DNA from: Tubulanus polymorphus
Lineage: Eukaryota > Animalia > Nemertea
Reading direction: 5' to 3'
Length of the DNA stretch: 64,000 bases
Assembly: GCF_964204645.1 (NCBI RefSeq)
Contig: NC_134027.1
Coordinates: 558,001-622,000, forward strand
The position numbers and the translations under genes are program-made. This document shows positions 1-64,000 of this stretch, one piece after another; within the stretch, counting starts at the first letter, position 1; every line of letters begins with the position of its first letter. The notes beneath the pieces are model-generated. The model was not told the origin of the DNA. It did no database searches and saw nothing but the letters and a program-made list of their open reading frames with translations.

Positions 1-354
1 AGGGTTCGTGTTGGCTTGAATCGGTGGGAGGCAATCAAACCCCGACAGGGATAACTCTTCGGCGGGGCGTGATCGCGTGAATAGCCCAAACTAAACCTTC
101 AGAGTTCACTGTACTACAGCATACAACATCTGATAACTTGCATAATAAAGCGCGGCGTGCATGAAAAGAATTGTATAAATGCGGGTAAGATTCCGTGCCG
201 GAGTGGAGGTATTCCATACACTGGTAGGTGAGTCGGAGCATAGACTGTTTGCCTGTCCCATAGACTGGTTGCCGGTCTCTACCTTCAGTTAGAGACCGGT
301 TGATCCCATCCTCCATTTTACATTTTCCATGCATGTCAAACATGTCAGTATCGA

Positions 355-382
355 GTTACTTCCGGGTTAAAATGGCGTCTCA
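355..382 (+). promoter_or_regulatory. ETS+YY1 composite motif typical of a Pol II start region
   Basis: TTACTTCCGGGTTAAAATGGCG. Retained as TTACTTCCTGGTTAAGATGGCG in the diverged paralogous block at ~40026 and present in copy B at ~44152. Confidence 0.4.
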
Positions 383-2635
383 TCGAATAAGCGAAACTAG
401 GAGTAATATCAAAATCGCGCTGGAATGATTGATTACAGTAAATCAGCTGATTATCTATGAATCATAAATGTAAACAGCAAACAAAAGGAAATTTAAAGAC
501 CGAAGAATAGGCATTAATTGCTGTAAGTATCGAAATAATCCGCTGATATTTACTCGGAATTCAAACTGACAACTGAATTGATACTTATTCATTTTGTAGG
601 TAAGAAAAAGGGCTCAGCTGCGATAGTCATTCTGAAGGAACTTGGCCGAAGGGGGACATGCTTTCTTTATAAACCGTATGTGAAATATATTCAGTGAATT
701 GTTTTGTTAATGATGTGAAAATCACTAAAGTCTGAATAAAGTTTACAATAGTTGAACTCCTTTGTCAGTGTTTTGCGAGATCAGATATTTGGATCCACTG
801 CAGCATCTTCACTTATATTCTCGATACAGACAATGAGTTGGGACAGACTTGGGTAAGACCAATAATTCAGATCATCTGGATATTCACAATATTTTCCTCT
901 CCTCATGGACCAACATGATTTTTGCTAGAAATTGAGTATAAAATCCATCAAGAAAAACTCTTTTTTACTGCCATTCTATATTTATTGTCCACTTCTAGTA
1001 CAAAATCTAATTCAATATAAAGACAGCCTGACAAGACGATACATATTTTGTGACATTGCAAATTGTGTGACAACAGAATGACTCTGATATCTCTAACATA
1101 ACTCGAATCACAAAGACCAAGTCTTGACCAGACAGTAGGTCTAAATCCATGCTCGCTCGTGTAGTTATTCATAAATTCCAGCTCTTTAAACCTCATCATC
1201 TCAGAATCAAGGAGTTTCATCGTTATTTGGAATCTAATTTCATGACGATTAGAGCTGGATTCGTTAATCTCTTTGATTCGTGATTGACGTTACTTTCTGA
1301 AATTGAATCAATACACATATCACCAACAATTAAACCTGGATTGACTTTTCAATTCATGTCCCATCCATTTTTCAAACTTACCATGATACAACGACAATTC
1401 ATTCTGTGCACGTTGAGCTCATTCAATTTAATATTGAGTTGTATCTCAGAAAATCTTCATCAGAACACACACAATGACCTACAAATAGACAATCAACAGA
1501 ATATTTATAAATAAGTATTCATTTACTGTTCACAAGTTTTAAAAGACATTGTCATTGAAGTGAAGTTACCTGTCGTATAATATTTTCACCACACTGTCAT
1601 TGGGGGTCACTGAAATTGACTGCTAATGTCCAGTGTCACATTCAGAATAATCAATCAATCATCTTAAGTGAACTGACAAATTGCCGGTGTCGTGGCCTCT
1701 GCTGCATGGCTGTTTCAGTTCAGTACGTCAGTCAGTGGAGATTGGTTTTTCCATCTCAAGTTCGTTGTTGTTGTCGATTGACGACAGTTCATTCGAGCAG
1801 GGTAGATTTTGACGGCGCTGTAACGGAGACATCTTGAATTGTATATCGATATTTTCGAAGCCACACGTAGTACAGGTGCCCGCAGAAAGGTTACCTGATA
1901 GTTTTGGTCGAGTTTCTTTCTTCATTGGTGTAAAAATCGACTTTTAAGCGGTCCATGGAACGTAAATCGAGACACTCTGGATGCGGCCATGTTACATTGT
2001 ACACGTGATGAAATACTGAAATCTGATTGGATCCGTACATTCCGTGGAAGATGGCGGACGGGTTAAACCTGTCCTATTCTGACTGCGAATGCAGGTGGCG
2101 CAGAATTGGACAGGCGACCAGTCTACCTGTCCCATAGACACCGGTAACCAGTCTAGCCACCTCACGATCAGTCTACATTGAAAAACCATTACTGAAATAT
2201 GGTTGACGGAAATATTCATTTTATATCAGATTCTGAAATATTTTCCCATATTGATTACAAAATTTTTTATTATCTTAATAAGATAAATCTGCAAAAGCTC
2301 AACAATTTGAATTAGTGAAAACCGATGTGCGAAGTCGTCAATTCAGTAGCCTGATAGAGCCCGGTAACCAGTCTAACTGTCAATGTTCATTGCGCGGGAA
2401 TGAACGGGCAACCAGTCTACGATGAAAAATCATTTCTGAAAAATTATGAACGGAGATATTCATTTTACTTTGAATTTTGAATTATCTTATAAAACTGACA
2501 GCCATATTAACCAAAGTATTAATAGTAAATCTGATAAAATCTAATACCGGTTTTAGAATAGGTGAAAACTGATTTATGTGATGCCGTCGGTTCAGAAGAC
2601 TGATCCGTAGAATCGTTCGCCACTTTCTTCCGGTC

Positions 2636-2790
2636 CACTTACTTCCGCGTTTGTGATTTGCATACAAGTAGTTTGAATGTTAAATGTATGAAGCCGCGTG
2701 TTGATTGGTTGAGGTCAGTGCGGTTTACTGAACGATGACCAGCTGTCAGCTGATCGAATCATTCGTTTCACAGACATTACGACGTAAGTA
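2636..2790 (+). promoter_or_regulatory. Candidate promoter and short non-coding first exon (copy B ~46432-46586)
   Basis: ETS-like ACTTCCG ~2641, octamer ATTTGCAT 2656-2663, reverse CCAAT (ATTGG) 2704-2708, Inr-like TCATTC 2759-2764, strong donor GAC|GTAAGT at 2784. The ATG exon begins with an acceptor at 5149, so an upstream exon is required. Confidence 0.5.
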
Positions 2791-3225
2791 TATTTTACAT
2801 CTTTGATCAAAAATTGTTGTGAAAAAACTCAAAACTAAGGCCTCTATAAATGATTGATTGACTTTAAATGATTACTTTAGCACAGCTCTTGTAGACAATG
2901 ATTAGGTGTCATAGTAGTTTAGCTCGAAAGTGCACATATAAGGTTAATTTTCATCCCTTATTTAGAGACTGAGGTATTGAGCGTCCATTTCAGCCCTTAA
3001 ACCATCATCAACCTACCTCAAACTGACTGTTTTTAATCCAGCAATAGTTACCTAACTATTGACTCATCATGGATTCGATTCAAAAACAATTTTTGATGAT
3101 CATAGTGATTCGAAACATTTGAATTTTTGAAAAACGCGAATGCTAAACGACGGATCCGGACTTCGATTGCGGCCCAATGGCAGAGTTGATTTTCTTATTT
3201 GGAATTTGATTATTTTTCTTATTTG

Positions 3226-4740
3226 GAGGTTAGATTGCTGTTTTTGGGTTAGATCGCTGTTTTTGTGTTAGATCGCTGTTTTTGGGTTAGATCACTGTTT
3301 TTGTGTTAGATCGCAGTTTTGTGTTAGATCGCTGTTTTAGGTTAGATCGCTGTTTTTAGGTTAGATCACAGTTTTTAGGTTACATTGCAGTATTTATGTT
3401 AGACCGCAGTTTTTTTTGTTAGATCGCAGTTTTTAAGTTAGATCGCTGTTTTGGGTTAGATCACAGTTTTTGTGTTAGATCGCTGTTTTTGTGTTAGATT
3501 GCTGTTTTGTGTTAGATCGCTGTTTTAGGTTAGATCACAGTTTTTAGGTTACATTGCAGTTTTTGGGTTAGACCGCAGTTTTTTTGTTAGATCGCAGTTT
3601 TTAAGTTAGATTGCTGTTTTGGGTTAGATCACAGTTTTTGTGTTAGATCGCTGTTTTTGGGTTAGATCACTGTTTTTGTGTTAGATAGCTGTTTTTAGGT
3701 TAGATTGCTGTTTTTGTGTTAGATCGCTGTTTTTGTGTTAGATCGCTGTTTTTGGGTTAGATCGCTGTTTTGGGTTAGATCACAGTTTTTGGGTTAGATC
3801 GCTGTTTTGGGTTAGATCACAGTTTTTGTGTTAGATCGCTGTTTTTGGGTTAAATTGCTGTTTTTGTGTTAGATCATTGTTTTTTGTGTTAGATCGCAGT
3901 TTTTAGGTTAGATCGCAGTTTTTGTGTTAGATCGCATTTTTGTGTTAGATCACTGGTTTTTTGTTAGATCGTAGTTTTTAGGTTAGATCGCTGTTTTGTG
4001 TTAGATCGCTGTATTTAGGTTAGATCGCAGTTTTTGTGTTAGATCACTGTTTTTGTGTAAGATATCAGTTTTTAGGTTAGATCCCAGTTTTTGAGTTAGA
4101 TCACCGTTTTGGGTTAGATCACAGTTTTTGTGTTCGATCGCAGTATTTAGGTTAAATTGCTGTTTTAAGGTTAGATCGCAGTTTTTTGTCTTAGATCGCA
4201 GTTTTTTGTTAGATTGCATTTTTTGGGTTAGACCACAGGTTTTAGGTTAGATCGCAGTTTTTAGGTTAGAACACTGTTTTTCTGTTAGATCGCAGTTTTT
4301 TGTTAGATCGCTGTTTTTAGGTTAGATCGCAGTTTTTGTGTTAGATCGCAGTTTTTAGGTTAGATCGCAATTTTTTGTGTAAGATCGCAGTTTTTTATGT
4401 CGCTGTTTTTGGGTTAGAAAGCTGTTTTTGTGTTAGATTGGTGTTTTTAGGTTAGATCACTATTTTTGTGTTAGATCGCTGTTTTTGTGTTAGATCGCTG
4501 TTTTTGGGTTAGATGGCTGTTTTTGAGTTAGATTGGTGTTTTTAGGTTAGATCACTATTTTTGTGTTAGATCGCTGTTTTTGTGTTAGATCGCTGTTTTT
4601 GGGTTAGATGGCTGTTTTTGTGTTAGATTGGTGTTTTTAGGTTAGATCACTATTTTTGTGTTAGATCGCTATTTTTGTGTTAGATCACTGTTTTTGGGTT
4701 AGCTCGCTGTTTTTGAGTTAGATCATGTTTTTGTGTTTTT
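3226..4740. repeat. 20-21-bp minisatellite GTTAGATCGCTGTTTTTG(G/T)
   Basis: About 70 visible tandem units. Confidence 0.97.
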
Positions 4741-4786
4741 GTCAATCATCATATCAAGATTTGCAATCCCAGTTGCCTTCACGTTT

Positions 4787-5081
4787 CATATAGAGAATTA
4801 GTGGATGTGGTGTCCCTGGACCCCTACATGCATCATATAGAGAATTAGTGGATGTGGTGTTCCTGGACCCCTACATGCATCATATAGAGAATTAGTGGAT
4901 GTGGTGTCCCTGGACCCCTACATGCACCATATAGAGAATTAGTGGATGTGGTGCTGGACCCCTACATGCATCATATAGAGAATTAGTGGATGTGGTGTCC
5001 CTGGACCCCTACATGCACCATATAGAGAATTAGTGGATGTGGTGTCCCTGGACCCCTACATGCACCATATAGAGAATTAGT
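4787..5081. repeat. 47-bp minisatellite, ~6 units
   Basis: Unit ATATAGAGAATTAGTGGATGTGGTGTCCCTGGACCCCTACATGCA(T/C)C. Confidence 0.97.
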
Positions 5082-5152
5082 TCACTGAACCAGAATAAGA
5101 CTGACTGATATATTTTCAAATGATTTAATATTTTTACTTGTTTTTCTAGAAT

Positions 5153-8100
5153 ATGCCAAAAGCTGTAAGAAAAACACGGGGCGCGGGCCCCTCACATTCG
5201 AGCCCGTATAATAAAGTAAGTACAAATTTACTGCTTCCATGCTTATTTATTCATCCCATACTTAGTATTTTGTACCCCTGGGTCCAGTTTCACAAAAAGG
5301 ATTAACGCCTAAATTGATTTAAGATAAACTGAATTAATGAAGAAATTAAATCGATTTAAGAGTTAAACCTGTTTGTGAAACTGGGCCCTGAATTGCATCT
5401 AGAATGAAAAAAAAGAAAAAAAAATATTGAAAATAACGTTGGTGAAATATTTCTGGATCTTTCTGGATTTCTGCTCAATGCATCGTTTAGTAAAATATCG
5501 ATATTCTCTAAAAGTAAAGATATAAGAATAAAAATATTGTATTGAATCGTGATTAGTTACTGTATGCGCTGCTAGTTGTTGCCCAACCCATAGCCTCATT
5601 TCTCTCCATTCTAAATTTGCATTGTTTAACATTGCCTGGTTGCTATGGAAACTATTTATTTAAGTTTCTTTGTGGTATCCATGGCAACAGTAACGTTTAG
5701 GTAGTGGCACCAATTATGGGTCCCAACGTTCCCATGGCGATACATGAGAACATTTATCCTATTTTTGACCTTCATGACGTAAGATGGTAGTGAGTCGATG
5801 ACGTCATTTTCGTCTCGCCACTAATGAAAAAAAAAAGAAATGAAAAAAAAGGAAAAAATCGTTAGAATTACGTTTATGAAATTTTTCTGGATCGGCTAAA
5901 TGTATTGTTCCATTAAATATCGACATTCTCTAAAATCATAGGCATCAATATCAAAATGATGATACAGCAGACTCCGCTTAACTCTGTTCTATTTGGACCA
6001 TTAATTAACCGAATACCGACTTTTTAAATTTTAGGATTTTAACTTTAAGGATCAGAAAATGTGTATGCAATATCAACCGGGTACCGAGTAGGGTGGCCGA
6101 GTCTACTGTAGTCTGCTGCCCCCTCGAATCCATTACCTTATTATCTCTCAATTTGCATTGTTTGACCTCGTCTGGTTGCTATGGAAACTATTAAGTTATA
6201 TCAGGAACGGTTTTTTCGTGGTAACCAGTGGCAACATTTAACAGGCGTGTCCGTCCTAGAGATAAACTGTCTGATTTCACAGCCACATCCGTCCTGGAGA
6301 TAAACTGTTAGATAAACTCTGATTTCGCGTCCGTCCTATTTCTTGTCATTGTATGAATATGTTTTCTCTTTTATAGAGAACTCAACAACAACAACAACAA
6401 CAGCAACAACAACAACAACAACAGCAGCAACAGCAACAAAAATTTGATATTTCTATGTCTGGGATTGACGTAAGTTATCGTAAACGCCTGTTTGAAGTCA
6501 TCATTCTTGAGCTTGAAACCGAAATTTATATATATAGAATATTAAACCCTGCTTCTGCTACTGACAGGTAATGTCCGTCATACATTACTGCATCGTCAAA
6601 TCTATACCAGGGTGCACCCAGCCTGATCGTTCGCATCATCACATGCAAAGGGCTGATTATTTTGGAACCCAGTTTTTATCAGCTGGAACATTCTGCACAT
6701 TCGACCATATTGATTGATAGCCCGTTATAGACGAGTGGAGAAAAACTGGAAAACCAGTTCAATGTTACCTCATGGTAAACATAAGGGAATTTCAATGAGT
6801 TTAACTCACATTTACAGAGTTTTAACGAGGTTAGACTGAATTAACCATTATTCCATCAATGGTGTGTTCTGTCCATCAAGGCTCCTCAGACGCACCGAGC
6901 AGTCAAATGCAGCAGTAGCGCGAGGGTCGGGTGTTCTCGTGTGGGCAGACGGTCCGAACCCCAAAACCATTTACTTACACTATACAAATCAGATCAGGTT
7001 TTTAACATTGTCTTTGATTGTATTTTCAGTTTCTGCCGACAACGCCGCCAAGCGGTACTTCTACGCCGGTAAGTGATAACTATTTTCTAATAAATCACGC
7101 TTATTTCAATTTGTAATTTGAAAATAGAGGGCAGTAGCTGTTTTGCATAAATTATGCTAATTAGGAATAAAATCAAATTCGATTAAGTCTCATCATCGTA
7201 GAAGTCATATATTAATGATGCTATCTCTACAGTTGTCATTTAAATTAAGTGTTATATTTACTACTTAATTTGCTTCATGACCCAAAAGCCTCTACTATAT
7301 AACTACTGGTTTTGTTCTAATCTTGGAGAATTTGCTGCAAAATTAACTTATCATTCGTTAATCAGTTTTTATCGAAAACCCGAATCAGTGATACATGCAT
7401 TCATGAATATCCATCTAATATTTTGTTTTATTTTATCTTTACAGGATTTATCACCGATACAGCACGTGGACGTAAGACATTAAACATTGATCTTGAATTT
7501 TAAGTTCAAACTAATTTATTTTTTATCTCACTCGGGACTATAGTTATTGCGTTCACTTTGCGTCCAGTTGTCTCGGCTAGTTTTTGATTTATCGTGTTGA
7601 TAATTGGTTTATATACTCAAACTACTCAAACTCAAAATATTGGCACAATTGGAATTAAGATGGCGGACTTGTATGACCATTTTTTTCCCCGGCAAAATCA
7701 GCGCTTTAGGATCAATTCTGTTGTTGTTATATTACATTGAAATCAGAGTTTAATATATATCAGTATAGAGCAGGTTTTTGCTCTAGTTATAAATAAAGTT
7801 ATAAATAATCTCATGACATGTTCTGTATATGTGTAGTGAGTTTCAATGTCTTTGGTTCCTTTTAAACCAGGGGGAGTTAAATTTGAAAATGTCAGATCGT
7901 CGAGCATTTCAGACCACTTCCAAAGTGGGTCCCTGCACCCCTAGTTATACCGTTAATATTTTAATAATACATTAATATTTTTATTTGATAGAATATATTG
8001 ATATACCATACATTGATATCGGTCTTGTAATTGGATCAACAACCATGAGATCAAAACACAGCAAATATGAACCTGCTGTGAATCAATAGATTTGTGATAA

Positions 8101-11100
8101 ATGTAATGAAATTGTTATTTTTCATATTGACTTTTTGAGTTAAGGGTCTGTTGTATAAGAGTATTTGGTCTCGCGTGTCAATGTATGATATCAATCTGTT
8201 GTATTTCCTCGTTCCAATGTTTAAAAGGTGTTCGTCACCTTATATTAATATCCTCCGTGTTTAAAAACCTGTGCGTATTACTTTTACCGTTAGATGGCGC
8301 CATAAGTGTGATATTTGATATATGGGATACCCGCAAAACCAGCTATTCCACCAGATGGCGCAACGAGTAGTAGGTCGTTCGTTGTCAAAATTAGTTCATT
8401 TTCGATGAACTTTGAACTGGTTTGAAGAAGAAATACTTTCATTCTTCTACTCTGATATCGGTTTAGTTTTCATTAATAATTGATTCATTTAAGAGAACAA
8501 TTCATTCAGATTTAATTGAAATGTACAAGAAAATCGAACGCAGACGACCAACTATTTACTAGCGACACCTGGTGGATCCTCGCCTGCCATAAGTGGAATC
8601 CTCGATTGCCACAGTAAGACTGCGGGTATCCCATTGTTTGGCGTGTGATAAAGTAAAGTTAGAAAACGAATGTTTAACTTTGTTGTGAAATGAAAGCGTT
8701 TTGGAGATTTTTAAACCGATCAAATCAATATTTTGATATTACGCTTGAAACCCTTCCCACTCATATTCTGCTTACTAAGTATATATTCTAGTTTCCGTGG
8801 AAATCATGGTGAGTGGCGCCATCTATACAGTGGAGTTAGCTTTATAAATCGAGTATGATTCGACAAGTGGCTCCATCTATTCCCTAATACTGAAGCGAGG
8901 TAACCAGCAGCGCCCTCATATACAGGAAATGAACGCCTATCAAGTTTAACAATGCACGGTGTATTGACCACAGCGACCGGTGATAATTATATCAATGTTG
9001 ATTAGCTATTGCCATAGACAGGTCCGTAGCGTTTGACTGGACCAGAACGGGGCCCCCTAACCAAAACAAATTTTGAAAACGTGCCCAGATAAATTGCCTC
9101 TGGGAGATTGATTAACGAGGTTTTGATTGAATGAACAAATTTTAATATTTGTAAGTTTAACATTTCTGTTTTTAATTTTTCTTTGTAAGGAACTGAATTT
9201 TCGAACCCCCCTGAACCGCTTCAAGCTACGTTCCTGATATAGTGCTAGCTATACCTGAATACTTTTCTCTTATTGAAATTGTCTAAAAAACCAGCACCTT
9301 GAACTAATGAACGTCATAATGAAAATGTTTAAAAATTCAACCGTTAACGAATTTGACTAATGTATCTTTTTTATTTTCATTTCTAGCGTCAGTTTGCCTC
9401 AGAGGCTGGGTCGCCGTCGCTTAATGTAAGTATCAGTGACGCCCTCAATCTCACATGCCTCACTTCCCTCCTAATGTAACCATTTTTATGAAATTCCTCA
9501 AGAAAATATATACTGATAATCTTAGAATACACGTTTTTGTACCCAGACCCCTTCATTCTACTGAACTACCGTGTAATCAGTACCTGTTGTGTTCATTTTC
9601 TGTTGCATTGATTTATATATTATTTCTATTTATAGTTGTCAAACAACAGCAGCAGCAGCAGCGCACCCCTCCCGCCGGAGACGCCTCCCGACCTGCAAGC
9701 AAGAAGTAAGTTCAGTCTTCAAATACAATTTCAACGCATTCAATTTTTTGTATGGCGTTAAAACGGTTAAAGTTGTGACTAGTTTTCATAACTCCGTGAC
9801 GTCAGGTGTGAGACAAAATACAATATCATATTTCCATCGAGTACCGGACCCTTTCCTATGTTTTTTGCCAATTTGGATTGAATGATCGCCAGCGGTTTTT
9901 CTATACGACCCGGCTCTGCTGTATTGCATTTAGCCATCCTTTTTCTTGGCGTTTTTTATAAGAAGGTGTTTGATTTTGTCTCTAAGGGATTTAGGAATTT
10001 AAGAGACACTTGTACTCTCTATGCAGTGAGTTTGTTCTGTTTTTGTTCCCTCGTGAATTTTATTTTTGTTTGAATCAAATCAAATCAGTGCATCTTTCTT
10101 GAATTGCGTGTATGTTATAATATTATGTAAGTTATAACGTTAAAATATCTGTTATATTTAAACCGAATATTTAATTGTTGTATTTTGAATGCGATAATGC
10201 CGCTCCCTGCTAAAGTCCAGCGTCGTCGTCGTGAGGGATGCGGTCATCTGTTCGGGCCCTGATTACGTTCTGTGTTCATCCTGTTTGGCTACATCGGGCG
10301 TTATATGAGTTAATCCTTCCTGGACTTGCGGATTGTGGTCGGAAGATCTATGGGTTCGGGCCGAGAAGTCCCAGAAACAGAAAGTACAGTTTCTGTCGAT
10401 GTACCGATTGATGTCTCTATTTCAGAAAGTAACAGCGGTCGCCAGCTGTACTAGCAAGGTTGGTTTCCCAACTCCATTCTCTGAGGAGGATCGCTGGTTC
10501 TCTAGTGCCGGTCAGTCACCAGTCAATCAATGGTTCAGCTGGCATCCCAGGGTACTGAACATCCAGTCCGGTCCGGTCCAGGCATCACTGGGAACTGTAC
10601 ATCCAGTCTGGTCCGGTCCAGGCATCACCGGGTACTGAACATCTGGTCCGGTCCGGCAGCTTTGAGCACCAGTCCATTCCAGACATCACTGGGTACTGAA
10701 CATCCAGTCCGGTCCGGTCCAGGCATCACCGGGTACTGAACATCCAGTCCGGTCCGGTCCAGGCATCACTGGGAACTGTACATCCAGTCCGGTCCGGTCC
10801 AGGCATCACTGGCAACTGTACATCCAGTCCGGTCCGGTCCAGGCATCACTGGGTACTGAACATCTGGTCCGGTCCGGCAGCTTCGAGCACCAGTCCATTC
10901 CAGGCATCACCTGGTACTGAACATCCAGTCCGGTCCGGTCCAGGCATCACTGGGAACTGTACATCCAGTCCGGTCCGGTCCAGGCATCACTGGGAACTGT
11001 ACATCCAGTCCGGTCCGGTCCAGGCATCACTGGGAACTGTACATCCAGTCTGGTCCGGTCCAGGCATCACCGGGTACTGAACATCCAGTCCCGTCCGGTC

Positions 11101-14100
11101 CAAGCATCACTGGGTACTGAACATCCAGTCTGGTCCGGTCCAGGCATCACTGGGTACTGAACATCCAGTCTGGTCTGGTCCAGGCATCACTGGGAACTGT
11201 ACATCCAGTCCGGTCCGGTCCAGGCATCATCAGGTACTGAACATCCGGTCTGGTCCGGTCCAGGCATCACCGGGAACTGAACATCTGGTCCGGTCCGGTC
11301 CAGGCATCACTGGGAACTGTACATCCAGTCTGGTCCGGTCCAGGCATCATCAGGTACTGAACATCCGGTCTGGTCCGGCCAAGGCATCATCAGGTACTGA
11401 ACATCCGGTCTGGTCCGGGCGGCCTGGCATCAATGTTTCGAATTTGAAACATAGTTATTATGGCTCTAGGTTTGGTAGAGGGCGCTATTCTACCAGACGC
11501 AGGAGTAAGGTCACCTTCACTGATATCGAGGATGGATCGAGAGATTATGATTGATTCTGTAGGAACCATCATCATTCATCAGTTCACGTCGAGGGACCGT
11601 TTAGGAAGTTCATGTCTTTCACGTCGAGGGACCGTTTAGGAAGTTCACGTCTTTCACGTCTAGGGACCGTTTAGGAAGTTCACGTCTTTCACGTCGAGGG
11701 ACCGTTTAGGAAGTTCACGTCTTTCACGTCGTGGGACCGTTTAGGAAGTTCACGTCTTTCACGTCGAGGGACCGTTTAGGAAGTTCACGTCTTTCACGTC
11801 GAGGGACCGTTTAGGAAGTTCATGTCTTTCACGTCGAGGGACCGTTTAGGAAGTTCATGTCTTTCACGTTGAGGGACCGTTTAGGAAGTTCACGTCTTTC
11901 ACGTCGAGGGACCGTTTAGGAAGTTCATCTCTTTCACGTCGAGGGACCGTTTAGGAAGTTCACGTCTTTCACGTCGAGGGACCGTTTAGGAAGTTCATGT
12001 CTTTCACGTCGAGGGACCCTTTAGGAAGTTTATGTCTTTCACATCGAGGGACCGTTTAGGAAGTCGTCACAATAATCGGAATTTCCGTGATTTCGAAAGT
12101 AAGATGTTATTGTCATTGTAAGCTACCGCAGTTACAGGTAAGCCTATTCTTGATTGCCCGGTTAGAAGTTCAGTTATTCGGAATTCTGACTCTGAATTTC
12201 TGAGGGGTAGCATCTGATTTCAACGAGGATCTAGTTCCTGCAGCAATAAGCTTCGGGTTGCCGCTCACAACGGAAGCTCGTAACACGGTTAGCCATGCCT
12301 GCAGGGGATATGCTATTTTTTACCCCTCAGCCATAGGACGCAAGGGGTAAAAAATCACTTATGTCCGGACGGGTGGGCTGTTTGTTTTTGACATATACAG
12401 GTCATCCAAGATGGCCGCCACAGCCATTGCAATGTGTTAAATAGCCATTTGAAGCTTGTTATCGCTCTACAGACTTAAGTTTTTCATTGATTTTCTTGTG
12501 ACTTGGTTTGTTTGTTTGAGGTGTGAGATGGATGAGCCCTATTATTTTTGACATATATAGGTCATCCAAGATGGCCGCCACGGTTGTTTTAATGTGTGAA
12601 ATAGCTATATTTTGGAGCTTGTTTTCCACTGTACAATCTACAGTTTTATACTGATTTTCTTATCACGTGCTATGTGGATTGAAGGCATAAGGATCGATGA
12701 ACTCTACTGTGTTTGATGTGTGTAGGCCACCACAGTTATATCAGTGTCTTGAATAGCCGATTTGGAGCTTGTTACTGCTCTAAGATGTAGAAGCTTAGAG
12801 GATTATAATTTTATTCATACTTGTACTGTGGTTTATTTATGGTGGTCAGAGGATGAGCCCTATTACAATTTTGCATTCTCTACTTGACTCACTGGTCAAG
12901 GGTTAATATCTAGTTTGTTAAATGTGGAGAAACTCGTGCTAAGTCCTCGGCAGGTCCCCATGTCGGTGAATCACCACCACCCCCACCCCCCGGACTTTGA
13001 TCTCAATATTTTGCGTGAATCGTCAGCAGTTTCAAGAGAATGGGCTCGATTAGGTGTGGAACAATTGGAATCCTCGATTGCCACAGTCGAACCTAGAGTA
13101 TTAAGAGCTCAATTAGGTTCGTCTTTGCGTCTCTTCTCCGGTTGGAGTGCTCCAGTTTTGACCAAACGGAGGAATATTCGAGAGGTGCAGATTCAAGTCA
13201 ACCATGCGGACTCCGTGAAGTACTGGTCCAGCTCCAGCTCCGACAGCTGAAGGTTCAGCTCCGGCTCCGACAGCTAAAGGTTCAGCTCTGGCTCCGGCAG
13301 CTCAAGGTCCGGCTCCGGCAGCTCAAGGTCCAGCTCTGGCTCCGGCCGCTCAAGGTTCAGCTCCGGCTCCAGCTCCGGCCGCTCAAGGTTCAGCCCGAAC
13401 TCACACAATGCCATCTCAAGCATCTTACTTTCTCAAGCGGCTACTGGTGGTTGGAGAACAAGTGCACAGCTCCAACATTCTCGTGCCCCTTCTGGTCAGA
13501 ATAATTCTAATTCATATCACTAAAAGGAGCTCTTCCTCTCGGAGAAACTCAAAATGAATGCTCGGGGCCAGTGAGAGGTTGTCTGCAGCAGGCAGCCACT
13601 GGTCCGTCGGTCCCGGGTCGTATCACGGAGGCTACTGTCTTCAATTCTGAACACCTCTCGACATGCGCCCGAAAGCAGATCAGGAGACACTAATCTCGTC
13701 AGCTCTCAAAGATCTGGCCAAAAAGAGAGCAATAGAACCAGTACGCGACGAAGCCACATCCGGCTGGTTTTCATGAAAATTTATGCTCCTGAAAACCACA
13801 GGGCGTCGATGGACTGTCATTCCTCGAGCGGCACCTGGATATCCCGAGGCTTCCGATGACTAAAACAGGGAGGTAATTCAAGGTCTCCGTCGAGGTTAAT
13901 GGGCGGCTGCATTGGACCTGAAAGATGCATATTTTCAGGTTCCTGTTCACCCGAAATCCTGTCAATTTTACAGAATAAAAGTTGAAAGGCTGCCAGTTCC
14001 AGTTCAGGTCTCTTCCAATCGGCCTCAGTACAGCCCACGCCCTGGGTATTTACCAGCTTGGGTCAAGTCCAGAAGGTACATTACAGTCCAGGGCTGGGTT

Positions 14101-17100
14101 TCATAGATATGGAAGAAAAATAATTCCAGGGAACATTTTGAAATTTGTCAGTTATAACCATGGTTTCTCATTGTTAGTATGGTGGTTGTTACCAAGATTG
14201 AGGATTTACCCCTAGGGATAACTTTGATACTCAGTCTATGAAACCGGGTCCTGGAGTATTTGTCTGTTGGTTTACCTCGACGACTGGTTACTAGTACCAA
14301 ACTCGACTATAGAATGTCAGGAGGCGAGGACCGCTGTCGTAGACTTAGTTCACCAGTTCCGCGTAAACTAAGTAAAATCTCACTTGATGCCATCCCAACA
14401 GTTCACATCTCCGGATCAGCACGGTCTTTCCGTCCATGGCTCGAGTAGCCAAACTTCAAGAAGCGTAGTTACCACAAACGAGAGGACAGCTAGTTATCGG
14501 TGACGCCTGTGGCTAAATGCAATACCGCAGTGCCAGGGATCGTATCTCTGGCTATCTACACATTCAGAGAATATTAACTAAAACCATAGGAAAGGGTCAA
14601 GCACTACTCCGAAAAAAAAACTAATTTTATTTCCAAAAAATTATGATATTATATGGATTGCATGCTGTGTGGAAGAAGTTTTCAAAATTATTTAGGAGCT
14701 TATTATAATTTGAATGCATGAATTGAGAGCAATTTGAAATGTATTGATATCCGAAAGTGTCTCCATTGACTTCACTCATTCACCTGATGAAGCTTCTATA
14801 CATTAGTACCCAAAGCTTGTGTGTCAAATAAACTAGTTACACGTCCTATAAAGTACTACTTGTCTCGTTATATATTCTAAACCCCAGTTAACAATTCCAG
14901 TAAGTCAGGTTTAGGGAATAGATATTTAAACCTTGAGATGATACCGATGTGATACAATTCCAGTAAGTCAGGTTTAGGGAATAGATATTTAAACCTTGAG
15001 ATGATACCGATGTGATACAATTCCAGTAAGTCAGGTTTAGGGAATAGATATTTAAACCTTGAGATGATACCGATGTGATACAATTCCAGTAAGTCAGGTT
15101 TAGGGAATAGATATTTAAACCTTGAGATGATACCGATGTGATACAATTCCAGTAAGTCAGGTTTAGGGAATAGATATTTAAACCTTCAGATGATACCGAT
15201 GTGATACAATTCCAGTAAGTCAGGTTTAGGGAATAGATATTTAAACCTTGAGATGATACCGATGTGATACAATTCCAGTAAGTCAGGTTTAGGGAATAGA
15301 TATTTAAACCTTCAGATGAAACCGATGTGATACAATTCCAGTAAGTCAAGTTTAGGGAATAGATATTTAAACCTTCAGATGATACCGATGTGATACAATT
15401 CCAGTAAGTCAGGTTTAGGGAATAGATATTTAAACCTTGAGATGATACCGATGTGATACAATTCCAGTAAGTCAGGTTTAGGGAATAGATATTTAAACCT
15501 TGAGATTAAACCGATGTGATACAATTCCAGTAAGTTAGGTTTAGGGAATAGATATTTAAACCTTGAGATGATACCGATGTAATACAATTCCAGTAAGTCA
15601 GGTTTATTAAGGAATAGATATTTAAACCTTGAGATTAAACCGATGTGATACAATTCCAGTAAGTCAGGTTTAGGGAATAGATATTTAAACCTTGAGATGA
15701 TACCGATGTGATACAATTCCAGTAAGTCAGGTTTAGGGAATAGATATTTAAACCTTGAGATTAAACCGATGTAATACAATTCCAGTAAGTCAGGTTTAGG
15801 GAATAGATATTTAAACCTTGAGATTAAACCGATGTGATACAATTCCAGTAAGTCAGGTTTAGGGAATAGATATTTAAACCTTGAGATTAAACCGATGTAA
15901 TACAATTCCAGTAAGTCAGGTTTAGGGAATAGATATTTAAACCTTGAGATGATACCGATGAATTTAGCAATTTTGAATGAATTAAACCAATATGAGATTT
16001 CGATCCTAAGAATATTGGAAGCTTGTGTTTAACGTTACTAAATAGTAATATTATATAAAGCTAGAAGGACACGAGGGTATCCATTTTTTTGCCCGATCGC
16101 AACGATTAAATTTGCCGGTGAATTTATACGCCCGATACGAGTGGGTACCGATCTATCTATAAATCGGCCGTCACGGTGATTTCGTCGCCCGCCAACATTA
16201 AACATGTTCTATATTTACGCCGGTGTTCGGGTCACTTGTTAATTCGCTCGTCTTGTCGGCAAGCTTAAAAAGATTTAGAAAAAACTACATATTCTTCTTC
16301 CTGAATAAACTGGATTCATCTGGGTTCAGTTTCATGAGACACAGTTCAAACTGCTCTTGAATTTGAGTTTGTAATTAATGTATGTGATTATAATGAATTG
16401 TATTTTTTGTTTTACAGCACTGATATTTAGATTGAGTCGTGCGTTCCGGCGGGAGGAGTTCGTACGCTTATTTTTACCGGAGTGTAAGTAGTTTAACTAT
16501 TTTCATACAATATCATTTAGTGTGACGTGTGTTACTGATCCAGGAATTTTTCCAAGAGGGGGTTCATAAAAATCCTGACTTAAATCTCTAATGATAGCCG
16601 GGGCCTATACGGCATATTGTTTGGCCAAACATAAGATCATATGGTACCGGTTTTTTGGCTTGTCTCGAGTAAGCATTTACATTCCTTCAAGAAAACGAAT
16701 TTTTAAAATTTTTGGTAGCTGATCAGCGGAGTCACGACCCCTGAAACCCTCCCTGGATCCGCGCCTGTGATATCTCCTCAAAATCTAATAAAAACATTCA
16801 ACAAATTAATGCTATAATGACGATATGTAGCCTGTTATATCTGTCTATTTGAATGCATTTGCATAAAGAAATAGTTGCGGAATTATCAACTGCAAATAAC
16901 AGTGTAACCCTAGTGGGTCTTAAGAGACGGCCAGAGCCTTTTTATAGGTTGTTATGGCTCACAACCTGACTTGAGTTAGCTGTACGGACCTGTCAGATTA
17001 GTTACTTCTAGAAGTTATGTTAGTCACATTTTCTGACTATATTCTGGAAAACAGTGGAAGCTTGTATCCACCCCTAGATTAGAACCAATCAGAATAGAAC

Positions 17101-19566
17101 CAATCAGAATAGAACCAATCAGAATAAAACCAATCAGAATAGAACCAATTAGAATAAAACCAATCAGAATAGAACCAATCAGAATAAAACCAATCAGAAT
17201 AAAACTAATCAGAATAGAACCAATCAGAATAGAACCAATCAGAATAGAACCAATCAGAATAAAACCAATCAGAATAGAACCAATCAGAATAAAACCAATC
17301 AGAATAAAACTAATCAGAATAGAACCAATCAGAATAAAACCAATCAGAATAAAACCAATCAGAATAAAAGCAATAAATAGCGTTTTTTTCTCGAGTAGTT
17401 GCCGAAGAAGCATAAAAATTTGATTCAATTTCATTCAGATTTAAACAAACAAATCGAATTTCATTTCATTCAGCGCAAACTTCAAATCTAATTAAAATTT
17501 TGTTCAGTATGAATAAGTTGCAAATCATTGAGAGGAAAAAATAATTAATTGTGTTACTTAAAAAAATCACAATTGTGCTGTGTTTATCAAAACAGGAGAC
17601 CACAGGACCTTTGGTCCTCTAGTATTCTTTTCCTAGTTATTCCAAAAACACTAAAACAGTCCAATCAGCGATGGCTGCCAGACCAACACGATTACATTGA
17701 AATCAAACTTAAGTAACATCAGGCGCCCCCTGTTGGAATAATATTCATAGCCGTAGCATCGAAACCATTCGACTTGTTGTTTAATGTATTTCTCTCTATT
17801 TTTATTTTACAGTTCTGCAAGTTTTAGAAGACTGCCCCTTTGAGGATTTGGTGGGGGAATTCAAAAGAAACTTGGTTCCCGATAGGATATTACCACCACC
17901 GGTTAATCCTATGTCGCCCGCTGCTGCCCCTCCCCCACGTCCATTAAATTCGCCTCAGCAGCGGCCTGTCAGACAGCCGCCCCCGGCCGCCACTCGTTCG
18001 TCAGACAGAGTCCGGGGACGGCTGTTTGAAGGAGATCTGACGGAGGTAAGAATCTTTATTTGTTTTCATATTTTATTCAGGATATCAGTTGAAGTTCAGC
18101 AAATAAATTACCAGACCTGTAAACAGAAGAGTAGTCATAAATTTCCATTTGCGGGTAAAACCCCATAGTCGAAAACCTTCGGTTATTGATCTATATCTGC
18201 TTAAGACCAATGGTTGTACACACGAGTGCGAAAACTTATCGCTCAAACTTTGATTGTATCCATGGTAACGCGTACAGTATACTATGCGTGACTTACCGTT
18301 TCCTATCACTGGAATACAATACTGTTTTAGACCATGAGCGCCATCTGCGGCGGTCATAACGGACTGAGTGGTGATTGGCTGAAATGCTCGTCTACCGTGG
18401 TGACGATTATTCGGTGTTACACGTGCAGCAGACACGTCTCTGAATATCTAACATTTGATTGTTGTAACTCATCGGGAAAAATATGTTTATGAGTCGATTT
18501 TTTGTCGAAATTTTGTTCGGCAGAAAATTGGCTGCGTACGTCAAGAAGGCGGCTGATATTTGTATCGTGTGACCCCTCGTCCCGGTAATATGCCGACCCA
18601 CGTACACCTGAGACCAGTTGCATAGTCAGAGCTTAGAATTAAGACCGTTTTAAGACCAACTTAGTTCTATAGCCAATCTAATAACTTAAGACCAGTCTTT
18701 AGATTTAAGACCACTTTTGGACTTAAGTCTTGACCATGGAATCGGCCCCAGATGCTTATTCCGCTGTATTGGATGCTGACGTGCTCGTGTCTTCCAGCAA
18801 TGTTGTTATTCACCAAAAATATCATGTTTTGTTCGAATAACACGATTCATCTGAGTCTGGGTTTAACGGATGACACGTTCAAACAGAACTACGAAATCAA
18901 TATCAGAAGTCCTTTTATATTGAAACGGTCCCAGAAGTCCCTGTTATAATGGGTACTTTTTCAAAAAAAGTAACGAGAACTCCGATGGCTTTCCGTATTC
19001 ACCGAACTATTTCTATGAGCGTCACTCGTAGATTTACCGAAACGCCACCTTGTGGCACGATATCCTAACTACGTATAGGTGTTTTATTTGCTGAATCGCT
19101 GGTTTCTCATTCTGATTTTTTATGTAGTGTTTAATTTTATACTAAACAAATTTTTCACTTTTTCTCTTTACAGACACGACCACCGCCAAAAAAAACTAGA
19201 ACAAAAAGGAAAAGAAAAGTTGCGGTCGTCGTGGCTCCGCAGGGAGGAGGAGCAAGAGTGGTCCCGGCGGATGGTGCGGCTGACGAAGGTAATCGGGAGG
19301 AAGGGGAGGGGATAAATAGGAAGCGGCCGAGGAGGGATGGTGGTGGGGCTGGGGATGGTGCGGGTCCTGCTCCTCCTGCTCCTCCATCCGTATCTCGGGC
19401 GGTCACTCGTTCACTCGCCAAAAAGCTGGCGAGTGAACGAGTGGCCCGAGAGGTAGAGGTGGTGGCCCGACATACGGATGGAATGTGGGAGGAGCGGCTT
19501 CGTTCGGGGACAATTCCGGATTTGTTAACTGATTTAAAAAATATTCTTTCAGTGAAGGGATATTAG
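5153..19566 (+). CDS. Spliced gene, copy A, ~340-aa putative nuclear protein of unknown family. Coding exons 5153-5215, 6377-6469, 7030-7068, 7445-7471, 9387-9425, 9636-9705, 16418-16483, 17813-18045, 19174-19566
   Basis: Every exon has a pyrimidine tract plus YAG acceptor, and all eight donors are GTAAG. Intron phases (0,0,0,0,0,1,1,0) join into one open frame: MPKAVRKTRGAGPSHSSPYNK/RTQ19KFDISMSGID/FLPTTPPSGTSTP/DLSPIQHVD/RQFASEAGSPSLN/LSNNSSSSSAPLPPETPPDLQAR/TLIFRLSRAFRREEFVRLFLPE/FLQVLEDCPFEDLVGEFKRNLVPDRILPPP...RVRGRLFEGDLTE/TRPPPKKTRTKRKRKVAVVVAPQGGG...SVKGY*. Differences from copy B preserve frame and are largely synonymous or conservative. Confidence 0.88.
5281..5387. mobile_element. 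MITE, PIF/Harbinger-like (copy B ~50435-50541)
   Basis: TIRs GGTCCAGTTTCACAAA / TTTGTGAAACTGGGCC, flanked by CTG on both sides (CWG target duplication). Confidence 0.75.
8322..8634. mobile_element. MITE-like inverted-repeat element
   Basis: ATGGGATACCCGCA ... TGCGGGTATCCCAT termini, plus inner inverted pair CCACCAGATGGCGC / GCGACACCTGGTGG. Confidence 0.65.
10541..11430. repeat. 40-bp minisatellite inside the DIRS gag region
   Basis: Unit GGCATCACTGGGAACTGTACATCCAGTCCGGTCCGGTCCA, ~21 units. Confidence 0.96.
11583..12064. repeat. 35-bp minisatellite, ~14 units (copy B 57765-58281)
   Basis: Unit TTCACGTCGAGGGACCGTTTAGGAAGTTCA(T/C)GTCT. Confidence 0.96.
12315..12915 (+). mobile_element. Non-autonomous interspersed repeat (Helentron/HINE-like) nested in the DIRS element
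   Basis: T-run start, short palindrome TTTTTACCCCT..AGGGGTAAAAA and internal ~170-bp degenerate repeats containing CAAGATGGCCGCC. Confidence 0.5.
13225..13395. repeat. ~27-bp repeat CAGCTCCGGCTCCGGCAGCTCAAGGTT (copy B expanded, 59448-59752)
   Basis: Visible tandem units at the end of the gag-like region. Confidence 0.9.
14091..14251. mobile_element. Harbinger-like MITE interrupting the RT
   Basis: Imperfect TIRs GGGCTGGGTTTCATAGA / TCTATGAAACCGGGTCC with CAG/CTG flanks. It lies between the LSTA and YLDD motifs. Confidence 0.6.
14892..15960. repeat. 63-bp minisatellite, ~17 units (copy B 61259-61884, ~10 units)
   Basis: Unit ACAATTCCAGTAAGTCAGGTTTAGGGAATAGATATTTAAACCTTGAGATGATACCGATGTGAT. 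Confidence 0.97.
17081..17369. repeat. 15-bp repeat A(G/A)AACCAATCAGAAT, ~19 units
   Basis: Visible tandem units. Only 2 units at the copy-B site (63664-63694). Confidence 0.96.
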
Positions 19567-20048
19567 GTGCCTTGAACGCATGAGTCGTTCATGCGCGCCT
19601 AATATGCCTTCACTGAAAGAAAATCAACTATAACATGTACCACATATTTTTTGATTTAATTTTAGTCCAATTCCACAATTATTTCGGCTTTCAATAGTGT
19701 CTTCAATTCTTTAAAGCCCAAAGCACCTTTTTGACTCAACATCCAGTATGAAGGTGGTCGGGAATTGGGCCTGTTTTCTTCGATTTTTGTATCCCGCCCA
19801 GCATACTGGTTGTTGACTCGAAAAGGTGCTCGCTCTGGGAGCTTATCAAAGGCAGGTGATGGGAAAGGTGCCATCACACACTCTCCTTTGATAAGTTTCC
19901 TAGAGTGTCACGGGCTTTAACGGATTGAATTCACTATAATACCAATTTTCCAAAATCAATTTAATTTCTTTCAGGCCATTCTTTTTCCATGTTTTTCTGG
20001 TACATGTTATGGTTGATTTCCATTTTCGAAAATCCGGAATTGAAGCCG
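19495..20048. mobile_element. Fold-back/MITE-like insertion overlapping the stop codon
   Basis: Inverted pairs CAATTCCGGATTT / AAATCCGGAATTG and AAATCAACTATAACATGTACCA / TGGTACATGTTATGGTTGATTT. Internal hairpin at 19544-19621. Confidence 0.6.
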
Positions 20049-20179
20049 TTCGAAGTCGGGGGGATGGTGGTGGGGTTGGGTTAGTTTAGGGTTCCTCTCT
20101 GATTACCTTCTTTAGCTCATCATCCGTGCAGGTGGCGCTTGCTCTTCTAGCCGGTGTTCCCTGGGGTAAACATTTTAAA

Positions 20180-21042
20180 TTAAAAAAATAAAAAATTTAA
20201 AAAAAATTATAAAATCTTTAAAAATCTCATCTCATTTCATCCAATTTATTTATTTGCGGGTGCGATCCCTATCGCACCCATTCATGTCATTCATCCAAAA
20301 AAAATTAAAAACTAAAAAAGAAAAAAAAATATAAAAATTTAAAAAATCTCATCTCATTTCATCCAATTTATTTATTTGCGGGTGCGATTCTTATCGCACC
20401 CATTCATGTCATTCATCCAAAAAAAATTAAAAAATTAAAAACAAAATAGAAAATTATAAAATCTTAAAAAATCTCATCTCATTTCATCCAATTTATTTGC
20501 GGGTGCGATTCCTATCGCACCCATTCATGTCATTCATCCAAAAAAAATTAAAAAATTAAAAACAAAATAGAAAATTATAAAATCTTAAAAAATCTCATCT
20601 CATTTCATCCAATTTATTTGCGGGTGCGATTCCTATCGCACCCATTCATGTCATTCATCCAAAAAAAATTAAAAAATTAAAAACAAAATAGAAAATTATA
20701 AAATCTTAAAAAATCTCATCTCATTTCATCCAATTTATTTGCGGGTGCGATTCCTATCGCACCCATTCATGTCATTCATCCAAAAAAAATTAAAAACTAA
20801 AAAGGAAAAAAAAATATAAAAATTTAAAAAATGTCATCTCATTTCATCCAATTTATTTGCGGGTGCGATTCCTATCGCACCCATTCATGTCATTCATCCA
20901 AAAAAAATTTAAAAATTAAAAACAAAATAGAAAATTATAAAATCTTAAAAAATCTCATCTCATTTCATCCAATTTATTTATTTGCGGGTGCGATCCCTAT
21001 CGCACCCATTCATGTCATTCATCCAAAAAAAATTTAAAAACT
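20180..21042. repeat. ~120-125-bp tandem repeat x7, each with a GC hairpin and A-tracts
   Basis: Unit AAAATCTCATCTCATTTCATCCAATTTATTTGCGGGTGCGATTCCTATCGCACCCATTCATGTCATTCATCCAAAAAAAA... Confidence 0.95.
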
Positions 21043-21294
21043 AGAAATTAAAGTTCTAAGTTTGTTGTTAGATTCTATTCAAAGAACGTTGTAAAGTTCT
21101 TAATTTGTCGTAAAAAACGTTTGAAAAAAAGAACTTCTTAAAGTTCTCAATCTGCCGTAAAATGCAATTGAAAAGATTATAACTCACATGAAAATTAAAA
21201 CGATAAAATAATTGATAAATAATCATTAATAAAAATTGAACTTTGGTCTCGCAATGTTTCCCCGTTATGCATTTTTTACTCGTCGTCAAACATC

Positions 21295-21962
21295 GGCAGC
21301 TCATCGTCGATACTCGCAGCTCGATACACAACAGCAGTTCGTCGTCGATACACACCAGCAGTTCGATACACGCCAGCAGCTCGATACACACCAGCAGCTC
21401 GTCGTCGATACACACCAGCAGTTCGTCGTCGATACACACCAGCAGTTCGTCGTCGATACAGACCAGCAGTTCGTCGTCGATACACACCAGCAGTTCGTTG
21501 TCGATACAAACCAGCAGTTCGATACTCACCAACAGCTCGATACACGCCAGCAGTTCGTCGTCGATACACACCAGCAGTTCGTCGTCGATACACACCAGCA
21601 GTTCGTCGTCGATACACACCAGCAGTTAGTCATCGATACACACCAGCAGTTCGTCGTCGATACACACCAGCAGCTCGATACACACCAGCAGCTCGATACT
21701 CACCAGCAGTTCGTCGTCGATACACACCAGCAGTTCGATACACACCAGCAGCTCGATACACACCAGCAGTTCGTCGACACTCACCAGCAGCTCGTCGTCG
21801 ATACACACCAGCAGTTCGTTGTCGATACACACCAGCATTTCGATACTCACCAGCAGCTCGATACACACCAGCAGCTCGTCGATACTCACCAGCAGCTCGA
21901 TACTCACCAGCAGCTCGTCGTCGATACACACCAGCAGCTCGATACACACCAGCAGCTTGATA
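21295..21962. repeat. 18/21/24-bp minisatellite GATACACACCAGCAG(T/C)TC(GTC)0-2
   Basis: About 30 visible units. Confidence 0.95.
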
Positions 21963-22944
21963 CCAAAACAGCTTTTAGCTGGTGAAAACCTACCCCCCCC
22001 CCCCCCCATCGGGGTTAAACATGATCAAGCTATTATTCTAGGAATATAACTGTTGCAAGGGAAGTTAAGATTCATTAACCTAAACTTGATACAAAGAGAT
22101 TATTGCTAATTATGAATTTCAAGGGTTTAAAAACTGATTTAAAAATCTTGAAAGACGCTCGGTCTCACTAGAGATTTTCATCTTAAAGATTTATTGTCCT
22201 CTTACTATTGTTTAGGTGATCTATAATTTGGTAAATGCTGCTGTTGGAAAGATGCCAGAAGAAAGTTGATTCATGCACATCTTCACTTCACGTATTTATT
22301 GCACAAGGCGCCGACTTGCACCTGCACTACACCATTCACACTTCATCACTTCTGCACTTTTATCAATTAATTCTGGCATCTATTTGAAAATTACTTTAAA
22401 CATCAGATCTCAAACTGAAACATTGAGGTATTGAATTTCAAACTGAAATATCGAGCTATCGAATCTCGATCTCAAATGTTTACTGGAAGCCATATTTGAT
22501 GTTGTATTATTCATCATAGATTGTTTAGTGTTTTCTGGCATATGCGGGCCATTTAAGATGGTCAGATAAATTCCCCGGTGGAAAATATATCTCGTGGAAG
22601 AGTCATGGAAATGAAAAATATCTTATGTAGATGTGAAGTTAGGAACCTTGCAACAGTTATTCCACCTGAGGATAATTTGATATAAGATGAATCAGTTATT
22701 GGATCATTTAACTGAAGCCAAATATAGTGAAAAATCTTAGTACAAATTTGTCTCAAACTACAATTGAAAGGACTTATCACAGTTCTAATTCGACTCTAGG
22801 TGCGTTCAGAAGAACTTCTTAACAGTGAAAAAACTTGACTAAAAATCAGGAATCGACCCTGTTCATTGATAAGATTTGATCTTTATTTGAAGATTAAGAA
22901 TCAAACTCGCTAATTCACAATTTTTGGTAGTAAATACTGTTGAT

Positions 22945-23141
22945 CCATCATATTCGCAGCCCCCGTGGGCTTACCAATCCATCATACGTGCAGCCCCCTT
23001 GGGCTTACCAGTCTATCATACTCGCAGCCCCAGTGGGCTTATCAATCCATCATACGTGCAGCCCCCTTGGGCTTACCAGTCTATCATACTCGCAGCCCCA
23101 GTGGGCTTACCAGTCCATCATACGTGCAGCCCCCTTGGGCT
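22945..23141. repeat. 34-bp repeat x~6 with alternating (68-bp) structure
   Basis: ATCATACGTGCAGCCCCCTTGGGCTTACCAGTCT alternating with ATCATACTCGCAGCCCCAGTGGGCTTATCAATCC. Confidence 0.9.
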
Positions 23142-23856
23142 GAATTTGAATATTTGATACGCGACGCGCGTGATTGAAGCTTTGTTTATGTTCGTGCTTG
23201 CCGCGATGAATTGTCATAAATATATCCTCCGTACTGGAGGACCATGAAAAGGTTTGAAGGGATCCCTAGTTAGCGCCTGTCCAGGTTTGGCTCTGGACCC
23301 GCTTGTTCGACTAGGCATCTTGTTGGAAATTTTGTCGACTGAAACTTTCGTAACTTTCGTTTTAGACCTCGCTTAGAAACCGCCTTGTTCTTCTGCCGTA
23401 GATGTTGACTGTGTCGTACCCACAGTAGTATCATTTGAGATCTTCAAAGTCTCATTAGCCATCTTAAATTCAAATAGTTTCGGACATTTGAGGTCCTCAT
23501 CAACTCCGGGTCTTCATTCAACTGCAGTTACTGCAATTTGCCAGTGTCTGATGTAGAAGTGTCTGACTTGACATTTTGATTTTCAGAATTAAAACCTTTT
23601 TCTATTAAAGAAATTAGATATTGGTTAAAAAAAACGAGTGAATAATTGTTTGTAAGAAAAAAGAAAATCTTGTTAGAAAAAAATATAGATGTAAAAAAAT
23701 ATAGATGTAAGAAAAAAAAGTATATTGTAAATCGACGAGACAACAGAACCAGCATCAGCAACAACAACATCAGAGGAAGCAGTAACCAGTTATTTATCAG
23801 CTCCATAAATTACTGAAACGAAATCCACAACTTGGAAACCAGACACACTCGACTCT

Positions 23857-25490
23857 AGAATTGTTTATACAACTGTCAACATGGAGTTCATCTCACAAGC
23901 AAATTAGGTAATTATCTTATGATTTTGTATGAAATGCTAATTTTACATTTTTGCATTTAAGTTTAAATGAGTTTAAAATCACGTTTCATTTGTTGTTTAT
24001 TTTGTCGTTTCAGTTTTCAATTTGCCGAGATTAGTCGTCAGAAAACTGTTACAACGGAAACTAATGTATCAAAGACTTGATTTGGCAAAGATTGAAGAAA
24101 TCCTGCGAAAAGATTATTCATGAATTGTTCATACAACTGTCAACATGGAGTTCATCTCACAAGCAAATTAGGTAATTATCTCATGATTTTGTATGAAATG
24201 CTAATTTTTACATTTTTGCATTTAAGTTTAAATGAGTTTAAAATCACGTTTCATTTGTTGTTTATTTTATCGTTTCAGTTTTCAATTTGCCGAGATTAGT
24301 CGTCAGAAAACTGTTACAATGGAAACTAAGATAACAAAAACTTGATTCGGCAAAGATTGAAGAAATCTTGCGAAGAGATTGTTCATAGAACTGTCAACAT
24401 GGAGTTCATCTCACAAGTAAATTAGGTAATTATCTTATGAAATTGGATGAATTGCCGATTTTACATTTTTGCATTTCAAGTAGGTGTAATTGAATGTTTG
24501 TCAACCTAACTCTTATAAAACTGTGTTAACCGTTGAACAGGATTCTAGAACTGTGCAGAAAACCCGTTATCGCTGCTTTGCAGCTATATTTATCTTATGA
24601 TTTTGTATGAAATGCTAATTTTTGCATTTAAGTTTAAATGAGTTTAAAATCATGTTTCATTTGTTGTTTATTTTGTCTTTTCAGTTTTCAATTTGCCGAG
24701 ATCAGTCGTCAGAAAACTGTTACAACGGAAACTAAGATATCAAAGACTTGATTTGGCAAAGATTGAAGAAATCCTGCGAAAAGATTATTCATGAATTGTT
24801 CATACAACTGTCAACATGGAGTTCATCTCACAAGCAAATTAGGTAACTATCTCATGATTTTGTATGAAATGCTAATTTTTACATTTAAGTTTAAATGAGT
24901 TTAAAATCACGTTTCATTTGTTGTTTATTTTGTCTTTTCAGTTTTCAATTTGCCGAGATTAGTCGTCAGAAAACTGTTACAACAGAAACTAAGATATCAA
25001 AGACTTGATTTGGCAAAGATTGAAGAAATCCTGCGAAAAGATTATTCATGAATTGTTCATACAACTGTCAACATGGAGTTCATCTCACAAGCAAATTAGG
25101 TAATTATCTTATGATTTTGTATGAAATGCTAATTTTTACATTTTTACATTTAAGTTTAAATGAGTTTAAAATCACGTTTCATTTGTTGTTTATTTTGTCT
25201 TTCCAGTTTTCAATTTGCCGAGATCAGTCGTCAGAAAACTGTTACAACGGAAACTAAGATATCAAAGACTTGATTTGGCAAAGATTGAAGAAATCCTGCG
25301 AAAAGATTATTCATGAATTGTTCATACAACTGTCAACATGGAGTTCATCTCACAAGCAAATTAGGTAATTATCTTATGATTTTGTATGAAATGCTAAATT
25401 TTACTCGTTATTTTTTTACTAATAAGTTGACTTTGAAATCTTTATTTATTTCTTGTTTATTTTGTCTTTTCAGTTTTCAATTTGCCAAGA
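23857..25490 (+). repeat. ~264-bp tandem repeat x6, each unit an exon (~158 nt) plus intron (~106 nt)
   Basis: Donor AG|GTAATT (23908, 24172, ~24426, ~24843, ~25100, ~25365), CTAAT branch-like motif, and acceptor TTTTGTC(G/T)TTTCAG (24013, ~24278, ~24683, ~24941, ~25207, ~25473). Confidence 0.85.
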
Positions 25491-25579
25491 TTCACATGTA
25501 GCAGATATAATGGAATTAAGTATTGAGAACCGCAACTTAACAATAAACCGGATCAACTTAATATAGTGCTGAGGACCAA

Positions 25580-26790
25580 AAATAAACAATAAACCCGACC
25601 AGTGTAATTCAGTGTCGAGAACCGCAGTTAAATGATGAACCCGACCAGTGTAATTCAGTGTTGAGAACCACAATTAAACGATGAACCGGACCAGTGTAAT
25701 TCAGTGTCGAGAACCACAATTAAACGATGAACCTGACCAGTGTAATTCAGTGTCGAGAACTGCAATTAAATGATGAACCGGACCAGTATAATTCAGTGTC
25801 GAGAACCACAATTAAACGATGAACCTGACCAGTGTAATTCAGTGTCGAGAACCACAATTAAACGATAAACCAGACCAGTGTAATTCAGTGTCGAGAACCG
25901 CAATTAAAGGATGAACCGGACCAGTGTAATTCAGTGTCGAGACCAACAATTAAACGATAAACCCGACCAGTGTAATTCAGTGTCGAGAACCGCAATTAAA
26001 CAATGAACCCGACCAGTGTAATTCAGTGTCGAGGACCGCAATTAAACGATGAACCCGACCAGTGTAATTCAGTGTCGAGGACCACAATTAAACGATGAAC
26101 CGGACCAGTGTAATTCAGTGTCGAGATCCGCAATTAAAGGATGAACCGGACCAGTGTAATTCAGTGTCGAGAACCGCAATTAAACGATGAACCTGACCAG
26201 TGTAATTCAGTGTCGAGAACCGCAATTAAACAATGAACCCGACCAGTGTAATTCAGTGTCGAGAACCGCAATTAAAGGATGAACCGGACCAGTGTAATTC
26301 AGTGTCGAGACCAACAATTAAACGATAAACCCGACCAGTGTAATTCAGTGTCGAGGACCACAATTAAACGATGAACCGGACCAGTGTAATTCAGTGCTGA
26401 GAACCACAATTAAACGATGAACCCGACCAGAGTAATTCAGTGTCGAGGACCACAATTAAACGATGAACCGGACCAGTGTCATTCAGTGCTGAGAACCACA
26501 ATTAAACGATGAACCCGACCAGTGTAATTCAGTTTCCAGAGCCGCAGTTAAACAATGAACCGGACCAGTGTAATTCAGTGTCGAGAACCGCAATTAAACG
26601 ATGAACCGGACCAGTGTAATTCAGTGTCGAGAACTGCGATTAAACGATGAACCGGACCAGTGTAATTCAGTGTCCAGAGCCGCAGTTAAACAATGAACCA
26701 GACCAGTGTAATTCAGTGTCGAGAACCGCGATTAAACGATGAACCGGACCAGTGTAATTCAGTTTCGTAATAACCGCAATTAAACGATTA
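25580..26790. repeat. 46-bp minisatellite, ~26 units
   Basis: Unit CCAGTGTAATTCAGTGTCGAGAACCGCAATTAAACGATGAACCGGA. Confidence 0.96.
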
Positions 26791-26954
26791 TCTGGAGTTG
26801 TAATAGTGTTGTGTATTTGCGTAGTGGATCAAGTGGAAGGATTTTAAGTGTATTTGGTGACTTTAATTCGTTCGCATCCAACAGAATCAACAAAGACATT
26901 ACAAAAAACGACAAAAAATGATTGAATGTAAATGCATTGAATTTAGGTTTGTTG

Positions 26955-28190
26955 ATCAAGATAATCACTGATCAAGATTGACAGTTATAATCCATAATTG
27001 TTGAACTTGATCAGAGATTTTCAAGATCGATTTTAAGGTGATTCAGAAGTTTAAATCTGATGTTTTAATCTCTGGGACTCAGATATTAAATCAATAGATT
27101 TTTACTGCTGAATGATCTTCATGTACAGATGAGCTACAATTGTTCCTAGTGTGTTCTGTTAAGACTGATTAAAGGGTGGAAAAACTTGACCCAAATTCAA
27201 ATTGAGTCGAGTTTTTCCAAGATAATCTCTGATCAAGATCGGCAGTTATAATCCATAATTGTTGAACTTGATTGGTGATTTTCAAGATCTGTTTTAAGGT
27301 GATTCACAAGTTTAAATCTGATGTTTGAATCTCTGGGTTCCAGATATTAAATCAATAGATTTTTACTGCTGAATGACCTTCGTGTTCAGATAAGCTACAA
27401 TTGTTCCTAGTGTGTTCTGTTAAGAAAGGGTGGAAAAACTTGACCCAAATTCAAATTGAGTCGAGTTTTTCCAAGATAATCTCTGATCAAGATCGGCAGT
27501 TACCGGTATAATCCATAATTGTTGAACTTGATTGGTGATATTCAAGATCTGTTTTAAGGTGATTCACAAGTTTAAATCTAATGTTTTAATCTCTGGGTTC
27601 CAGATATTAAATCAATAGATTTTTACTGCTGAATGACCTTCGTGTTCAGATAAGCTACAATTGTTCCTAGTGTGTTCTGTTAAGAAAGGGTGGAAAAACT
27701 TGACCCAAATTCAAATTGAGTCGAGTTTTTCCAAGATAATCTCTGATCAAGATCGGCAGTTATAATCCATAATTGTTGAACTTGATTGGAGATTTTCGAG
27801 AACTGTTTTTAAGGTGATTCAGAAGTGTGAATCTGATGTTTTAATCTCTGGGTTTCAGAGATTAAATAAATAGGTTTTTACTTCTGAATCACTTCGGGTT
27901 TAGGTAAGTTAAAGTGGTTCCTATTGTAATCTGTTAAACTGATTAAAGGGTGGAAAAACTTGATTCAAATTAATAATCTGAATCAAGTTTTCCAATGATA
28001 ATCCGCGATCAAGTTCGGCAGTTATAATTCATAACTGTTGAACTCAATTCACAATTAAATGAACTGTTTTAAGGTGATTCAGAAGTATAAATCTGATGTT
28101 CTAATCTCTGGGTTTCAGAGATTAAATCAATAGGCTTTACTTCTGGATCACTGTTGGGTTTTGATAAGTTGTAAGTTGTTCCTATTGTTT
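26955..28190. repeat. ~255-260-bp tandem repeat, ~4.5 units
   Basis: CAAGATAATCTCTGATCAAGAT..GTTATAATCCATAATTGTTGAACTTG recurs at ~26957, 27218, 27472, 27732 and ~27995. Confidence 0.9.
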
Positions 28191-30154
28191 AAATGAATTG
28201 GTAGAAATTCTATTTTTAGGTGACAGGTCAAATAGATTAGAGCAATAATTTATCCAGAGGTTGAATTAATTTAATGTTTAATATACCAAAGAATGGTTTA
28301 TTGTGAAGATTTAATTAAAATCTTAAATAAACAGTTGTTCAATTTCATAAATGTTTTGTTTTCGATGAAGTTTTTTCATTTTCTGGATTTGAGGAATTTG
28401 ACTTTAAACACATCAGTGGATTCAGCACAGTTCTGTGGACACAGTTTTGGGACCGAGACCTGGAGACACAGCTCAAGACCCAGTTACAAGTTCAACTGGA
28501 CTCGATCCCAAAAAACCCTGGGCCCTTCAAACCTTTAAGTAAGATGCTCACTTACAGATTCATAAAATTGACCCTTATTATCTTGTCATCTGCAGCACCA
28601 TCTCAGAGGCTTAAACCAAGAATTTCTTGTAATGTTCAACAACTGTGAATTACATTAAGTAATTTTTGAGATCGACTTACACCTGAGTTTTTTCTAAATC
28701 ACAGTCTACTTATTTCATAGTCATCCACGATTTCATAGCTCTTTAACTATTCAACCCTTTCCCTGATGGGCCCTGGCCCCAATTGCTGAACCCAGTTCTT
28801 CAAGTCTAACTTCTGGGTTTAGTGGTTTATCAGGAAATTAATGGATTAATTAGAAATATATCTAACAGTCATAATAAAGTTTAAAATTAATCATTTGACA
28901 TATCGTAATTGATTTTGTTCGCCACAACGCCTTTCTCAGCAGGATTATAGCATTTTACTTTCTATGGGTTTTTTAAAGGTAAGTTTTCAAAGGACAGAAT
29001 GTCCGAATATACGTCCGGATCCGCCTTTATATGCCTCATTCCGATTCTGCTCATTTGCATATATTTTCAGCAAGTGGAAATCCCCGAATTCCAAGATGGC
29101 GGCGACCATGATATATCAAATAACAACTATTTTGGGCCAAATCAACGCTTTCTCAAGCCCAATATGAGTTTTCCCGAGTGCAAATGTAACTTAAAGAGAA
29201 AATAATCCTGTTGGTTAGTTATATTTTTGATAATTGAATTTATTTGCAAAGTTAAAGTGAAGTTCCAATGACAGATAGAAACGTTGAAAGACTGGGGTAG
29301 ATTGAAACATGCCCTAGCCACTGGCCACTATCATATGAACAGTCCTAAACGTTTTGATCCAACTGCACCAGTTAAGGTCACCGACTGTGTGGCCCTTATT
29401 TAACAATAATGTGTACATATAAGCACAAGGGCCCCCAAACTGCAGTTGCTCTGTTGGTTTTAAATCTGTATATAGTCTTAGTCATTTTTGATCTTATCAT
29501 CTGTTCTCCACCTTTTTGAGTGTGAGAGTTTTATAAACTGTTGTGAAGATTGAGGAAGTCGATAGAAAGAGATGAAAATTGTTAAAGTTGTTATCATGAA
29601 AATGACTGAGCTTACTATGTACAGTATATACGACCCAGAGGGACATGGCTTATTATGAGAAACATTGAGGTTTTCATGAAAGTTCATGAATTTTGCATGA
29701 AAGTACAATGTTGGAAAATATATCCCCTATGTCACACTCCCTGATTCTTTTTCATTGCCCTCATTTCTCTGAAAGGCCCTTCAACTGAATCAGTCTCCAG
29801 TCGAAAAGGTTCCTCTTATTAGTTCAATTGTCTATAACTGATGATGTGATGTGAAGAGTCTACAATTGAACAAATACCGCATTGAAATCAAATCTTCTCT
29901 ATTTCAGGCATTACTTCTGGCATAAAACACTATTCAAGCAATGTAGGAGCATTTATAGGCGCAGCAGGAAGGAGGAGTTCAGGAGCAGCATCATATAGGA
30001 GTTGCACAGGAGCAGCATCATAGGAGTAGTGCAGGAGCAGTGAGAGCTTCATAGGAGCAGCAAGACCAGCATCATAGATAGGAACAGTAGCTGAAGGAAT
30101 GAAACAAGATAAGTAGCATTTGAAATATAGAAAATAGAAAAGCTGTAGAATGTT

Positions 30155-33100
30155 TTCTATTGTAAAAATATTTTCAAATTCAGTCTGATTTGTGCCAGAT
30201 TGTAACTGTAGAAGTTTCACTCATTGTTTCAGTCTAATTGAGATGTGGCTGGTGTACATGTATCACTGACTGTGTAACACTGCAGTCATTTCTTCAATTA
30301 TTCCTCCTCAGTTGGAAGAATGTTTGTTCTCTCATCTTCATCAGCGATAAGAATCAATCCCATCCGTCTAACAACAGCATCGTAACATTTCCACTTATCT
30401 AATCCTAGAGGGAATGAGTAGTATGAGGTTTGGGTATGGAGTGGGGCAGGGTAAGGTGAAGTTGACAGTTAGGGTAGGATAGGGTAATGTGATGAGGTAA
30501 GGTCGGTCAGATGATGCAGGGTTATTTGATGTGGTTGGATTCGATGATGAGTTTGATATGGAACTGGTCGAGGTGGGTGTTTGTGGTAGTGTACGGTGTG
30601 TATGTTCGGAGGGTGTATGATAACTGATTGAAAGGTTGCTGTTAGAGGTCAGTGCAGTAGTGATGCTGGTATAGTTTGTGTAATGAAGCGTCGGTGTACC
30701 GGGTTAAGTATAGGGTAAGGCATGGTCAGAGTAATGTTACCGTAGAGGAAAAGTTATGTTGGGAAGGGTGTTTTTGTTTTCAGCCCACTTGAGACTTAAG
30801 TCTCAGCGGGCCGTTGCATTTTCTTTTCATCCGTTGTCCGTTTGTGCATCCGCAGACGGAATACAGTTATTTTTGGAGGTTTTTAAGTTTTCCAACGCCA
30901 CTGCACATGTTCTCCAGGGGGTGTTGAGTATAGAATTTTCAGATTGTCAGGAATTTCACCAAGTGTGCATGGTGTCCCTGGACTCCCCAATTTTGAAATT
31001 AGGGTGAATTCTGTAGAATTCTAATGATTGGTTAAATGGGCATCACTCTTTATTGGAATTCTGTGCTTAAAATATTGAATATGAAAGTAAGAACAGACGT
31101 CGTAGCTGTCACTGTGGACAGTGAATCTATTTCTGATTTGTGTGGATGTGATGGCGCAGGTGGTGGCCATAACTTCGAGGTCACCTCTTAATCATTACAT
31201 GTCCTTAGATGGATAGGACACAAGGGTAAATGAAAACATTCTTTAGGTTACTGCCAGGTTTTAGGGTATCGTACCAAGCCTTACCTTCCCGACCTCCTTC
31301 CCGCGCTAGCTATTCCAAAATCTCTATATGAGATACATCGATAACGATGCTACTGAAGATTGAATTCATCGATTCATTTTGGAATTGAAACTTGTTTCAT
31401 GGAACAAATGGTGCTGCAAATAAACAATATCATCAAACAATGATTCTGATTGACTATAGTGAACTGCTGCCCTACTACTGGTTTTAAAAGCACTGATTGA
31501 GATAGATTCAAACCCAGTTCAATTACTTATTTCCGAACACTTACTGCCGGTTGGTACTGGTACATAGCCAGGAGAGACAGCCATAAGAAAAAGAAAGAAA
31601 ATGAAGAACATGAAGAGTGGGGGGTTTAGTCCACTGTCTGCCTAGCGGGTAGGCAGTGGTCTATTACTACCTCGACTCAAAAAAAAGGTGAGCTTAAAGC
31701 CACCAAGCACAAAAGTGGGGTCCGAAGGGTAGTCCTCTGCTGGCTTAGAGGGCAGGCATTGGTCTATTCTTACCTCACGTGCTTAAAAATGGCTATTAAG
31801 AGAGAGAGAGTGAGAGAGAGGAGGTGCTAAGTTTCCTGTACTTGACTGGGTGTAAAGTGATCAATAATGGAAATCATTTACGGTAAACCTTGAGTTTACT
31901 AACAATGTATTTTGGGTTCAGAGTCTATTTCCCAACAGTTTGCTGTTCACAAGCTGGTAGTAGGGTAAAAACTACCGGTATTCAGAGATTTGTGAATCAG
32001 AAGTTTTGCCATCATTTGCTTCATGAATCATTCACTTGTTAAAATGAATGATGTGACACACATGTAAAATACTGTTACTGATTTATCATTTTTGATGGTG
32101 TCTTGATATTCGACATCTTGCAGGTATCGTCTCCTAGTATTTCACATAGAATTGAGGAGTAGTTCGAGTGAGTGGGAGGCATGGAGAGATTGGGCTCAAG
32201 ATATCTCACTCGTTTGTTTAGGTTTAGTTTGGGATCATCTTATTCAGCTTCAGTGTATAATACATCCTCGACTACTTTTCAACTAGTAGTTCATCGTAGG
32301 TTTTTGACATCACATCCATAGCTCCTTCCACTACTCGTGAATTTACAATTCATTCCTATCCGATGATGCTATTTATGATGGAATGTGTTAAAGTAGATGT
32401 CTATGTGTTTTCATCTTTTGGTAAATCGTGAAAAATTCTGGCTAATTTGAATCGAAAGCCATTGATTATTATCTTGCGCGGTAATGATGGAAAAATTCAA
32501 AATGCGAATAGCTGTGTGGAATAAGAGAATGTCTTGAAAGGATTTGAGACACTGAGATGTGTAAAGAGAGACTGATTACACCTGTACTGTCCTAGCCCCT
32601 CCCCAGGCAGTCACCACCTCGCCCCAACCAATTTTACCAAATCACCCTCACCTCAACAACATCAAAATCCCTTTCACTTTTCCTCTACCATTATTTTTAC
32701 CATGCCGGCTACCTTATCCCTAACCCTGCAAACCACACTCTACTCTACACAAACCATACCAACATCACAACTGTACCGTCCTCCAGCACCAACCTTTCTT
32801 CATTGTCAGACACCTCTCTAACTATACATCGTACACTACCACGTACACCCACCTCGACCGGATCTATAACAAGCTGATCATCTAATCCAGCCATATCAAA
32901 CAACCCTGCATCATCCAACCTGACCTTACCTTACCAAAATACCCTATCCTCCCCTAACATGTCAATCACACCATTCCCTTTTCCATTCCATCCCCAAGCG
33001 CCATACTACACATTCCCTCTATGATTGAATAAGATAGAAATGTTACAATGTTGTAGTTAGACGGATGGGATTGATTTTCTTTGCTAATGAAGATGAGAGA

Positions 33101-33270
33101 TCAAACATTCTTCTAACTGAGGAGGAATAAGTGAACAAACTACAGCGGTGTTACACACTCAATGTTACATGTACATCAGTTATATCTCAATTAGACTGAA
33201 ACAATGAGTGAAACTTCTACAGTTACAATCTGACACAAATCAGACTGTGTCAGAAAACATTTTAACATTA
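30155..33270. repeat. Long diverged inverted repeat, arms ~30155-30770 and ~32665-33270
   Basis: CAGTCTGATTTGTGCCAGATTGTAACTGTAGAAGTTTCACTCATTGTTTCAGTCTAATTGAGAT (30181) is the near-exact reverse complement of 33184-33247. Similarity continues, decaying, for ~600 bp. Confidence 0.9.
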
Positions 33271-33519
33271 GCCCCACGTGCTGAGTGGATGATAGACATC
33301 ATGAGACTCATCAAATTTTGAGAAATTAGTTTGATTGAAAAATTAATCTAAGCAATGTCTGTTTTTGCATTTCAGAGGTTGATGTTACCTGAACATGCAG
33401 TTCTGAGCTGACTCCATATCAGGTGAGCATGTATGCAGTGAAATTGGATAAAATCATGAGATTTTCCAAGAGCTCTTATTAGTGGAATTTTATCTCTAAT
33501 AGCCCTTGATCCAAGTGCT

Positions 33520-33731
33520 GCCCAGTGAGACACTGTCTGGTGAACTCAACATCCAAGTGCTGCAGAATCTACCCCCAGTGAGACACTGTCTGGTGAACTC
33601 AACATCCAAGTGCTGCAGAATCTACCCCCAGTGAGACACTGTCTGGTGAACTCAACATCCAAGTGCTGCAGAATCTACCCCCAGTGAGACACTGTCTGGT
33701 GAACTCAACATCCAAGTGCTGCAGAATCTAG
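33520..33731. repeat. 53-bp repeat x4
   Basis: Unit CCAGTGAGACACTGTCTGGTGAACTCAACATCCAAGTGCTGCAGAATCTACCC. Confidence 0.95.
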
Positions 33732-34904
33732 GTTTGAATTCTCTTAGATTTTTTAAACCTAAAATTCTAAGATATTCTGTAAAGACAACAATTTGACCAG
33801 TTGTCCTTTTGACTGCATGTTTTGAGTGATTTCCAATTAGCTACATGATTCAATGATGGTTGTCAAATGGCTCAATATTTCCCAAACCATTTTCTAATTT
33901 ATAACTGTCAAAATTCATTTGTTCAATCATGAGGTCTAGAATTGGTTTTCATTGAATACATGAAATCCAGATATTTTATTTGTTGATTTCAAAATTATTT
34001 ATTTCGCCGATTCATTTCTAATCTCACTTTGGCAACTCATTCTGAATCAGCGACGGAAGGTGACAAACTGGTCACATCGAAATACGCTGTGCTCGGTGCC
34101 TCGGGATCCGAACCCAAACCTGACCACACGTATAAATCCAATTGAATCCATTCGGGTTCTTCCTTTTCTTAGTTAAACTCGTTTCTGTGGTTGCGAGACG
34201 GCGGGAAGAAAAATAGCGGTGGCGGTAAGGGGGTGGTAGCCCTTTAAGTGAATATGCTCGGTGACAGGGATGGCGAAAGGCCACCCGGGGAGGACGATAG
34301 CATGAGGGCATCGGACGCTCCTTTACTGAACCGCGGACTCTGGGGCCCGAAAGTATCGTGTGTATGATCACTTACTCGATAGGGTAGTCATGTGCGTCAA
34401 GAGATACGGGCATTTCTATCCTAGCCTCAGTTGTCTGCGGGGACGCACCTTAAAACAGTTTGAAAAAATCACCTCGAACATGTTTAAGCATAATTCACGG
34501 GCGCCAAAAAAAAGAATAAACAGAAAGAAAGAAAGAGGTGTCGGTCGTTTTTATAAACCACTAGGGGCGAGTTTAGCTTAGACGAGGAATTTGGCATCTT
34601 AGAAATATATTCGAAATTCCTAGGTTTTAATGGAGAATTCAGCAGGGAAAATATTTGAGTATTTTATGTGATTCAATTCTAAATTGTAACCTCATCGTGC
34701 AATGTATTTTATTGGAATGAACTTAAACATGCAGGCTGGACATCACGTGATGTTTTGAAATATAGATTCAGGAACATTGACAATTCCTGATTTGAAGCAC
34801 ATGTTTTTACCACAAAGCAGTTAAACTTTACTCTATCTACTGTATGATTACATTCTAACATGTATTTCTTTCCATTATTTTTCTATCATTCACGCCGAGA
34901 TCAT

Positions 34905-35157
34905 CTACTCCCAGTGAGAACTGTCTGGTGAACTCAACATCCAAGTGCTGCAGAATCTACCTCCAGTGATACACTGTCTGGTGAACTCGACATCCAAGTG
35001 CTGCAGAATCTACCCCCAGTGAGACACTGTCTGGTGAACTCAACATCCAAGTGCTGCAGAATCTACCTCCAGTGAGACACTGTCTGGTGAACTCAACATC
35101 CAAGTGCTGCAGAATCTACCCCCAGTGAGACACTGTCTGGTGAACTCAACATCCAAG
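34905..35157. repeat. Second block of the same 53-bp repeat, ~4.7 units
   Basis: Same unit as at 33520. Confidence 0.95.
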
Positions 35158-35805
35158 GAGATGATCTGTTAATTACACTCATGGTTGTGCTGGCTCCTGA
35201 TATGGGAGGTATGTATCCTATCTGGAGCCAATTTCACTTTGATTCCAACAACTAATTTCTTATGATACTCCATTTCATTTTCCATTAGAAGGAACTGTGT
35301 TATTATGATTTGTCTGAGTGTCCGTTAATGTTAGTTGAACTGTAACTCAGAGAAGTGAACCGTGGATGTTATAACTCCACAGATGTCATGTATGTATCAG
35401 GACAACTTTCATTATCAATGAATATATGTTTTATTTTTTCATAATCTATGAAATAGATGTCATTGAATCTGTTATTTTCATTTCAGTGTCCTAAGTTTAA
35501 CTGTAACGGATAGAACCGATAGCTGAATTGAATTCAACTCCTCCGGCAATGTTTGAGTCAGCTTCAGATATGAGTGGTATGTGTGTATGGAGACGAATTC
35601 AATTTGTGAGAATCTGTGAGATATAAATGTTACAATGTAGAATTTGTTATTCTCATTTCAGTGTCCATCAATATTAAGCTGAACTGATGCAGAATGAACT
35701 TATAGATAATGAACTGAATTGCTGGAGTCAGCTACTACTGGTCTGTGGTATGTGTTTGGAGCCAGAAATTTAACAATGACTTCATAATTTCCTGTAATAT
35801 AATCT

Positions 35806-35952
35806 CAGAGCTGCCAACTGTTACTGATTTTCAGTATTTGTAACGATTTTGTTACGAGAAATACTGATTTAGTTAATTCACATTTTGATGAAATGATACT
35901 GAAAAAAGCTCAATTTGTTGGTGATAACACTTTTCAGGGGTTGGCAGCCCTG
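35806..35952. mobile_element. hAT-like MITE with 6-bp target duplication
   Basis: TIRs CAGAGCTGCCAAC / GTTGGCAGCCCTG, flanked by TAATCT on both sides. Confidence 0.75.
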
Positions 35953-38390
35953 TAATCTGATAAATAGATGTAATAAACATATTGTTCTCATTTCAGTGTC
36001 CGATCAATGTTAGTTACACTATAAGGAATAGACCCAGTAGCTGAATTGAACTGAACTGATCCACAGTGAATATTTGAGTCACCTTCAGATATTAGTGGTA
36101 TGTCTGTATGCAGACAAAATTCTATTTTAACAACTGAGTTTGTGTTTTAAATCTTTGAAATAAGTAGGCCTATAATATCATTGAATCTGTTATTTTCATT
36201 TCAGTGTTTGTCATTATAAGCTGAACTGGTAAATAATTAACGTACAAACTCCACTGGTTGAGTCACCTACAGACACATGGTATGTGTATAGAGATTAATT
36301 CAATGAATCTGAAATACTTTGTTTCTTAGTTATAAATGATTTTCCATTTTGTTTTAATCTGTTAGGAGATGAACTGAACAAATCAACAGTTCGAATTCTG
36401 TATCAATAAGTGGTATGTATGAAAATAGAATTTCAACAACTTATTTCATAATTTCCTGCAATAGAATCTGATAAATAATTGCCATTGAATCCGTTGTTTT
36501 CATTTCAGTGTCAATCATTGTTCGTTGAACTGTAAAGAATGAATGAACCAACATCTTATTTGAACTGAACTCTACAGTCCATGGTTGAATCTATAGCTAT
36601 AGACATACAGTACGTGGTGTGTGTGTATGGAGGCAATTTCAATTTAATTGAAACACTTGTTTCATTATAATTATTAATGATTATTATGATTATCCATTTT
36701 GTTTTAATCTGTTTAGGAGAAACCTGAACCAAGGATGTTATATTGCCACAGATATCATGTATGTATCAACGTCTTTCTGTTTTATTCTGTTTCTGTTCTG
36801 CAGAAGAATCTGAGATGATTATAATGTTATGGACTGAATGTGTTTTCCATTTTAGTTTCCATCAATGTTAGTTGAACTGTAACTGATAGAAGAGAACCAT
36901 GGACGTTATAACTCCCCACAGATGTCGTGTATGTATCTGTAGAGGAATCTTTGAGAGATAGATTTTATAGAATCTGTTATTTTCAGTGTTGATCAATGTT
37001 AGTTGAACTGTAATGAGTAAAACCAGTAGTTACTTCACAGTCAATGGTTTAGTCAGTAACAATGTATGTGATGTGGTTTGTGTGTATGGAGACAATTTCA
37101 TTATTTTCATTAATTATTTGTTAGACGATGACCAATTGTCCATGGGATGACCGGTTACTAGTAGATGACCAGGGTTGACCAATTGCCAGATGACCAATTG
37201 CCAGAAATGATCAGGGAACAGTCAACATGTATGTATCGAGACAATTTTCTGTTGTTATGAGGAATCTCATAGAATCTGTTATTTTTATTTCAGTGTCCGC
37301 ATCATGAGTTGAAACGAATATCTGATTTGAAGTGAACTCTGCAGTCATTCAACAGTTGAGGAGCCCTTACACATATATAAGTTACGTATTAGTGATATTT
37401 ACCACTGACAGACAATTAAAACAACTTGTATTATAATGATTTGCTGTTTGTGAATGAACTTGAGAACAGTCGCTACTCCTTAATGCTATCAGTTACAGCC
37501 ACCTTTTGATAGAATCTCTGTCTAAACCTCTTGCATGATCATCTCTATCTCAATTATAATATAATAAATACTAATCCTTCATTTTAACTCTCTTCTATTC
37601 TAATACATTGTCAAAAGATGGTTGTCATTAATAGAATTAGGGACGCTATACAGCTGGCTAATTGTCATAATCTAAACCCTTTTTGTGTTCACTGCATACT
37701 CTGTGACCCTCCATTTCAATACATTTTAATTGATTCAATTGCACCAACTTTTTATATTTTTTTTTCATGTCAGCGTCAATCGTTTTTACCTGCTGCAGGT
37801 AGAAATGAATCCACTGCTTGAGTGGCTATAAAAGTCGGTGGTGAAGACAAGTACACTCAATTGGAGACAATAATTTCTTTGAGATCTGACAGTGGTAGGA
37901 ATTGTAACATTTTAATAAATAAGGGGTACATCTAGAAAATTGGAAGACACGTTTTAATTGATATCTGTTATTTTACGTGTTTCAGCTTCAAGTTCATCCG
38001 AGTTCTACCAAATGAGATTATTCACCCATGAAGACTCGACTGATTCATACCCACATAAGGTAGTTGTACTTTCATTTTTATTAAACATTTCAATAATTAA
38101 AATTGGCGCTATTAAGAAGAAAAAAGAAATTCATAAATTGCATTATTTAAAGTACTTTGATTTAAAACCTATTCATAGATAACAATGCGGTACCGCTGCA
38201 TAACAGATGGCACCACTATACGGTCGTTGGTACTACTAGACTGGTTACCTGTATAATAAGTACAATACAATGAATTTTATTCGCACGGTGACGGATGTAT
38301 TGGCATTGAAGCGCTCACTTATAATTCTATTGTATTGAATGTAGACCCAGAAAACCACGAAGGCTGCATTACGATTGTACCTTACACACA

Positions 38391-38563
38391 GGGCCACCTT
38401 CGGTTATCGGAGTCAGTCGACTTAAAGTAGTCCCGGAACTCGGGTGCCGAGTAACTCATGTCAAATGTCGGAACTATATTCCGGAAATAGTTCGAAAATC
38501 AAGCGCATTCGGTTATTAGTTCCAACCACTAGTCGACTAGCTACCGATTACCGAATTTGGCCC
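38391..38563. mobile_element. Harbinger-like MITE
   Basis: GGGCCACCTTCGGTTATCGG..AGTCGACT / AGTCGACT..CCGATTACCGAATTTGGCCC imperfect inverted termini, with CAG at both flanks. Confidence 0.55.
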
Positions 38564-39319
38564 AGCCTGTCTAACTCTGGATTCGCAACTGGCAACCGAG
38601 TTAATAAGTGCTTCTCGCTAGCCAGGTTGCCGCTAAGCGGCCACCAGTCTATAATATTAACCCAATCACGCGTTGTTTGTCACTCGCTGATTCGCTACGC
38701 ATCTGATTGGCTAGATATATAGACTGGTGGCCGCTTGACCATTGAGGCAAGCGAGGATGGTTGCGTGACTTATCGAAATGTTCGCTTGCCACAGCAGGAA
38801 TACCGTCCAATGTAATAAGTGTTTATGTATTAATTGTAGGAATGCCTGGTGATGTAGATCAAGTTCACAGAAACTGAAAACAGAAAGAAACCTGGCGGAA
38901 TCTATTGTGTATAAATAAATATATTTATTATCGTGTTGTGTTGTTTATTCTGAGTGCGATCTGTGGTGATTCAACCACTTGGTCCTCTCAAGTTTTTTTC
39001 CCCATCCAAATTTTTGAATCCGTTTGCGCCGTTTTGACTGAAGTGATCTTTAAATTTGTATTAGTTCTAAGACTTAGACAGGTCTTAAATTCTTTCAGTT
39101 GCGGCCACCTCTCGACAAAAATCTATTGTACTAATCCTTAAAAACTTCTAATCGCATGCGTCGAAAGGTGGCTGTCATAGATGGAACTAGAGATATGATC
39201 GATGTCTAAGATGAATACAATTGCGTTTAATTTGAAACTGCTAAACAGTTGCAGTAAGAGTTAAATAACGATCATCGCTGTATCTATGCTTGTGATGCTC
39301 GTTCCACTCTCAGTAATTA

Positions 39320-39507
39320 CAGAGCTGCCAACTGTTACTGATTTCCAGTATTAGTTAGTATTTTATAACGAGAAATACTGATCTGATTTGTGAAGGTCTT
39401 GCCGTTGATTACTGATTAATTGAACATTCCTTTGATATTTCAATGAAACGTTACTGAAAAAAATTCAATTTGCTACTGATAGGACTTTTCAAAGGTTGGC
39501 AGCCCTG
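39320..39507. mobile_element. Second member of the same hAT-like MITE family
   Basis: Same TIRs and internal ACGAGAAATACTGAT. Flanks TAATTA / TAGTTA. Confidence 0.75.
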
Positions 39508-39869
39508 TAGTTATCTTGGTCTCGCAACTTTACCACCTCAGTACCGGCGACGCTTCACTCGTAATCCTCGCCTTCCATTCCGCGCATTTAGCTATCCTCG
39601 CTTGCCGGGGTTTAATTGGTTCTGCCCAATCAGATGCGTTGTTTTTCTACCAATAAGGGGCGCCAATTTAAACCCCGGCAAGCGAGGATTAATTTGTCAG
39701 CGTTGCCACCGTTAGCTCCAGTACTGTGCCATTGTCAGTTAGACTGGGTCTGAAATTGTTGTGGCAAGCTGCAGGTCTGGACTGCGCGACCAACATTTTC
39801 CATTCCTACATCCGAAATCTACACGTTTTCTTGGCAGTTTGGTTGGTTTTTGTTCGAACGCGCCTCTGG

Positions 39870-41050
39870 TAGTAGACTGGTTGCTAGTTTACATTAGCCT
39901 GGTTGCCGGTCTCTTCCTGTAGACCGTTTACCGGTCTCTATCTTTCATTAGAGACCGGTTGTGCCCATCCTCCATTTTACATTTTCGATGCATGTCAAAT
40001 AAGGTCAAACATGTTAAGTAGCAAGTTACTTCCTGGTTAAGATGGCGTCTCTTCGAATCTGCTTGGCTTCGAGCGATATTAAAATTGCCCTTTATAATGG
40101 ACGGAAAGACATTAATTGCTAAGTATCAGATAAATCCGCTGATAATTTACCTGGTACTCGAAATACCGACTAACAAGGATCGAAATCTAATGCGAGGTGA
40201 GCTCTGCCGCGACCGTCACTGAATACAGAACATTCTGAAGGAACAGAGGACATCCTTCCTATAACTACCGTTCGTGGGATGTATTTAGTGAATTGATGTT
40301 TTAATACAGTGTTGTAAAATGACTATATTTAGTATCTGAATAAAGTTTACAATTGCTGAATTCCTTAGTGCTTTGTTAGATCAGATATTTGGATCCACCT
40401 CAGCCTACTGATTTCCTGATACAGACAGCAAGTTGGGACAGTCAAATTAAGAGATTTGGTCAAGACAAGTTACTCAGATCACACTGGAAATTCGCAATAT
40501 CCTCTCTCCTCATGGACCACACATTGTCAATGTTGACTTTGCTAGAAATCGATTATAAAATTCACCACGACCAATTCTTTTTCACTGAATTCAATATTTA
40601 TTGTTCACTTCTGGTACAAAATCTTGTTCAGCCCCTGACAAGAGAATAAACAATGACACTACGTATTTCATGACATAGAACAGTAGTTTTTTTTTCATCG
40701 ACAAATTGGGACGATCCTGATATCCCTGATTTGAATGATAGTGTCTTTAGAATCATAAATACCATGTCTCGACCAGACAGATAATCCAATCACAATTCAA
40801 ATTGAAGGCTCGCTAGTGCAGTTATTCACAGAATCCAGCTCTTTAAACCTCATCAGTTTATCAGAATCGAGGAGTTTCACCGCCTGTTATTTGGAATTTC
40901 ATTTCATGACAGCTAGTGCTGATTCTTTATTCTCTTTGATTACTGCATGATGTTATCATTCTGAAATTAAAATACATATCACACTTATAATTAAACCTGG
41001 ATTGACTTTACAAATTTAATGGTTCAGAATCCATTTTTCAAACTTACCTT
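39870..41050 (+). repeat. Older diverged paralog of block 240-1385 / 44040-45180
   Basis: Shared anchors CCCATCCTCCATTTTACATTTTC, TCTGAATAAAGTTTACAAT, AGATCAGATATTTGGATCCAC, CCAGCTCTTTAAACCTCATCA, ATCCATTTTTCAAACTTACC. Confidence 0.9.
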
Positions 41051-41858
41051 GATTAGCATTTGATTCTCTATATATCGTCAGAACATGGACTCAGAGTGTT
41101 TCTTTAATGGTTAAGAATGTCTCTTTAACCAACATCCCCCTAGCCTGCTTCCTACATATCCCTTCCCTTTCCTCCTGATTACCTTTGATCCCCACTGCCT
41201 AGCAGCTAACAGCTGCTGCTATTTTATCTGGTTTACATGTTTTGCAAATAGTGTCTGTTATGCTATAGTTGTTCTTTTAATTGTTTAACTTCTTCATCTG
41301 AAATTTCATTATTCTCATTTCAGTTTCACGCAGGAAATGGTTCATGAAAATCTGCATTGAGACTGGGACGAAATGTGCATTGAGACGGATGAAATCTGCA
41401 TGAACAGAGATATACTTTAAGATCCCCATTTTATCCATCGGAGTGAATGTACATCCACTACTCACAGGTAGCAAACCTACAAACGCTAAACACTCATCCC
41501 TGGGCCCTGATTCAAAAATAAAAATAAAAGATTAAATTAAGAATTAACATTTTTATGAATCAGTGATCAGTTTCATAAAATAAGTCCTAAATTAATTTTA
41601 GGGGTTTATTATTTCATATTGAAATGAATTCTTCATGTTTATGCAATTCTCATTATCTTTCATTGCAGCATTTATATATTCATTTTTAATCATACATGTG
41701 AAATATATAATGTATTTTCAGGGAAACGTAAACAAGAAAGGAAGGGAAGAAAGAGAAGGGAAGAAAGAGTTGGATGATTAATGCGCACTTATTCTCCATT
41801 CCGAATTCCTGTATTCGACTCTAGGTGATCATCATACGAACGAGATATAGAAAAAAAA

Positions 41859-42080
41859 CATTACTGAAGTCATCTCTATTTTTTAGTCTCAATTTATATT
41901 TCTAATTCAATTTACTAAGTGTGTAAGTCATCATTTGGATAAGTCGTCACATTACTGAAGTCATCTCTATTTTTTAGTTGTAATTAGTATTTCTAATTCA
42001 ATTTACTTATGTCAGTTATCATTTCGATAAATTGCCACATTACTGAAGTCATCTTTATTTTGAAGTCTCAATTAGTATTC
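41859..42080. repeat. ~90-bp repeat x~2.5-3
   Basis: CATTACTGAAGTCATCT recurs at ~41859, 41950 and 42038. Confidence 0.8.
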
Positions 42081-45000
42081 GGTTTACTTCAGATAACGTA
42101 ATTTGGTTTAATCACAAGTCGTCAACATTATAATCAATGTAACTACAGTGACTACATTATTGTCTTTTTATTGAGAAATTTATGTTAATTTTTGATTTCT
42201 GGGATAAATCAAAATTCAAATGTTATCATTTTTTTGTATCAAAAATTGTAAAAAATTGAATAACTTGTGTGCTGTTGAAACATTCAGTTATGGAGAGTTT
42301 TTAGCTCAGAAAACTTTGAGCCTGTTTATACAAGTGTTGTAGCAAGTGTTGAACAATTCAAAGATCATGTTTTTTATACTTTGTCATGTTAGAAAATATT
42401 TTTTCTGGTATATTGATGTTTCTAAAAAAACATATGATTCAACTTTAAAAGGCCAACAAGCCTTCTAATAAAACTAGTTTGTCATATATATATATATATT
42501 ACTTGTCAAGTCATTGTCAAGTTTTTTAAAAAATATTTTGGTTTTCTCAGCTTTCTCTGGTGGAAATTTCTTCGTGGAATTCCTCTTCTATACAAGTTCC
42601 TCCTCAGACTGTTTTTATGCGAGAGTTTATAACAACCGGATCCTCAGAAAATGGTCGCAGTGCCAAGTCTTCGATTTAAGATCACCAGTCTTATCTGAGA
42701 CCATAAGTTCACTAGCAAGTTTCACTAGCGATTCCAACAGCTATAGGATGGAACAGTATTATTATATAGGTCACCACTGTGCAATTGAGCCCAGATCATC
42801 AGAAAAAGATAGTGAAGATGTGATGGGATTCATTGAAAATTTTGCATATATAATTAATTCATTGAACGACTTAATTTGTATAATCTATTTTTTGGGAATT
42901 TTCGAATTTTTCATCAATAACTAGTATATATTTCTTTTCAAGTTGTGAGCGATCTAGTTCTCTGTCGACCCATTGAAAATGAATCGACTCTGACCTGTAG
43001 AACTGGACCCAGGGAACTGAATCTCGCGTGCCACAGCAAGATACAGAGCTCTTCAATGTATTAACCGTTAGGTGCTGCCCCTAAACAAATCAATAGCGGT
43101 AAATCTGTGAACTAACTTATAGCTCGCTTGCCAGAGTAGAATCATAGCGAGCTGTCTAAAATCTTGAACCGTCTAGTGCTGCCCCTTAATCGATATGTAT
43201 CGGAAAAGTGAATTTATTACTCGCATGCCACAGTAGTTGTGTAGTTGGAACATCATGATAGACTCGTTTTTCTGTGCAGCTATAACGGGAGCTATTTCAG
43301 ATCTGACAATGAATATAAACTCAGTCACAGTTCGATAACAAACGCCGCTGGGTGGAATTGATGTAAACAAATAATCGTGTTGAAATTGAATTTAGTTTAA
43401 GATATATTTTCGTGGTAGTTTTTATTTTCAAGCTGTTTACGTTCACTTCAAATGATGAAACGATGAAACTATATTAAATACATCCCTGTTTTAGTGGGGA
43501 TTTTGAGTTTTGGTCCTTTCCGTATCTTCTAGAAACATCAAGTAGAAAGGCATTAACTGAACCCTATGTCTTTAACTTCAGGAGTCTATGGAGTTTTCGG
43601 ATGCCTCTTTTCCTCACTTCTTGCATTCGTCACCATTAGAAATCTGGACAAACTGAATTCAGTTCGACGAGGCCGAAGAACAGAAGACCAAAGAGTGATC
43701 TGCACTAGCCGCAGGGTTCGTGTTGGCTCGAATCGGTGGGAGGCAATCAAACCCCGACACGTGAAGATGTCATCCTCAAAAATAAGGATACCGGGACGCT
43801 TCTCTGGTTTACGATGATTAGTCTGCAGGGATAACTCTTCGGTGGGGCGTGATCGCGTGAATAGCCCAAACTAAACCTTCAGAGTTCACTGTACTACAGC
43901 ATACAACATCTGATAACTTGCATAATAAAGCGCGGCGTGCATGAAAAGAATTGTATAAATGCGGGCAAGATTCCGTGCCCTTGCAATCGAACGCCGGTGT
44001 GGAGGTATGCCATACACTGGTAGGTGAGTCGGAGCATAGACTGTTTGCCTGTCCCATAGACTGGTTGCCGGTCTCTACCTTCAGTTAGAGACCGGTTGAT
44101 CCCATCCTCCATTTTACATTTTCCATGCATGTCAAACATGTCAGTATCGAGTTACTTCCGGGTTAAAATGGCGTCTCATCGAATAAGCGAAACTAGGAGT
44201 AATATCAAAATCGCGCTGGAATGATTGATTACAGTAAATCAGCTGATTATCTATGAATCATAAATGTAAACAGCAAACAAAAGGAAATTTAAAGACCGAA
44301 GAATAGGCATTAATTGCTGTAAGTATCGAAATAATCCGCTGATATTTACTCGGAATTCAAACTGACAACTGAATTGATACTTATTCATTTTGTAGGTAAG
44401 AAAAAGGGCTCAGCCGCGATAGTCATTCTGAAGGAACTTGGCCGAAGGGGGACATGCTTTCTTTATAAACCGTATGTGAAATATATTCAGTGAATTGTTT
44501 TGTTAATGATGTGAAAATCACTAAAGTCTGAATAAAGTTTACAATAGTTGAACTCCTTTGTCAGTGTTTTGCGAGATCAGATATTTGGATCCACTGCAGC
44601 ATCTTCACTTATATTCTCGATACAGACAATGAGTTGGGACAGACTTGGGTAAGACCAATAATTCAGATCATCTGGATATTCACAATATTTTCCTCTCCTC
44701 ATGGACCAACATGATTTTTGCTAGAAATTGAGTATAAAATCCATCAAGAAAAACTCTTTTTTACTGCCATTCTATATTTATTGTCAACTTCTAGTACAAA
44801 ATCTAATTCAATATAAAGACAGCCTGACAAGACGATACATATTTTGTGACATTGCAAATTGTGTGACAACAGAATGACTCTGATATCTCTAACTTAACTC
44901 GAATCACAAAGACCAAGTCTTGACCAGACAGTAGGTCTAAATCCATGCTCGCTCGTGTAGTTATTCATAAATTCCAGCTCTTTAAACCTCATCATCTCAG

Positions 45001-47199
45001 AATCAAGGAGTTTCATCGTTATTTGGAATCTAATTTCATGACGATTAGAGCTGGATTCGTTAATCTCTTTGATTCGTGATTGACGTTACTTTCTGAAATT
45101 GAATCAATACACATATCACCAACAATTAAACCTGGATTGACTTTTCAATTCATGTCCCATCCATTTTTCAAACTTACCATGATACAACGACAATTCATTC
45201 TGTGCACGTTGAGCTCATTCAATTTAATATTGAGTTGTATCTCAGAAAATCTTCATCAGAACACACACAATGACCTACAAATAGACAATCAACAGAATAT
45301 TTATAAATAAGTATTCATTTACTGTTCACAAGTTTTAAAAGACATTGTCATTGAAGTGAAGTTACCTGTCGTATAATATTTTCACCACACTGTCATTGGG
45401 GGTCACTGAAATTGACTGCTAATGTCCAGTGTCACATTCAGAATAATCAATCAATCATCTTAAGTGAACTGACAAATTGCCGGTGTCGTGGCCTCTGCTG
45501 CATGGCTGTTTCAGTTCAGTACGTCAGTCAGTGGAGATTGGTTTTTCCATCTCAAGTTCGTTGTTGTTGTCGATTGACGACAGTTCCTTCGAGCAGGGTA
45601 GATTTTGACGGCGCTGTAACGGAGACATCTTGAATTGTATATCGATATTTTCGAAGCCACACGTAGTACAGGTGCCCGCAGAAAGGTTACCTGATAGTTT
45701 TGGTCGAGTTTCTTTCTTCATTGGTGTAAAAATCGACTTTTAAGCGGTCCATGGAACGTAAATCGAGACACTCTGGAGGCGGCCATGTTACATTGTTCAC
45801 GTGATGAAATACTGAAATCTGATTGGATCCGTACATTCCGTGGAAGATGGCGGACGGGTTAAACCTGTCCTATTCTGACTGCGAATGCAGGTGGCGCAGA
45901 ATTGGACAGGCGACCAGTCTACCTGTCCCATAGAGACCGGTAACCAGTCTAGCCACCTCACGATCAGTCTACATTGAAAAACCATTACTGAAATATGGTT
46001 GACGGAAATATTCATTTTATATCAGATTCTGAAATATTTTCCCATATTGATTACAAAATTTCTTATTATCTTAATAAGATAAATCTGCAAAAGCTCAACA
46101 ATTTGAATTAGTGAAAACCGATGTGCGAAGTCGTCAATTCAGTAGCCTGATAGAGCCCGGTAACCAGTCTAACTGTCAATGTTCATTGCGCGGGAATGAA
46201 CGGGCAACCAGTCTACGATGACAAATCATTTATGAAAAATTATGAACGGAGATATTCATTTTACTTTGAATTTTGAATTATCTTATAAAACTGACAGCCA
46301 TATTAACCAAAGTATTATTAGTAAATCTGATAAAATCTAATACCGGTTTTAGAATAGGTGAAAACTGATTTATGTGATGCCGTCGGTTCAGAAGACTGAT
46401 CCGTAGAATCGTTCGCCACTTTCTTCCGGTCCACTTACTTCCGCGTTTGTGATTTACATACAAGTAGTTTGAATGTTAAATGTATGAAGCCGCGTGTTGA
46501 TTGGTTGAGGTCAGTGCGGTTTACTGAACGATGACCAGCTGTCAGCTGATCGAATCATTCGTTTCACAGACATTACGACGTAAGTATATTTTACATCTTT
46601 GATCAAAAATTGTTGTGAAAAAACTCAAAACTAAGGCCTCTATAAATGATCGATTGACTTTAAATGATTACTTTAGCACAGCTCTTGTAGACAATGATTA
46701 GGTGTCATAGTAGTTTAGCTCGAAAGTGCACATATAAGGTTAATTTTCATCCGTTATTTAGAGACCGAGGTATTGAGCGTCCATTTCAGCCCTTAAACCA
46801 TCATCAACCTACCTCAAACTGACTGTTTTTAATCCAGCAATAGTTACCTAACTATTGACTCATCATGGATTCGATTCAAAAACAATTTTTGATGATCATA
46901 GTGATTCGAAACATTTGAATTTTTGAAAAACGCGAATGCTAAACGACGGATCCGGACTTCGATTGCGGCCCAATGGCAGAGTTGATTTTTTTATTTGGAA
47001 TTTTGAAGATATAAATCACTGAAATCAATTGGTTTTCTCAACCAAAATTGAAATTAAGAAGAATTTAGGATGGAGATGTTTGATTTTCATTTTGTCTAAA
47101 ATGCCGATTTAAAAATTAATTTAATTGAATCAAATTAATGAATTCATCATTTCATGATATTATAGATAATCAAAATGTGAATATGAAATAACCTTTTCA

Positions 47200-49000
47200 A
47201 TCGCTGTTTTTGGGTAAGATCGCAGTTTTTAGGTTAGATCGCTGTTTTGTGTTAGATCACTGTTTTTGTGTTAGATCGCTGTTTTTGTGTTAGATCGCTG
47301 TTTTAGGTTAGATCGCAGTTTTTAGGTTACATTGCAGTTTTTGGGTTAGACCGCAGTTTTTTTGTTAGATCGCAGTTTTTAAGTTAGATCGCAGTTTTTA
47401 GGTAAGATCGCAGTTTTTAGGTTAGATCGCTGTTTTGTGTTAGATCACTGTTTTTGTGTTAGATCACTGTTTTGTGTTAGATCGCTGTTTTAGGTTAGAT
47501 CGCAGTTTTTAGGTTACATTGCAGTTTTTGGGTTAGATCACAGTTTTTAGGTTAGATCGCTGTTTTGTGGTTAGATCACTGTTTTTGGTTAGATCGCTGT
47601 TTTGAGGTTAGATCACTGTTTTTGTGTTAGATCGCTGTTTTGTGTTAGATCGCTGTTTTAGGTTAGATCGCAGTTTTTAGGTTACATTGCAGTTTTTGGG
47701 TTAGATCGCAGTTTTTAGGTTAGATCACTGTTTTTGGGTTAGATCGCAGTTTTTAAGTTAGATCGCTGTTTTGGGTTAGATCACAGTTTTTGTGTTAGAT
47801 CGCTGTTTTAGGTTAGATCGCAGTTTTTAGGTTACATTGCAGTTTTTGGGTTAGACCGCAGTTTTTTTGTTAGATCGCAGATTTTGAGTTAGATCGCTGT
47901 TTTGGGTTAGATCGCAGTTTTTAGGTTAGATCGCTGTTTTTGGGTTAGATCACTGTTTTAGGTTAGACCGCAGTTTTTTTGTTAGATCGCAGGTTTTAAG
48001 TTAGATCGCTGTTTTGGGTTAGATCACAGTTTTTGTGTTAGATCGCTGTTTTTGGGTTAGATCACTGTTTTTGTGTTAGATAGCTGTTTTTAGGTTAGAT
48101 TGCTGTTTTTGGGTTAGATCGCTGTTTTTGTGTTAGATCGCTGTTTTTGGGTTAGATCGCTGTTTTGGGTTAGATCACAGTTTTTGGGTTAGATCACAGT
48201 TTTTGTGTTAGATCGCTGTTTTTGGGTTAAATTGCTGTTTTTGTGTTAGATCATTGTTTTTTGTGTTAGATCGCAGTTTTTAGGTTAGATCGCAGTTTTT
48301 GTGTTAGATCGCTCTTTTTAGGTTAGAATGCTGTTTTTAGGTTAGATCGCTGTTTTGTGTTAGATCGCTGTTTTTAGGTTAGATCACAGTTTTTGGGTTA
48401 GATCACAGTTTTTGTGTTAGATCGCAGTATTTAGGTTAAATTGCTGTTTTAAGGTTAGATGGCTGTTTTTCTGTTAGATCCCTTTTTTTTCTTAGATCGC
48501 AGTATTTAGGTTAGATAGCTGTGTTTAGGTTAGATCGCTGTTTTTAGCTTAGATCGCAGTTTTTGTATTAGATCACAGTTTTTTATGTCACTGTTTTTGG
48601 GTTAGATTGGTGTTTTTGTGTTAGATCACTATTTTTCTGTTAGATCCCTTTTTTTTCTTAGATCGCAGTATTTAGGTTAGATAGCTGTGTTTAGGTTAGA
48701 TCGCTGTTTTTAGGTTAGATCGCAGTTTTTGTATTAGATCGCAGTTTTTTATGTCGCTGTTTTTGGGTTAGCTCGCCGTTTTTATGTTAGATCGATGTTT
48801 TTGGGTTAGCTCGCTGTTTTTGAGTTAGATCATGTTTTTGTGTTAGATCGCTGTTTTTGAGTTAGATCATGTTTTTGGGTTAGATCGCTGTTCTTGGGTT
48901 AGATCGCTGTTTTTGGGTTAGATCACTGTTTTTGTGTTAGATCGCTGTTTTTGGGTTAGCTCGCTGTTTTTGGGTTAGATCACTGTTTTTGTGTTTTTGT
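47200..49000. repeat. Copy B of the 20-21-bp minisatellite
   Basis: Same unit as 3226-4740. Confidence 0.97.
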
Positions 49001-49044
49001 CAATCATCATGTCAAGATTTGCTATCCCAGTTGCCTTCACGTTT

Positions 49045-50235
49045 CATATAGAGAAATAGTGGATGTGGTGTCCCTGGACCCCTACATGCATCATATAGAG
49101 GATTAGTGGATGTGGTGTCCCTGGACCCCTACATGCATCATATAGAGAATTAGTGGATGTGGTGTCCCTGGACCCCTACATGCACCATATAGAGAATTAG
49201 TGGATGTGGTGTCCCTGGACCCCTACATGCACCATATAGAGAATTAGTGGATGTGGTGTCCCTGGACCCCTACATGCACCATATAGAGAATTAGTGGATG
49301 TGGTGTCCCTGGACCCCTACATGCACCATATAGAGAATTAGTGGATGTGGTGTCCCTGGACCCCTTCATGCATCATATAGAGAATTAGTGGATGTGGTGT
49401 CCCTGGACCCCTACATGCATCATATAGAGAATTAATGGATGTGGTGTCCCTGGACCCCTACATGCATCATATAGAGAATTAGTGGATGTGGTGTCCCTGG
49501 ACCCCTACATGCACCATATAGAGGATTAGTGGATGTGGTGTCCCTGGACCCCTACATGCATCATATAGAGAATTAGTGGATGTGGTGTCCCTGGACCCCT
49601 ACATGCATCATATAGAGAATTAGTGGATGTGGTGTCCCTGGACCCCTACATGCACCATATAGAGGATTAGTGGATGTGGTGTCCCTGGACCCCTACATGC
49701 ACCATATAGAGAATTAGTGGATGTGGTGTCCCTGGACCCCTACATGCATCATATAGAGAATTAGTGGATGTGGTGTCCCTGGACCCCTACATGCACCATA
49801 TAGAGAATTAGTGGATGTGGTGTCCCTGGACCCCTACATGCATCATATAGAGAATTAGTGGATGTGGTGTCCCTGGACCCCTACATGCACCATATAGAGG
49901 ATTAGTGGATGTGGTGTCCCTGGACCCCTACATGCACCATACAGAGAATTAGTGGATGTGGTGTCCCTGGACCCCTACATGCCCCATATAGAGAATTAGT
50001 GGATGTGGTGTCCCTGGACCCCTACATGCACCATATAGAGAATTAGTGGATGTGGTGTCCCTGGACCCCTACATGCATCATATAGAGAATTAGTGGATGT
50101 GGTGTCCCTGGACCCCTACATGCACCATATAAAGAATTAGTGGATGTGGTGTCCCTGGACCCCTACATGCCCCATATAGAGAATTAGTGGATGTGGTGTT
50201 CCTGGACCCCTACATGCACCATATAGAGAATTAGT
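49045..50235. repeat. Copy B of the 47-bp minisatellite, ~25 units
   Basis: Same unit as 4787-5081. Confidence 0.97.
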
Positions 50236-50306
50236 TCACTGAACCAGAATAAGACTGACTGATATATTTTCAAATGATTTAATATTTTTACTTGTTTTTC
50301 TAGAAG

Positions 50307-51552
50307 ATGCCAAAAGCTATTAAAAAAACGCGGGGCGCGGGCCCCTCACATTCGAGCCCGTATAATAAAGTAAGTACAAATTTACTGCTTCCATGCTTAT
50401 TTATTCATCCAATACTTAGTATTTTGTACCCCTGGGTCCAGTTTCACAAAAAGGATTAACGCCTAAATCGATTTAAGATAAACTGAATTAATGAAGAAAT
50501 TAAATCGATTTAAGAGTTAAACCTGTTTGTGAAACTGGGCCCTGAATTGCATCTAGAATGAAAAATAAGAAAAAAAAATATTGAAAATAACGTTGGTGAA
50601 ATATTTCTGGATCTTTCTGGATTTCTGCTCAATGCATCGTTTAGTAAAATATCGATATTCTCTAAAAGTAAAGATATAAGAATAAAAATATTGTATTGAA
50701 TCGTGATTAGTTACTGTATGCGCTGCTAGTTGTTGCCCAACCCATAGCCTCATTTCTCTCCATTCTAAATTTGCATTGTTTAACATTGCCTGGTTGCTAT
50801 GGAAACTATTTATTTAAGTTTCTTTGTGGTATCCATGGCAACAGTAACGTTTAGGTAGTGGCACCAATTATGGGTCCCAACGTTCCCATGGCGATACATG
50901 AGAACATTTATCCTATTTTTGACCTTCATGACGTAAGATGGTGGTGAGTCGATGACGTCATTTTCGTCTCACCACTAATGAAAAAAAAAAAATGAAATGA
51001 AAAAAAAGGAAAAAATGGTTAGAATTACGTTTATAAAATTTTTCTGGATCGGCTAAATGTATTGTTCCATTAAATATCGACATTCTCTAAAATCATAGGC
51101 ATCAATATCAAAATGATGATACAGCAGACTCCGCTTAACTCTGTTCTATTTGGACCATTAATTAACCGAATACCGACTTTTTAAATTTTAGGATTTTAAC
51201 TTTAAGGATCAGAAAATGTGTATGCAATATCAACCGGGTACCGAGTAGGGTGGCCGAGTCTACTGTAGTCTGCTGCCCCCTCGAATCCATTACCTTATTA
51301 TCTCTCAATTTGCATTGTTTGACCTCGTCTGGTTGCTATGGAAACTATTTAGTTATATCAGGAACGGTTTTTTCGAGGTAACCAGTGGCAACATTTAACA
51401 GGCGTGTCCGTCCTAGAGATAAACTGTCTGATTTCACAGCCACATCCGTCCTGGAGATAAACTGTTAGATAAACTCTGATTTCGCGTCCGTCCTATTTCT
51501 TGTCATTGTATGAATATGTTTTCTCTTTTATAGGGTACAGCGCAGCAACAGC

Positions 51553-51583
<31 letters not shown>

Positions 51584-54500
51584 GCAACAAAAATTTGATA
51601 TTTCCATGTCTGGGATTGACGTAAGTTATCGTAAACGCCTGTTTGAAGTCATCATTCTTGAGCTTGAAACCGAAATTTATATATATAGAATATTAAACCC
51701 TGCTTCTGCTACTGACAGGTAATGTCCGTCATACATTACTGCATCGTCAAATCTATACCAGGGTGCACCCAGCCTGATCGTTCGCATCATCACATGCAAA
51801 GGGCTGATTATTTTGGAACCCAGTTTTTATCAGCTGGAACATTCTGCACATTCGACCATATTGATTGATAGCCCGTTATAGACGAGTGGAGAAAAACTGG
51901 AAAACCAGTTCAATGTTACCTCATGGTAAACATAAGGGAATTTCAATGAGTTTAACTCACATTTACAGAGTTTTAACGAGGTTAGACTGATTAACCATTA
52001 TTCCATCAATGGTGTGTTCTGTCCATCAAGGCTCCTCAGACGCACCGAGCAGTCAAATGCAGCAGTAGCACGAGGGTCGGGTGTTCTCGTGTGGGCAGAC
52101 GGTCCGAACCCCAAAACCATTTACTTACACTATACAAATCAGATCAGGTTTTTAACATTGTCTTTGATTGTATTTTCAGTTTCTGCCGACAACGCCGACA
52201 ACGCCGCCAAGCGGTACTTCTACGCCGGTAAGTGATAACTATTTTCTAATAAATCACGCTTATTTCAATTTGTAATTTAAAAATAGAGGGCAGTAGCTGT
52301 TTTGCATAAATTATGCTAATTAGGAATAAATTCAAATTCGATTAAGTCTCATCATCGTAGAAGTCATATATTAATGATGCTATCTCTACAGTTGTCATTT
52401 GAATTAAGTGTTATATTTACTACTTAATTTGCTTCATGACCCAAAAGCCTCTACTATATAACTACTGGTTTTGTTCTAATCTTGGAGAATTTGCTGCAAA
52501 ATTAACTTATCATTCGTTAATCAGTTTTTATTGAAAACCTGAATCAGTGATACATGCATTCATGAATATCCATCTAATATTTTGTTTTATTTTATCTTTA
52601 CAGAACATATCACCGATACAGCACGTGGACGTAAGACATTAAACATTGATCTTGAATTTTAAGTTCAAACTAATTTATTTTTTATCTCACTCGGGACTAT
52701 AGTTATTGCGTTCACTTTGCGTCCAGTTGTCTCGGCTAGTTTTTGATTTATCGTGTTGATAATTGGTTTATATACTCAAACTACTCAAACTCAAAATATT
52801 GGCACAATTGGAATTAAGATGGCGGACTTGTATGACCATTTTTTTCCCCGGCAAAATCAGCGCTTTAGGATCAATTCTGTTGTTGTTATATTACATTGAA
52901 ATCAGAGTTTAATATATATCAGTATAGAGCAGGTTTTTGCTCTAGTTATAAATAAAGTTATAAATAATCTCATGACATGTTCTGTATATGTGTAGTGAGT
53001 TTCAATGTCTTTGGTTCCTTTTAAACCAGGGGGAGTTAAATTTGAAAATGTCAGATCGTCGAGCATTTCAGACCACTTCCAAAGTGGGTCCCTGCACCCC
53101 TAGTTATACCGTTAATATTTTAATAATACATTAATATTTTTATTTGATAGAATATATTGATATACCATACATTGATATCGGTCTTGTAATTGGATCAACA
53201 ACCATGAGATCAAAACACAGCAAATATGAACCTGCTGTGAATCAATAGATTTGTGATAAATGTAATGAAATTGTTATTTTTCATATTGACTTTTTGAGTT
53301 AAGGGTCTGTTGTATAAGAGTATTTGGTCTCGCGTGTCAATGTATGATATCAATCTGTTGTATTTCCTCGTTCCAATGTTTAAAAGGTGTTCGTCACCTT
53401 ATATTAATATCCTCCGTGTTTAAAAACCTGTGCGTATTACTTTTACCGTTAGATGGCGCCATAAGTGTGATATTTGATATATGGGATACCCGCAAAACCA
53501 GCTATTCCACCAGATGGCGCAACGAGTAGTAGGTCGTTCGTTGTCAAAATTAGTTCATTTTCAATGAACTTTGAACTGGTTTGAAGAAGAAATACTTTCA
53601 TTCTTCTACTCTGATATCGGTTTAGTTTTCATTAATAATTGATTCATTTAAGAGAACAATTCATTCAGATTTAATTGAAATGTACAAGAAAATCGAACGC
53701 AGACGACCAACTATTTACTAGCGACACCTGGTGGATCCTCGCATGCCATAAGTGGAATCCTCGATTGCCACAGTAAGACTGCGGGTATCCCATTGTTTGG
53801 CGTGTGATAAAGTAAAGTTAGAAAACGAATGTTTAACTTTGTTGTGAAATGAAAGCGTTTTGGAGATTTTTAAACCGATCAAATCAATATTTTGATATTA
53901 CGCTTGAAACCCTTCCCACTCATATTCTGCTTACTAAGTATATATTCTAGTTTCCGTGGAAATCATGGTGAGTGGCGCCATCTATACAGTGGAGTTAGCT
54001 TTATAAATCGAGTATGATTCGACAAGTGGCTCCATCTATTCCCTAATACTGAAGCGAGGTAACCAGCAGCGCCCTCATATACAGGAAATGAACGCCTATC
54101 AAGTTCAACAATGCACGGTGTATTGACCACCGCGACCGGTGATAATTATATCAATGTTGATTAGCTATTGCCATAGACAGGTCCGTAGCGTTTGACTGGA
54201 CCAGAACGGGGTCTCCTAACCAAAACAAATTTTGAAAACGTGCCCAGATAAATTGCCTCTGGGAGATTGATTAACGAGGTTTTGATTGAATGAACAAATT
54301 TTAATATTTGTAAGTTTAACATTTCTGTTTTTAATTTTTCTTTGTAAGGAACTGAATTTTCGAACCCCCCTGAACCGCTTCAAGCTACGTTCCTGATATA
54401 GTGCTAGCTATACCTGAATACTTTTCTCTTATTGAAATTGTCTAAAAAACCAGCACCTTGAACTAATGAACGTCATAATGAAAATGTTTAAAAATTCAAC

Positions 54501-57500
54501 CGTTAATGAATTTGACTAATGTATTTTTTTTATTTTCATTTCTAGCGTCAGTTTGCCTCAGAGGCTACGTCGCCGTCGCTTAATGTAAGTATCAGTGACG
54601 CCCTCAATCTCACATGCCTCACTTCCCTCCTAATGTAACCATTTTTATGAAATTCCTCAAGAAAATATATACTGATAATCTTAGAATACACGTTTTTGTA
54701 CCCAGACCCCTTCATTCTACTGAACTACCGTGTAATCAGTACCTGTTGTGTTCATTTTCTGTTGCATTGATTTATATATTATTTCTATTTATAGTTGTCA
54801 AACAACAGCAGCAGCAGCAGCGCACCCCTCCCGCCGGAGACGCCTCCCGACTTGCAAGCAAGAAGTAAGTTCAGTCTTCAAATACAATTTCAACGCATTC
54901 AATTTTTTGTATGGCGTTAAAACGGTTAAAGTTGTGACTAGTTTTCATAACTCCGTGACGTCAGGTGTGAGACAAAATACAATATCATATTTCCATCGAG
55001 TACCGGACCCTTTCCTATGTTTTTTGCCAATTTGGATTGAATGATCGCCAGCGGTTTTTCTATACGACCCGGCTCTGCTGTATTGCATTTAGCCATCCTT
55101 TTTCTTGGCGTTTTTTATAAGAAGGTGTTTGATTTTGTCTCTAAGGGATTTAGGAATTTAAGAGACACTTGTACTCTCTATGCAGTGAGTTTGTTCTGTT
55201 TTTGTTCCCTCGTGAATTTTATTTTTGTTTGAATCAAATCAAATCAGTGCATCTTTCTTGAATTGCGTGTATGTTATAATATTATGTAAGTTATAACGTT
55301 AAAATATCTGTTATATTTAAACCGAATATTTAATTGTTGTATTTTGAATGCGATAATGCCGCTCCCTGCTAAAGTCCAGCGTCGTCGTGAGGGATGCGGT
55401 CATCTGTTCGGGCCCTGATTACGTTCTGTGTTCATCCTGTTTGGCTACATCGGGCGTTATATGAGTTAATCCTTCCTGGACTTGCGGATTGTGGTCGGAA
55501 GATCTATGGGTTCGGGCCGAGAAGTCCCAGAAACAGAAAGTACAGTTTCTGTCGATGTACCGATTGATGTCTCTATTTCAGAAAGTAACAGCGGTCGCCA
55601 GCTGTACTAGCAAGGTTGGTTTCCCAACTCCATTCTCTGAGGAGGATCGCTGGTTCTCTAGTGCCGGTCAGTCACCAGTCAATCAATGGTTCAGCTGGTT
55701 CACTGTCCGAATGGTATTTCCCAGATATCGCACAGGAACTCGGGTTCGGTCCGGGCTACTCCGAGCAATGGTCCGGTCCAGGCATCACCGGGAACTGTAC
55801 ATCCAGTCCGGTGCGGTCACCTCTGAGCACCGGTCCAGTCCAGGCATCACCAGTTACTGAACATCTTGTCCGGTCCGGGCGGCCTCAAGCTACGGTTGGG
55901 TCCAGGCATCACAGGGTACTGAACATCTGGTCCCGTCCAGGCATCACCGGGTACTGAACATCCAGTCCGGTCCGGTCCAGGCATCACTGGGAACTGTACA
56001 TCCAGTCCGGTCCGGTCCAGGCATCACTGGGAACTGTACATCCAGTCCGGTCCGGTCCAGGCATCACTGGGAACTGTACATCCAGTCTGGTCTGGTCCAG
56101 GCATCACCGGGTACTGAACATCTGGTCCGGTCCGGCAGCTTTGAGCACCAGTCCATTCCAGGCATCACCGGGTACTGAACATCCAGTCCGGTCCGGTCCA
56201 GGCATCACTGGGAACTGTACATCCAGTCCGGTCCGGTCCAGGCATCACTGGGTACTGAACATCTGGTCCAGTCCGGCAGCTTTGAGCACCAGTCCATTCC
56301 AGGCATCACTGGGTACTGAACATCCAGTCCGGTCCAGGCATCACCGGGTACTGAACATCCAGTCCGGTCCGGTCCAGGCATCACCGGGTACTGTACATCC
56401 AGTCCGGTCCGGTCCAGGCATCACTGGGAACTGTACATCCAGTCCGGTCCGGTCCAGGCATCACCGGGTACTGAACATCCAGTCCGGTCCGGTCCAGGCA
56501 TCACTGGGTACTGAACATCCAGTCCGGTCCGGTCCAGGCATCACTGGGAACTGTACATCCAGTCCGGTCCGGTCCAGGCATCACTGGGAACTGTACATCC
56601 AGTCCGGTCCGCTCCAGGCATCACCGGGTACTGAACATCCAGTCCGGTCCGGTCCAGGCATCACTGGGTACTGAACATCCAGTCTGGTCCGGTCCAGGCA
56701 TCACTGGAAACTGTACATCCAGTCCGGTCCGGTCCAGGCATCACTGGGAACTGTACATCCAGTCCGGTCCGGTCCAGGCATCACCGGGTACTGAACATCT
56801 GGTTCGGTCCAGGCATCACCGGGTACTGAACATCCAGTCCGGTCCGGTCCAGGCATCACTGGGAACTGTACATCCAGTCCGGTCCGGTCCAGGCATCACT
56901 GGGAACTGTACATCCAGTCAGGTCCGGTCCAGGCATCACTGGGAACTGTACATCCAGTCCGGTCCGGTCCAGGCATCACCGGGTACTGAACATCTGGTCG
57001 GTCCAGGCATCACCGGGTACTGAACATCCAGTCCGGTCCGGTCCAGGCATCACCGGGTACTGAACATCTGGTCGGTCCAGGTATCACCGGGTACTGAACA
57101 TCCAGTCCGGTCCGGTCCAGGCATCACTGGGTACTGAACATCCAGTCTGGTCCGGTCCAGGCATCACTGGGTACTGAACATCCAGTCTGGTCCGGTCCAG
57201 GCATCACTGGGAACTGTACATCCAGTCCGGTCCGGTCCAGGCATCACTGGGAACTGAACATCCAGTCCGGTCCGGTCCAGGCATCACCGGGTACTGAACA
57301 TCCAGTCCGGTCTGGTCCAGGCATCACTGGGTGCTGAACATCCAGTCTGGTCCGGTCCAGGCATCACTGGGAACTGTACATCCAGTCCGGTCCGGTCCGG
57401 TCCAGGCATCACTGGGAACTGTACATCCAGTCCGGTCCGGCCAAGGCATCACTGGGTGCTGAACATCCAGTCTGGTCCGGTCCAGGCATCACTGGGTACT

Positions 57501-60500
57501 GAACATCCAGTCTGGTCCGGTCCAGGCATCACTGGGAACTGTACATCCAGTCCGGTCCGGTCCAGGCATCATCAGGTACTGAACATCCAGTCTGGTCCGG
57601 GCGGCCTGGCATCAATGTTTCGAATTTGAAACATAGTTATTATGGCTCTAGGTTTGGTAGAGGGCGCTCTTCTACCAGACGCAGGAGTAAGGTCACCTTC
57701 ACTGATATCGAGGATGGATCGAGAGATTATGATTGATTCTGTAGGAACCATCATCATTCATCAGTTCACGTCGAGGGACCGTTTAGGAAGTTCATGTCTT
57801 TCACGTCGAGGGACCGTTTAGGAAGTTCACGTCTTTCACGTCTAGGGACCGTTTAGGAAGTTCATGTCTTTCACGTCGTGGGACCGTTTAGGAAGTTCAC
57901 GTCTTTCACGTCGTGGGACTGTTTAGGAAGTTCATGTCTTTCATGTCGAGGGACCGTTTAGGAAGTTCATGTCTTTCACGTCGAGGGACTGTTTAGGAAG
58001 TTCATGTCTTTCATGTCGAGGGACCGTTTAGGAAGTTCATGTCTTTCACGTTGAGGGACCGTTTAGGAAGTTCATGTCTTTCACGTCGAGGGACCGTTTA
58101 GGAAGTTCACGTCTTTTACGTCGAGGGACCGTTTAGGAAGTTCATCTCTTTCACGTCGAGGGACCGTTTAGGAAGTTCACGTCTTTCACGTCGAGGGACC
58201 GTTTAGGAAGTTCATGTCTTTCACGTCGAGGGACCCTTTAGGAAGTTCATGTCTTTCACATCGAGGGACCGTTTAGGAAGTCGTCACAATAATCGGGATT
58301 TCCGTGATTTCGAAAGTAAGATGTTATTGTCATTGTAAGCTACCGCAGTTACAGGTAAGCCTATTCTTGATTGCCCGGTTAGAAGTTCAGTTATTCGGAA
58401 TTCTGACTCTGAATTTCTGAGGGGTAGCATCTGATTTCAACGAGGATCTAGTTCCTGCAGCAATAAGCTTCGGGTTGCCGCTCACAACGGAAGCTCGTAA
58501 CACGGTTAGCCATGCCTGCAGGGGATATGCTATTTTTTACCCCTCAGCCATAGGACGCAAGGGGTAAAAAATCACTTATGTCCGGACGGGCGGGCTGTTT
58601 GTTTTTGACATATACAGGTCATCCAAGATGGCCGCCACAGCCATTGCAATGTGTGAAATAGCCATTTGAAGCTTGTTATCGCTCTACAGACTTAAGTTTT
58701 TCATTGATTTTCTTGTGACTTGGTTTGTTTGTTTGAGGTGTGAGATGGATGAGCCCTATTATTTTTGACATATATAGGTCATCCAAGATGGCCGCCACGG
58801 TTGTTTTAATGTGTGAAATAGCTATATTTTGGAGCTTGTTTTCCACTGTACAATCTACAGTTTTATACTGATTTTCTTATCACGTGCTATGTGGATTGAA
58901 GGCATAAGGATCGATGAACTCTACTGTGTTTGATGTGTGTAGGCCACCACAGTTATATCAGTGTCTTGAATAGCCGATTTGGAGCTTGTTACTGCTCTAA
59001 GATGTAGATGCTTAGAGGATTATAATTTTATTCATACTTGTACTGTGGTTTATTTATGGTGGTCAGAGGATGAGCCCTATTACAATTTTGCATTCTCTAC
59101 TTGACTCACTGGTCAAGGGTTAATATCTAGTTTGTTAAATGTGGAGAAACTCGTGCTAAGTCCTCGGCAGGTCCCCATGTCGGTGAATCACCACCACCCC
59201 CACCCCCCGGACTTTGATCTCAATATTTTGCGTGAATCGTCAGCAGTTTCAAGAGAATGGGCTCGATTAGGTGTGGAACAATTGGAATCCTCGGTTGCCA
59301 CAGTCGAACCTAGAGTATTAAGAGCTCAATTAGGTTCGTCTTTGCGTCTCTTCTCCGGTTGGAGTGCTTCAGTTTTGACCAAAGGGAGGAATATTCGAGA
59401 GGTGCAGATTCAAGTCAACCATGCGGACTCCGTGAAAGAAGCGTTCTGGTCCAGCTCCAGCTCCGACAGCTGAAGGTTCAGCTCCAGCTCCGGCAGCTCA
59501 AGGTCCACCTCCGGCCGCGGCCGCTCAAGGTTCAGCTCCGGCTCTGGCAGCTGAATGTTCAGCTCCGGCTCCGGCCGCTCAAGGTTCAGCTCCGGCTCCG
59601 GCAGCTCAAGGTCCAGCTCCTGCTCCGGCCGCTCAAGGTTCAGCTCCGGCTCCGGCAGCTCAAGGTTCAGCTCCGGCTCCGGCCGCTCAAGGTCCAGCTC
59701 CGGCTCCGGCAGCTCAAGGTTCAGCTCCAGCTCCGGCCGCTCAAGGTTCAGCCCGAACTCACACAATGCCATCTCAAGCATCTTACTTTCTCAAGCGGCT
59801 ACTGGTGGTTGGAGAACAAGTGCACAGCTCCAACATTCTCGTGCCCCTTCTGGTCAGAATAATTCTAGTACATATCAGGGAATGCTCCTAAAAGGAGCTC
59901 TTCCTCTCGGAGAAACTCAAAATGAATGCTCGGGGCCAGTGAGAGGTTGTCTGCAGCAGGCAGCCACTGGTCCGTCGGTCCCGGGTCGTATCACGGAGGC
60001 TACTGTCTTCAATTCTGAACACCTCTCGACATGCGCCCGAAAGCAGATCAGGAGACACTAATCTCGTCAGCTCTCAAAGATCTGGCCAAAAAGAGAGCAA
60101 TAGAACCAGTACGCGACGAAGCCACATCCGGCTGGTTTTCATGAAAATTTATGCTCCTGAAAACCACAGGGCGTCGATGGACTGTCATTCCTCGAGCGGC
60201 ACCTGGATATCCCGAGGCTTCCGATGACTAAAACAGGGAGGTAATTCAAGGTCTCCGTCGAGGTTAATGGGCGGCTGCATTGGACCTGAAAGATGCATAT
60301 TTTCAGGTTCCTGTTCACCCGAAATCCTGTCAATTTTACAGAATAAAAGTTGAAAGGCTGCCAGTTCCAGTTCAGGTCTCTTCCAATCGGCCTCAGTACA
60401 GCCCACGCCCTGGGTATTTACCAGCTTGGGTCAAGTCCAGAAGGTACATTACAGTCCAGGGCTGGGTTTCATAGATATGGAAGAAAAATAATTCCAGGGA

Positions 60501-62406
60501 ACATTTTGAAATTTGTCAATTATAACCATGGTTTCTCATTGTTAGTATGGTGGTTGTTACCAAGATTGAGGATTTACCCCTAGGGATAACTTTAAATACT
60601 CAGTCTATGAAACCGGGTCCTGGAGTATTTGTCTGTTGGTTTACCTCGACGACTGGTTACTAGTACCAAACTCGACTATAGAATGTCAGGAGGCGGTGAC
60701 CGCTGTCGTAGACTTAGTTCACCAGTTCCGCGTAAACTAAGTAAAATCTCACTTGATGCCGTCCCAACAGTTCACATCTCCGGATCAGCACGGTCTTTCC
60801 GTCCATGGCTCGAGTAGCCAAACTTCAAGAAGCGTAGTTACCACAAACGAGAGGACAGCTAGTTATCGGTGACGCCTGTGGCTAAATGCAATACCGCAGT
60901 GCCAGGGATCGTATCTCTGGCTATCTACACATTCAGAGAATATTAACTAAAACCATAGGAAAGGGTCAAGCACTACTCCGAAAAAAAACAAATTTTATTT
61001 CCAAAAAATTATGATATTATATGGATTGCATGCTGTGTGGAAGAAGTTTTCAAAATTATTTAGGAGCTTATTATAATTTGAATGCATGAATTGAGAGCAA
61101 TTTGAAATGTGTTGATATCCGAAAGTGTCTCCATTGACTTCACTCATTCACCTGATGAAGCTTCTATACATTAGTACCCAAAGCTTGTGTGTCAAATAAA
61201 CTAGTTACACGTCCTATAAAGTACTACTTGTCTCGTTATATATTCTAAACCCCAGTTAACAATTCCAGTAAGTCAGGTTTAGGGAATAGATATTTAAACC
61301 TTGAGATGAAACCGATGTGATACAATTCCAGTAAGTCAGGTTTAGGGAGTAGATATTTAAACCTTGAGATGAAACCGATGTGATACAATTCCAGTAAGTC
61401 AGGTTTAGGGAATAGATATTTAAACCTTGAGATGAAACCGATGTGATACAATTCCAGTAAGTCAGGTTTAGGGAATAGATATTTAAACCTTCAGATGAAA
61501 CCGATGTAATACAATTCCAGTAAGTCAGGTTTAGGGAATAGATATTTAAACCTTCAGATGAAACCGATGTGATACAATTCCAGTAAGTCAGGTTTAGGGA
61601 ATAGATATTTAAACCTTCAGATGAAACCGATGTAATACAATTCCAGTAAGTCAGGTTTAGGGAATAGATATTTAAACCTTGAAATGAAACCGATGTGATA
61701 CAATTCCAGTAAGTCAGGTTTAGGGAATAGATATTTTAACCTTGAGATGATACCGATGTGATACAATTCCAGTAAGTCAGGTTTAGGGAATAGATATTTA
61801 AACCTTGAGATGAAACCGATGTGATACAATTCCAGTAAGTCAGGTTTAGGGAATAGATATTTAAACCTTGAGATGATACCGATGAATTTAGCAATTTTGA
61901 ATGAATTAAACCAATATGAGATTTCGATCCTAAGAATATTGGAAGCTTGTGTTTAACTTTACTAAATAGTAATATTATATAAAGCTAGAAGGACACGAGG
62001 GTATCCATTTTTTTGCCCGATCGCAACGATTAAATTCGCCGGTGAATTTATACGCCCGATACGAGCGGGTACCGATCTATCTATAAATCGGCCGTCACGG
62101 TGATTTCGTCGCCCGCCGACATTAAACATGTTCGATATTTACGCCGGTGTTCGGGTCACTTGTTAATTCGCTCGTCTTGTCGGCAAGTTTAAAAAGATTT
62201 AGAAAAAACTACAAATTCTCATTCCTGAATAAACTGGATTCACCTGGGTTCAGTTTCATGAGACACAGTTCAAACTGCTCTTGAATTTGAGTTTGTAATT
62301 AATGTATGTGATTATAATGAATTGTATTTTTGTTTTACAGCTTTGGCATTTCGGTTAAGTCGTGCGTTCCGGCGGGAGGAGTTCGTCAGAATATTTCTTC
62401 CAGAGT
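50307..62406 (+). CDS. Same gene, copy B, 3'-partial. Coding exons 50307-50369, 51534-51620, 52180-52227, 52604-52630, 54546-54584, 54795-54864, 62341-62406
   Basis: Same splice sites as copy A. Translation MPKAIKKTRGAGPSHSSPYNK/GTAQ16KFDISMSGID/FLPTTPTTPPSGTSTP/NISPIQHVD/RQFASEATSPSLN/LSNNSSSSSAPLPPETPPDLQAR/TLAFRLSRAFRREEFVRIFLPE. Exon length changes are -6 and +9 nt. Confidence 0.88.
55356..60820 (+). mobile_element. Copy B of the decayed DIRS-type element
   Basis: Same motifs (DLKDAYF ~60280, YLDDW ~60642). Slightly more complete than copy A. Confidence 0.85.
55770..57612. repeat. Copy B of the 40-bp minisatellite, roughly double the length
   Basis: Same unit as 10541-11430. Confidence 0.96.
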
Positions 62407-62463
62407 GTAAGTAGTTTAACTATTTTCATACAATATCATTTAGTGTGACGTGTGTTACTGATT

Positions 62464-62992
62464 CAGGCACGGATCCAGGAATGTTTCCAAGACAGGGTTC
62501 ATAAAAATCCTGACTAAAATCTCTAATAATAGCCGGGGCCTATACGGCATATTTTTTGGCCAAACATAAGGCCTTTTTTTAATAGCGTGGTTTGGTTGCT
62601 CCCAAAATTTGAAGAAACATAAAATAAAAAAGAATTAGAAAAAAAATTTTTTATTCCTGTCTGTGAAACAAATTCAGTGAAAAACCGAGCAAAAAAGATT
62701 TTTCACCTCGGCCGAATGAGAATCCTGGATTGAACGATGAAACAATTGAAAAACGCGAGGTTCTTTTTTGATCGCAGTGTGCAGAATTCAAACTTTCCAA
62801 ACTTTTAGACACATGTATATTGCCCTATTGACAGTTCCCTCTTCCTTCTAAAAGTGATTTTATCTCACTGAGGGAATTTTAAAAAAATTTTCTCTGAAAT
62901 GATATGGTAGCGTTTTTTTTTTGCTTTAAAAATTTTTTGGTAGCCGATCAGCGGGGTCACGACCCCTGAAACCCTCCCTGGATCCGCGCCTA
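62464..62992. mobile_element. MITE-like element (copy A 16537-16768 is shorter and lacks the left end)
   Basis: CAGGCACGGATCCAGG ... CCTGGATCCGCGCCT inverted termini. Confidence 0.55.
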
Positions 62993-64000
62993 TGATATCT
63001 CCTCAAAATCTAATAAAAACTTTCAATGAATTAATGCTGTAATGACGATATGTAGCCATCTGTCTATTTGAATGCATTTGCAAAAAGCCAAAAAGAAATA
63101 GTAGCAGAATTTTGGCTAAAAGTTTAGAATACCCAAATTCAACATTGCTTGCAGCAGACGGAATTTCCGCCATTTTGGTTAACAGGGGATTCCCCCCTCC
63201 GGTACTTCCCATGATCAATAGTGTCTATGACGCGTTGCGTACGGAATGCCATGGAATTCCCTCACATGATTTATGATAATAATGTTTACTTGCATTCTGA
63301 TTGGTTAAAATCGCATGTAGTTTGAACGTAGGCAATGTTTACATTTGTAACGTCACCGGCGAGTCGCTGACATTAACGTAGTCATTGAGTTAACATTATC
63401 TTGCACTGAATGGTGATATCAATCGCATTCATTTTATAAATATTTTGAATATGAATTTGTTTTTATATATCAACTGCGAGTAACAGTGTTACGCTATTGA
63501 GTCTTAAGAGACAGCCTTTATGGACCTTATTGGTTGTTATAACTCACAAGCTGACTGAGTTAGCATTCTGGATCCGTCAGATTAGTTACTTCTAGAAAAT
63601 ATGTTAGTCACATTTTCTGACTATATTCTGGAAAACAGTGGAAGCTTGTATCCACCCTAGATTAGAACCAATCAGAATAGAACCAATCAGAATACACTAT
63701 TTTTTACAGAAAATGTATTTATGACAATTGCGTAAGGTTTTAGTAAAATAGTGTTTTTTCTCGAGTAGTTGCCGAAGAAGCATAAAAATTTGATTCAATT
63801 TCATTCAGATTTAAACAAACAAATCGAATTTCATTTCATTCAGCGCAAACTTCAAATCTAATTAAGATTTTGTTCAGTATGAATAAGTTGCAAATCATTG
63901 AGAGGAAAAAATAATTAATTGTGTTACTTAAAAAAATCACAATTGTACTGTGTTTATCAAAACAGGAGACCACAGGACCTTTGGTCCTCTAGTATTCTTT

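Follow-up and report, generated by a model that had tools for sequence, protein, structure and literature searches.

Exons outpace introns in divergence between tandem copies of a predicted nuclear gene of Tubulanus polymorphus, with an excess at silent sites

Two copies of a predicted multi-exon gene in a 64,000-nt stretch of the Tubulanus polymorphus genome (contig NC_134027.1, 558,001–622,000; hereafter the window) differ about fourteen times more in their exons than in their introns. Such a pattern is commonly taken as a sign of positive selection. In this gene the excess is silent and its edges lie at splice sites. Because silent sites carry the excess, the exon differences would be either old or acting at the nucleotide level. 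The explanation that we place first, giving it about an even chance, is concerted evolution in which selection keeps old exon variants and conversion homogenises the introns, as in the L/M opsins but to an extreme degree.

Gene organization

Two direct repeats spaced about 45 kb apart lie in the window: copy A, which extends from position 1 to about 17630, and copy B, which extends from 43713 to the last letter. The gene predicted in copy A has nine exons and a single open frame of 340 codons (340 aa) reaching 19566 (Table 1). The earlier note had ended the gene at 9705 and had missed exon 7; three more exons with GT-AG borders carry the frame onward 3' of exon 6. Exons 8 and 9 of copy B fall outside the window, and the A/B exon comparison covers exons 1–7. 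All exons are predictions from the DNA sequence and not from RNA. The gene, a predicted nine-exon orphan, likely sits in several near-identical tandem units.

Table 1. Predicted features of the two copies, in window coordinates
Feature	Position	Strand	Remarks
Putative non-coding first exon	2716..2783	+	Sequence reading: GTAAGT donor at end, CCAAT-like box upstream
Copy A exon 1	5150..5215	+	ATG at 5153; 5 changes vs B
Copy A exon 2, polyQ	6377..6469	+	Patch in first 12 nt, 6-nt indel and one silent change vs B
Copy A exon 3	7030..7068	+	B has 9-nt in-frame duplication; reads show other versions at 7059 and 7062
Copy A exon 4, 27 nt	7445..7471	+	First 4 nt hold 3 changes vs B
Copy A exon 5	9387..9425	+	2 adjacent changes vs B (G>T)
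Copy A exon 6	9636..9705	+	One silent change vs B; phase 1 at end
Copy A exon 7	16418..16483	+	14 changes: two 16-nt patches flanking identical 29-nt core
Intron 7, 5' part	16484..17111	+	53 identical nt, then 86–89% A/B identity with large indels
Copy A exon 8	17813..18045	+	Pro-rich, S/T-P sites
Copy A exon 9, coding part	19174..19566	+	Basic clusters KRKRK and RKRPRR; stop 19564–19566
Branched RNA fold-back	19369..20057	+	Covers end of coding sequence and 3' UTR
Copy B exons 1–7	50304..62406	+	Open frame, intact splice sites
Copy B exons 1–4	50304–50369, 51534–51620, 52180–52227, 52604–52630	+	
Copy B exons 5–7	54546–54584, 54795–54864, 62341–62406	+	

The 5' part of intron 7 is an old-looking island and consists in part of a high-copy repeat.

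Exon and intron divergence

Across exons 1–6, 20 of 325 aligned sites (6.2%) differ between the copies, against 23 of 4221 (0.54%) in introns 1–5 (Fisher p=1.5e-12), and no exon differs more than exon 7 (14/66 sites). Each of the changes that the earlier note had listed for exons 1–6 was found in its place in the alignment: 5152 T>G before the ATG and 5165, 5167, 5169 and 5176 in exon 1; RT>GTA, Q19>Q16 and TCT>TCC in exon 2; the 9-nt duplication in exon 3; GAT TTA>AAC ATA in exon 4; GGG>ACG in exon 5; and CTG>TTG, which is silent, in exon 6. The ten or so differences reported for the intron at 5216–6376 are nine substitutions and one indel. The proposed exon enrichment held under permutation (p about 1e-4), with an effect larger than had been noted. 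Placing six exon-sized intervals at random 200,000 times gave an expectation of 2.7 substitutions, whereas the exons hold 21 (p=1.3e-4). Of 33 clustered events, 9 lie in exons 1–6 against 2.0 expected (p=2.8e-4), and for all six exons being changed p was 3.6e-4. The putative non-coding first exon has zero A/B differences in the alignment.

The splice sites form a step at which exon divergence falls to background, with no decay into the introns: 11 of 84 exon-edge sites differ, versus 0 of 280 intron sites within 20 nt and 3 of 420 at 21–50 nt. Changes reach 10 of 42 sites in the first six bases of the exons. The 456 nt upstream of exon 7 show an intron divergence of 2.2%, versus 0.6% overall. 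Exon changes are grouped in patches of 2–27 nt, and 26 of 35 have a neighbouring change within 2 nt, versus 8 of 70 elsewhere (p=2e-10); the lone changes at 5152, 6454 and 9693 are near the intron rate. CpG decay or exon methylation was rejected as the cause, CpG-type changes being rarer in exons (2/35) than outside them (16/70).

Silent sites and codon pattern

For exons 1–7 together dS is 0.22 and dN 0.05 (dN/dS 0.23); the ratio is about 0.35 in exons 1–6 and 0.11 in exon 7, where dS is about 1.0 and dN 0.11. Silent sites alone exceed the intron rate in exons 1–6 (p=3e-6) and in exon 7 (p=1e-16), and replacement sites of exons 1–6 do so too (7.5/207, p=4e-5). In the predicted frame of exon 7, eight of ten changed codons are silent, the other five frames giving 2/11, 0/10, 0/11, 1/10 and 4/10. 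Two-step silent switches (AGA/CGG and CGC/AGA) travel together. All six multi-substitution patches include an amino-acid change and none is a silent-only multi-base patch, a count that is not diagnostic, about 40% of changed codons being non-silent. The replacements are conservative (V>I, R>K, L>I, D>N), as had been claimed, and lie mostly within predicted disordered sequence. RNA folding found exons 1–7 unstructured (z −0.5 and −0.2), on which ground compensatory pairing behind the patches was rejected.

Exon versions in independent DNA reads

Raw genomic DNA reads from a different sample and study, possibly pooled (X5), contain both A and B letters. Among the variants listed (40 of 71), exon 7 shows at least 13 of the 14 copy-B letters and at least seven further variants, at shares of 5–88%; two of the changes added by the reads are E>K. 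The B letter occurs in 136 of 197 reads at 5169 (exon 1) and in 125 of 161 at 9693 (exon 6); the X5 variants listed there (40 of 598) include no B letter for exons 2, 4 or 5. Read-level exon enrichment rests on the listed 40 of 71 variants, with p=0.055 if the other 31 all lie in unique flanks.

Linked letters shift as blocks, 16419/20/23/24 at 42–44%, 16429/31 at 52–54% and 16464/65/67 at 34–36%. At 16434 (G/A) and 16467 (C/T), 33 nt apart, all four combinations occur, as judged from copy A, two X4 contigs and the X5 shares (0.76+0.42>1), recurrent mutation being possible. Depth over exon 7 (161–186) matches that of its flanks (143–187), with no exon-only excess, so that the exon-7 versions appear to sit in like introns. 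Compared with k/n copies, the shares reject two chromosomal copies at 18 of 23 sites and four at 5 of 23, unless the sample was pooled. Mosaic exon versions are carried by some six chromosomal copies at the least, or by a pooled sample, in which case some of these versions are alleles rather than paralogs.

Against copy A, long contigs of two other data sets show differences at 55 of 4009 sites (X1) and 48 of 3808 sites (X3), mostly intronic. In X4, whose library type is unrecorded and may be RNA, the alignment of a 125-nt contig starts at precisely base 1 of exon 7, with 30 unaligned letters ahead of it, and that of a second contig starts at 16426 after 34 unaligned letters. Two further data sets, X6 and X7, gave no alignment to exon 7, which counts neither way.

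Fold-back RNA

A fold-back of about 700–930 nt is predicted over the last exon and 3' UTR (z=−19.75, 20 shuffles). When the exon is folded alone, an outer helix pairs 19246–19302 with 20092–20148; hexamers resembling poly(A) signals lie at 20179 and 20187. The plus strand folds at −451 kcal/mol versus −381 for the minus strand, with 35 G-U pairs and no A-C 1x1 mismatch; the long strand-specific fold-back of hairpin loci is present as a prediction. The unit contains several strong plus-strand fold-backs, one across the gene's own coding sequence, with predicted hairpins at 19369–20148 and 26951–28188, and a 59-nt piece at 41128–41185 is antisense-like to exon 9 (83%). A set of 887 22-mers from 17 fold-back stretches showed no advantage in pairing with exons 1–7 over shuffled exons (best ratio 0.64, against 0.53–0.75 for controls that used a subset of 150 guides). 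Of 35 seed matches, 13 overlapped a changed site, versus about 10 expected, and the arms are not complementary to the variable exons. A search of the window against Rfam gave no match at the gathering score and seven sub-threshold matches on 17700–20200.

Protein features and homology searches

The earlier prediction of a nuclear protein agrees with what we found: no signal peptide, no membrane helix (highest 19-residue hydropathy 0.85), an N-terminal hydropathy below −0.7 and basic NLS-like clusters. The only hydrophobic-rich segment begins in exon 7 and spans exons 6–8. Single-exon queries with exons 9 and 8, in themselves weak evidence, returned no homologs; Pfam had nothing near a cut-off for four protein pieces, and an Atlas search gave no usable match. 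A representative-search match of exon 8 to a 52-residue tandem repeat (about 30% identity over 37–39 residues) was set aside as a summed-repeat artefact. In viral contigs 122 pattern matches yielded none confirmed, and the exact 29-nt core of exon 7 had no occurrence in metagenome contigs. The acidic-patch motifs of LANA (M6-R7-L8-R9) and IE1 (M483..R486) are described in PMC9040877; as a weak lead, ERLRSG and AVTRS in exon 9 may resemble them, both lacking the methionine.

Origin of the exon islands

Since silent sites lie far above introns and dN is below dS, the signature matches that of the opsins, in which exons exceed introns at both site classes and dN is not above dS. Under concerted evolution the exon patches would be old lineages, as the joint travel of two-step silent switches suggests, and gene copies would exchange DNA at fine scale. 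Conversion would pass through identical intron DNA and halt at mismatch clusters, leaving sharp islands, each kept by an amino-acid difference whose diversity selection favours. That diversity would most likely concern the self/non-self specificity of a nuclear protein of the poison-antidote or driver-suppressor type, which is the weakest step. The rise of intron divergence beside exon 7 and the block-wise shifts of linked letters speak for this reading. Against it, replacements so conservative make poor candidates for lasting selection at each of six patches, and the non-decay of divergence into introns fits a process at the mRNA level at least as well.

Such a process, a possible but clearly less probable alternative, would act on mRNA after splicing. 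An amplified and selfish nuclear gene with a fold-back RNA of its own would diversify every exon as far as the splice sites, mostly at silent positions, by small-RNA escape or by RNA-templated exchange; codon recoding, here a natural one, would then serve as a weapon in genomic conflict. Escape from piRNA or siRNA silencing through clustered, mostly silent recoding, by which only spliced sequence diverges, is unlikely when taken singly. It would account for the step at splice sites, the silent excess with its two-step Arg/Leu switches, the change within the three untranslated nucleotides of exon 1 and the many coexisting exon versions, and both the plus-strand fold-backs and the piece antisense-like to exon 9 speak for it; PMC10618873 reviews how small RNAs suppress amplified drivers. 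Against it, the fold-back 22-mers pair with exons 1–7 no better than controls, silent-only multi-base patches are absent from the A/B comparison, the putative non-coding first exon is identical in both copies, and a literature search listed no natural case, one paper in it using recoding purely as a laboratory tool.

In the other form, also unlikely, RNA or cDNA would serve as the template for passing exon pieces from one family member to another, which would confine exchange to exons, with duplication of whole units keeping the introns young. The sharp edges suit it, as does the X4 contig beginning at the first base of exon 7, where a genomic copy would align through the AG; the X4 contigs would be processed copies if X4 is DNA, but it may be RNA. 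Changes in the first six bases of exons fall where a cDNA lacks upstream homology, both copies keep every intron compared, no intron-skipping joint is among those listed (15 of 211), and X5 depth has no exon-only excess.

An exon-targeted error-prone process, raising mutation 15- to 90-fold and followed by purifying selection, is quite improbable. It would produce the observed clustering of exon changes, but the second sample shows variants as shared blocks at middle shares, and the CpG counts exclude exon methylation.

Exons faster than introns are known from conotoxin, snake PLA2 and abalone lysin genes, which encode secreted proteins, and with these the earlier note had compared the locus. 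Positive selection on amino acids after recent duplication, as in this toxin model, is disfavoured and very improbable. The replacement-site excess of exons 1–6 and the two E>K changes of exon 7 count for it; a dN/dS of 0.11–0.35 with a silent excess does not bear out fast protein change, and a dS near 1.0 in exon 7 is impossible in the time that gave 0.6% intron divergence.

The least probable account is an assembly artefact: RNA-based polishing would change exons alone, two haplotypes placed in tandem could differ by 0.6% in introns, which is within the range of alleles, and the 40 of 598 variants listed lack B letters for exons 2, 4 and 5, but independent raw DNA reads hold copy-B letters beside A letters (5169, 9693 and 13 of 14 exon-7 sites), so polishing is out for exon 7, the X5 shares reject two or four chromosomal copies unless pooled, and the exon/intron contrast stays real even with A and B as alleles.

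Intron homing, which sets young introns in old exons (cf. PMC3192709), was rejected, the introns being ordinary GT-AG introns of unrelated content.

The suggestion of an intragenomic conflict gene is a fair lead and plausible, given a predicted orphan in several copies with mosaic exons and a fold-back RNA in its unit. It is not required, since the non-conflict L/M opsins give a like exon/intron pattern.

Comparison with known systems

In PLA2 and conotoxins the dN/dS of the mature protein is near or above 1, against 0.11–0.35 here. The viper three-finger toxins undergoing ASSET share with our gene short exon segments that diverge sharply while introns stay alike (PMC2474615). They are secreted, and their segments drastically change the protein (12.5–50% identity; PMC2474615); here the signal peptide is absent, and codons change with little effect on the protein. 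The ASSET mechanism is stated there as unknown, and the present locus makes the question of segment switching testable.

The wtf genes of fission yeast form, as our gene appears to do, a lineage-restricted, multi-exon, multi-copy and mosaic family. Their clustered copies stay distinct despite conversion, and recombination yields new specificities (PMC5478263, PMC13160552). In wtf the proteins span the membrane several times, each gene type yields two transcripts and drive is proven, whereas our gene lacks a membrane helix and is known from sequence alone; the passages concerned in PMC5478263 describe no young introns around old exons. With the hairpin-RNA suppressors of Drosophila (PMC10618873) it shares a long strand-specific fold-back beside or within an amplified young family, but in our case the last exon of the gene itself makes up the fold-back, and the arms show no match to exons 1–7.

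The closest likeness in site pattern is to the catarrhine L/M opsins, also tandem copies. In gibbons their exons exceed introns at silent and replacement sites with dN not above dS, which is explained by intron conversion and selection against conversion in exons (PMC3213168); such peaks of divergence under conversion are reviewed in PMC3924837. In the opsins the silent divergence is 6.1–6.4%, found in a few long exons that hold known tuning residues (PMC3213168). Here, by contrast, the protein is an orphan, all seven compared exons (27–93 nt) differ, and more than two versions coexist, with apparent recombination over a distance of 33 nt. With exons of 27–66 nt holding versions up to a dS of about 1 amid introns 99% alike, the family offers a fine-grained natural test of the minimum length of a selected island where copies undergo gene conversion, and of a possible shaping of silent sites by small RNAs or RNA templates.

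Divergence between the two gene copies

The repeated unit of this eukaryotic DNA is approximately 44-45 kb long and is present in two direct copies inside the window (A and B), which share 98.6-99.4% identity across most unique stretches and differ in the length of their tandem arrays. An earlier note had claimed, from the sequence alone, that divergence between A and B is restricted to exons. All of the changes it listed are present in our alignment, and the claim is confirmed and extended. Permutation tests gave exon enrichment of substitutions (p=1.3e-4), of clustered events (p=2.8e-4) and of hits to six of six exons (p=3.6e-4). Exons 1-6 carry substitutions at 20/325 sites versus 23/4221 in introns 1-5 (p=1.5e-12), and upstream DNA differs at 20/3159. 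Intron divergence peaks around exon 7.

With the polyQ tract and duplicated codons excluded, dS and dN are 0.105 and 0.037 for exons 1-6, and 0.217 and 0.050 for all seven exons; exon 7 gives 1.02 and 0.108. Silent exon sites by themselves exceed the intron rate of 0.6%. A neighbouring change lies within 2 nt for 26 of 35 exon changes versus 8/70 elsewhere, and CpG-type changes make up 2/35 in exons versus 16/70 outside. By manual count all six multi-substitution patches include at least one replacement, and the three isolated changes stay close to background. Divergence drops in a step from exon to intron: 11/84 sites differ at exon edges, 0/280 within 20 nt into the introns (a zero that splice signals explain in part) and 3/420 at 21-50 nt. 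The first six sites of exons are changed more often than the last six (10/42 vs 1/42, p=0.007; starts 5150, 6377, 7445 and 16418), a bias which may come partly from donor-site constraint.

Predicted gene and protein

The frame runs on past exon 6 (phase 1) through three further GT-AG exons to a stop codon at 19564-19566, giving a model of nine coding exons and 340 residues. Both exon indels preserve the frame, and that of B is open across its seven visible exons. Eight of the ten changed codons in exon 7 are silent in the predicted frame and at most 4/10 in the others, which supports coding independently of RNA data. The alignment of one contig from a further set (X4, library type not on record) starts at the exact first base of exon 7, preceded by 30 foreign letters, which fits a spliced molecule. 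A common contig of another set (X1) leaves copy A at 7055, in exon 3, for 38 other letters and then goes back to 6870. These letters end like an exon-3 donor; the contig carries a further version of exon 3, possibly a tandem duplicate.

The predicted protein has a polyQ tract, eight S/T-P sites, Pro-rich linkers, basic clusters and, near residues 105-155, a segment rich in hydrophobic residues; neither a signal peptide nor a membrane helix was found among its 340 residues. This absence and the basic clusters favour the nuclear protein proposed in the earlier note, for which an intragenomic conflict gene is a plausible lead; that silent sites carry the excess speaks against fast protein change of the toxin type. 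The note's interpretation is supported in part. Single-exon queries returned no relatives, a weak negative because they split the central segment.

Exon versions in independent reads

In raw genomic reads from another sample and study (X5), the B letter occurs in 136/197 reads at 5169 and 125/161 at 9693, and the B letters of exons 2, 4 and 5 are not among the matches listed (best 40 of 598 rows). For exon 7 (best 40 of 71 rows) the shares of 5-88% cover at least 13 of 14 B letters together with at least seven others, five silent and two E>K. Diversity there is 0.113, versus 0.017 in the 178 nt upstream (same rows), a contrast with p=0.055 under the worst placement of unlisted rows. Unless X5 is pooled, the shares are incompatible with two or four chromosomal copies and compatible with six or more. 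The X5 depth of 80-180 gives no copy number. Linked letters shift together in blocks; copy A, two X4 contigs and the X5 shares between them show the four possible combinations of 16434 with 16467, suggesting exchange within 33 nt, with recurrent mutation as the alternative. X5 has no exon-only excess of depth, hence no large pool of old paralogs carrying other introns.

Fold-backs and repeats

A fold-back is predicted for the 3' UTR together with the final 65 codons (z=-19.75). It is more stable on the plus strand, has 35 G-U pairs, and its 1x1 loops contain no A-C mismatch. The helices between 19369 and 20057 survive folding of the whole predicted mRNA, and the outermost helix of the fold-back is lost; a search of Rfam gave no family at gathering score. 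The hairpins of the 260-bp unit show both-sided changes at 0/60 consensus pairs, and several pairs are kept despite one-sided change. The antisense piece may derive from the 3' arm of another copy, as a relic, and the stop-filled segments perhaps belong to a spliced non-coding transcript from the spacer between gene copies.

Positions of the unit copies, repeats and predicted fold-backs
Feature	Position	Strand	Remarks
Copy A	window start to ~17630		
Copy B	43713 to window end		
Decayed retroelement, intron 6	12888-14500	+	both copies; LDLKDAYF-like reverse-transcriptase motif; presumably DIRS-like
Intronic high-copy repeats	5264-5445, 8358-8721, 9814-9995, 16533-16640		X5 depth several to thirty times flanks
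Inverted repeat	5280-5388		within repeat 5264-5445
Branched RNA fold-back, coding end and 3' UTR	19369-20148	+	one 20-bp stem within coding sequence
Pre-miRNA-like stems (four)	19401-19446, 19545-19620, 19722-19830, 19831-19907	+	
Array of 18-24-bp repeats	21321-21963		several frames open
Short stop-filled, repeated segments (many)	23857-25480, 35300-41830	+	between TTTCAG and GT(A/G)(T/A)GT-like splice signals
260-bp unit, 4.5 tandem copies	26951-28188	+	two to three hairpins each (z=-6.4)
600-bp inverted pair	30157-30754, 32676-33271		identity 81%
Antisense piece, 59 nt	41128-41185		83% antisense to exon 9 coding 19286-19344

Origin of the pattern

The pattern fits old exon variants inside young introns. 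Concerted evolution is the known route, by which conversion would proceed between copies and selection would oppose it in exons; we give this explanation an even chance. Conversion is generally known to halt at mismatch clusters and may do so here.

Two rivals act at the mRNA level; what keeps them alive is the abrupt change at the splice sites, together with conservative replacements and the predicted fold-back RNAs of the unit. Escape from small RNAs is unlikely, as the unit's hairpins lack pairing to exons 1-7; RNA-templated exchange is about equally unlikely, given that first bases of exons are changed and introns retained. Hypermutation is improbable, plain positive selection still more so, and artefact the least credible of all.

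Under concerted evolution opposed in exons, the variants may be kept for specificity. Our best guess, by analogy with the fission yeast wtf family, is that this could serve a nuclear poison-antidote or driver-suppressor system. Among the papers that our searches listed, none showed a precedent for a nuclear orphan gene with all micro-exons silently diverged so deeply. The concerted-evolution route is exemplified by gibbon L/M opsins, primate tandem colour-vision genes, where silent and replacement divergence both exceed that of introns and dN stays at or below dS (PMC3213168; PMC3924837); this gene is alike in that its silent exon divergence surpasses that of introns, with dN here below dS.

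Follow-up and report, generated by a model that had tools for sequence, protein, structure and literature searches.

The gene and its genomic setting

The window, by which we mean the whole stretch of 64,000 nt that was analyzed, has a GC content of about 38%, an animal-like value, and abounds in satellites and palindromic elements. Its plus strand carries a gene of nine coding exons (copy A), which upon predicted splicing are joined into 340 codons without an internal stop; a second copy (copy B) is found about 45 kb downstream. Bases 1 to 17.6 kb of the window are repeated at 43.7-64 kb, and this repeat is the source of exons 1-7 of copy B. No other coding gene was recognized when the 57 stop-to-stop ORFs of at least 90 amino acids in the window were read by eye, and Rfam returned no match across the window.

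All exons of copy A lie on the plus strand. Coding exon 1 (5150..5215; ATG at 5153, coding part 5153-5215) encodes a basic stretch and HSSPY, a match to a PY-NLS, and exon 2 (6377..6469; 93 nt, phase 0-0) a polyQ tract. Exon 3 (7030..7068; 39 nt, phase 0-0; 48 nt in copy B) brings two T-P sites, and exon 4 (7445..7471; 27 nt, phase 0-0), whose first two codons vary between the copies, supplies the end of a TPxxSP motif that starts in exon 3. One S-P site is contributed by exon 5 (9387..9425; 39 nt, phase 0-0), and a Ser run with one T-P site by exon 6 (9636..9705; 70 nt, phase 0-1). The first half of an amphipathic core is encoded by exon 7 (16418..16483; 66 nt, phase 1-1); exon 8 (17813..18045; 233 nt) adds its second half (one predicted helix), a proline-rich linker, two S-P sites and the sequence RGRLF. 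Exon 9 (19174..19566; 393 nt), the last coding exon, carries an SV40-like basic cluster, RKRPRR, a low-confidence helical tail with VTRS and RLRSG, and the stop codon.

All eight donors of copy A read GTAAG, and every acceptor is a T-rich stretch followed by AG. Phase 0 is found for introns 1-5 and 8 and phase 1 for introns 6-7; exons 2-5 and exon 7 are therefore symmetric. The intron phases and the frame bear out an earlier, preliminary description of this locus, which had reported five consecutive phase-0 introns and symmetric exons of 93, 39, 27 and 39 nt; the symmetry of exon 7 (phase 1-1) had been overlooked. On the assumption that about half of all animal introns are in phase 0, five such introns in a row have a chance of about 2-3%, a value for a pattern that was picked out afterwards. 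The label "micro-exon gene" was overstated: only 27 of 1023 coding bases (2.6%) lie in exons of at most 36 nt, and exons of up to 39 nt make up 10% of the coding sequence.

A blind scan of both strands of the window for strict acceptor-donor pairs yielded 17 candidates, all on the plus strand. Eleven of them have an open frame, and ten of these eleven are model exons of copy A or copy B, one match being the exon 1 acceptor of copy A paired with an early donor. Exons 3, 6 and 9 of copy A and exons 3, 6 and 7 of copy B were missed. Between 5100 and 19600 the scan found six candidates, whereas 200 block shuffles averaged 0.585 and never exceeded three. At the sequence level, both the exon chain and the reading frame of copy A are established.

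In both copies a strong acceptor precedes the ATG by only 3 nt, so that a further exon should be present upstream. Its donor is likely the GTAAGT at 2784, which recurs in copy B at 46580. The putative non-coding exon of copy A would span 2761..2783 on the plus strand, its 5' end being guessed at a TCATTC that we take to be initiator-like. An additional GTAAGA donor at 5165, present in copy A only, would upon use delete the PY-NLS in frame.

Intron 6 harbors several minisatellites and, on the plus strand at 13700..14480, a decayed reverse-transcriptase fragment, the three-frame translation of which is broken by stops and frame changes; from its motifs, it is presumably DIRS-like. A search of the neighboring frame for a phage match gave none. 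We rejected a giant-transposon or viral origin of the locus, because the 57 ORFs of at least 90 amino acids, as read by eye, include no transposase and no viral gene, the decayed reverse transcriptase in intron 6 being the only trace of this kind. A 78-nt hairpin at 19544..19621, assigned to neither strand (folding energy -51.1 kcal/mol, z -10.5), contains the last seven codons and the stop codon of copy A within one of its arms and occurs once in the window. It is likely a palindromic mobile element and possibly an RNA precursor. Other hairpins (5280-5388 and near 8400-8600) reach about 60 times the local depth in DNA sequencing runs.

The predicted protein and its motifs

The protein encoded by copy A is predicted to be mostly disordered. 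The polyQ tract, the HSSPY motif and both basic clusters (SV40-like and RKRPRR) listed in the preliminary description are all present in the model protein, and its assignment as a nuclear protein is probably correct, as judged from sequence motifs. The classical nuclear localization pattern K[KR]x[KR] is matched at aa 216, 221 and 260. HSSPY, at aa 15-19 in both copies, satisfies together with the basic stretch the PY-NLS consensus R/H/K-X2-5-PY (PMC2408616; P = 0.13). A signal peptide is not apparent, as had been stated: by hydropathy, which was used in place of SignalP, the best 8-residue value in the first 40 aa is -0.77 and the best 19-residue window reaches 0.85. The hydrophobic core of about 45 aa was likewise recovered, at aa 111-157, with 45% hydrophobic residues. 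Single-sequence AlphaFold models of exons 9 and 8, each taken alone (pLDDT 57.5 and 64.3; pTM 0.23 and 0.17), are too weak to carry an argument; in them, exon 8 is coil apart from a helix at its start, and exon 9 is coil in its first half and has a helical tail.

The count of eight Ser/Thr-Pro sites was correct, but enrichment over the whole protein was not found (5.7 expected, P = 0.19). All eight sites fall within aa 1-185; P is 0.03-0.05 when the N-terminal part is considered and 0.12 when the polyQ tract is left out. In both copies, a ladder of Ser/Thr residues at aa 56-60-64-68 ends in the TPxxSP that spans the exon 3/4 junction, a feature that the preliminary description had not named. 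The pattern [ST]xxx[ST]P occurs three times in either copy (P = 0.04); [ST]Pxx[ST]P occurs once, as the TPxxSP itself (P = 0.09). The liberal FBXW7/Cdc4 pattern is matched once per copy and the strict pattern, with Pro at +2, not at all; in PMC8955265, the source of both patterns, only 5 of 22 liberal matches worked.

These motifs bear on the proposal, which we consider unlikely, that the protein is a regulator of the cell cycle, either a CDK substrate with cyclin docking or a protein of the Cip/Kip type, whose phosphosite exons are modular. It would account for the N-terminal position of the eight minimal S/T-P sites (P = 0.03) and for two sites of the relaxed type, which have a basic residue no more than three positions away. 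It would also account for a strict [RK]xLx{0,1}[FL] match, RxLxF at aa 110-114 (span 108-117), which is present in both copies, straddles the exon 6/7 junction and includes one amino-acid difference between them. However, 27% of shuffled sequences hold such a match, this one opens the most amphipathic helix and may be buried, and fewer than 15% of strict RxL matches bind a cyclin according to PMC12356897. The sequence RGRLF, originally read as an RxLF cyclin-docking motif, gives no match to R.LF, and it departs from the RxL consensus because the residue two before Leu (P-2) is Gly, where Arg or Lys is required (PMC12356897). Full [ST]Px[KR] sites, D-boxes and KEN boxes have no match in the model protein, the whole-protein S/T-P excess is not significant, and per-exon Pfam searches at E up to 1 returned no CDI family match. 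The specific reading as a CDK substrate is thus not upheld.

Search for relatives

Homologues were sought with single exons as queries. The core thus entered these searches only in halves, and its first half, exon 7, is by itself too short for the homologue searches; the status of the gene as an orphan is therefore provisional, and a distant family may be missed. In word-index searches, exon 8 gave no match among 1211 candidates when compared with longer proteins at E up to 10, exon 9 none among 7555 candidates at E up to 1, and the last 59 residues none among 162 candidates at E up to 10. None of 44 pattern matches in viral contigs was confirmed, the ESM Atlas gave no usable match for exons 8 and 9, and Foldseek with the exon 9 model returned nothing at E up to 0.001. 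Pfam, searched exon by exon at E up to 1, gave only the sub-threshold entries DUF6508, DUF5423, DUF543 and LisH_WDR26; the last of these, the sole hint of a known family, came from exon 7 alone at E 0.15 and 11.9 bits (cut-off 27).

Several apparent matches were discarded. The single HMMER match to exon 8 among 1.84 billion representatives is a 52-residue repeat in which many weak stretches are summed, and the sequence matches in the PDB, to designed PPR and helical repeats, arise through repeat summation only, with none for the start of exon 8. A helix-1 spacing of the bHLH type, noticed on inspection of the last 25 residues, is accompanied neither by an HLH match nor by a basic region and is partly hairpin-derived.

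The preliminary description had regarded the gene as lineage-specific and multicopy. A second copy was found, and a lineage-restricted gene is supported by the single-exon searches, which returned no homologue.

Two copies with divergence concentrated in exons

Exons 1-7 of copy B (50304..62406, plus strand) lie at 50307-50369, 51534-51620, 52180-52227, 52604-52630, 54546-54584, 54795-54864 and 62341-62406; exons 8-9 would fall beyond the window, and the comparison of two copies therefore extends through exon 7. The indels of copy B preserve the frame: exon 2 is 6 nt shorter and exon 3 is 9 nt longer. The latter change, a 9-nt duplication, provides the additional TP that had been noticed earlier. 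The divergence inside the exons had been overlooked, as had the upstream exon and the hairpin around the stop codon.

Between the copies, the introns around exons 1-6 differ at 24 of 5080 sites (0.5%). For the portion of intron 6 that was aligned the count is 24 of 2807, and for the region upstream 21 of 3204. Exons 1-6 without polyQ, in comparison, differ at 13 of 274 sites (Fisher P = 1.5e-8 vs. the introns), and exon 7 at 14 of 66 bases (21%). Exon 7 is flanked by 98 nt before and 64 nt after it without a single substitution (one 1-nt indel lies in the part before). Divergence is thus concentrated in the exons and the intron flanks are clean, exon divergence far exceeding that of introns as in opsin-type islands of divergence. 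The clean flanks of exon 7 may in part reflect splicing constraint. Beyond 16548, intron 7 is diverged by several percent and contains long indels, which places exon 7 at the edge of an older block.

Eight of the ten changed codons of exon 7 are silent (pS 0.56, dS about 1.0, dN 0.11), with nine silent differences per 16 silent sites, a density that is improbable (P = 5e-7) even against a background of 7.5%. These values are strong evidence that exon 7 is under purifying selection. The changes form two patches of about 16 nt each, with an identical middle, and none of the eight silent codon changes is more than three codons away from one of the two amino-acid replacements (permutation P = 0.001, post hoc). 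Exons 1, 2, 4 and 5 have smaller patches of several bases, and an amino acid is changed in each of them; the patches of exons 2, 4 and 7 start within the first bases of the exon.

The DNA runs X1, X2 and X4 were aligned on 5090-10400, a range that ends before exon 7; a fourth run, X5, gave no record there. The three runs extend into introns, show no spliced joint and behave as DNA, which speaks neither for nor against expression. Over about 3850 bases, the eight longest X1 pieces show 48 differences from copy A (about 1.2%), and about 1.2% of intron sites in the runs deviate from both copies in the window. Among 40 of the 169 difference rows, 35 of 36 intronic differences are present at 95% or more of X1 depth (the exception lies in a high-copy repeat) and three of four exonic differences are mixed (90%, 12% and 60% of depth); this count of fixed versus mixed differences is biased, because contigs drop rare variants. 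Three of the four exonic changes in X1 are silent and the fourth is the Lys of copy B; exon 3 has two third-position silent variants in the DNA runs. The mixed shares point to either roughly ten haploid copies or pooling of the sample.

One X1 contig stops at 7444, the base that precedes the first difference between copies A and B in exon 4, and one X2 contig has 38 other letters behind exon 3, with an in-frame SPTTP and a GTAAG donor at their end, before it returns to the known sequence at 6870. This insertion looks like a tandemly repeated, diverged exon 3. Not every exon branches: single contigs run without a break through exon 5 in both X1 and X2 and through exon 4 in X2. The contig break at exon 2 is due to the polyQ tract.

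The same data can be set against a reading in which copies A and B are alleles of one locus that the assembly set one behind the other; the patches in the exons would then be an old balanced polymorphism whose flanks have been eroded by recombination. An intron difference of 0.5-0.9% and the tandem-repeat length changes are within the range of two haplotypes, and the X1 relative is about equally far (about 1.2%) from both window copies. Nevertheless, the shares of depth at which X1 carries exon variants (about 10%, 12% and 60%) are impossible for one diploid locus unless the sample was pooled, and the roughly 24 kb between the copies have no counterpart elsewhere in the window. We therefore regard allelism as rather improbable.

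Interpretation

We give an even chance to the reading that we prefer, namely that of an intact, duplicated nine-exon gene for a disordered, phospho-regulated nuclear adaptor whose copies have been homogenized by gene conversion except for patches in the exons. Signals for importin-alpha and transportin would carry the protein into the nucleus, where the amphipathic core of about 45 residues from exons 7-8 may contact a partner protein. The Ser/Thr ladder of exons 3-4, with its four-residue spacing and its TPxxSP end, could receive a priming phosphate from a proline-directed kinase such as MAPK or CDK, then be extended by GSK3 and perhaps serve as a degron. Symmetric exons could add or drop phosphosites, and the number of these sites might also change through internal or whole-exon duplication. 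We infer nuclear import, partner binding and phospho-switching from short motifs, most of which are individually weak (TPxxSP, P = 0.09; PY-NLS, P = 0.13; RxL, P = 0.27). With regard to its evolution, recent duplication and gene conversion would have made the introns alike, and old differences would persist beside selected residues or would have been patched in from older family members with unalignable introns. Import from older paralogues, in which the exons alone are alignable, fits at least as well as an opsin-type history, given the narrow patches and their clean flanks.

A nucleosome-tethered chromatin protein engaged in genetic conflict (germline, selfish or antiviral) appears distinctly improbable to us. 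Under such an explanation the Arg-Ser tail would be an arginine anchor, and the copies would differ in order to escape a partner or small-RNA silencing. The RLRSG of the tail resembles the MXLRSG chromatin-binding motif of LANA and IL-33 (PMC4958301), its LRSG (aa 319) is found in 1.3% of shuffles, the protein holds three [TL]RS (P = 0.006, chosen after seeing the data), silent divergence is dense in the mRNA part, and the copies lie in tandem amid satellites. Set against this, MXLRSG itself has no match in the protein, Glu replacing the Met, the LRSG motif sits between low-confidence predicted helices, and a dN/dS of about 0.1 in exon 7 speaks of constraint, not of an arms race. Background on arginine anchors is given in PMC11445581.

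A more speculative idea, which we consider just as improbable, is that of a hidden nuclear orphan family that diversifies by exon-limited micro-conversion, with patches of about 3-16 nt coming from older members or their mRNA, possibly in a germline conflict. Small symmetric exons would also be duplicated, and mosaic phospho-codes and partner-binding helices could result. Micro-conversion of the MHC type offers an analogy for imported patches; as in MHC and immunoglobulin genes the process would be templated, yet the protein here would be intracellular and nuclear. Very improbable, finally, is a formerly functional gene that is decaying or was cut short, a hairpin element having replaced the true C-terminus while the copies drift: the stop and the last seven codons do lie inside a palindrome of a kind that is highly repeated in the genome (about 60 times depth), but all 16 splice sites and the 340-codon frame of copy A and exons 1-7 of copy B are intact, the indels of copy B are in frame (-6, +9), and the variants in the other DNA runs are silent or conservative.

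Clear purifying selection acts on the encoded protein, which is so far an orphan. A functional test would be cheap, since the comparison of the copies flags residues 113 and 128 of the core, the start of exon 4 and codons 5-6. The patches of about 16 nt with near-saturated silent divergence offer a sharp test of selection-preserved islands versus patches acquired from older paralogues or cDNA; the interest would be modest if this were merely another lineage-specific disordered nuclear protein.

Comparison with known systems

A nearby polyQ tract is a likeness of the protein to Myc. With c-Myc and cyclin E it also shares features of phosphodegron proteins (PMC8955265), namely a [ST]Pxx[ST]P pair, GSK3 spacing and a disordered N-terminus; unlike in these proteins, Pro is missing at +2, and the exon structure is unrelated. 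Myc boxes and bHLH-zip were not found in the single-exon Pfam or PDB search. Like the Cip/Kip proteins p21 and p27, the present protein is predicted to be disordered and nuclear, with an LF dipeptide after basic residues, but RGRLF lacks the basic residue at P-2 and exon 8 gave no match to the CDI domain at E up to 1.

In schistosome MEGs, about 80% of the coding sequence lies in symmetric exons of 6-36 bp, and the products are secreted or membrane-anchored (PMC5825161). Exon skipping that yields variant proteins is a further hallmark of the class. The gene studied here resembles them in its runs of short symmetric exons, its long introns, and in being lineage-restricted and multicopy (PMC5825161); it differs in having only about 3% of its coding sequence in exons of at most 36 nt, nuclear signals, and no signal peptide. 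It is a member neither of the schistosome MEG class nor of Cip/Kip.

In the open-access literature we found only general papers on conversion in place of this exact pattern in an orphan nuclear gene, which may still have been published. In the marine invertebrate Tigriopus, the GOT1p1/GOT1p2 pair likewise has exonic islands of divergence amid converted sequence (PMC3728101), and rare conversion there yields mosaic alleles (PMC3728101). The Tigriopus genes, in contrast to the present one, are intronless and encode a conserved enzyme, and their islands are far wider (PMC3728101).

A precedent for this distribution of differences is provided by the primate L/M opsins, in which conversion homogenizes the introns while selection keeps the exon differences (PMC3924837). 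As in that pair, the copies described here lie tens of kb apart, have near-identical introns, and show a peak of exon divergence around amino-acid differences (PMC3924837). In contrast to the opsins, the peaks are only about 16 nt wide: exon 7, 66 nt long, contains two of them, and lesser ones occur in exons 1, 2, 4 and 5. Silent sites approach saturation, the gene has no assigned function, and the comparison was made within one species, whereas that of the opsins is a cross-species test. The gene would work like a motif-driven, disordered nuclear regulator, and its evolution resembles that of the L/M opsin pair, with islands of divergence that are unusually small.

Possible alternative splicing and small exons

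Exon 1 of copy A, the nine-coding-exon orphan gene at 5153-19566 on the + strand, contains an internal GTAAGA donor (5165-5170) that is absent from copy B, the second copy located about 45 kb downstream. Splicing at this donor would remove in frame the PY-NLS, the putative HSSPY nuclear-import motif encoded in this exon. At position 5169, the letter of copy B accounts for about 90% of the depth of X1, one of three sequencing runs (X1, X2, and X4) that behave as DNA.

Exon 3 is a 39-nt exon (7030-7068) with two T-P sites. Read depth is raised across 6870-7047 in X1, X2, and X4, and a contig joint in X2 (6870-7068) points to an approximately 220-bp tandem repeat that carries a diverged exon 3, in which S-P and T-P are both present. 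Reading intron 4 by eye, we noted that an acceptor-like site precedes an open stretch (9190-9240) that contains a T-P motif and lacks a good donor. This arrangement is common to copies A and B and, judged from the sequence, is possibly a small exon that has since been lost.

Regions upstream of the two copies

Upstream of the proposed non-coding first exon of copy A, we observed an octamer-like ATTTGCAT and a reversed CCAAT box (2654-2708); the octamer-like element is altered in copy B. The region 5' of the gene has undergone an older internal duplication (39920-41053 versus 44057-45183; 75-82% identity).

A chain of about a dozen related exon-intron units lies 5' of copy B and on the same (+) strand, at 35289-38059 and perhaps extending over 33376-41467. 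These units are 42-104 nt long, with an acceptor ending in TTTCAG and a GTATG donor, and most are closed in all three frames. The chain may represent either a non-coding transcript of several exons or a dead gene made by exon duplication.

Repeats and mobile-element relics

Intron 6 of both copies harbors several minisatellites and a decayed reverse-transcriptase relic (13700-14480 and about 60070-60850), which we take to be DIRS-like from its motifs. A 24-bp-based tandem repeat (21223-21985) is open in several frames, one of them Arg/Tyr-rich with a protamine-like composition; it gave no Pfam match above the cut-off and is probably a non-coding minisatellite. A 600-bp inverted repeat possesses arms of 81% identity (30157-30754 and 32676-33271) separated by about 1.9 kb.

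The stop codon of copy A is spanned by a near-perfect 78-nt hairpin (19544-19621; stem of about 35 bp), and another element, bearing terminal inverted repeats, follows it (about 19622-20020). In size the hairpin resembles a pri-miRNA, but palindromic mobile elements are common in this DNA.

Follow-up and report, generated by a model that had tools for sequence, protein, structure and literature searches.

Mostly silent divergence of an exon between gene copies with nearly identical introns in a predicted orphan gene of Tubulanus polymorphus

Two copies of a short predicted exon in the genome of the nemertean Tubulanus polymorphus differ at 14 of 66 nucleotides, mostly silently, while the non-coding DNA of the duplicated units that carry them is nearly identical. 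To judge from the sequence, the non-coding DNA of the two copies would trace back to a recent common ancestor and the exon patches to a much older one. The explanation that we favor, and to which we give slightly better than an even chance, is that gene conversion keeps the non-coding DNA of the family uniform, that exon lineages of great age survive alongside it and are mixed with one another in short tracts, and that the silent changes are old passengers.

The window that we analyzed is a stretch of 64,000 nucleotides (NCBI RefSeq assembly GCF_964204645.1, contig NC_134027.1, positions 558,001 to 622,000); all positions below are those of the window and all features lie on the + strand. The window contains a duplicated block A (1..17630) and a block B in the same orientation (43713..64000) at an offset of 43.7-46.4 kb, the two units being about 44-46 kb long. 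In the unique non-coding DNA of 47-15959, with tandem repeats and exons left out, A and B differ at 60 of 11,070 aligned columns (0.54%). Minisatellites with periods of 15-265 vary in copy number between the units, the unique DNA of which is 99.5% identical. The same duplicated unit holds AG..GT exon-like units on the + strand at 23857-25492 (158 nt within a 257-265-bp tandem) and a looser series at 35289-37400, most of them closed in all three frames, and these possibly form a multi-exon non-coding transcript.

The gene predicted from the sequence has nine AG..GT exons that splice to a single frame of 341 codons, and exon 7 is the 66-nt exon described above. Exon 1 (5150..5215, with the ATG at 5153) has 4 coding differences in 12 nt relative to its B counterpart at 50304-50369. 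Exon 2 (6377..6469; B 51534-51620) encodes polyQ and has 7 differences in its first 12 nt, exon 3 (7030..7068) has no substitutions although B (52180-52227) carries a 9-nt insertion, and the 27-nt exon 4 (7445..7471; B 52604-52630) has 3 differences in its first 4 nt. Exon 5 (9387..9425; B 54546-54584) has 2 adjacent differences and exon 6 (9636..9705; B 54795-54864) a single silent one. Exon 7 is followed by exon 8 (17813..18045), which is seen only in copy A, its B counterpart falling past the window end, and by exon 9 (19174..19566), which contains the stop codon and is basic and Gly/Pro-rich. The final 23 nt of exon 9, stop codon included, are repeated in inverted orientation at 19599-19621 (window 19544-19621), and the 3' end of the gene may derive from a MITE-like element. 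Within intron 6, 12900-14500 contains decayed reverse-transcriptase-like fragments, which may be DIRS-like by their motifs.

The predicted protein consists of a basic N-terminus, polyQ, Ser/Pro-rich microexons, a helical stretch and a basic Gly/Pro-rich tail. The helical stretch is a likely one of about 50 residues that spans exons 7 and 8, and exon 7 encodes the first half of this sole part of the protein that is predicted to be helical and is not of low complexity. Basic runs resemble nuclear localisation signals, and two short motifs, VTRS and RLRSG, appear similar to those with which viral proteins and IL-33 bind nucleosomes; the protein is likely nuclear and chromatin-associated. Single-exon queries gave nothing at the Pfam cut-offs (best E=0.044) and no homologue in homologue searches or in the ESM Atlas and JGI metagenome contigs, and a 36-aa query found no homologue among 1.84 billion representatives; these searches are weak, the probable folded part (exons 7+8) having been queried only as halves. 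No report of this gene was found in a literature coverage that largely excludes subscription papers.

Exon 7 is 66 nt long in both copies (A, 16418..16483; B, 62341..62406), each bounded by AG..GTAAGT with a phase-1 intron on either side, and in copy A the frame is open with exons 6 and 8. Direct comparison upholds the counts of the preliminary description: the 14 differences change ten codons, eight of them silently, including one split codon completed by exon 6, and the only amino-acid differences are I/A and L/I, both copies remaining in one open frame. Pathway counting assigns 9 of the differences to the 16.2 silent sites (pS 0.56) and 5 to the 49.8 replacement sites (pN 0.10); with the JC correction dS is ~1.0, dN is 0.11 and dN/dS is ~0.1. 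The exon 7 peptide is under purifying selection, and accelerated exon evolution of the toxin or defence type is rejected at these values. The excess of differences over the background has a binomial P of ~3e-18. As had been described, the differences fall into two clusters of 7, each spanning 16 nt (16419..16434, with the I/A change, and 16464..16479, with the L/I change), on either side of a 29-nt run that is identical in A and B (16435..16463). This clustering has P=0.001 under random placement of nucleotides and 0.005 under placement by codon. The GC content of the core is 66%, against 35% at the exon ends, and minor variants occur at 5 core positions in 7-16% of reads.

The near identity of the flanks, which the preliminary description had stressed, holds close to the exon but not farther out. 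The 53 nt directly downstream (16484..16536) have no A/B differences, and the 400 nt upstream (16018..16417) have 10 substitutions (10/399) and 1 indel, with just 1 substitution in the final 98 nt. Past +53 nt, the intron at 16537..17070 has 31 substitutions in 414 aligned nt (~7.5%) and large indels, and therefore exon 7 is embedded in a shoulder of older DNA; at 17390-17630 the divergence falls again, to 2/241. The downstream shoulder contains a MITE-like insertion with terminal inverted repeats that is common to A and B (16537-16770 and 62460-62995) and has different interiors in the two; it is missing from an older class of paralogs. The existence of older paralogs follows from contigs of X1 and X2 that belong to this class, whose introns can be aligned only in the vicinity of the exon and are without the insertion. 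Because the identical donor-side flank is partly retained even in this class (joints 16406-16494 and 16518-16777), it is likely constrained.

These shoulders, 2.5-10% around exon 7, and the partial retention of the donor flank are what would be expected if an ordinary tract of ~1.2 kb had been copied in from an old paralog, the near flanks being identical only through constraint on splice elements. At a local divergence of 10%, though, the probability of 10/17 changed silent sites (9/16 by the pathway count) is ~1e-6, and such a tract leaves the patches of exons 1, 2, 4 and 5 unexplained; we regard this reading as improbable.

The patches in four other exons were absent from the preliminary description. 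Exons 1-6, with the polyQ tract excluded, differ at 18 of 280 coding columns, compared with 60 of 11,070 non-coding ones (P=4e-14), with a pS of 0.13, and 3 differences occur among the 600 positions of their 50-nt flanks. In all, exon-bounded patches occur in 5 of the 7 compared exons (1, 2, 4, 5 and 7), and those of exons 2, 4 and 7 begin at the first bases. Every cluster includes a non-synonymous change, mostly a conservative one. Among the 22 changed codons of exons 1-7, 9 differ at two or three positions, and such changes look like old divergence. The introns around exons 1, 2, 4 and 5 are no more diverged near the exon than away from it (9/1468 within 200 nt, 51/9602 farther, P=0.70), so that shoulders are found at exon 7 only (2.5% upstream, 7.5% downstream).

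Multi-hit codons and the many changed third letters would also fit a faster mutation of exons, by transcript-guided or error-prone repair, followed by purifying selection that filters the changes down to silent ones, and young trappin paralogs have a high dS that the available text of their description leaves unexplained (PMC2831891). Against this, the spectrum of the exon changes is that of the non-coding DNA (transitions 56% vs 55%; changes involving A 24/32 vs 35/60, P=0.17), long exon stretches are unaltered, and there is no nearby template for a template switch; we consider such a mutation bias quite improbable. Adenine-biased mutagenesis specifically is rejected as not significant (P=0.17), and template switching or an antisense source is rejected in the window, where neither cluster has a match of 12 nt or more elsewhere. 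A conserved RNA structure around the core was likewise rejected, as the A and B exons fold differently in a comparison made with no shuffle control.

The preliminary description had concluded that something acts on the mRNA sequence itself, and had proposed escape from small RNAs, in which selection against piRNA or siRNA recognition would drive silent recoding. High-copy, tandem, basic, low-complexity genes are frequent small-RNA targets, and the gene is of this kind. The excess is also confined to exons, and a site-specific chase, which may have taken place at one or two sites, could produce clumps of ~16 nt. Escape predicts dispersed mismatches, however, and those seen are clumped: 36% of the 26-nt coding windows are identical, against 7% under random placement (P<1/20,000), identical runs of 73, 54, 44, 39 and 29 nt are left in the compared coding sequence, and the opsins discussed below show the pattern without any such need. 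A search of the 64-kb window found neither an antisense copy of exon 7 nor a hairpin that could give rise to small RNAs against it. Small-RNA escape is thus a doubtful explanation, to which we assign a low probability.

The raw reads indicate a family of many copies. The dataset X6 consists of raw DNA reads from a different sample and study, of which we searched 1,934 million letters (12% of the run). The depth over exon 7 is ~150-175, which would correspond to 16-136 copies per haploid genome for assumed genome sizes of 0.2-1.5 Gb. We aligned 224 reads to B over exon 7 together with flanks of 23 and 26 nt. Of the 26 variant rows, 25 fell in the exon, at 22 positions, and a single one fell in the flanks; exon and flank each had one indel besides. 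The exon is variable at 22 of 66 positions, 12 of them third positions, and the flank at 1 of 49 (Fisher P=1e-5, the sites not being independent), a contrast inflated because copies with unalignable introns do not enter the flank count.

All 14 A letters are present among the reads aligned to B, in shares from 13/156 to 116/158 (8% to 73%) that are unphased and biased toward the reference used for alignment. With shares so uneven, the exon 7 versions are mosaics or represent many lineages, and third letters and loose ends in X6 reveal further versions. At the second-last Leu the commonest codon is CTA, from which the TTA of A and the CTT of B are each one step away; the double change TTA>CTT highlighted in the preliminary description thus resolves into single steps. 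Ala was found in three different silent contexts and Ile is therefore likely the derived state. The silent letters of B apparently also occur with Leu (shares 34-36% vs 22%, unphased, among 40 of 307 rows), which suggests that the silent lineages are not defined by L/I but cut across it.

The same reads bear on the possibility of an assembly or polishing artefact. All 14 letters of each version occur in raw reads from another sample and study, 43 of the 224 reads match B at 99% or better, and an X1 contig agrees with B at every position of 62318-62383, a stretch that takes in both intron and exon letters, X1 and X2 being possibly the assembly's own source. The chance that the letters themselves are an artefact is close to negligible, and the earlier claim of a real, exon-bounded and mostly silent excess is confirmed.

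Exon 7 appears to be present twice in some copies (window 62327, 62348, 62402). In 11 X6 reads, exon 8 letters (17873-17892) directly adjoin the final part of intron 6. In one X4 contig, two exon 7 versions follow each other head to tail, joined at the splice boundaries; the second of them lacks 1 nt, a deletion shared by 12 of 160 X6 reads. The similar counts suggest that these observations belong together.

In the explanation that we favor, gene conversion and recent amplification would overwrite the introns of the family copies, and old exon segments would be retained and reshuffled between copies in short tracts. Silent differences would be carried along as passengers rather than be the target, and protein-level selection would maintain several exon versions. 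Older paralogs with diverged introns would act as a reservoir, donating sequence where only the exons are still homologous, and the core would be either the most recently shared tract or a seed of pairing. Its high GC content and the AT-ending minor variants are compatible with GC-biased conversion without proving it. We infer conversion as the process, protein-level selection as the keeper and older paralogs as the reservoir, from unphased copies of one species. The route itself is established: as far as the accessible portions of the studies go, conversion overwrites neutral DNA, exon differences are kept and adjacent silent sites are carried along (PMC3213168, PMC3924837).

Our simulations were toy models with few runs. 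When codons were protected and tracts were short in a two-copy model, 13-68% of the runs of a setting ended with at least 10 exon differences and no more than 2 in the near flanks; without protection, 0 of 90 runs combined a diverged exon with clean flanks. Counting against the favored explanation, an identical core of at least 25 nt between clusters appeared in 0 of 400 two-copy runs, and several settings failed outright. The plain two-copy retention formula is rejected, since it yields no dense patches without shoulders, and with long tracts it predicts at least 39 intron differences where 11 are seen. Because the simulation lacks the core and the formula the shoulder-less patches, the two-copy version falls short, and short-tract shuffling among many copies is the likely addition. 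The conservative nature of the amino-acid differences and the absence of shoulders at exons 1, 2, 4 and 5 also count against the favored explanation.

The preliminary description had offered, as its other candidate, exon-limited conversion from the cDNA of an older paralog; conversion with older paralogs is a live explanation, and it may but need not have involved cDNA as the donor. If spliced transcripts of older paralogs served as repair templates, exon patches would be rewritten and introns spared, which would fit the patches at the starts of exons 2, 4 and 7 and the lack of an intronic shoulder at exons 1, 2, 4 and 5, and the identical core could seed pairing from which tracts extend to the exon ends. 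Contigs of X4 contain spliced-looking joins: exon-6-like letters are joined to exon 7, and one exon 7 version is joined to another at splice boundaries. These joins look like spliced RNA, the kind of the run being unrecorded. At exon 7, on the other hand, intronic shoulders are present, and none of the 6 X6 loose ends listed (of 9) carries exon 6 or exon 8 letters at the exon 7 boundary, a listing with a 3-read floor beneath which a single retrocopy could fall. Old genomic paralogs with exon-limited homology would moreover yield the same picture without RNA. We judge an RNA or cDNA donor unlikely. Slightly more doubtful still is its most specific form, in which spliced transcripts of old paralogs would act as templates in trans and rewrite the exons of young copies in the germline in tracts of 2-20 nt, leaving a shuffled library of old versions inside identical introns. 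The phrase 'cDNA-mediated gene conversion' did not occur in any of the 12 papers listed by a search of a literature from which subscription papers are largely absent.

Two further features of the X4 contigs concern intron 7. Its start (62407-62432) is deeply covered while the end of intron 6 is uncovered, and in one contig exon-6-like letters, exon 7 and intron 7 are contiguous. If X4 is RNA, there may be a short isoform that terminates at the in-frame stop lying shortly after the start of intron 7, and such an isoform could account for the conserved flank after exon 7.

The closest parallel to our favored explanation is with the L/M opsins. In gibbons, according to the portion of the study available, synonymous divergence exceeds intron divergence and dN is not above dS (PMC3213168). 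As in the primate L/M opsins described there, we have tandem paralogs with near-identical introns, here 0.54% diverged, an exon pS far above the intron value and a dN that is likewise not above dS (PMC3213168). Exon divergence, both silent and replacement, exceeds that of the introns in a sharp exon-bounded peak, like the opsins and the Teshima-Innan peak as far as the accessible text describes them (PMC3213168, PMC3924837), although the peak has shoulders at exon 7 and none at exons 1, 2, 4 and 5, and the toy model lacks the identical core. Since in the opsins synonymous divergence exceeds intron divergence under conversion, selection on the mRNA is not required, and the premise of the earlier conclusion, that synonymous sites should diverge about as fast as introns, fails where conversion homogenises introns (PMC3213168, in its accessible part). 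Unlike in the opsins, silent sites here come close to saturation, no function is known for the amino-acid changes, which are conservative, the patches measure 2-16 nt and the exon core is identical, and there are many copies and versions rather than two.

Other systems share some of these features. MHC genes have patchwork alleles in which old exon motifs are shuffled by short conversions among younger, homogenised introns, and our family resembles them in its many old exon motifs shuffled among copies with younger introns. MHC binding exons have a high dN, unlike the dN/dS of ~0.1 found here, where no ligand-binding role is known. Accelerated exon evolution is also a feature of conotoxins and of snake PLA2. 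In trappins, according to the available part of their description, the coding region of young paralogs evolves faster than the introns and the raised dS is called unexplained (PMC2831891). All three are like our gene in that the coding region outpaces the introns in young paralogs, but they are secreted with dN/dS near or above 1, and ours is basic, likely nuclear and has a conserved exon 7 peptide. In the accessible text on the Tigriopus paralogs GOT1p1 and GOT1p2, islands of divergence persist under conversion (PMC3728101). This invertebrate pair is like ours in its mosaic of high and low divergence, with rare transfers of diverged segments that give new combinations, and unlike ours in being an enzyme of known function (PMC3728101, same portion).

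On our best reading the family works like the opsin case, as an extreme form of a process already known, here nearly silent and affecting a many-copy orphan gene. What is distinctive is the near-saturated and near-silent exon, the shoulder-less microexon patches of 2-16 nt, the identical core and the orphan family of many versions. The ages that dS and intron divergence imply for such copies lie far apart, which is a warning for dating. With exons so short and copies so numerous, a phased assembly could directly separate conversion from DNA donors from conversion from RNA donors, and could also show why silent exon divergence stays high, a question that the trappin authors, in the accessible part of their paper, left open (PMC2831891). 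If true, the RNA-templated reading would be germline micro-conversion made visible in a genome.
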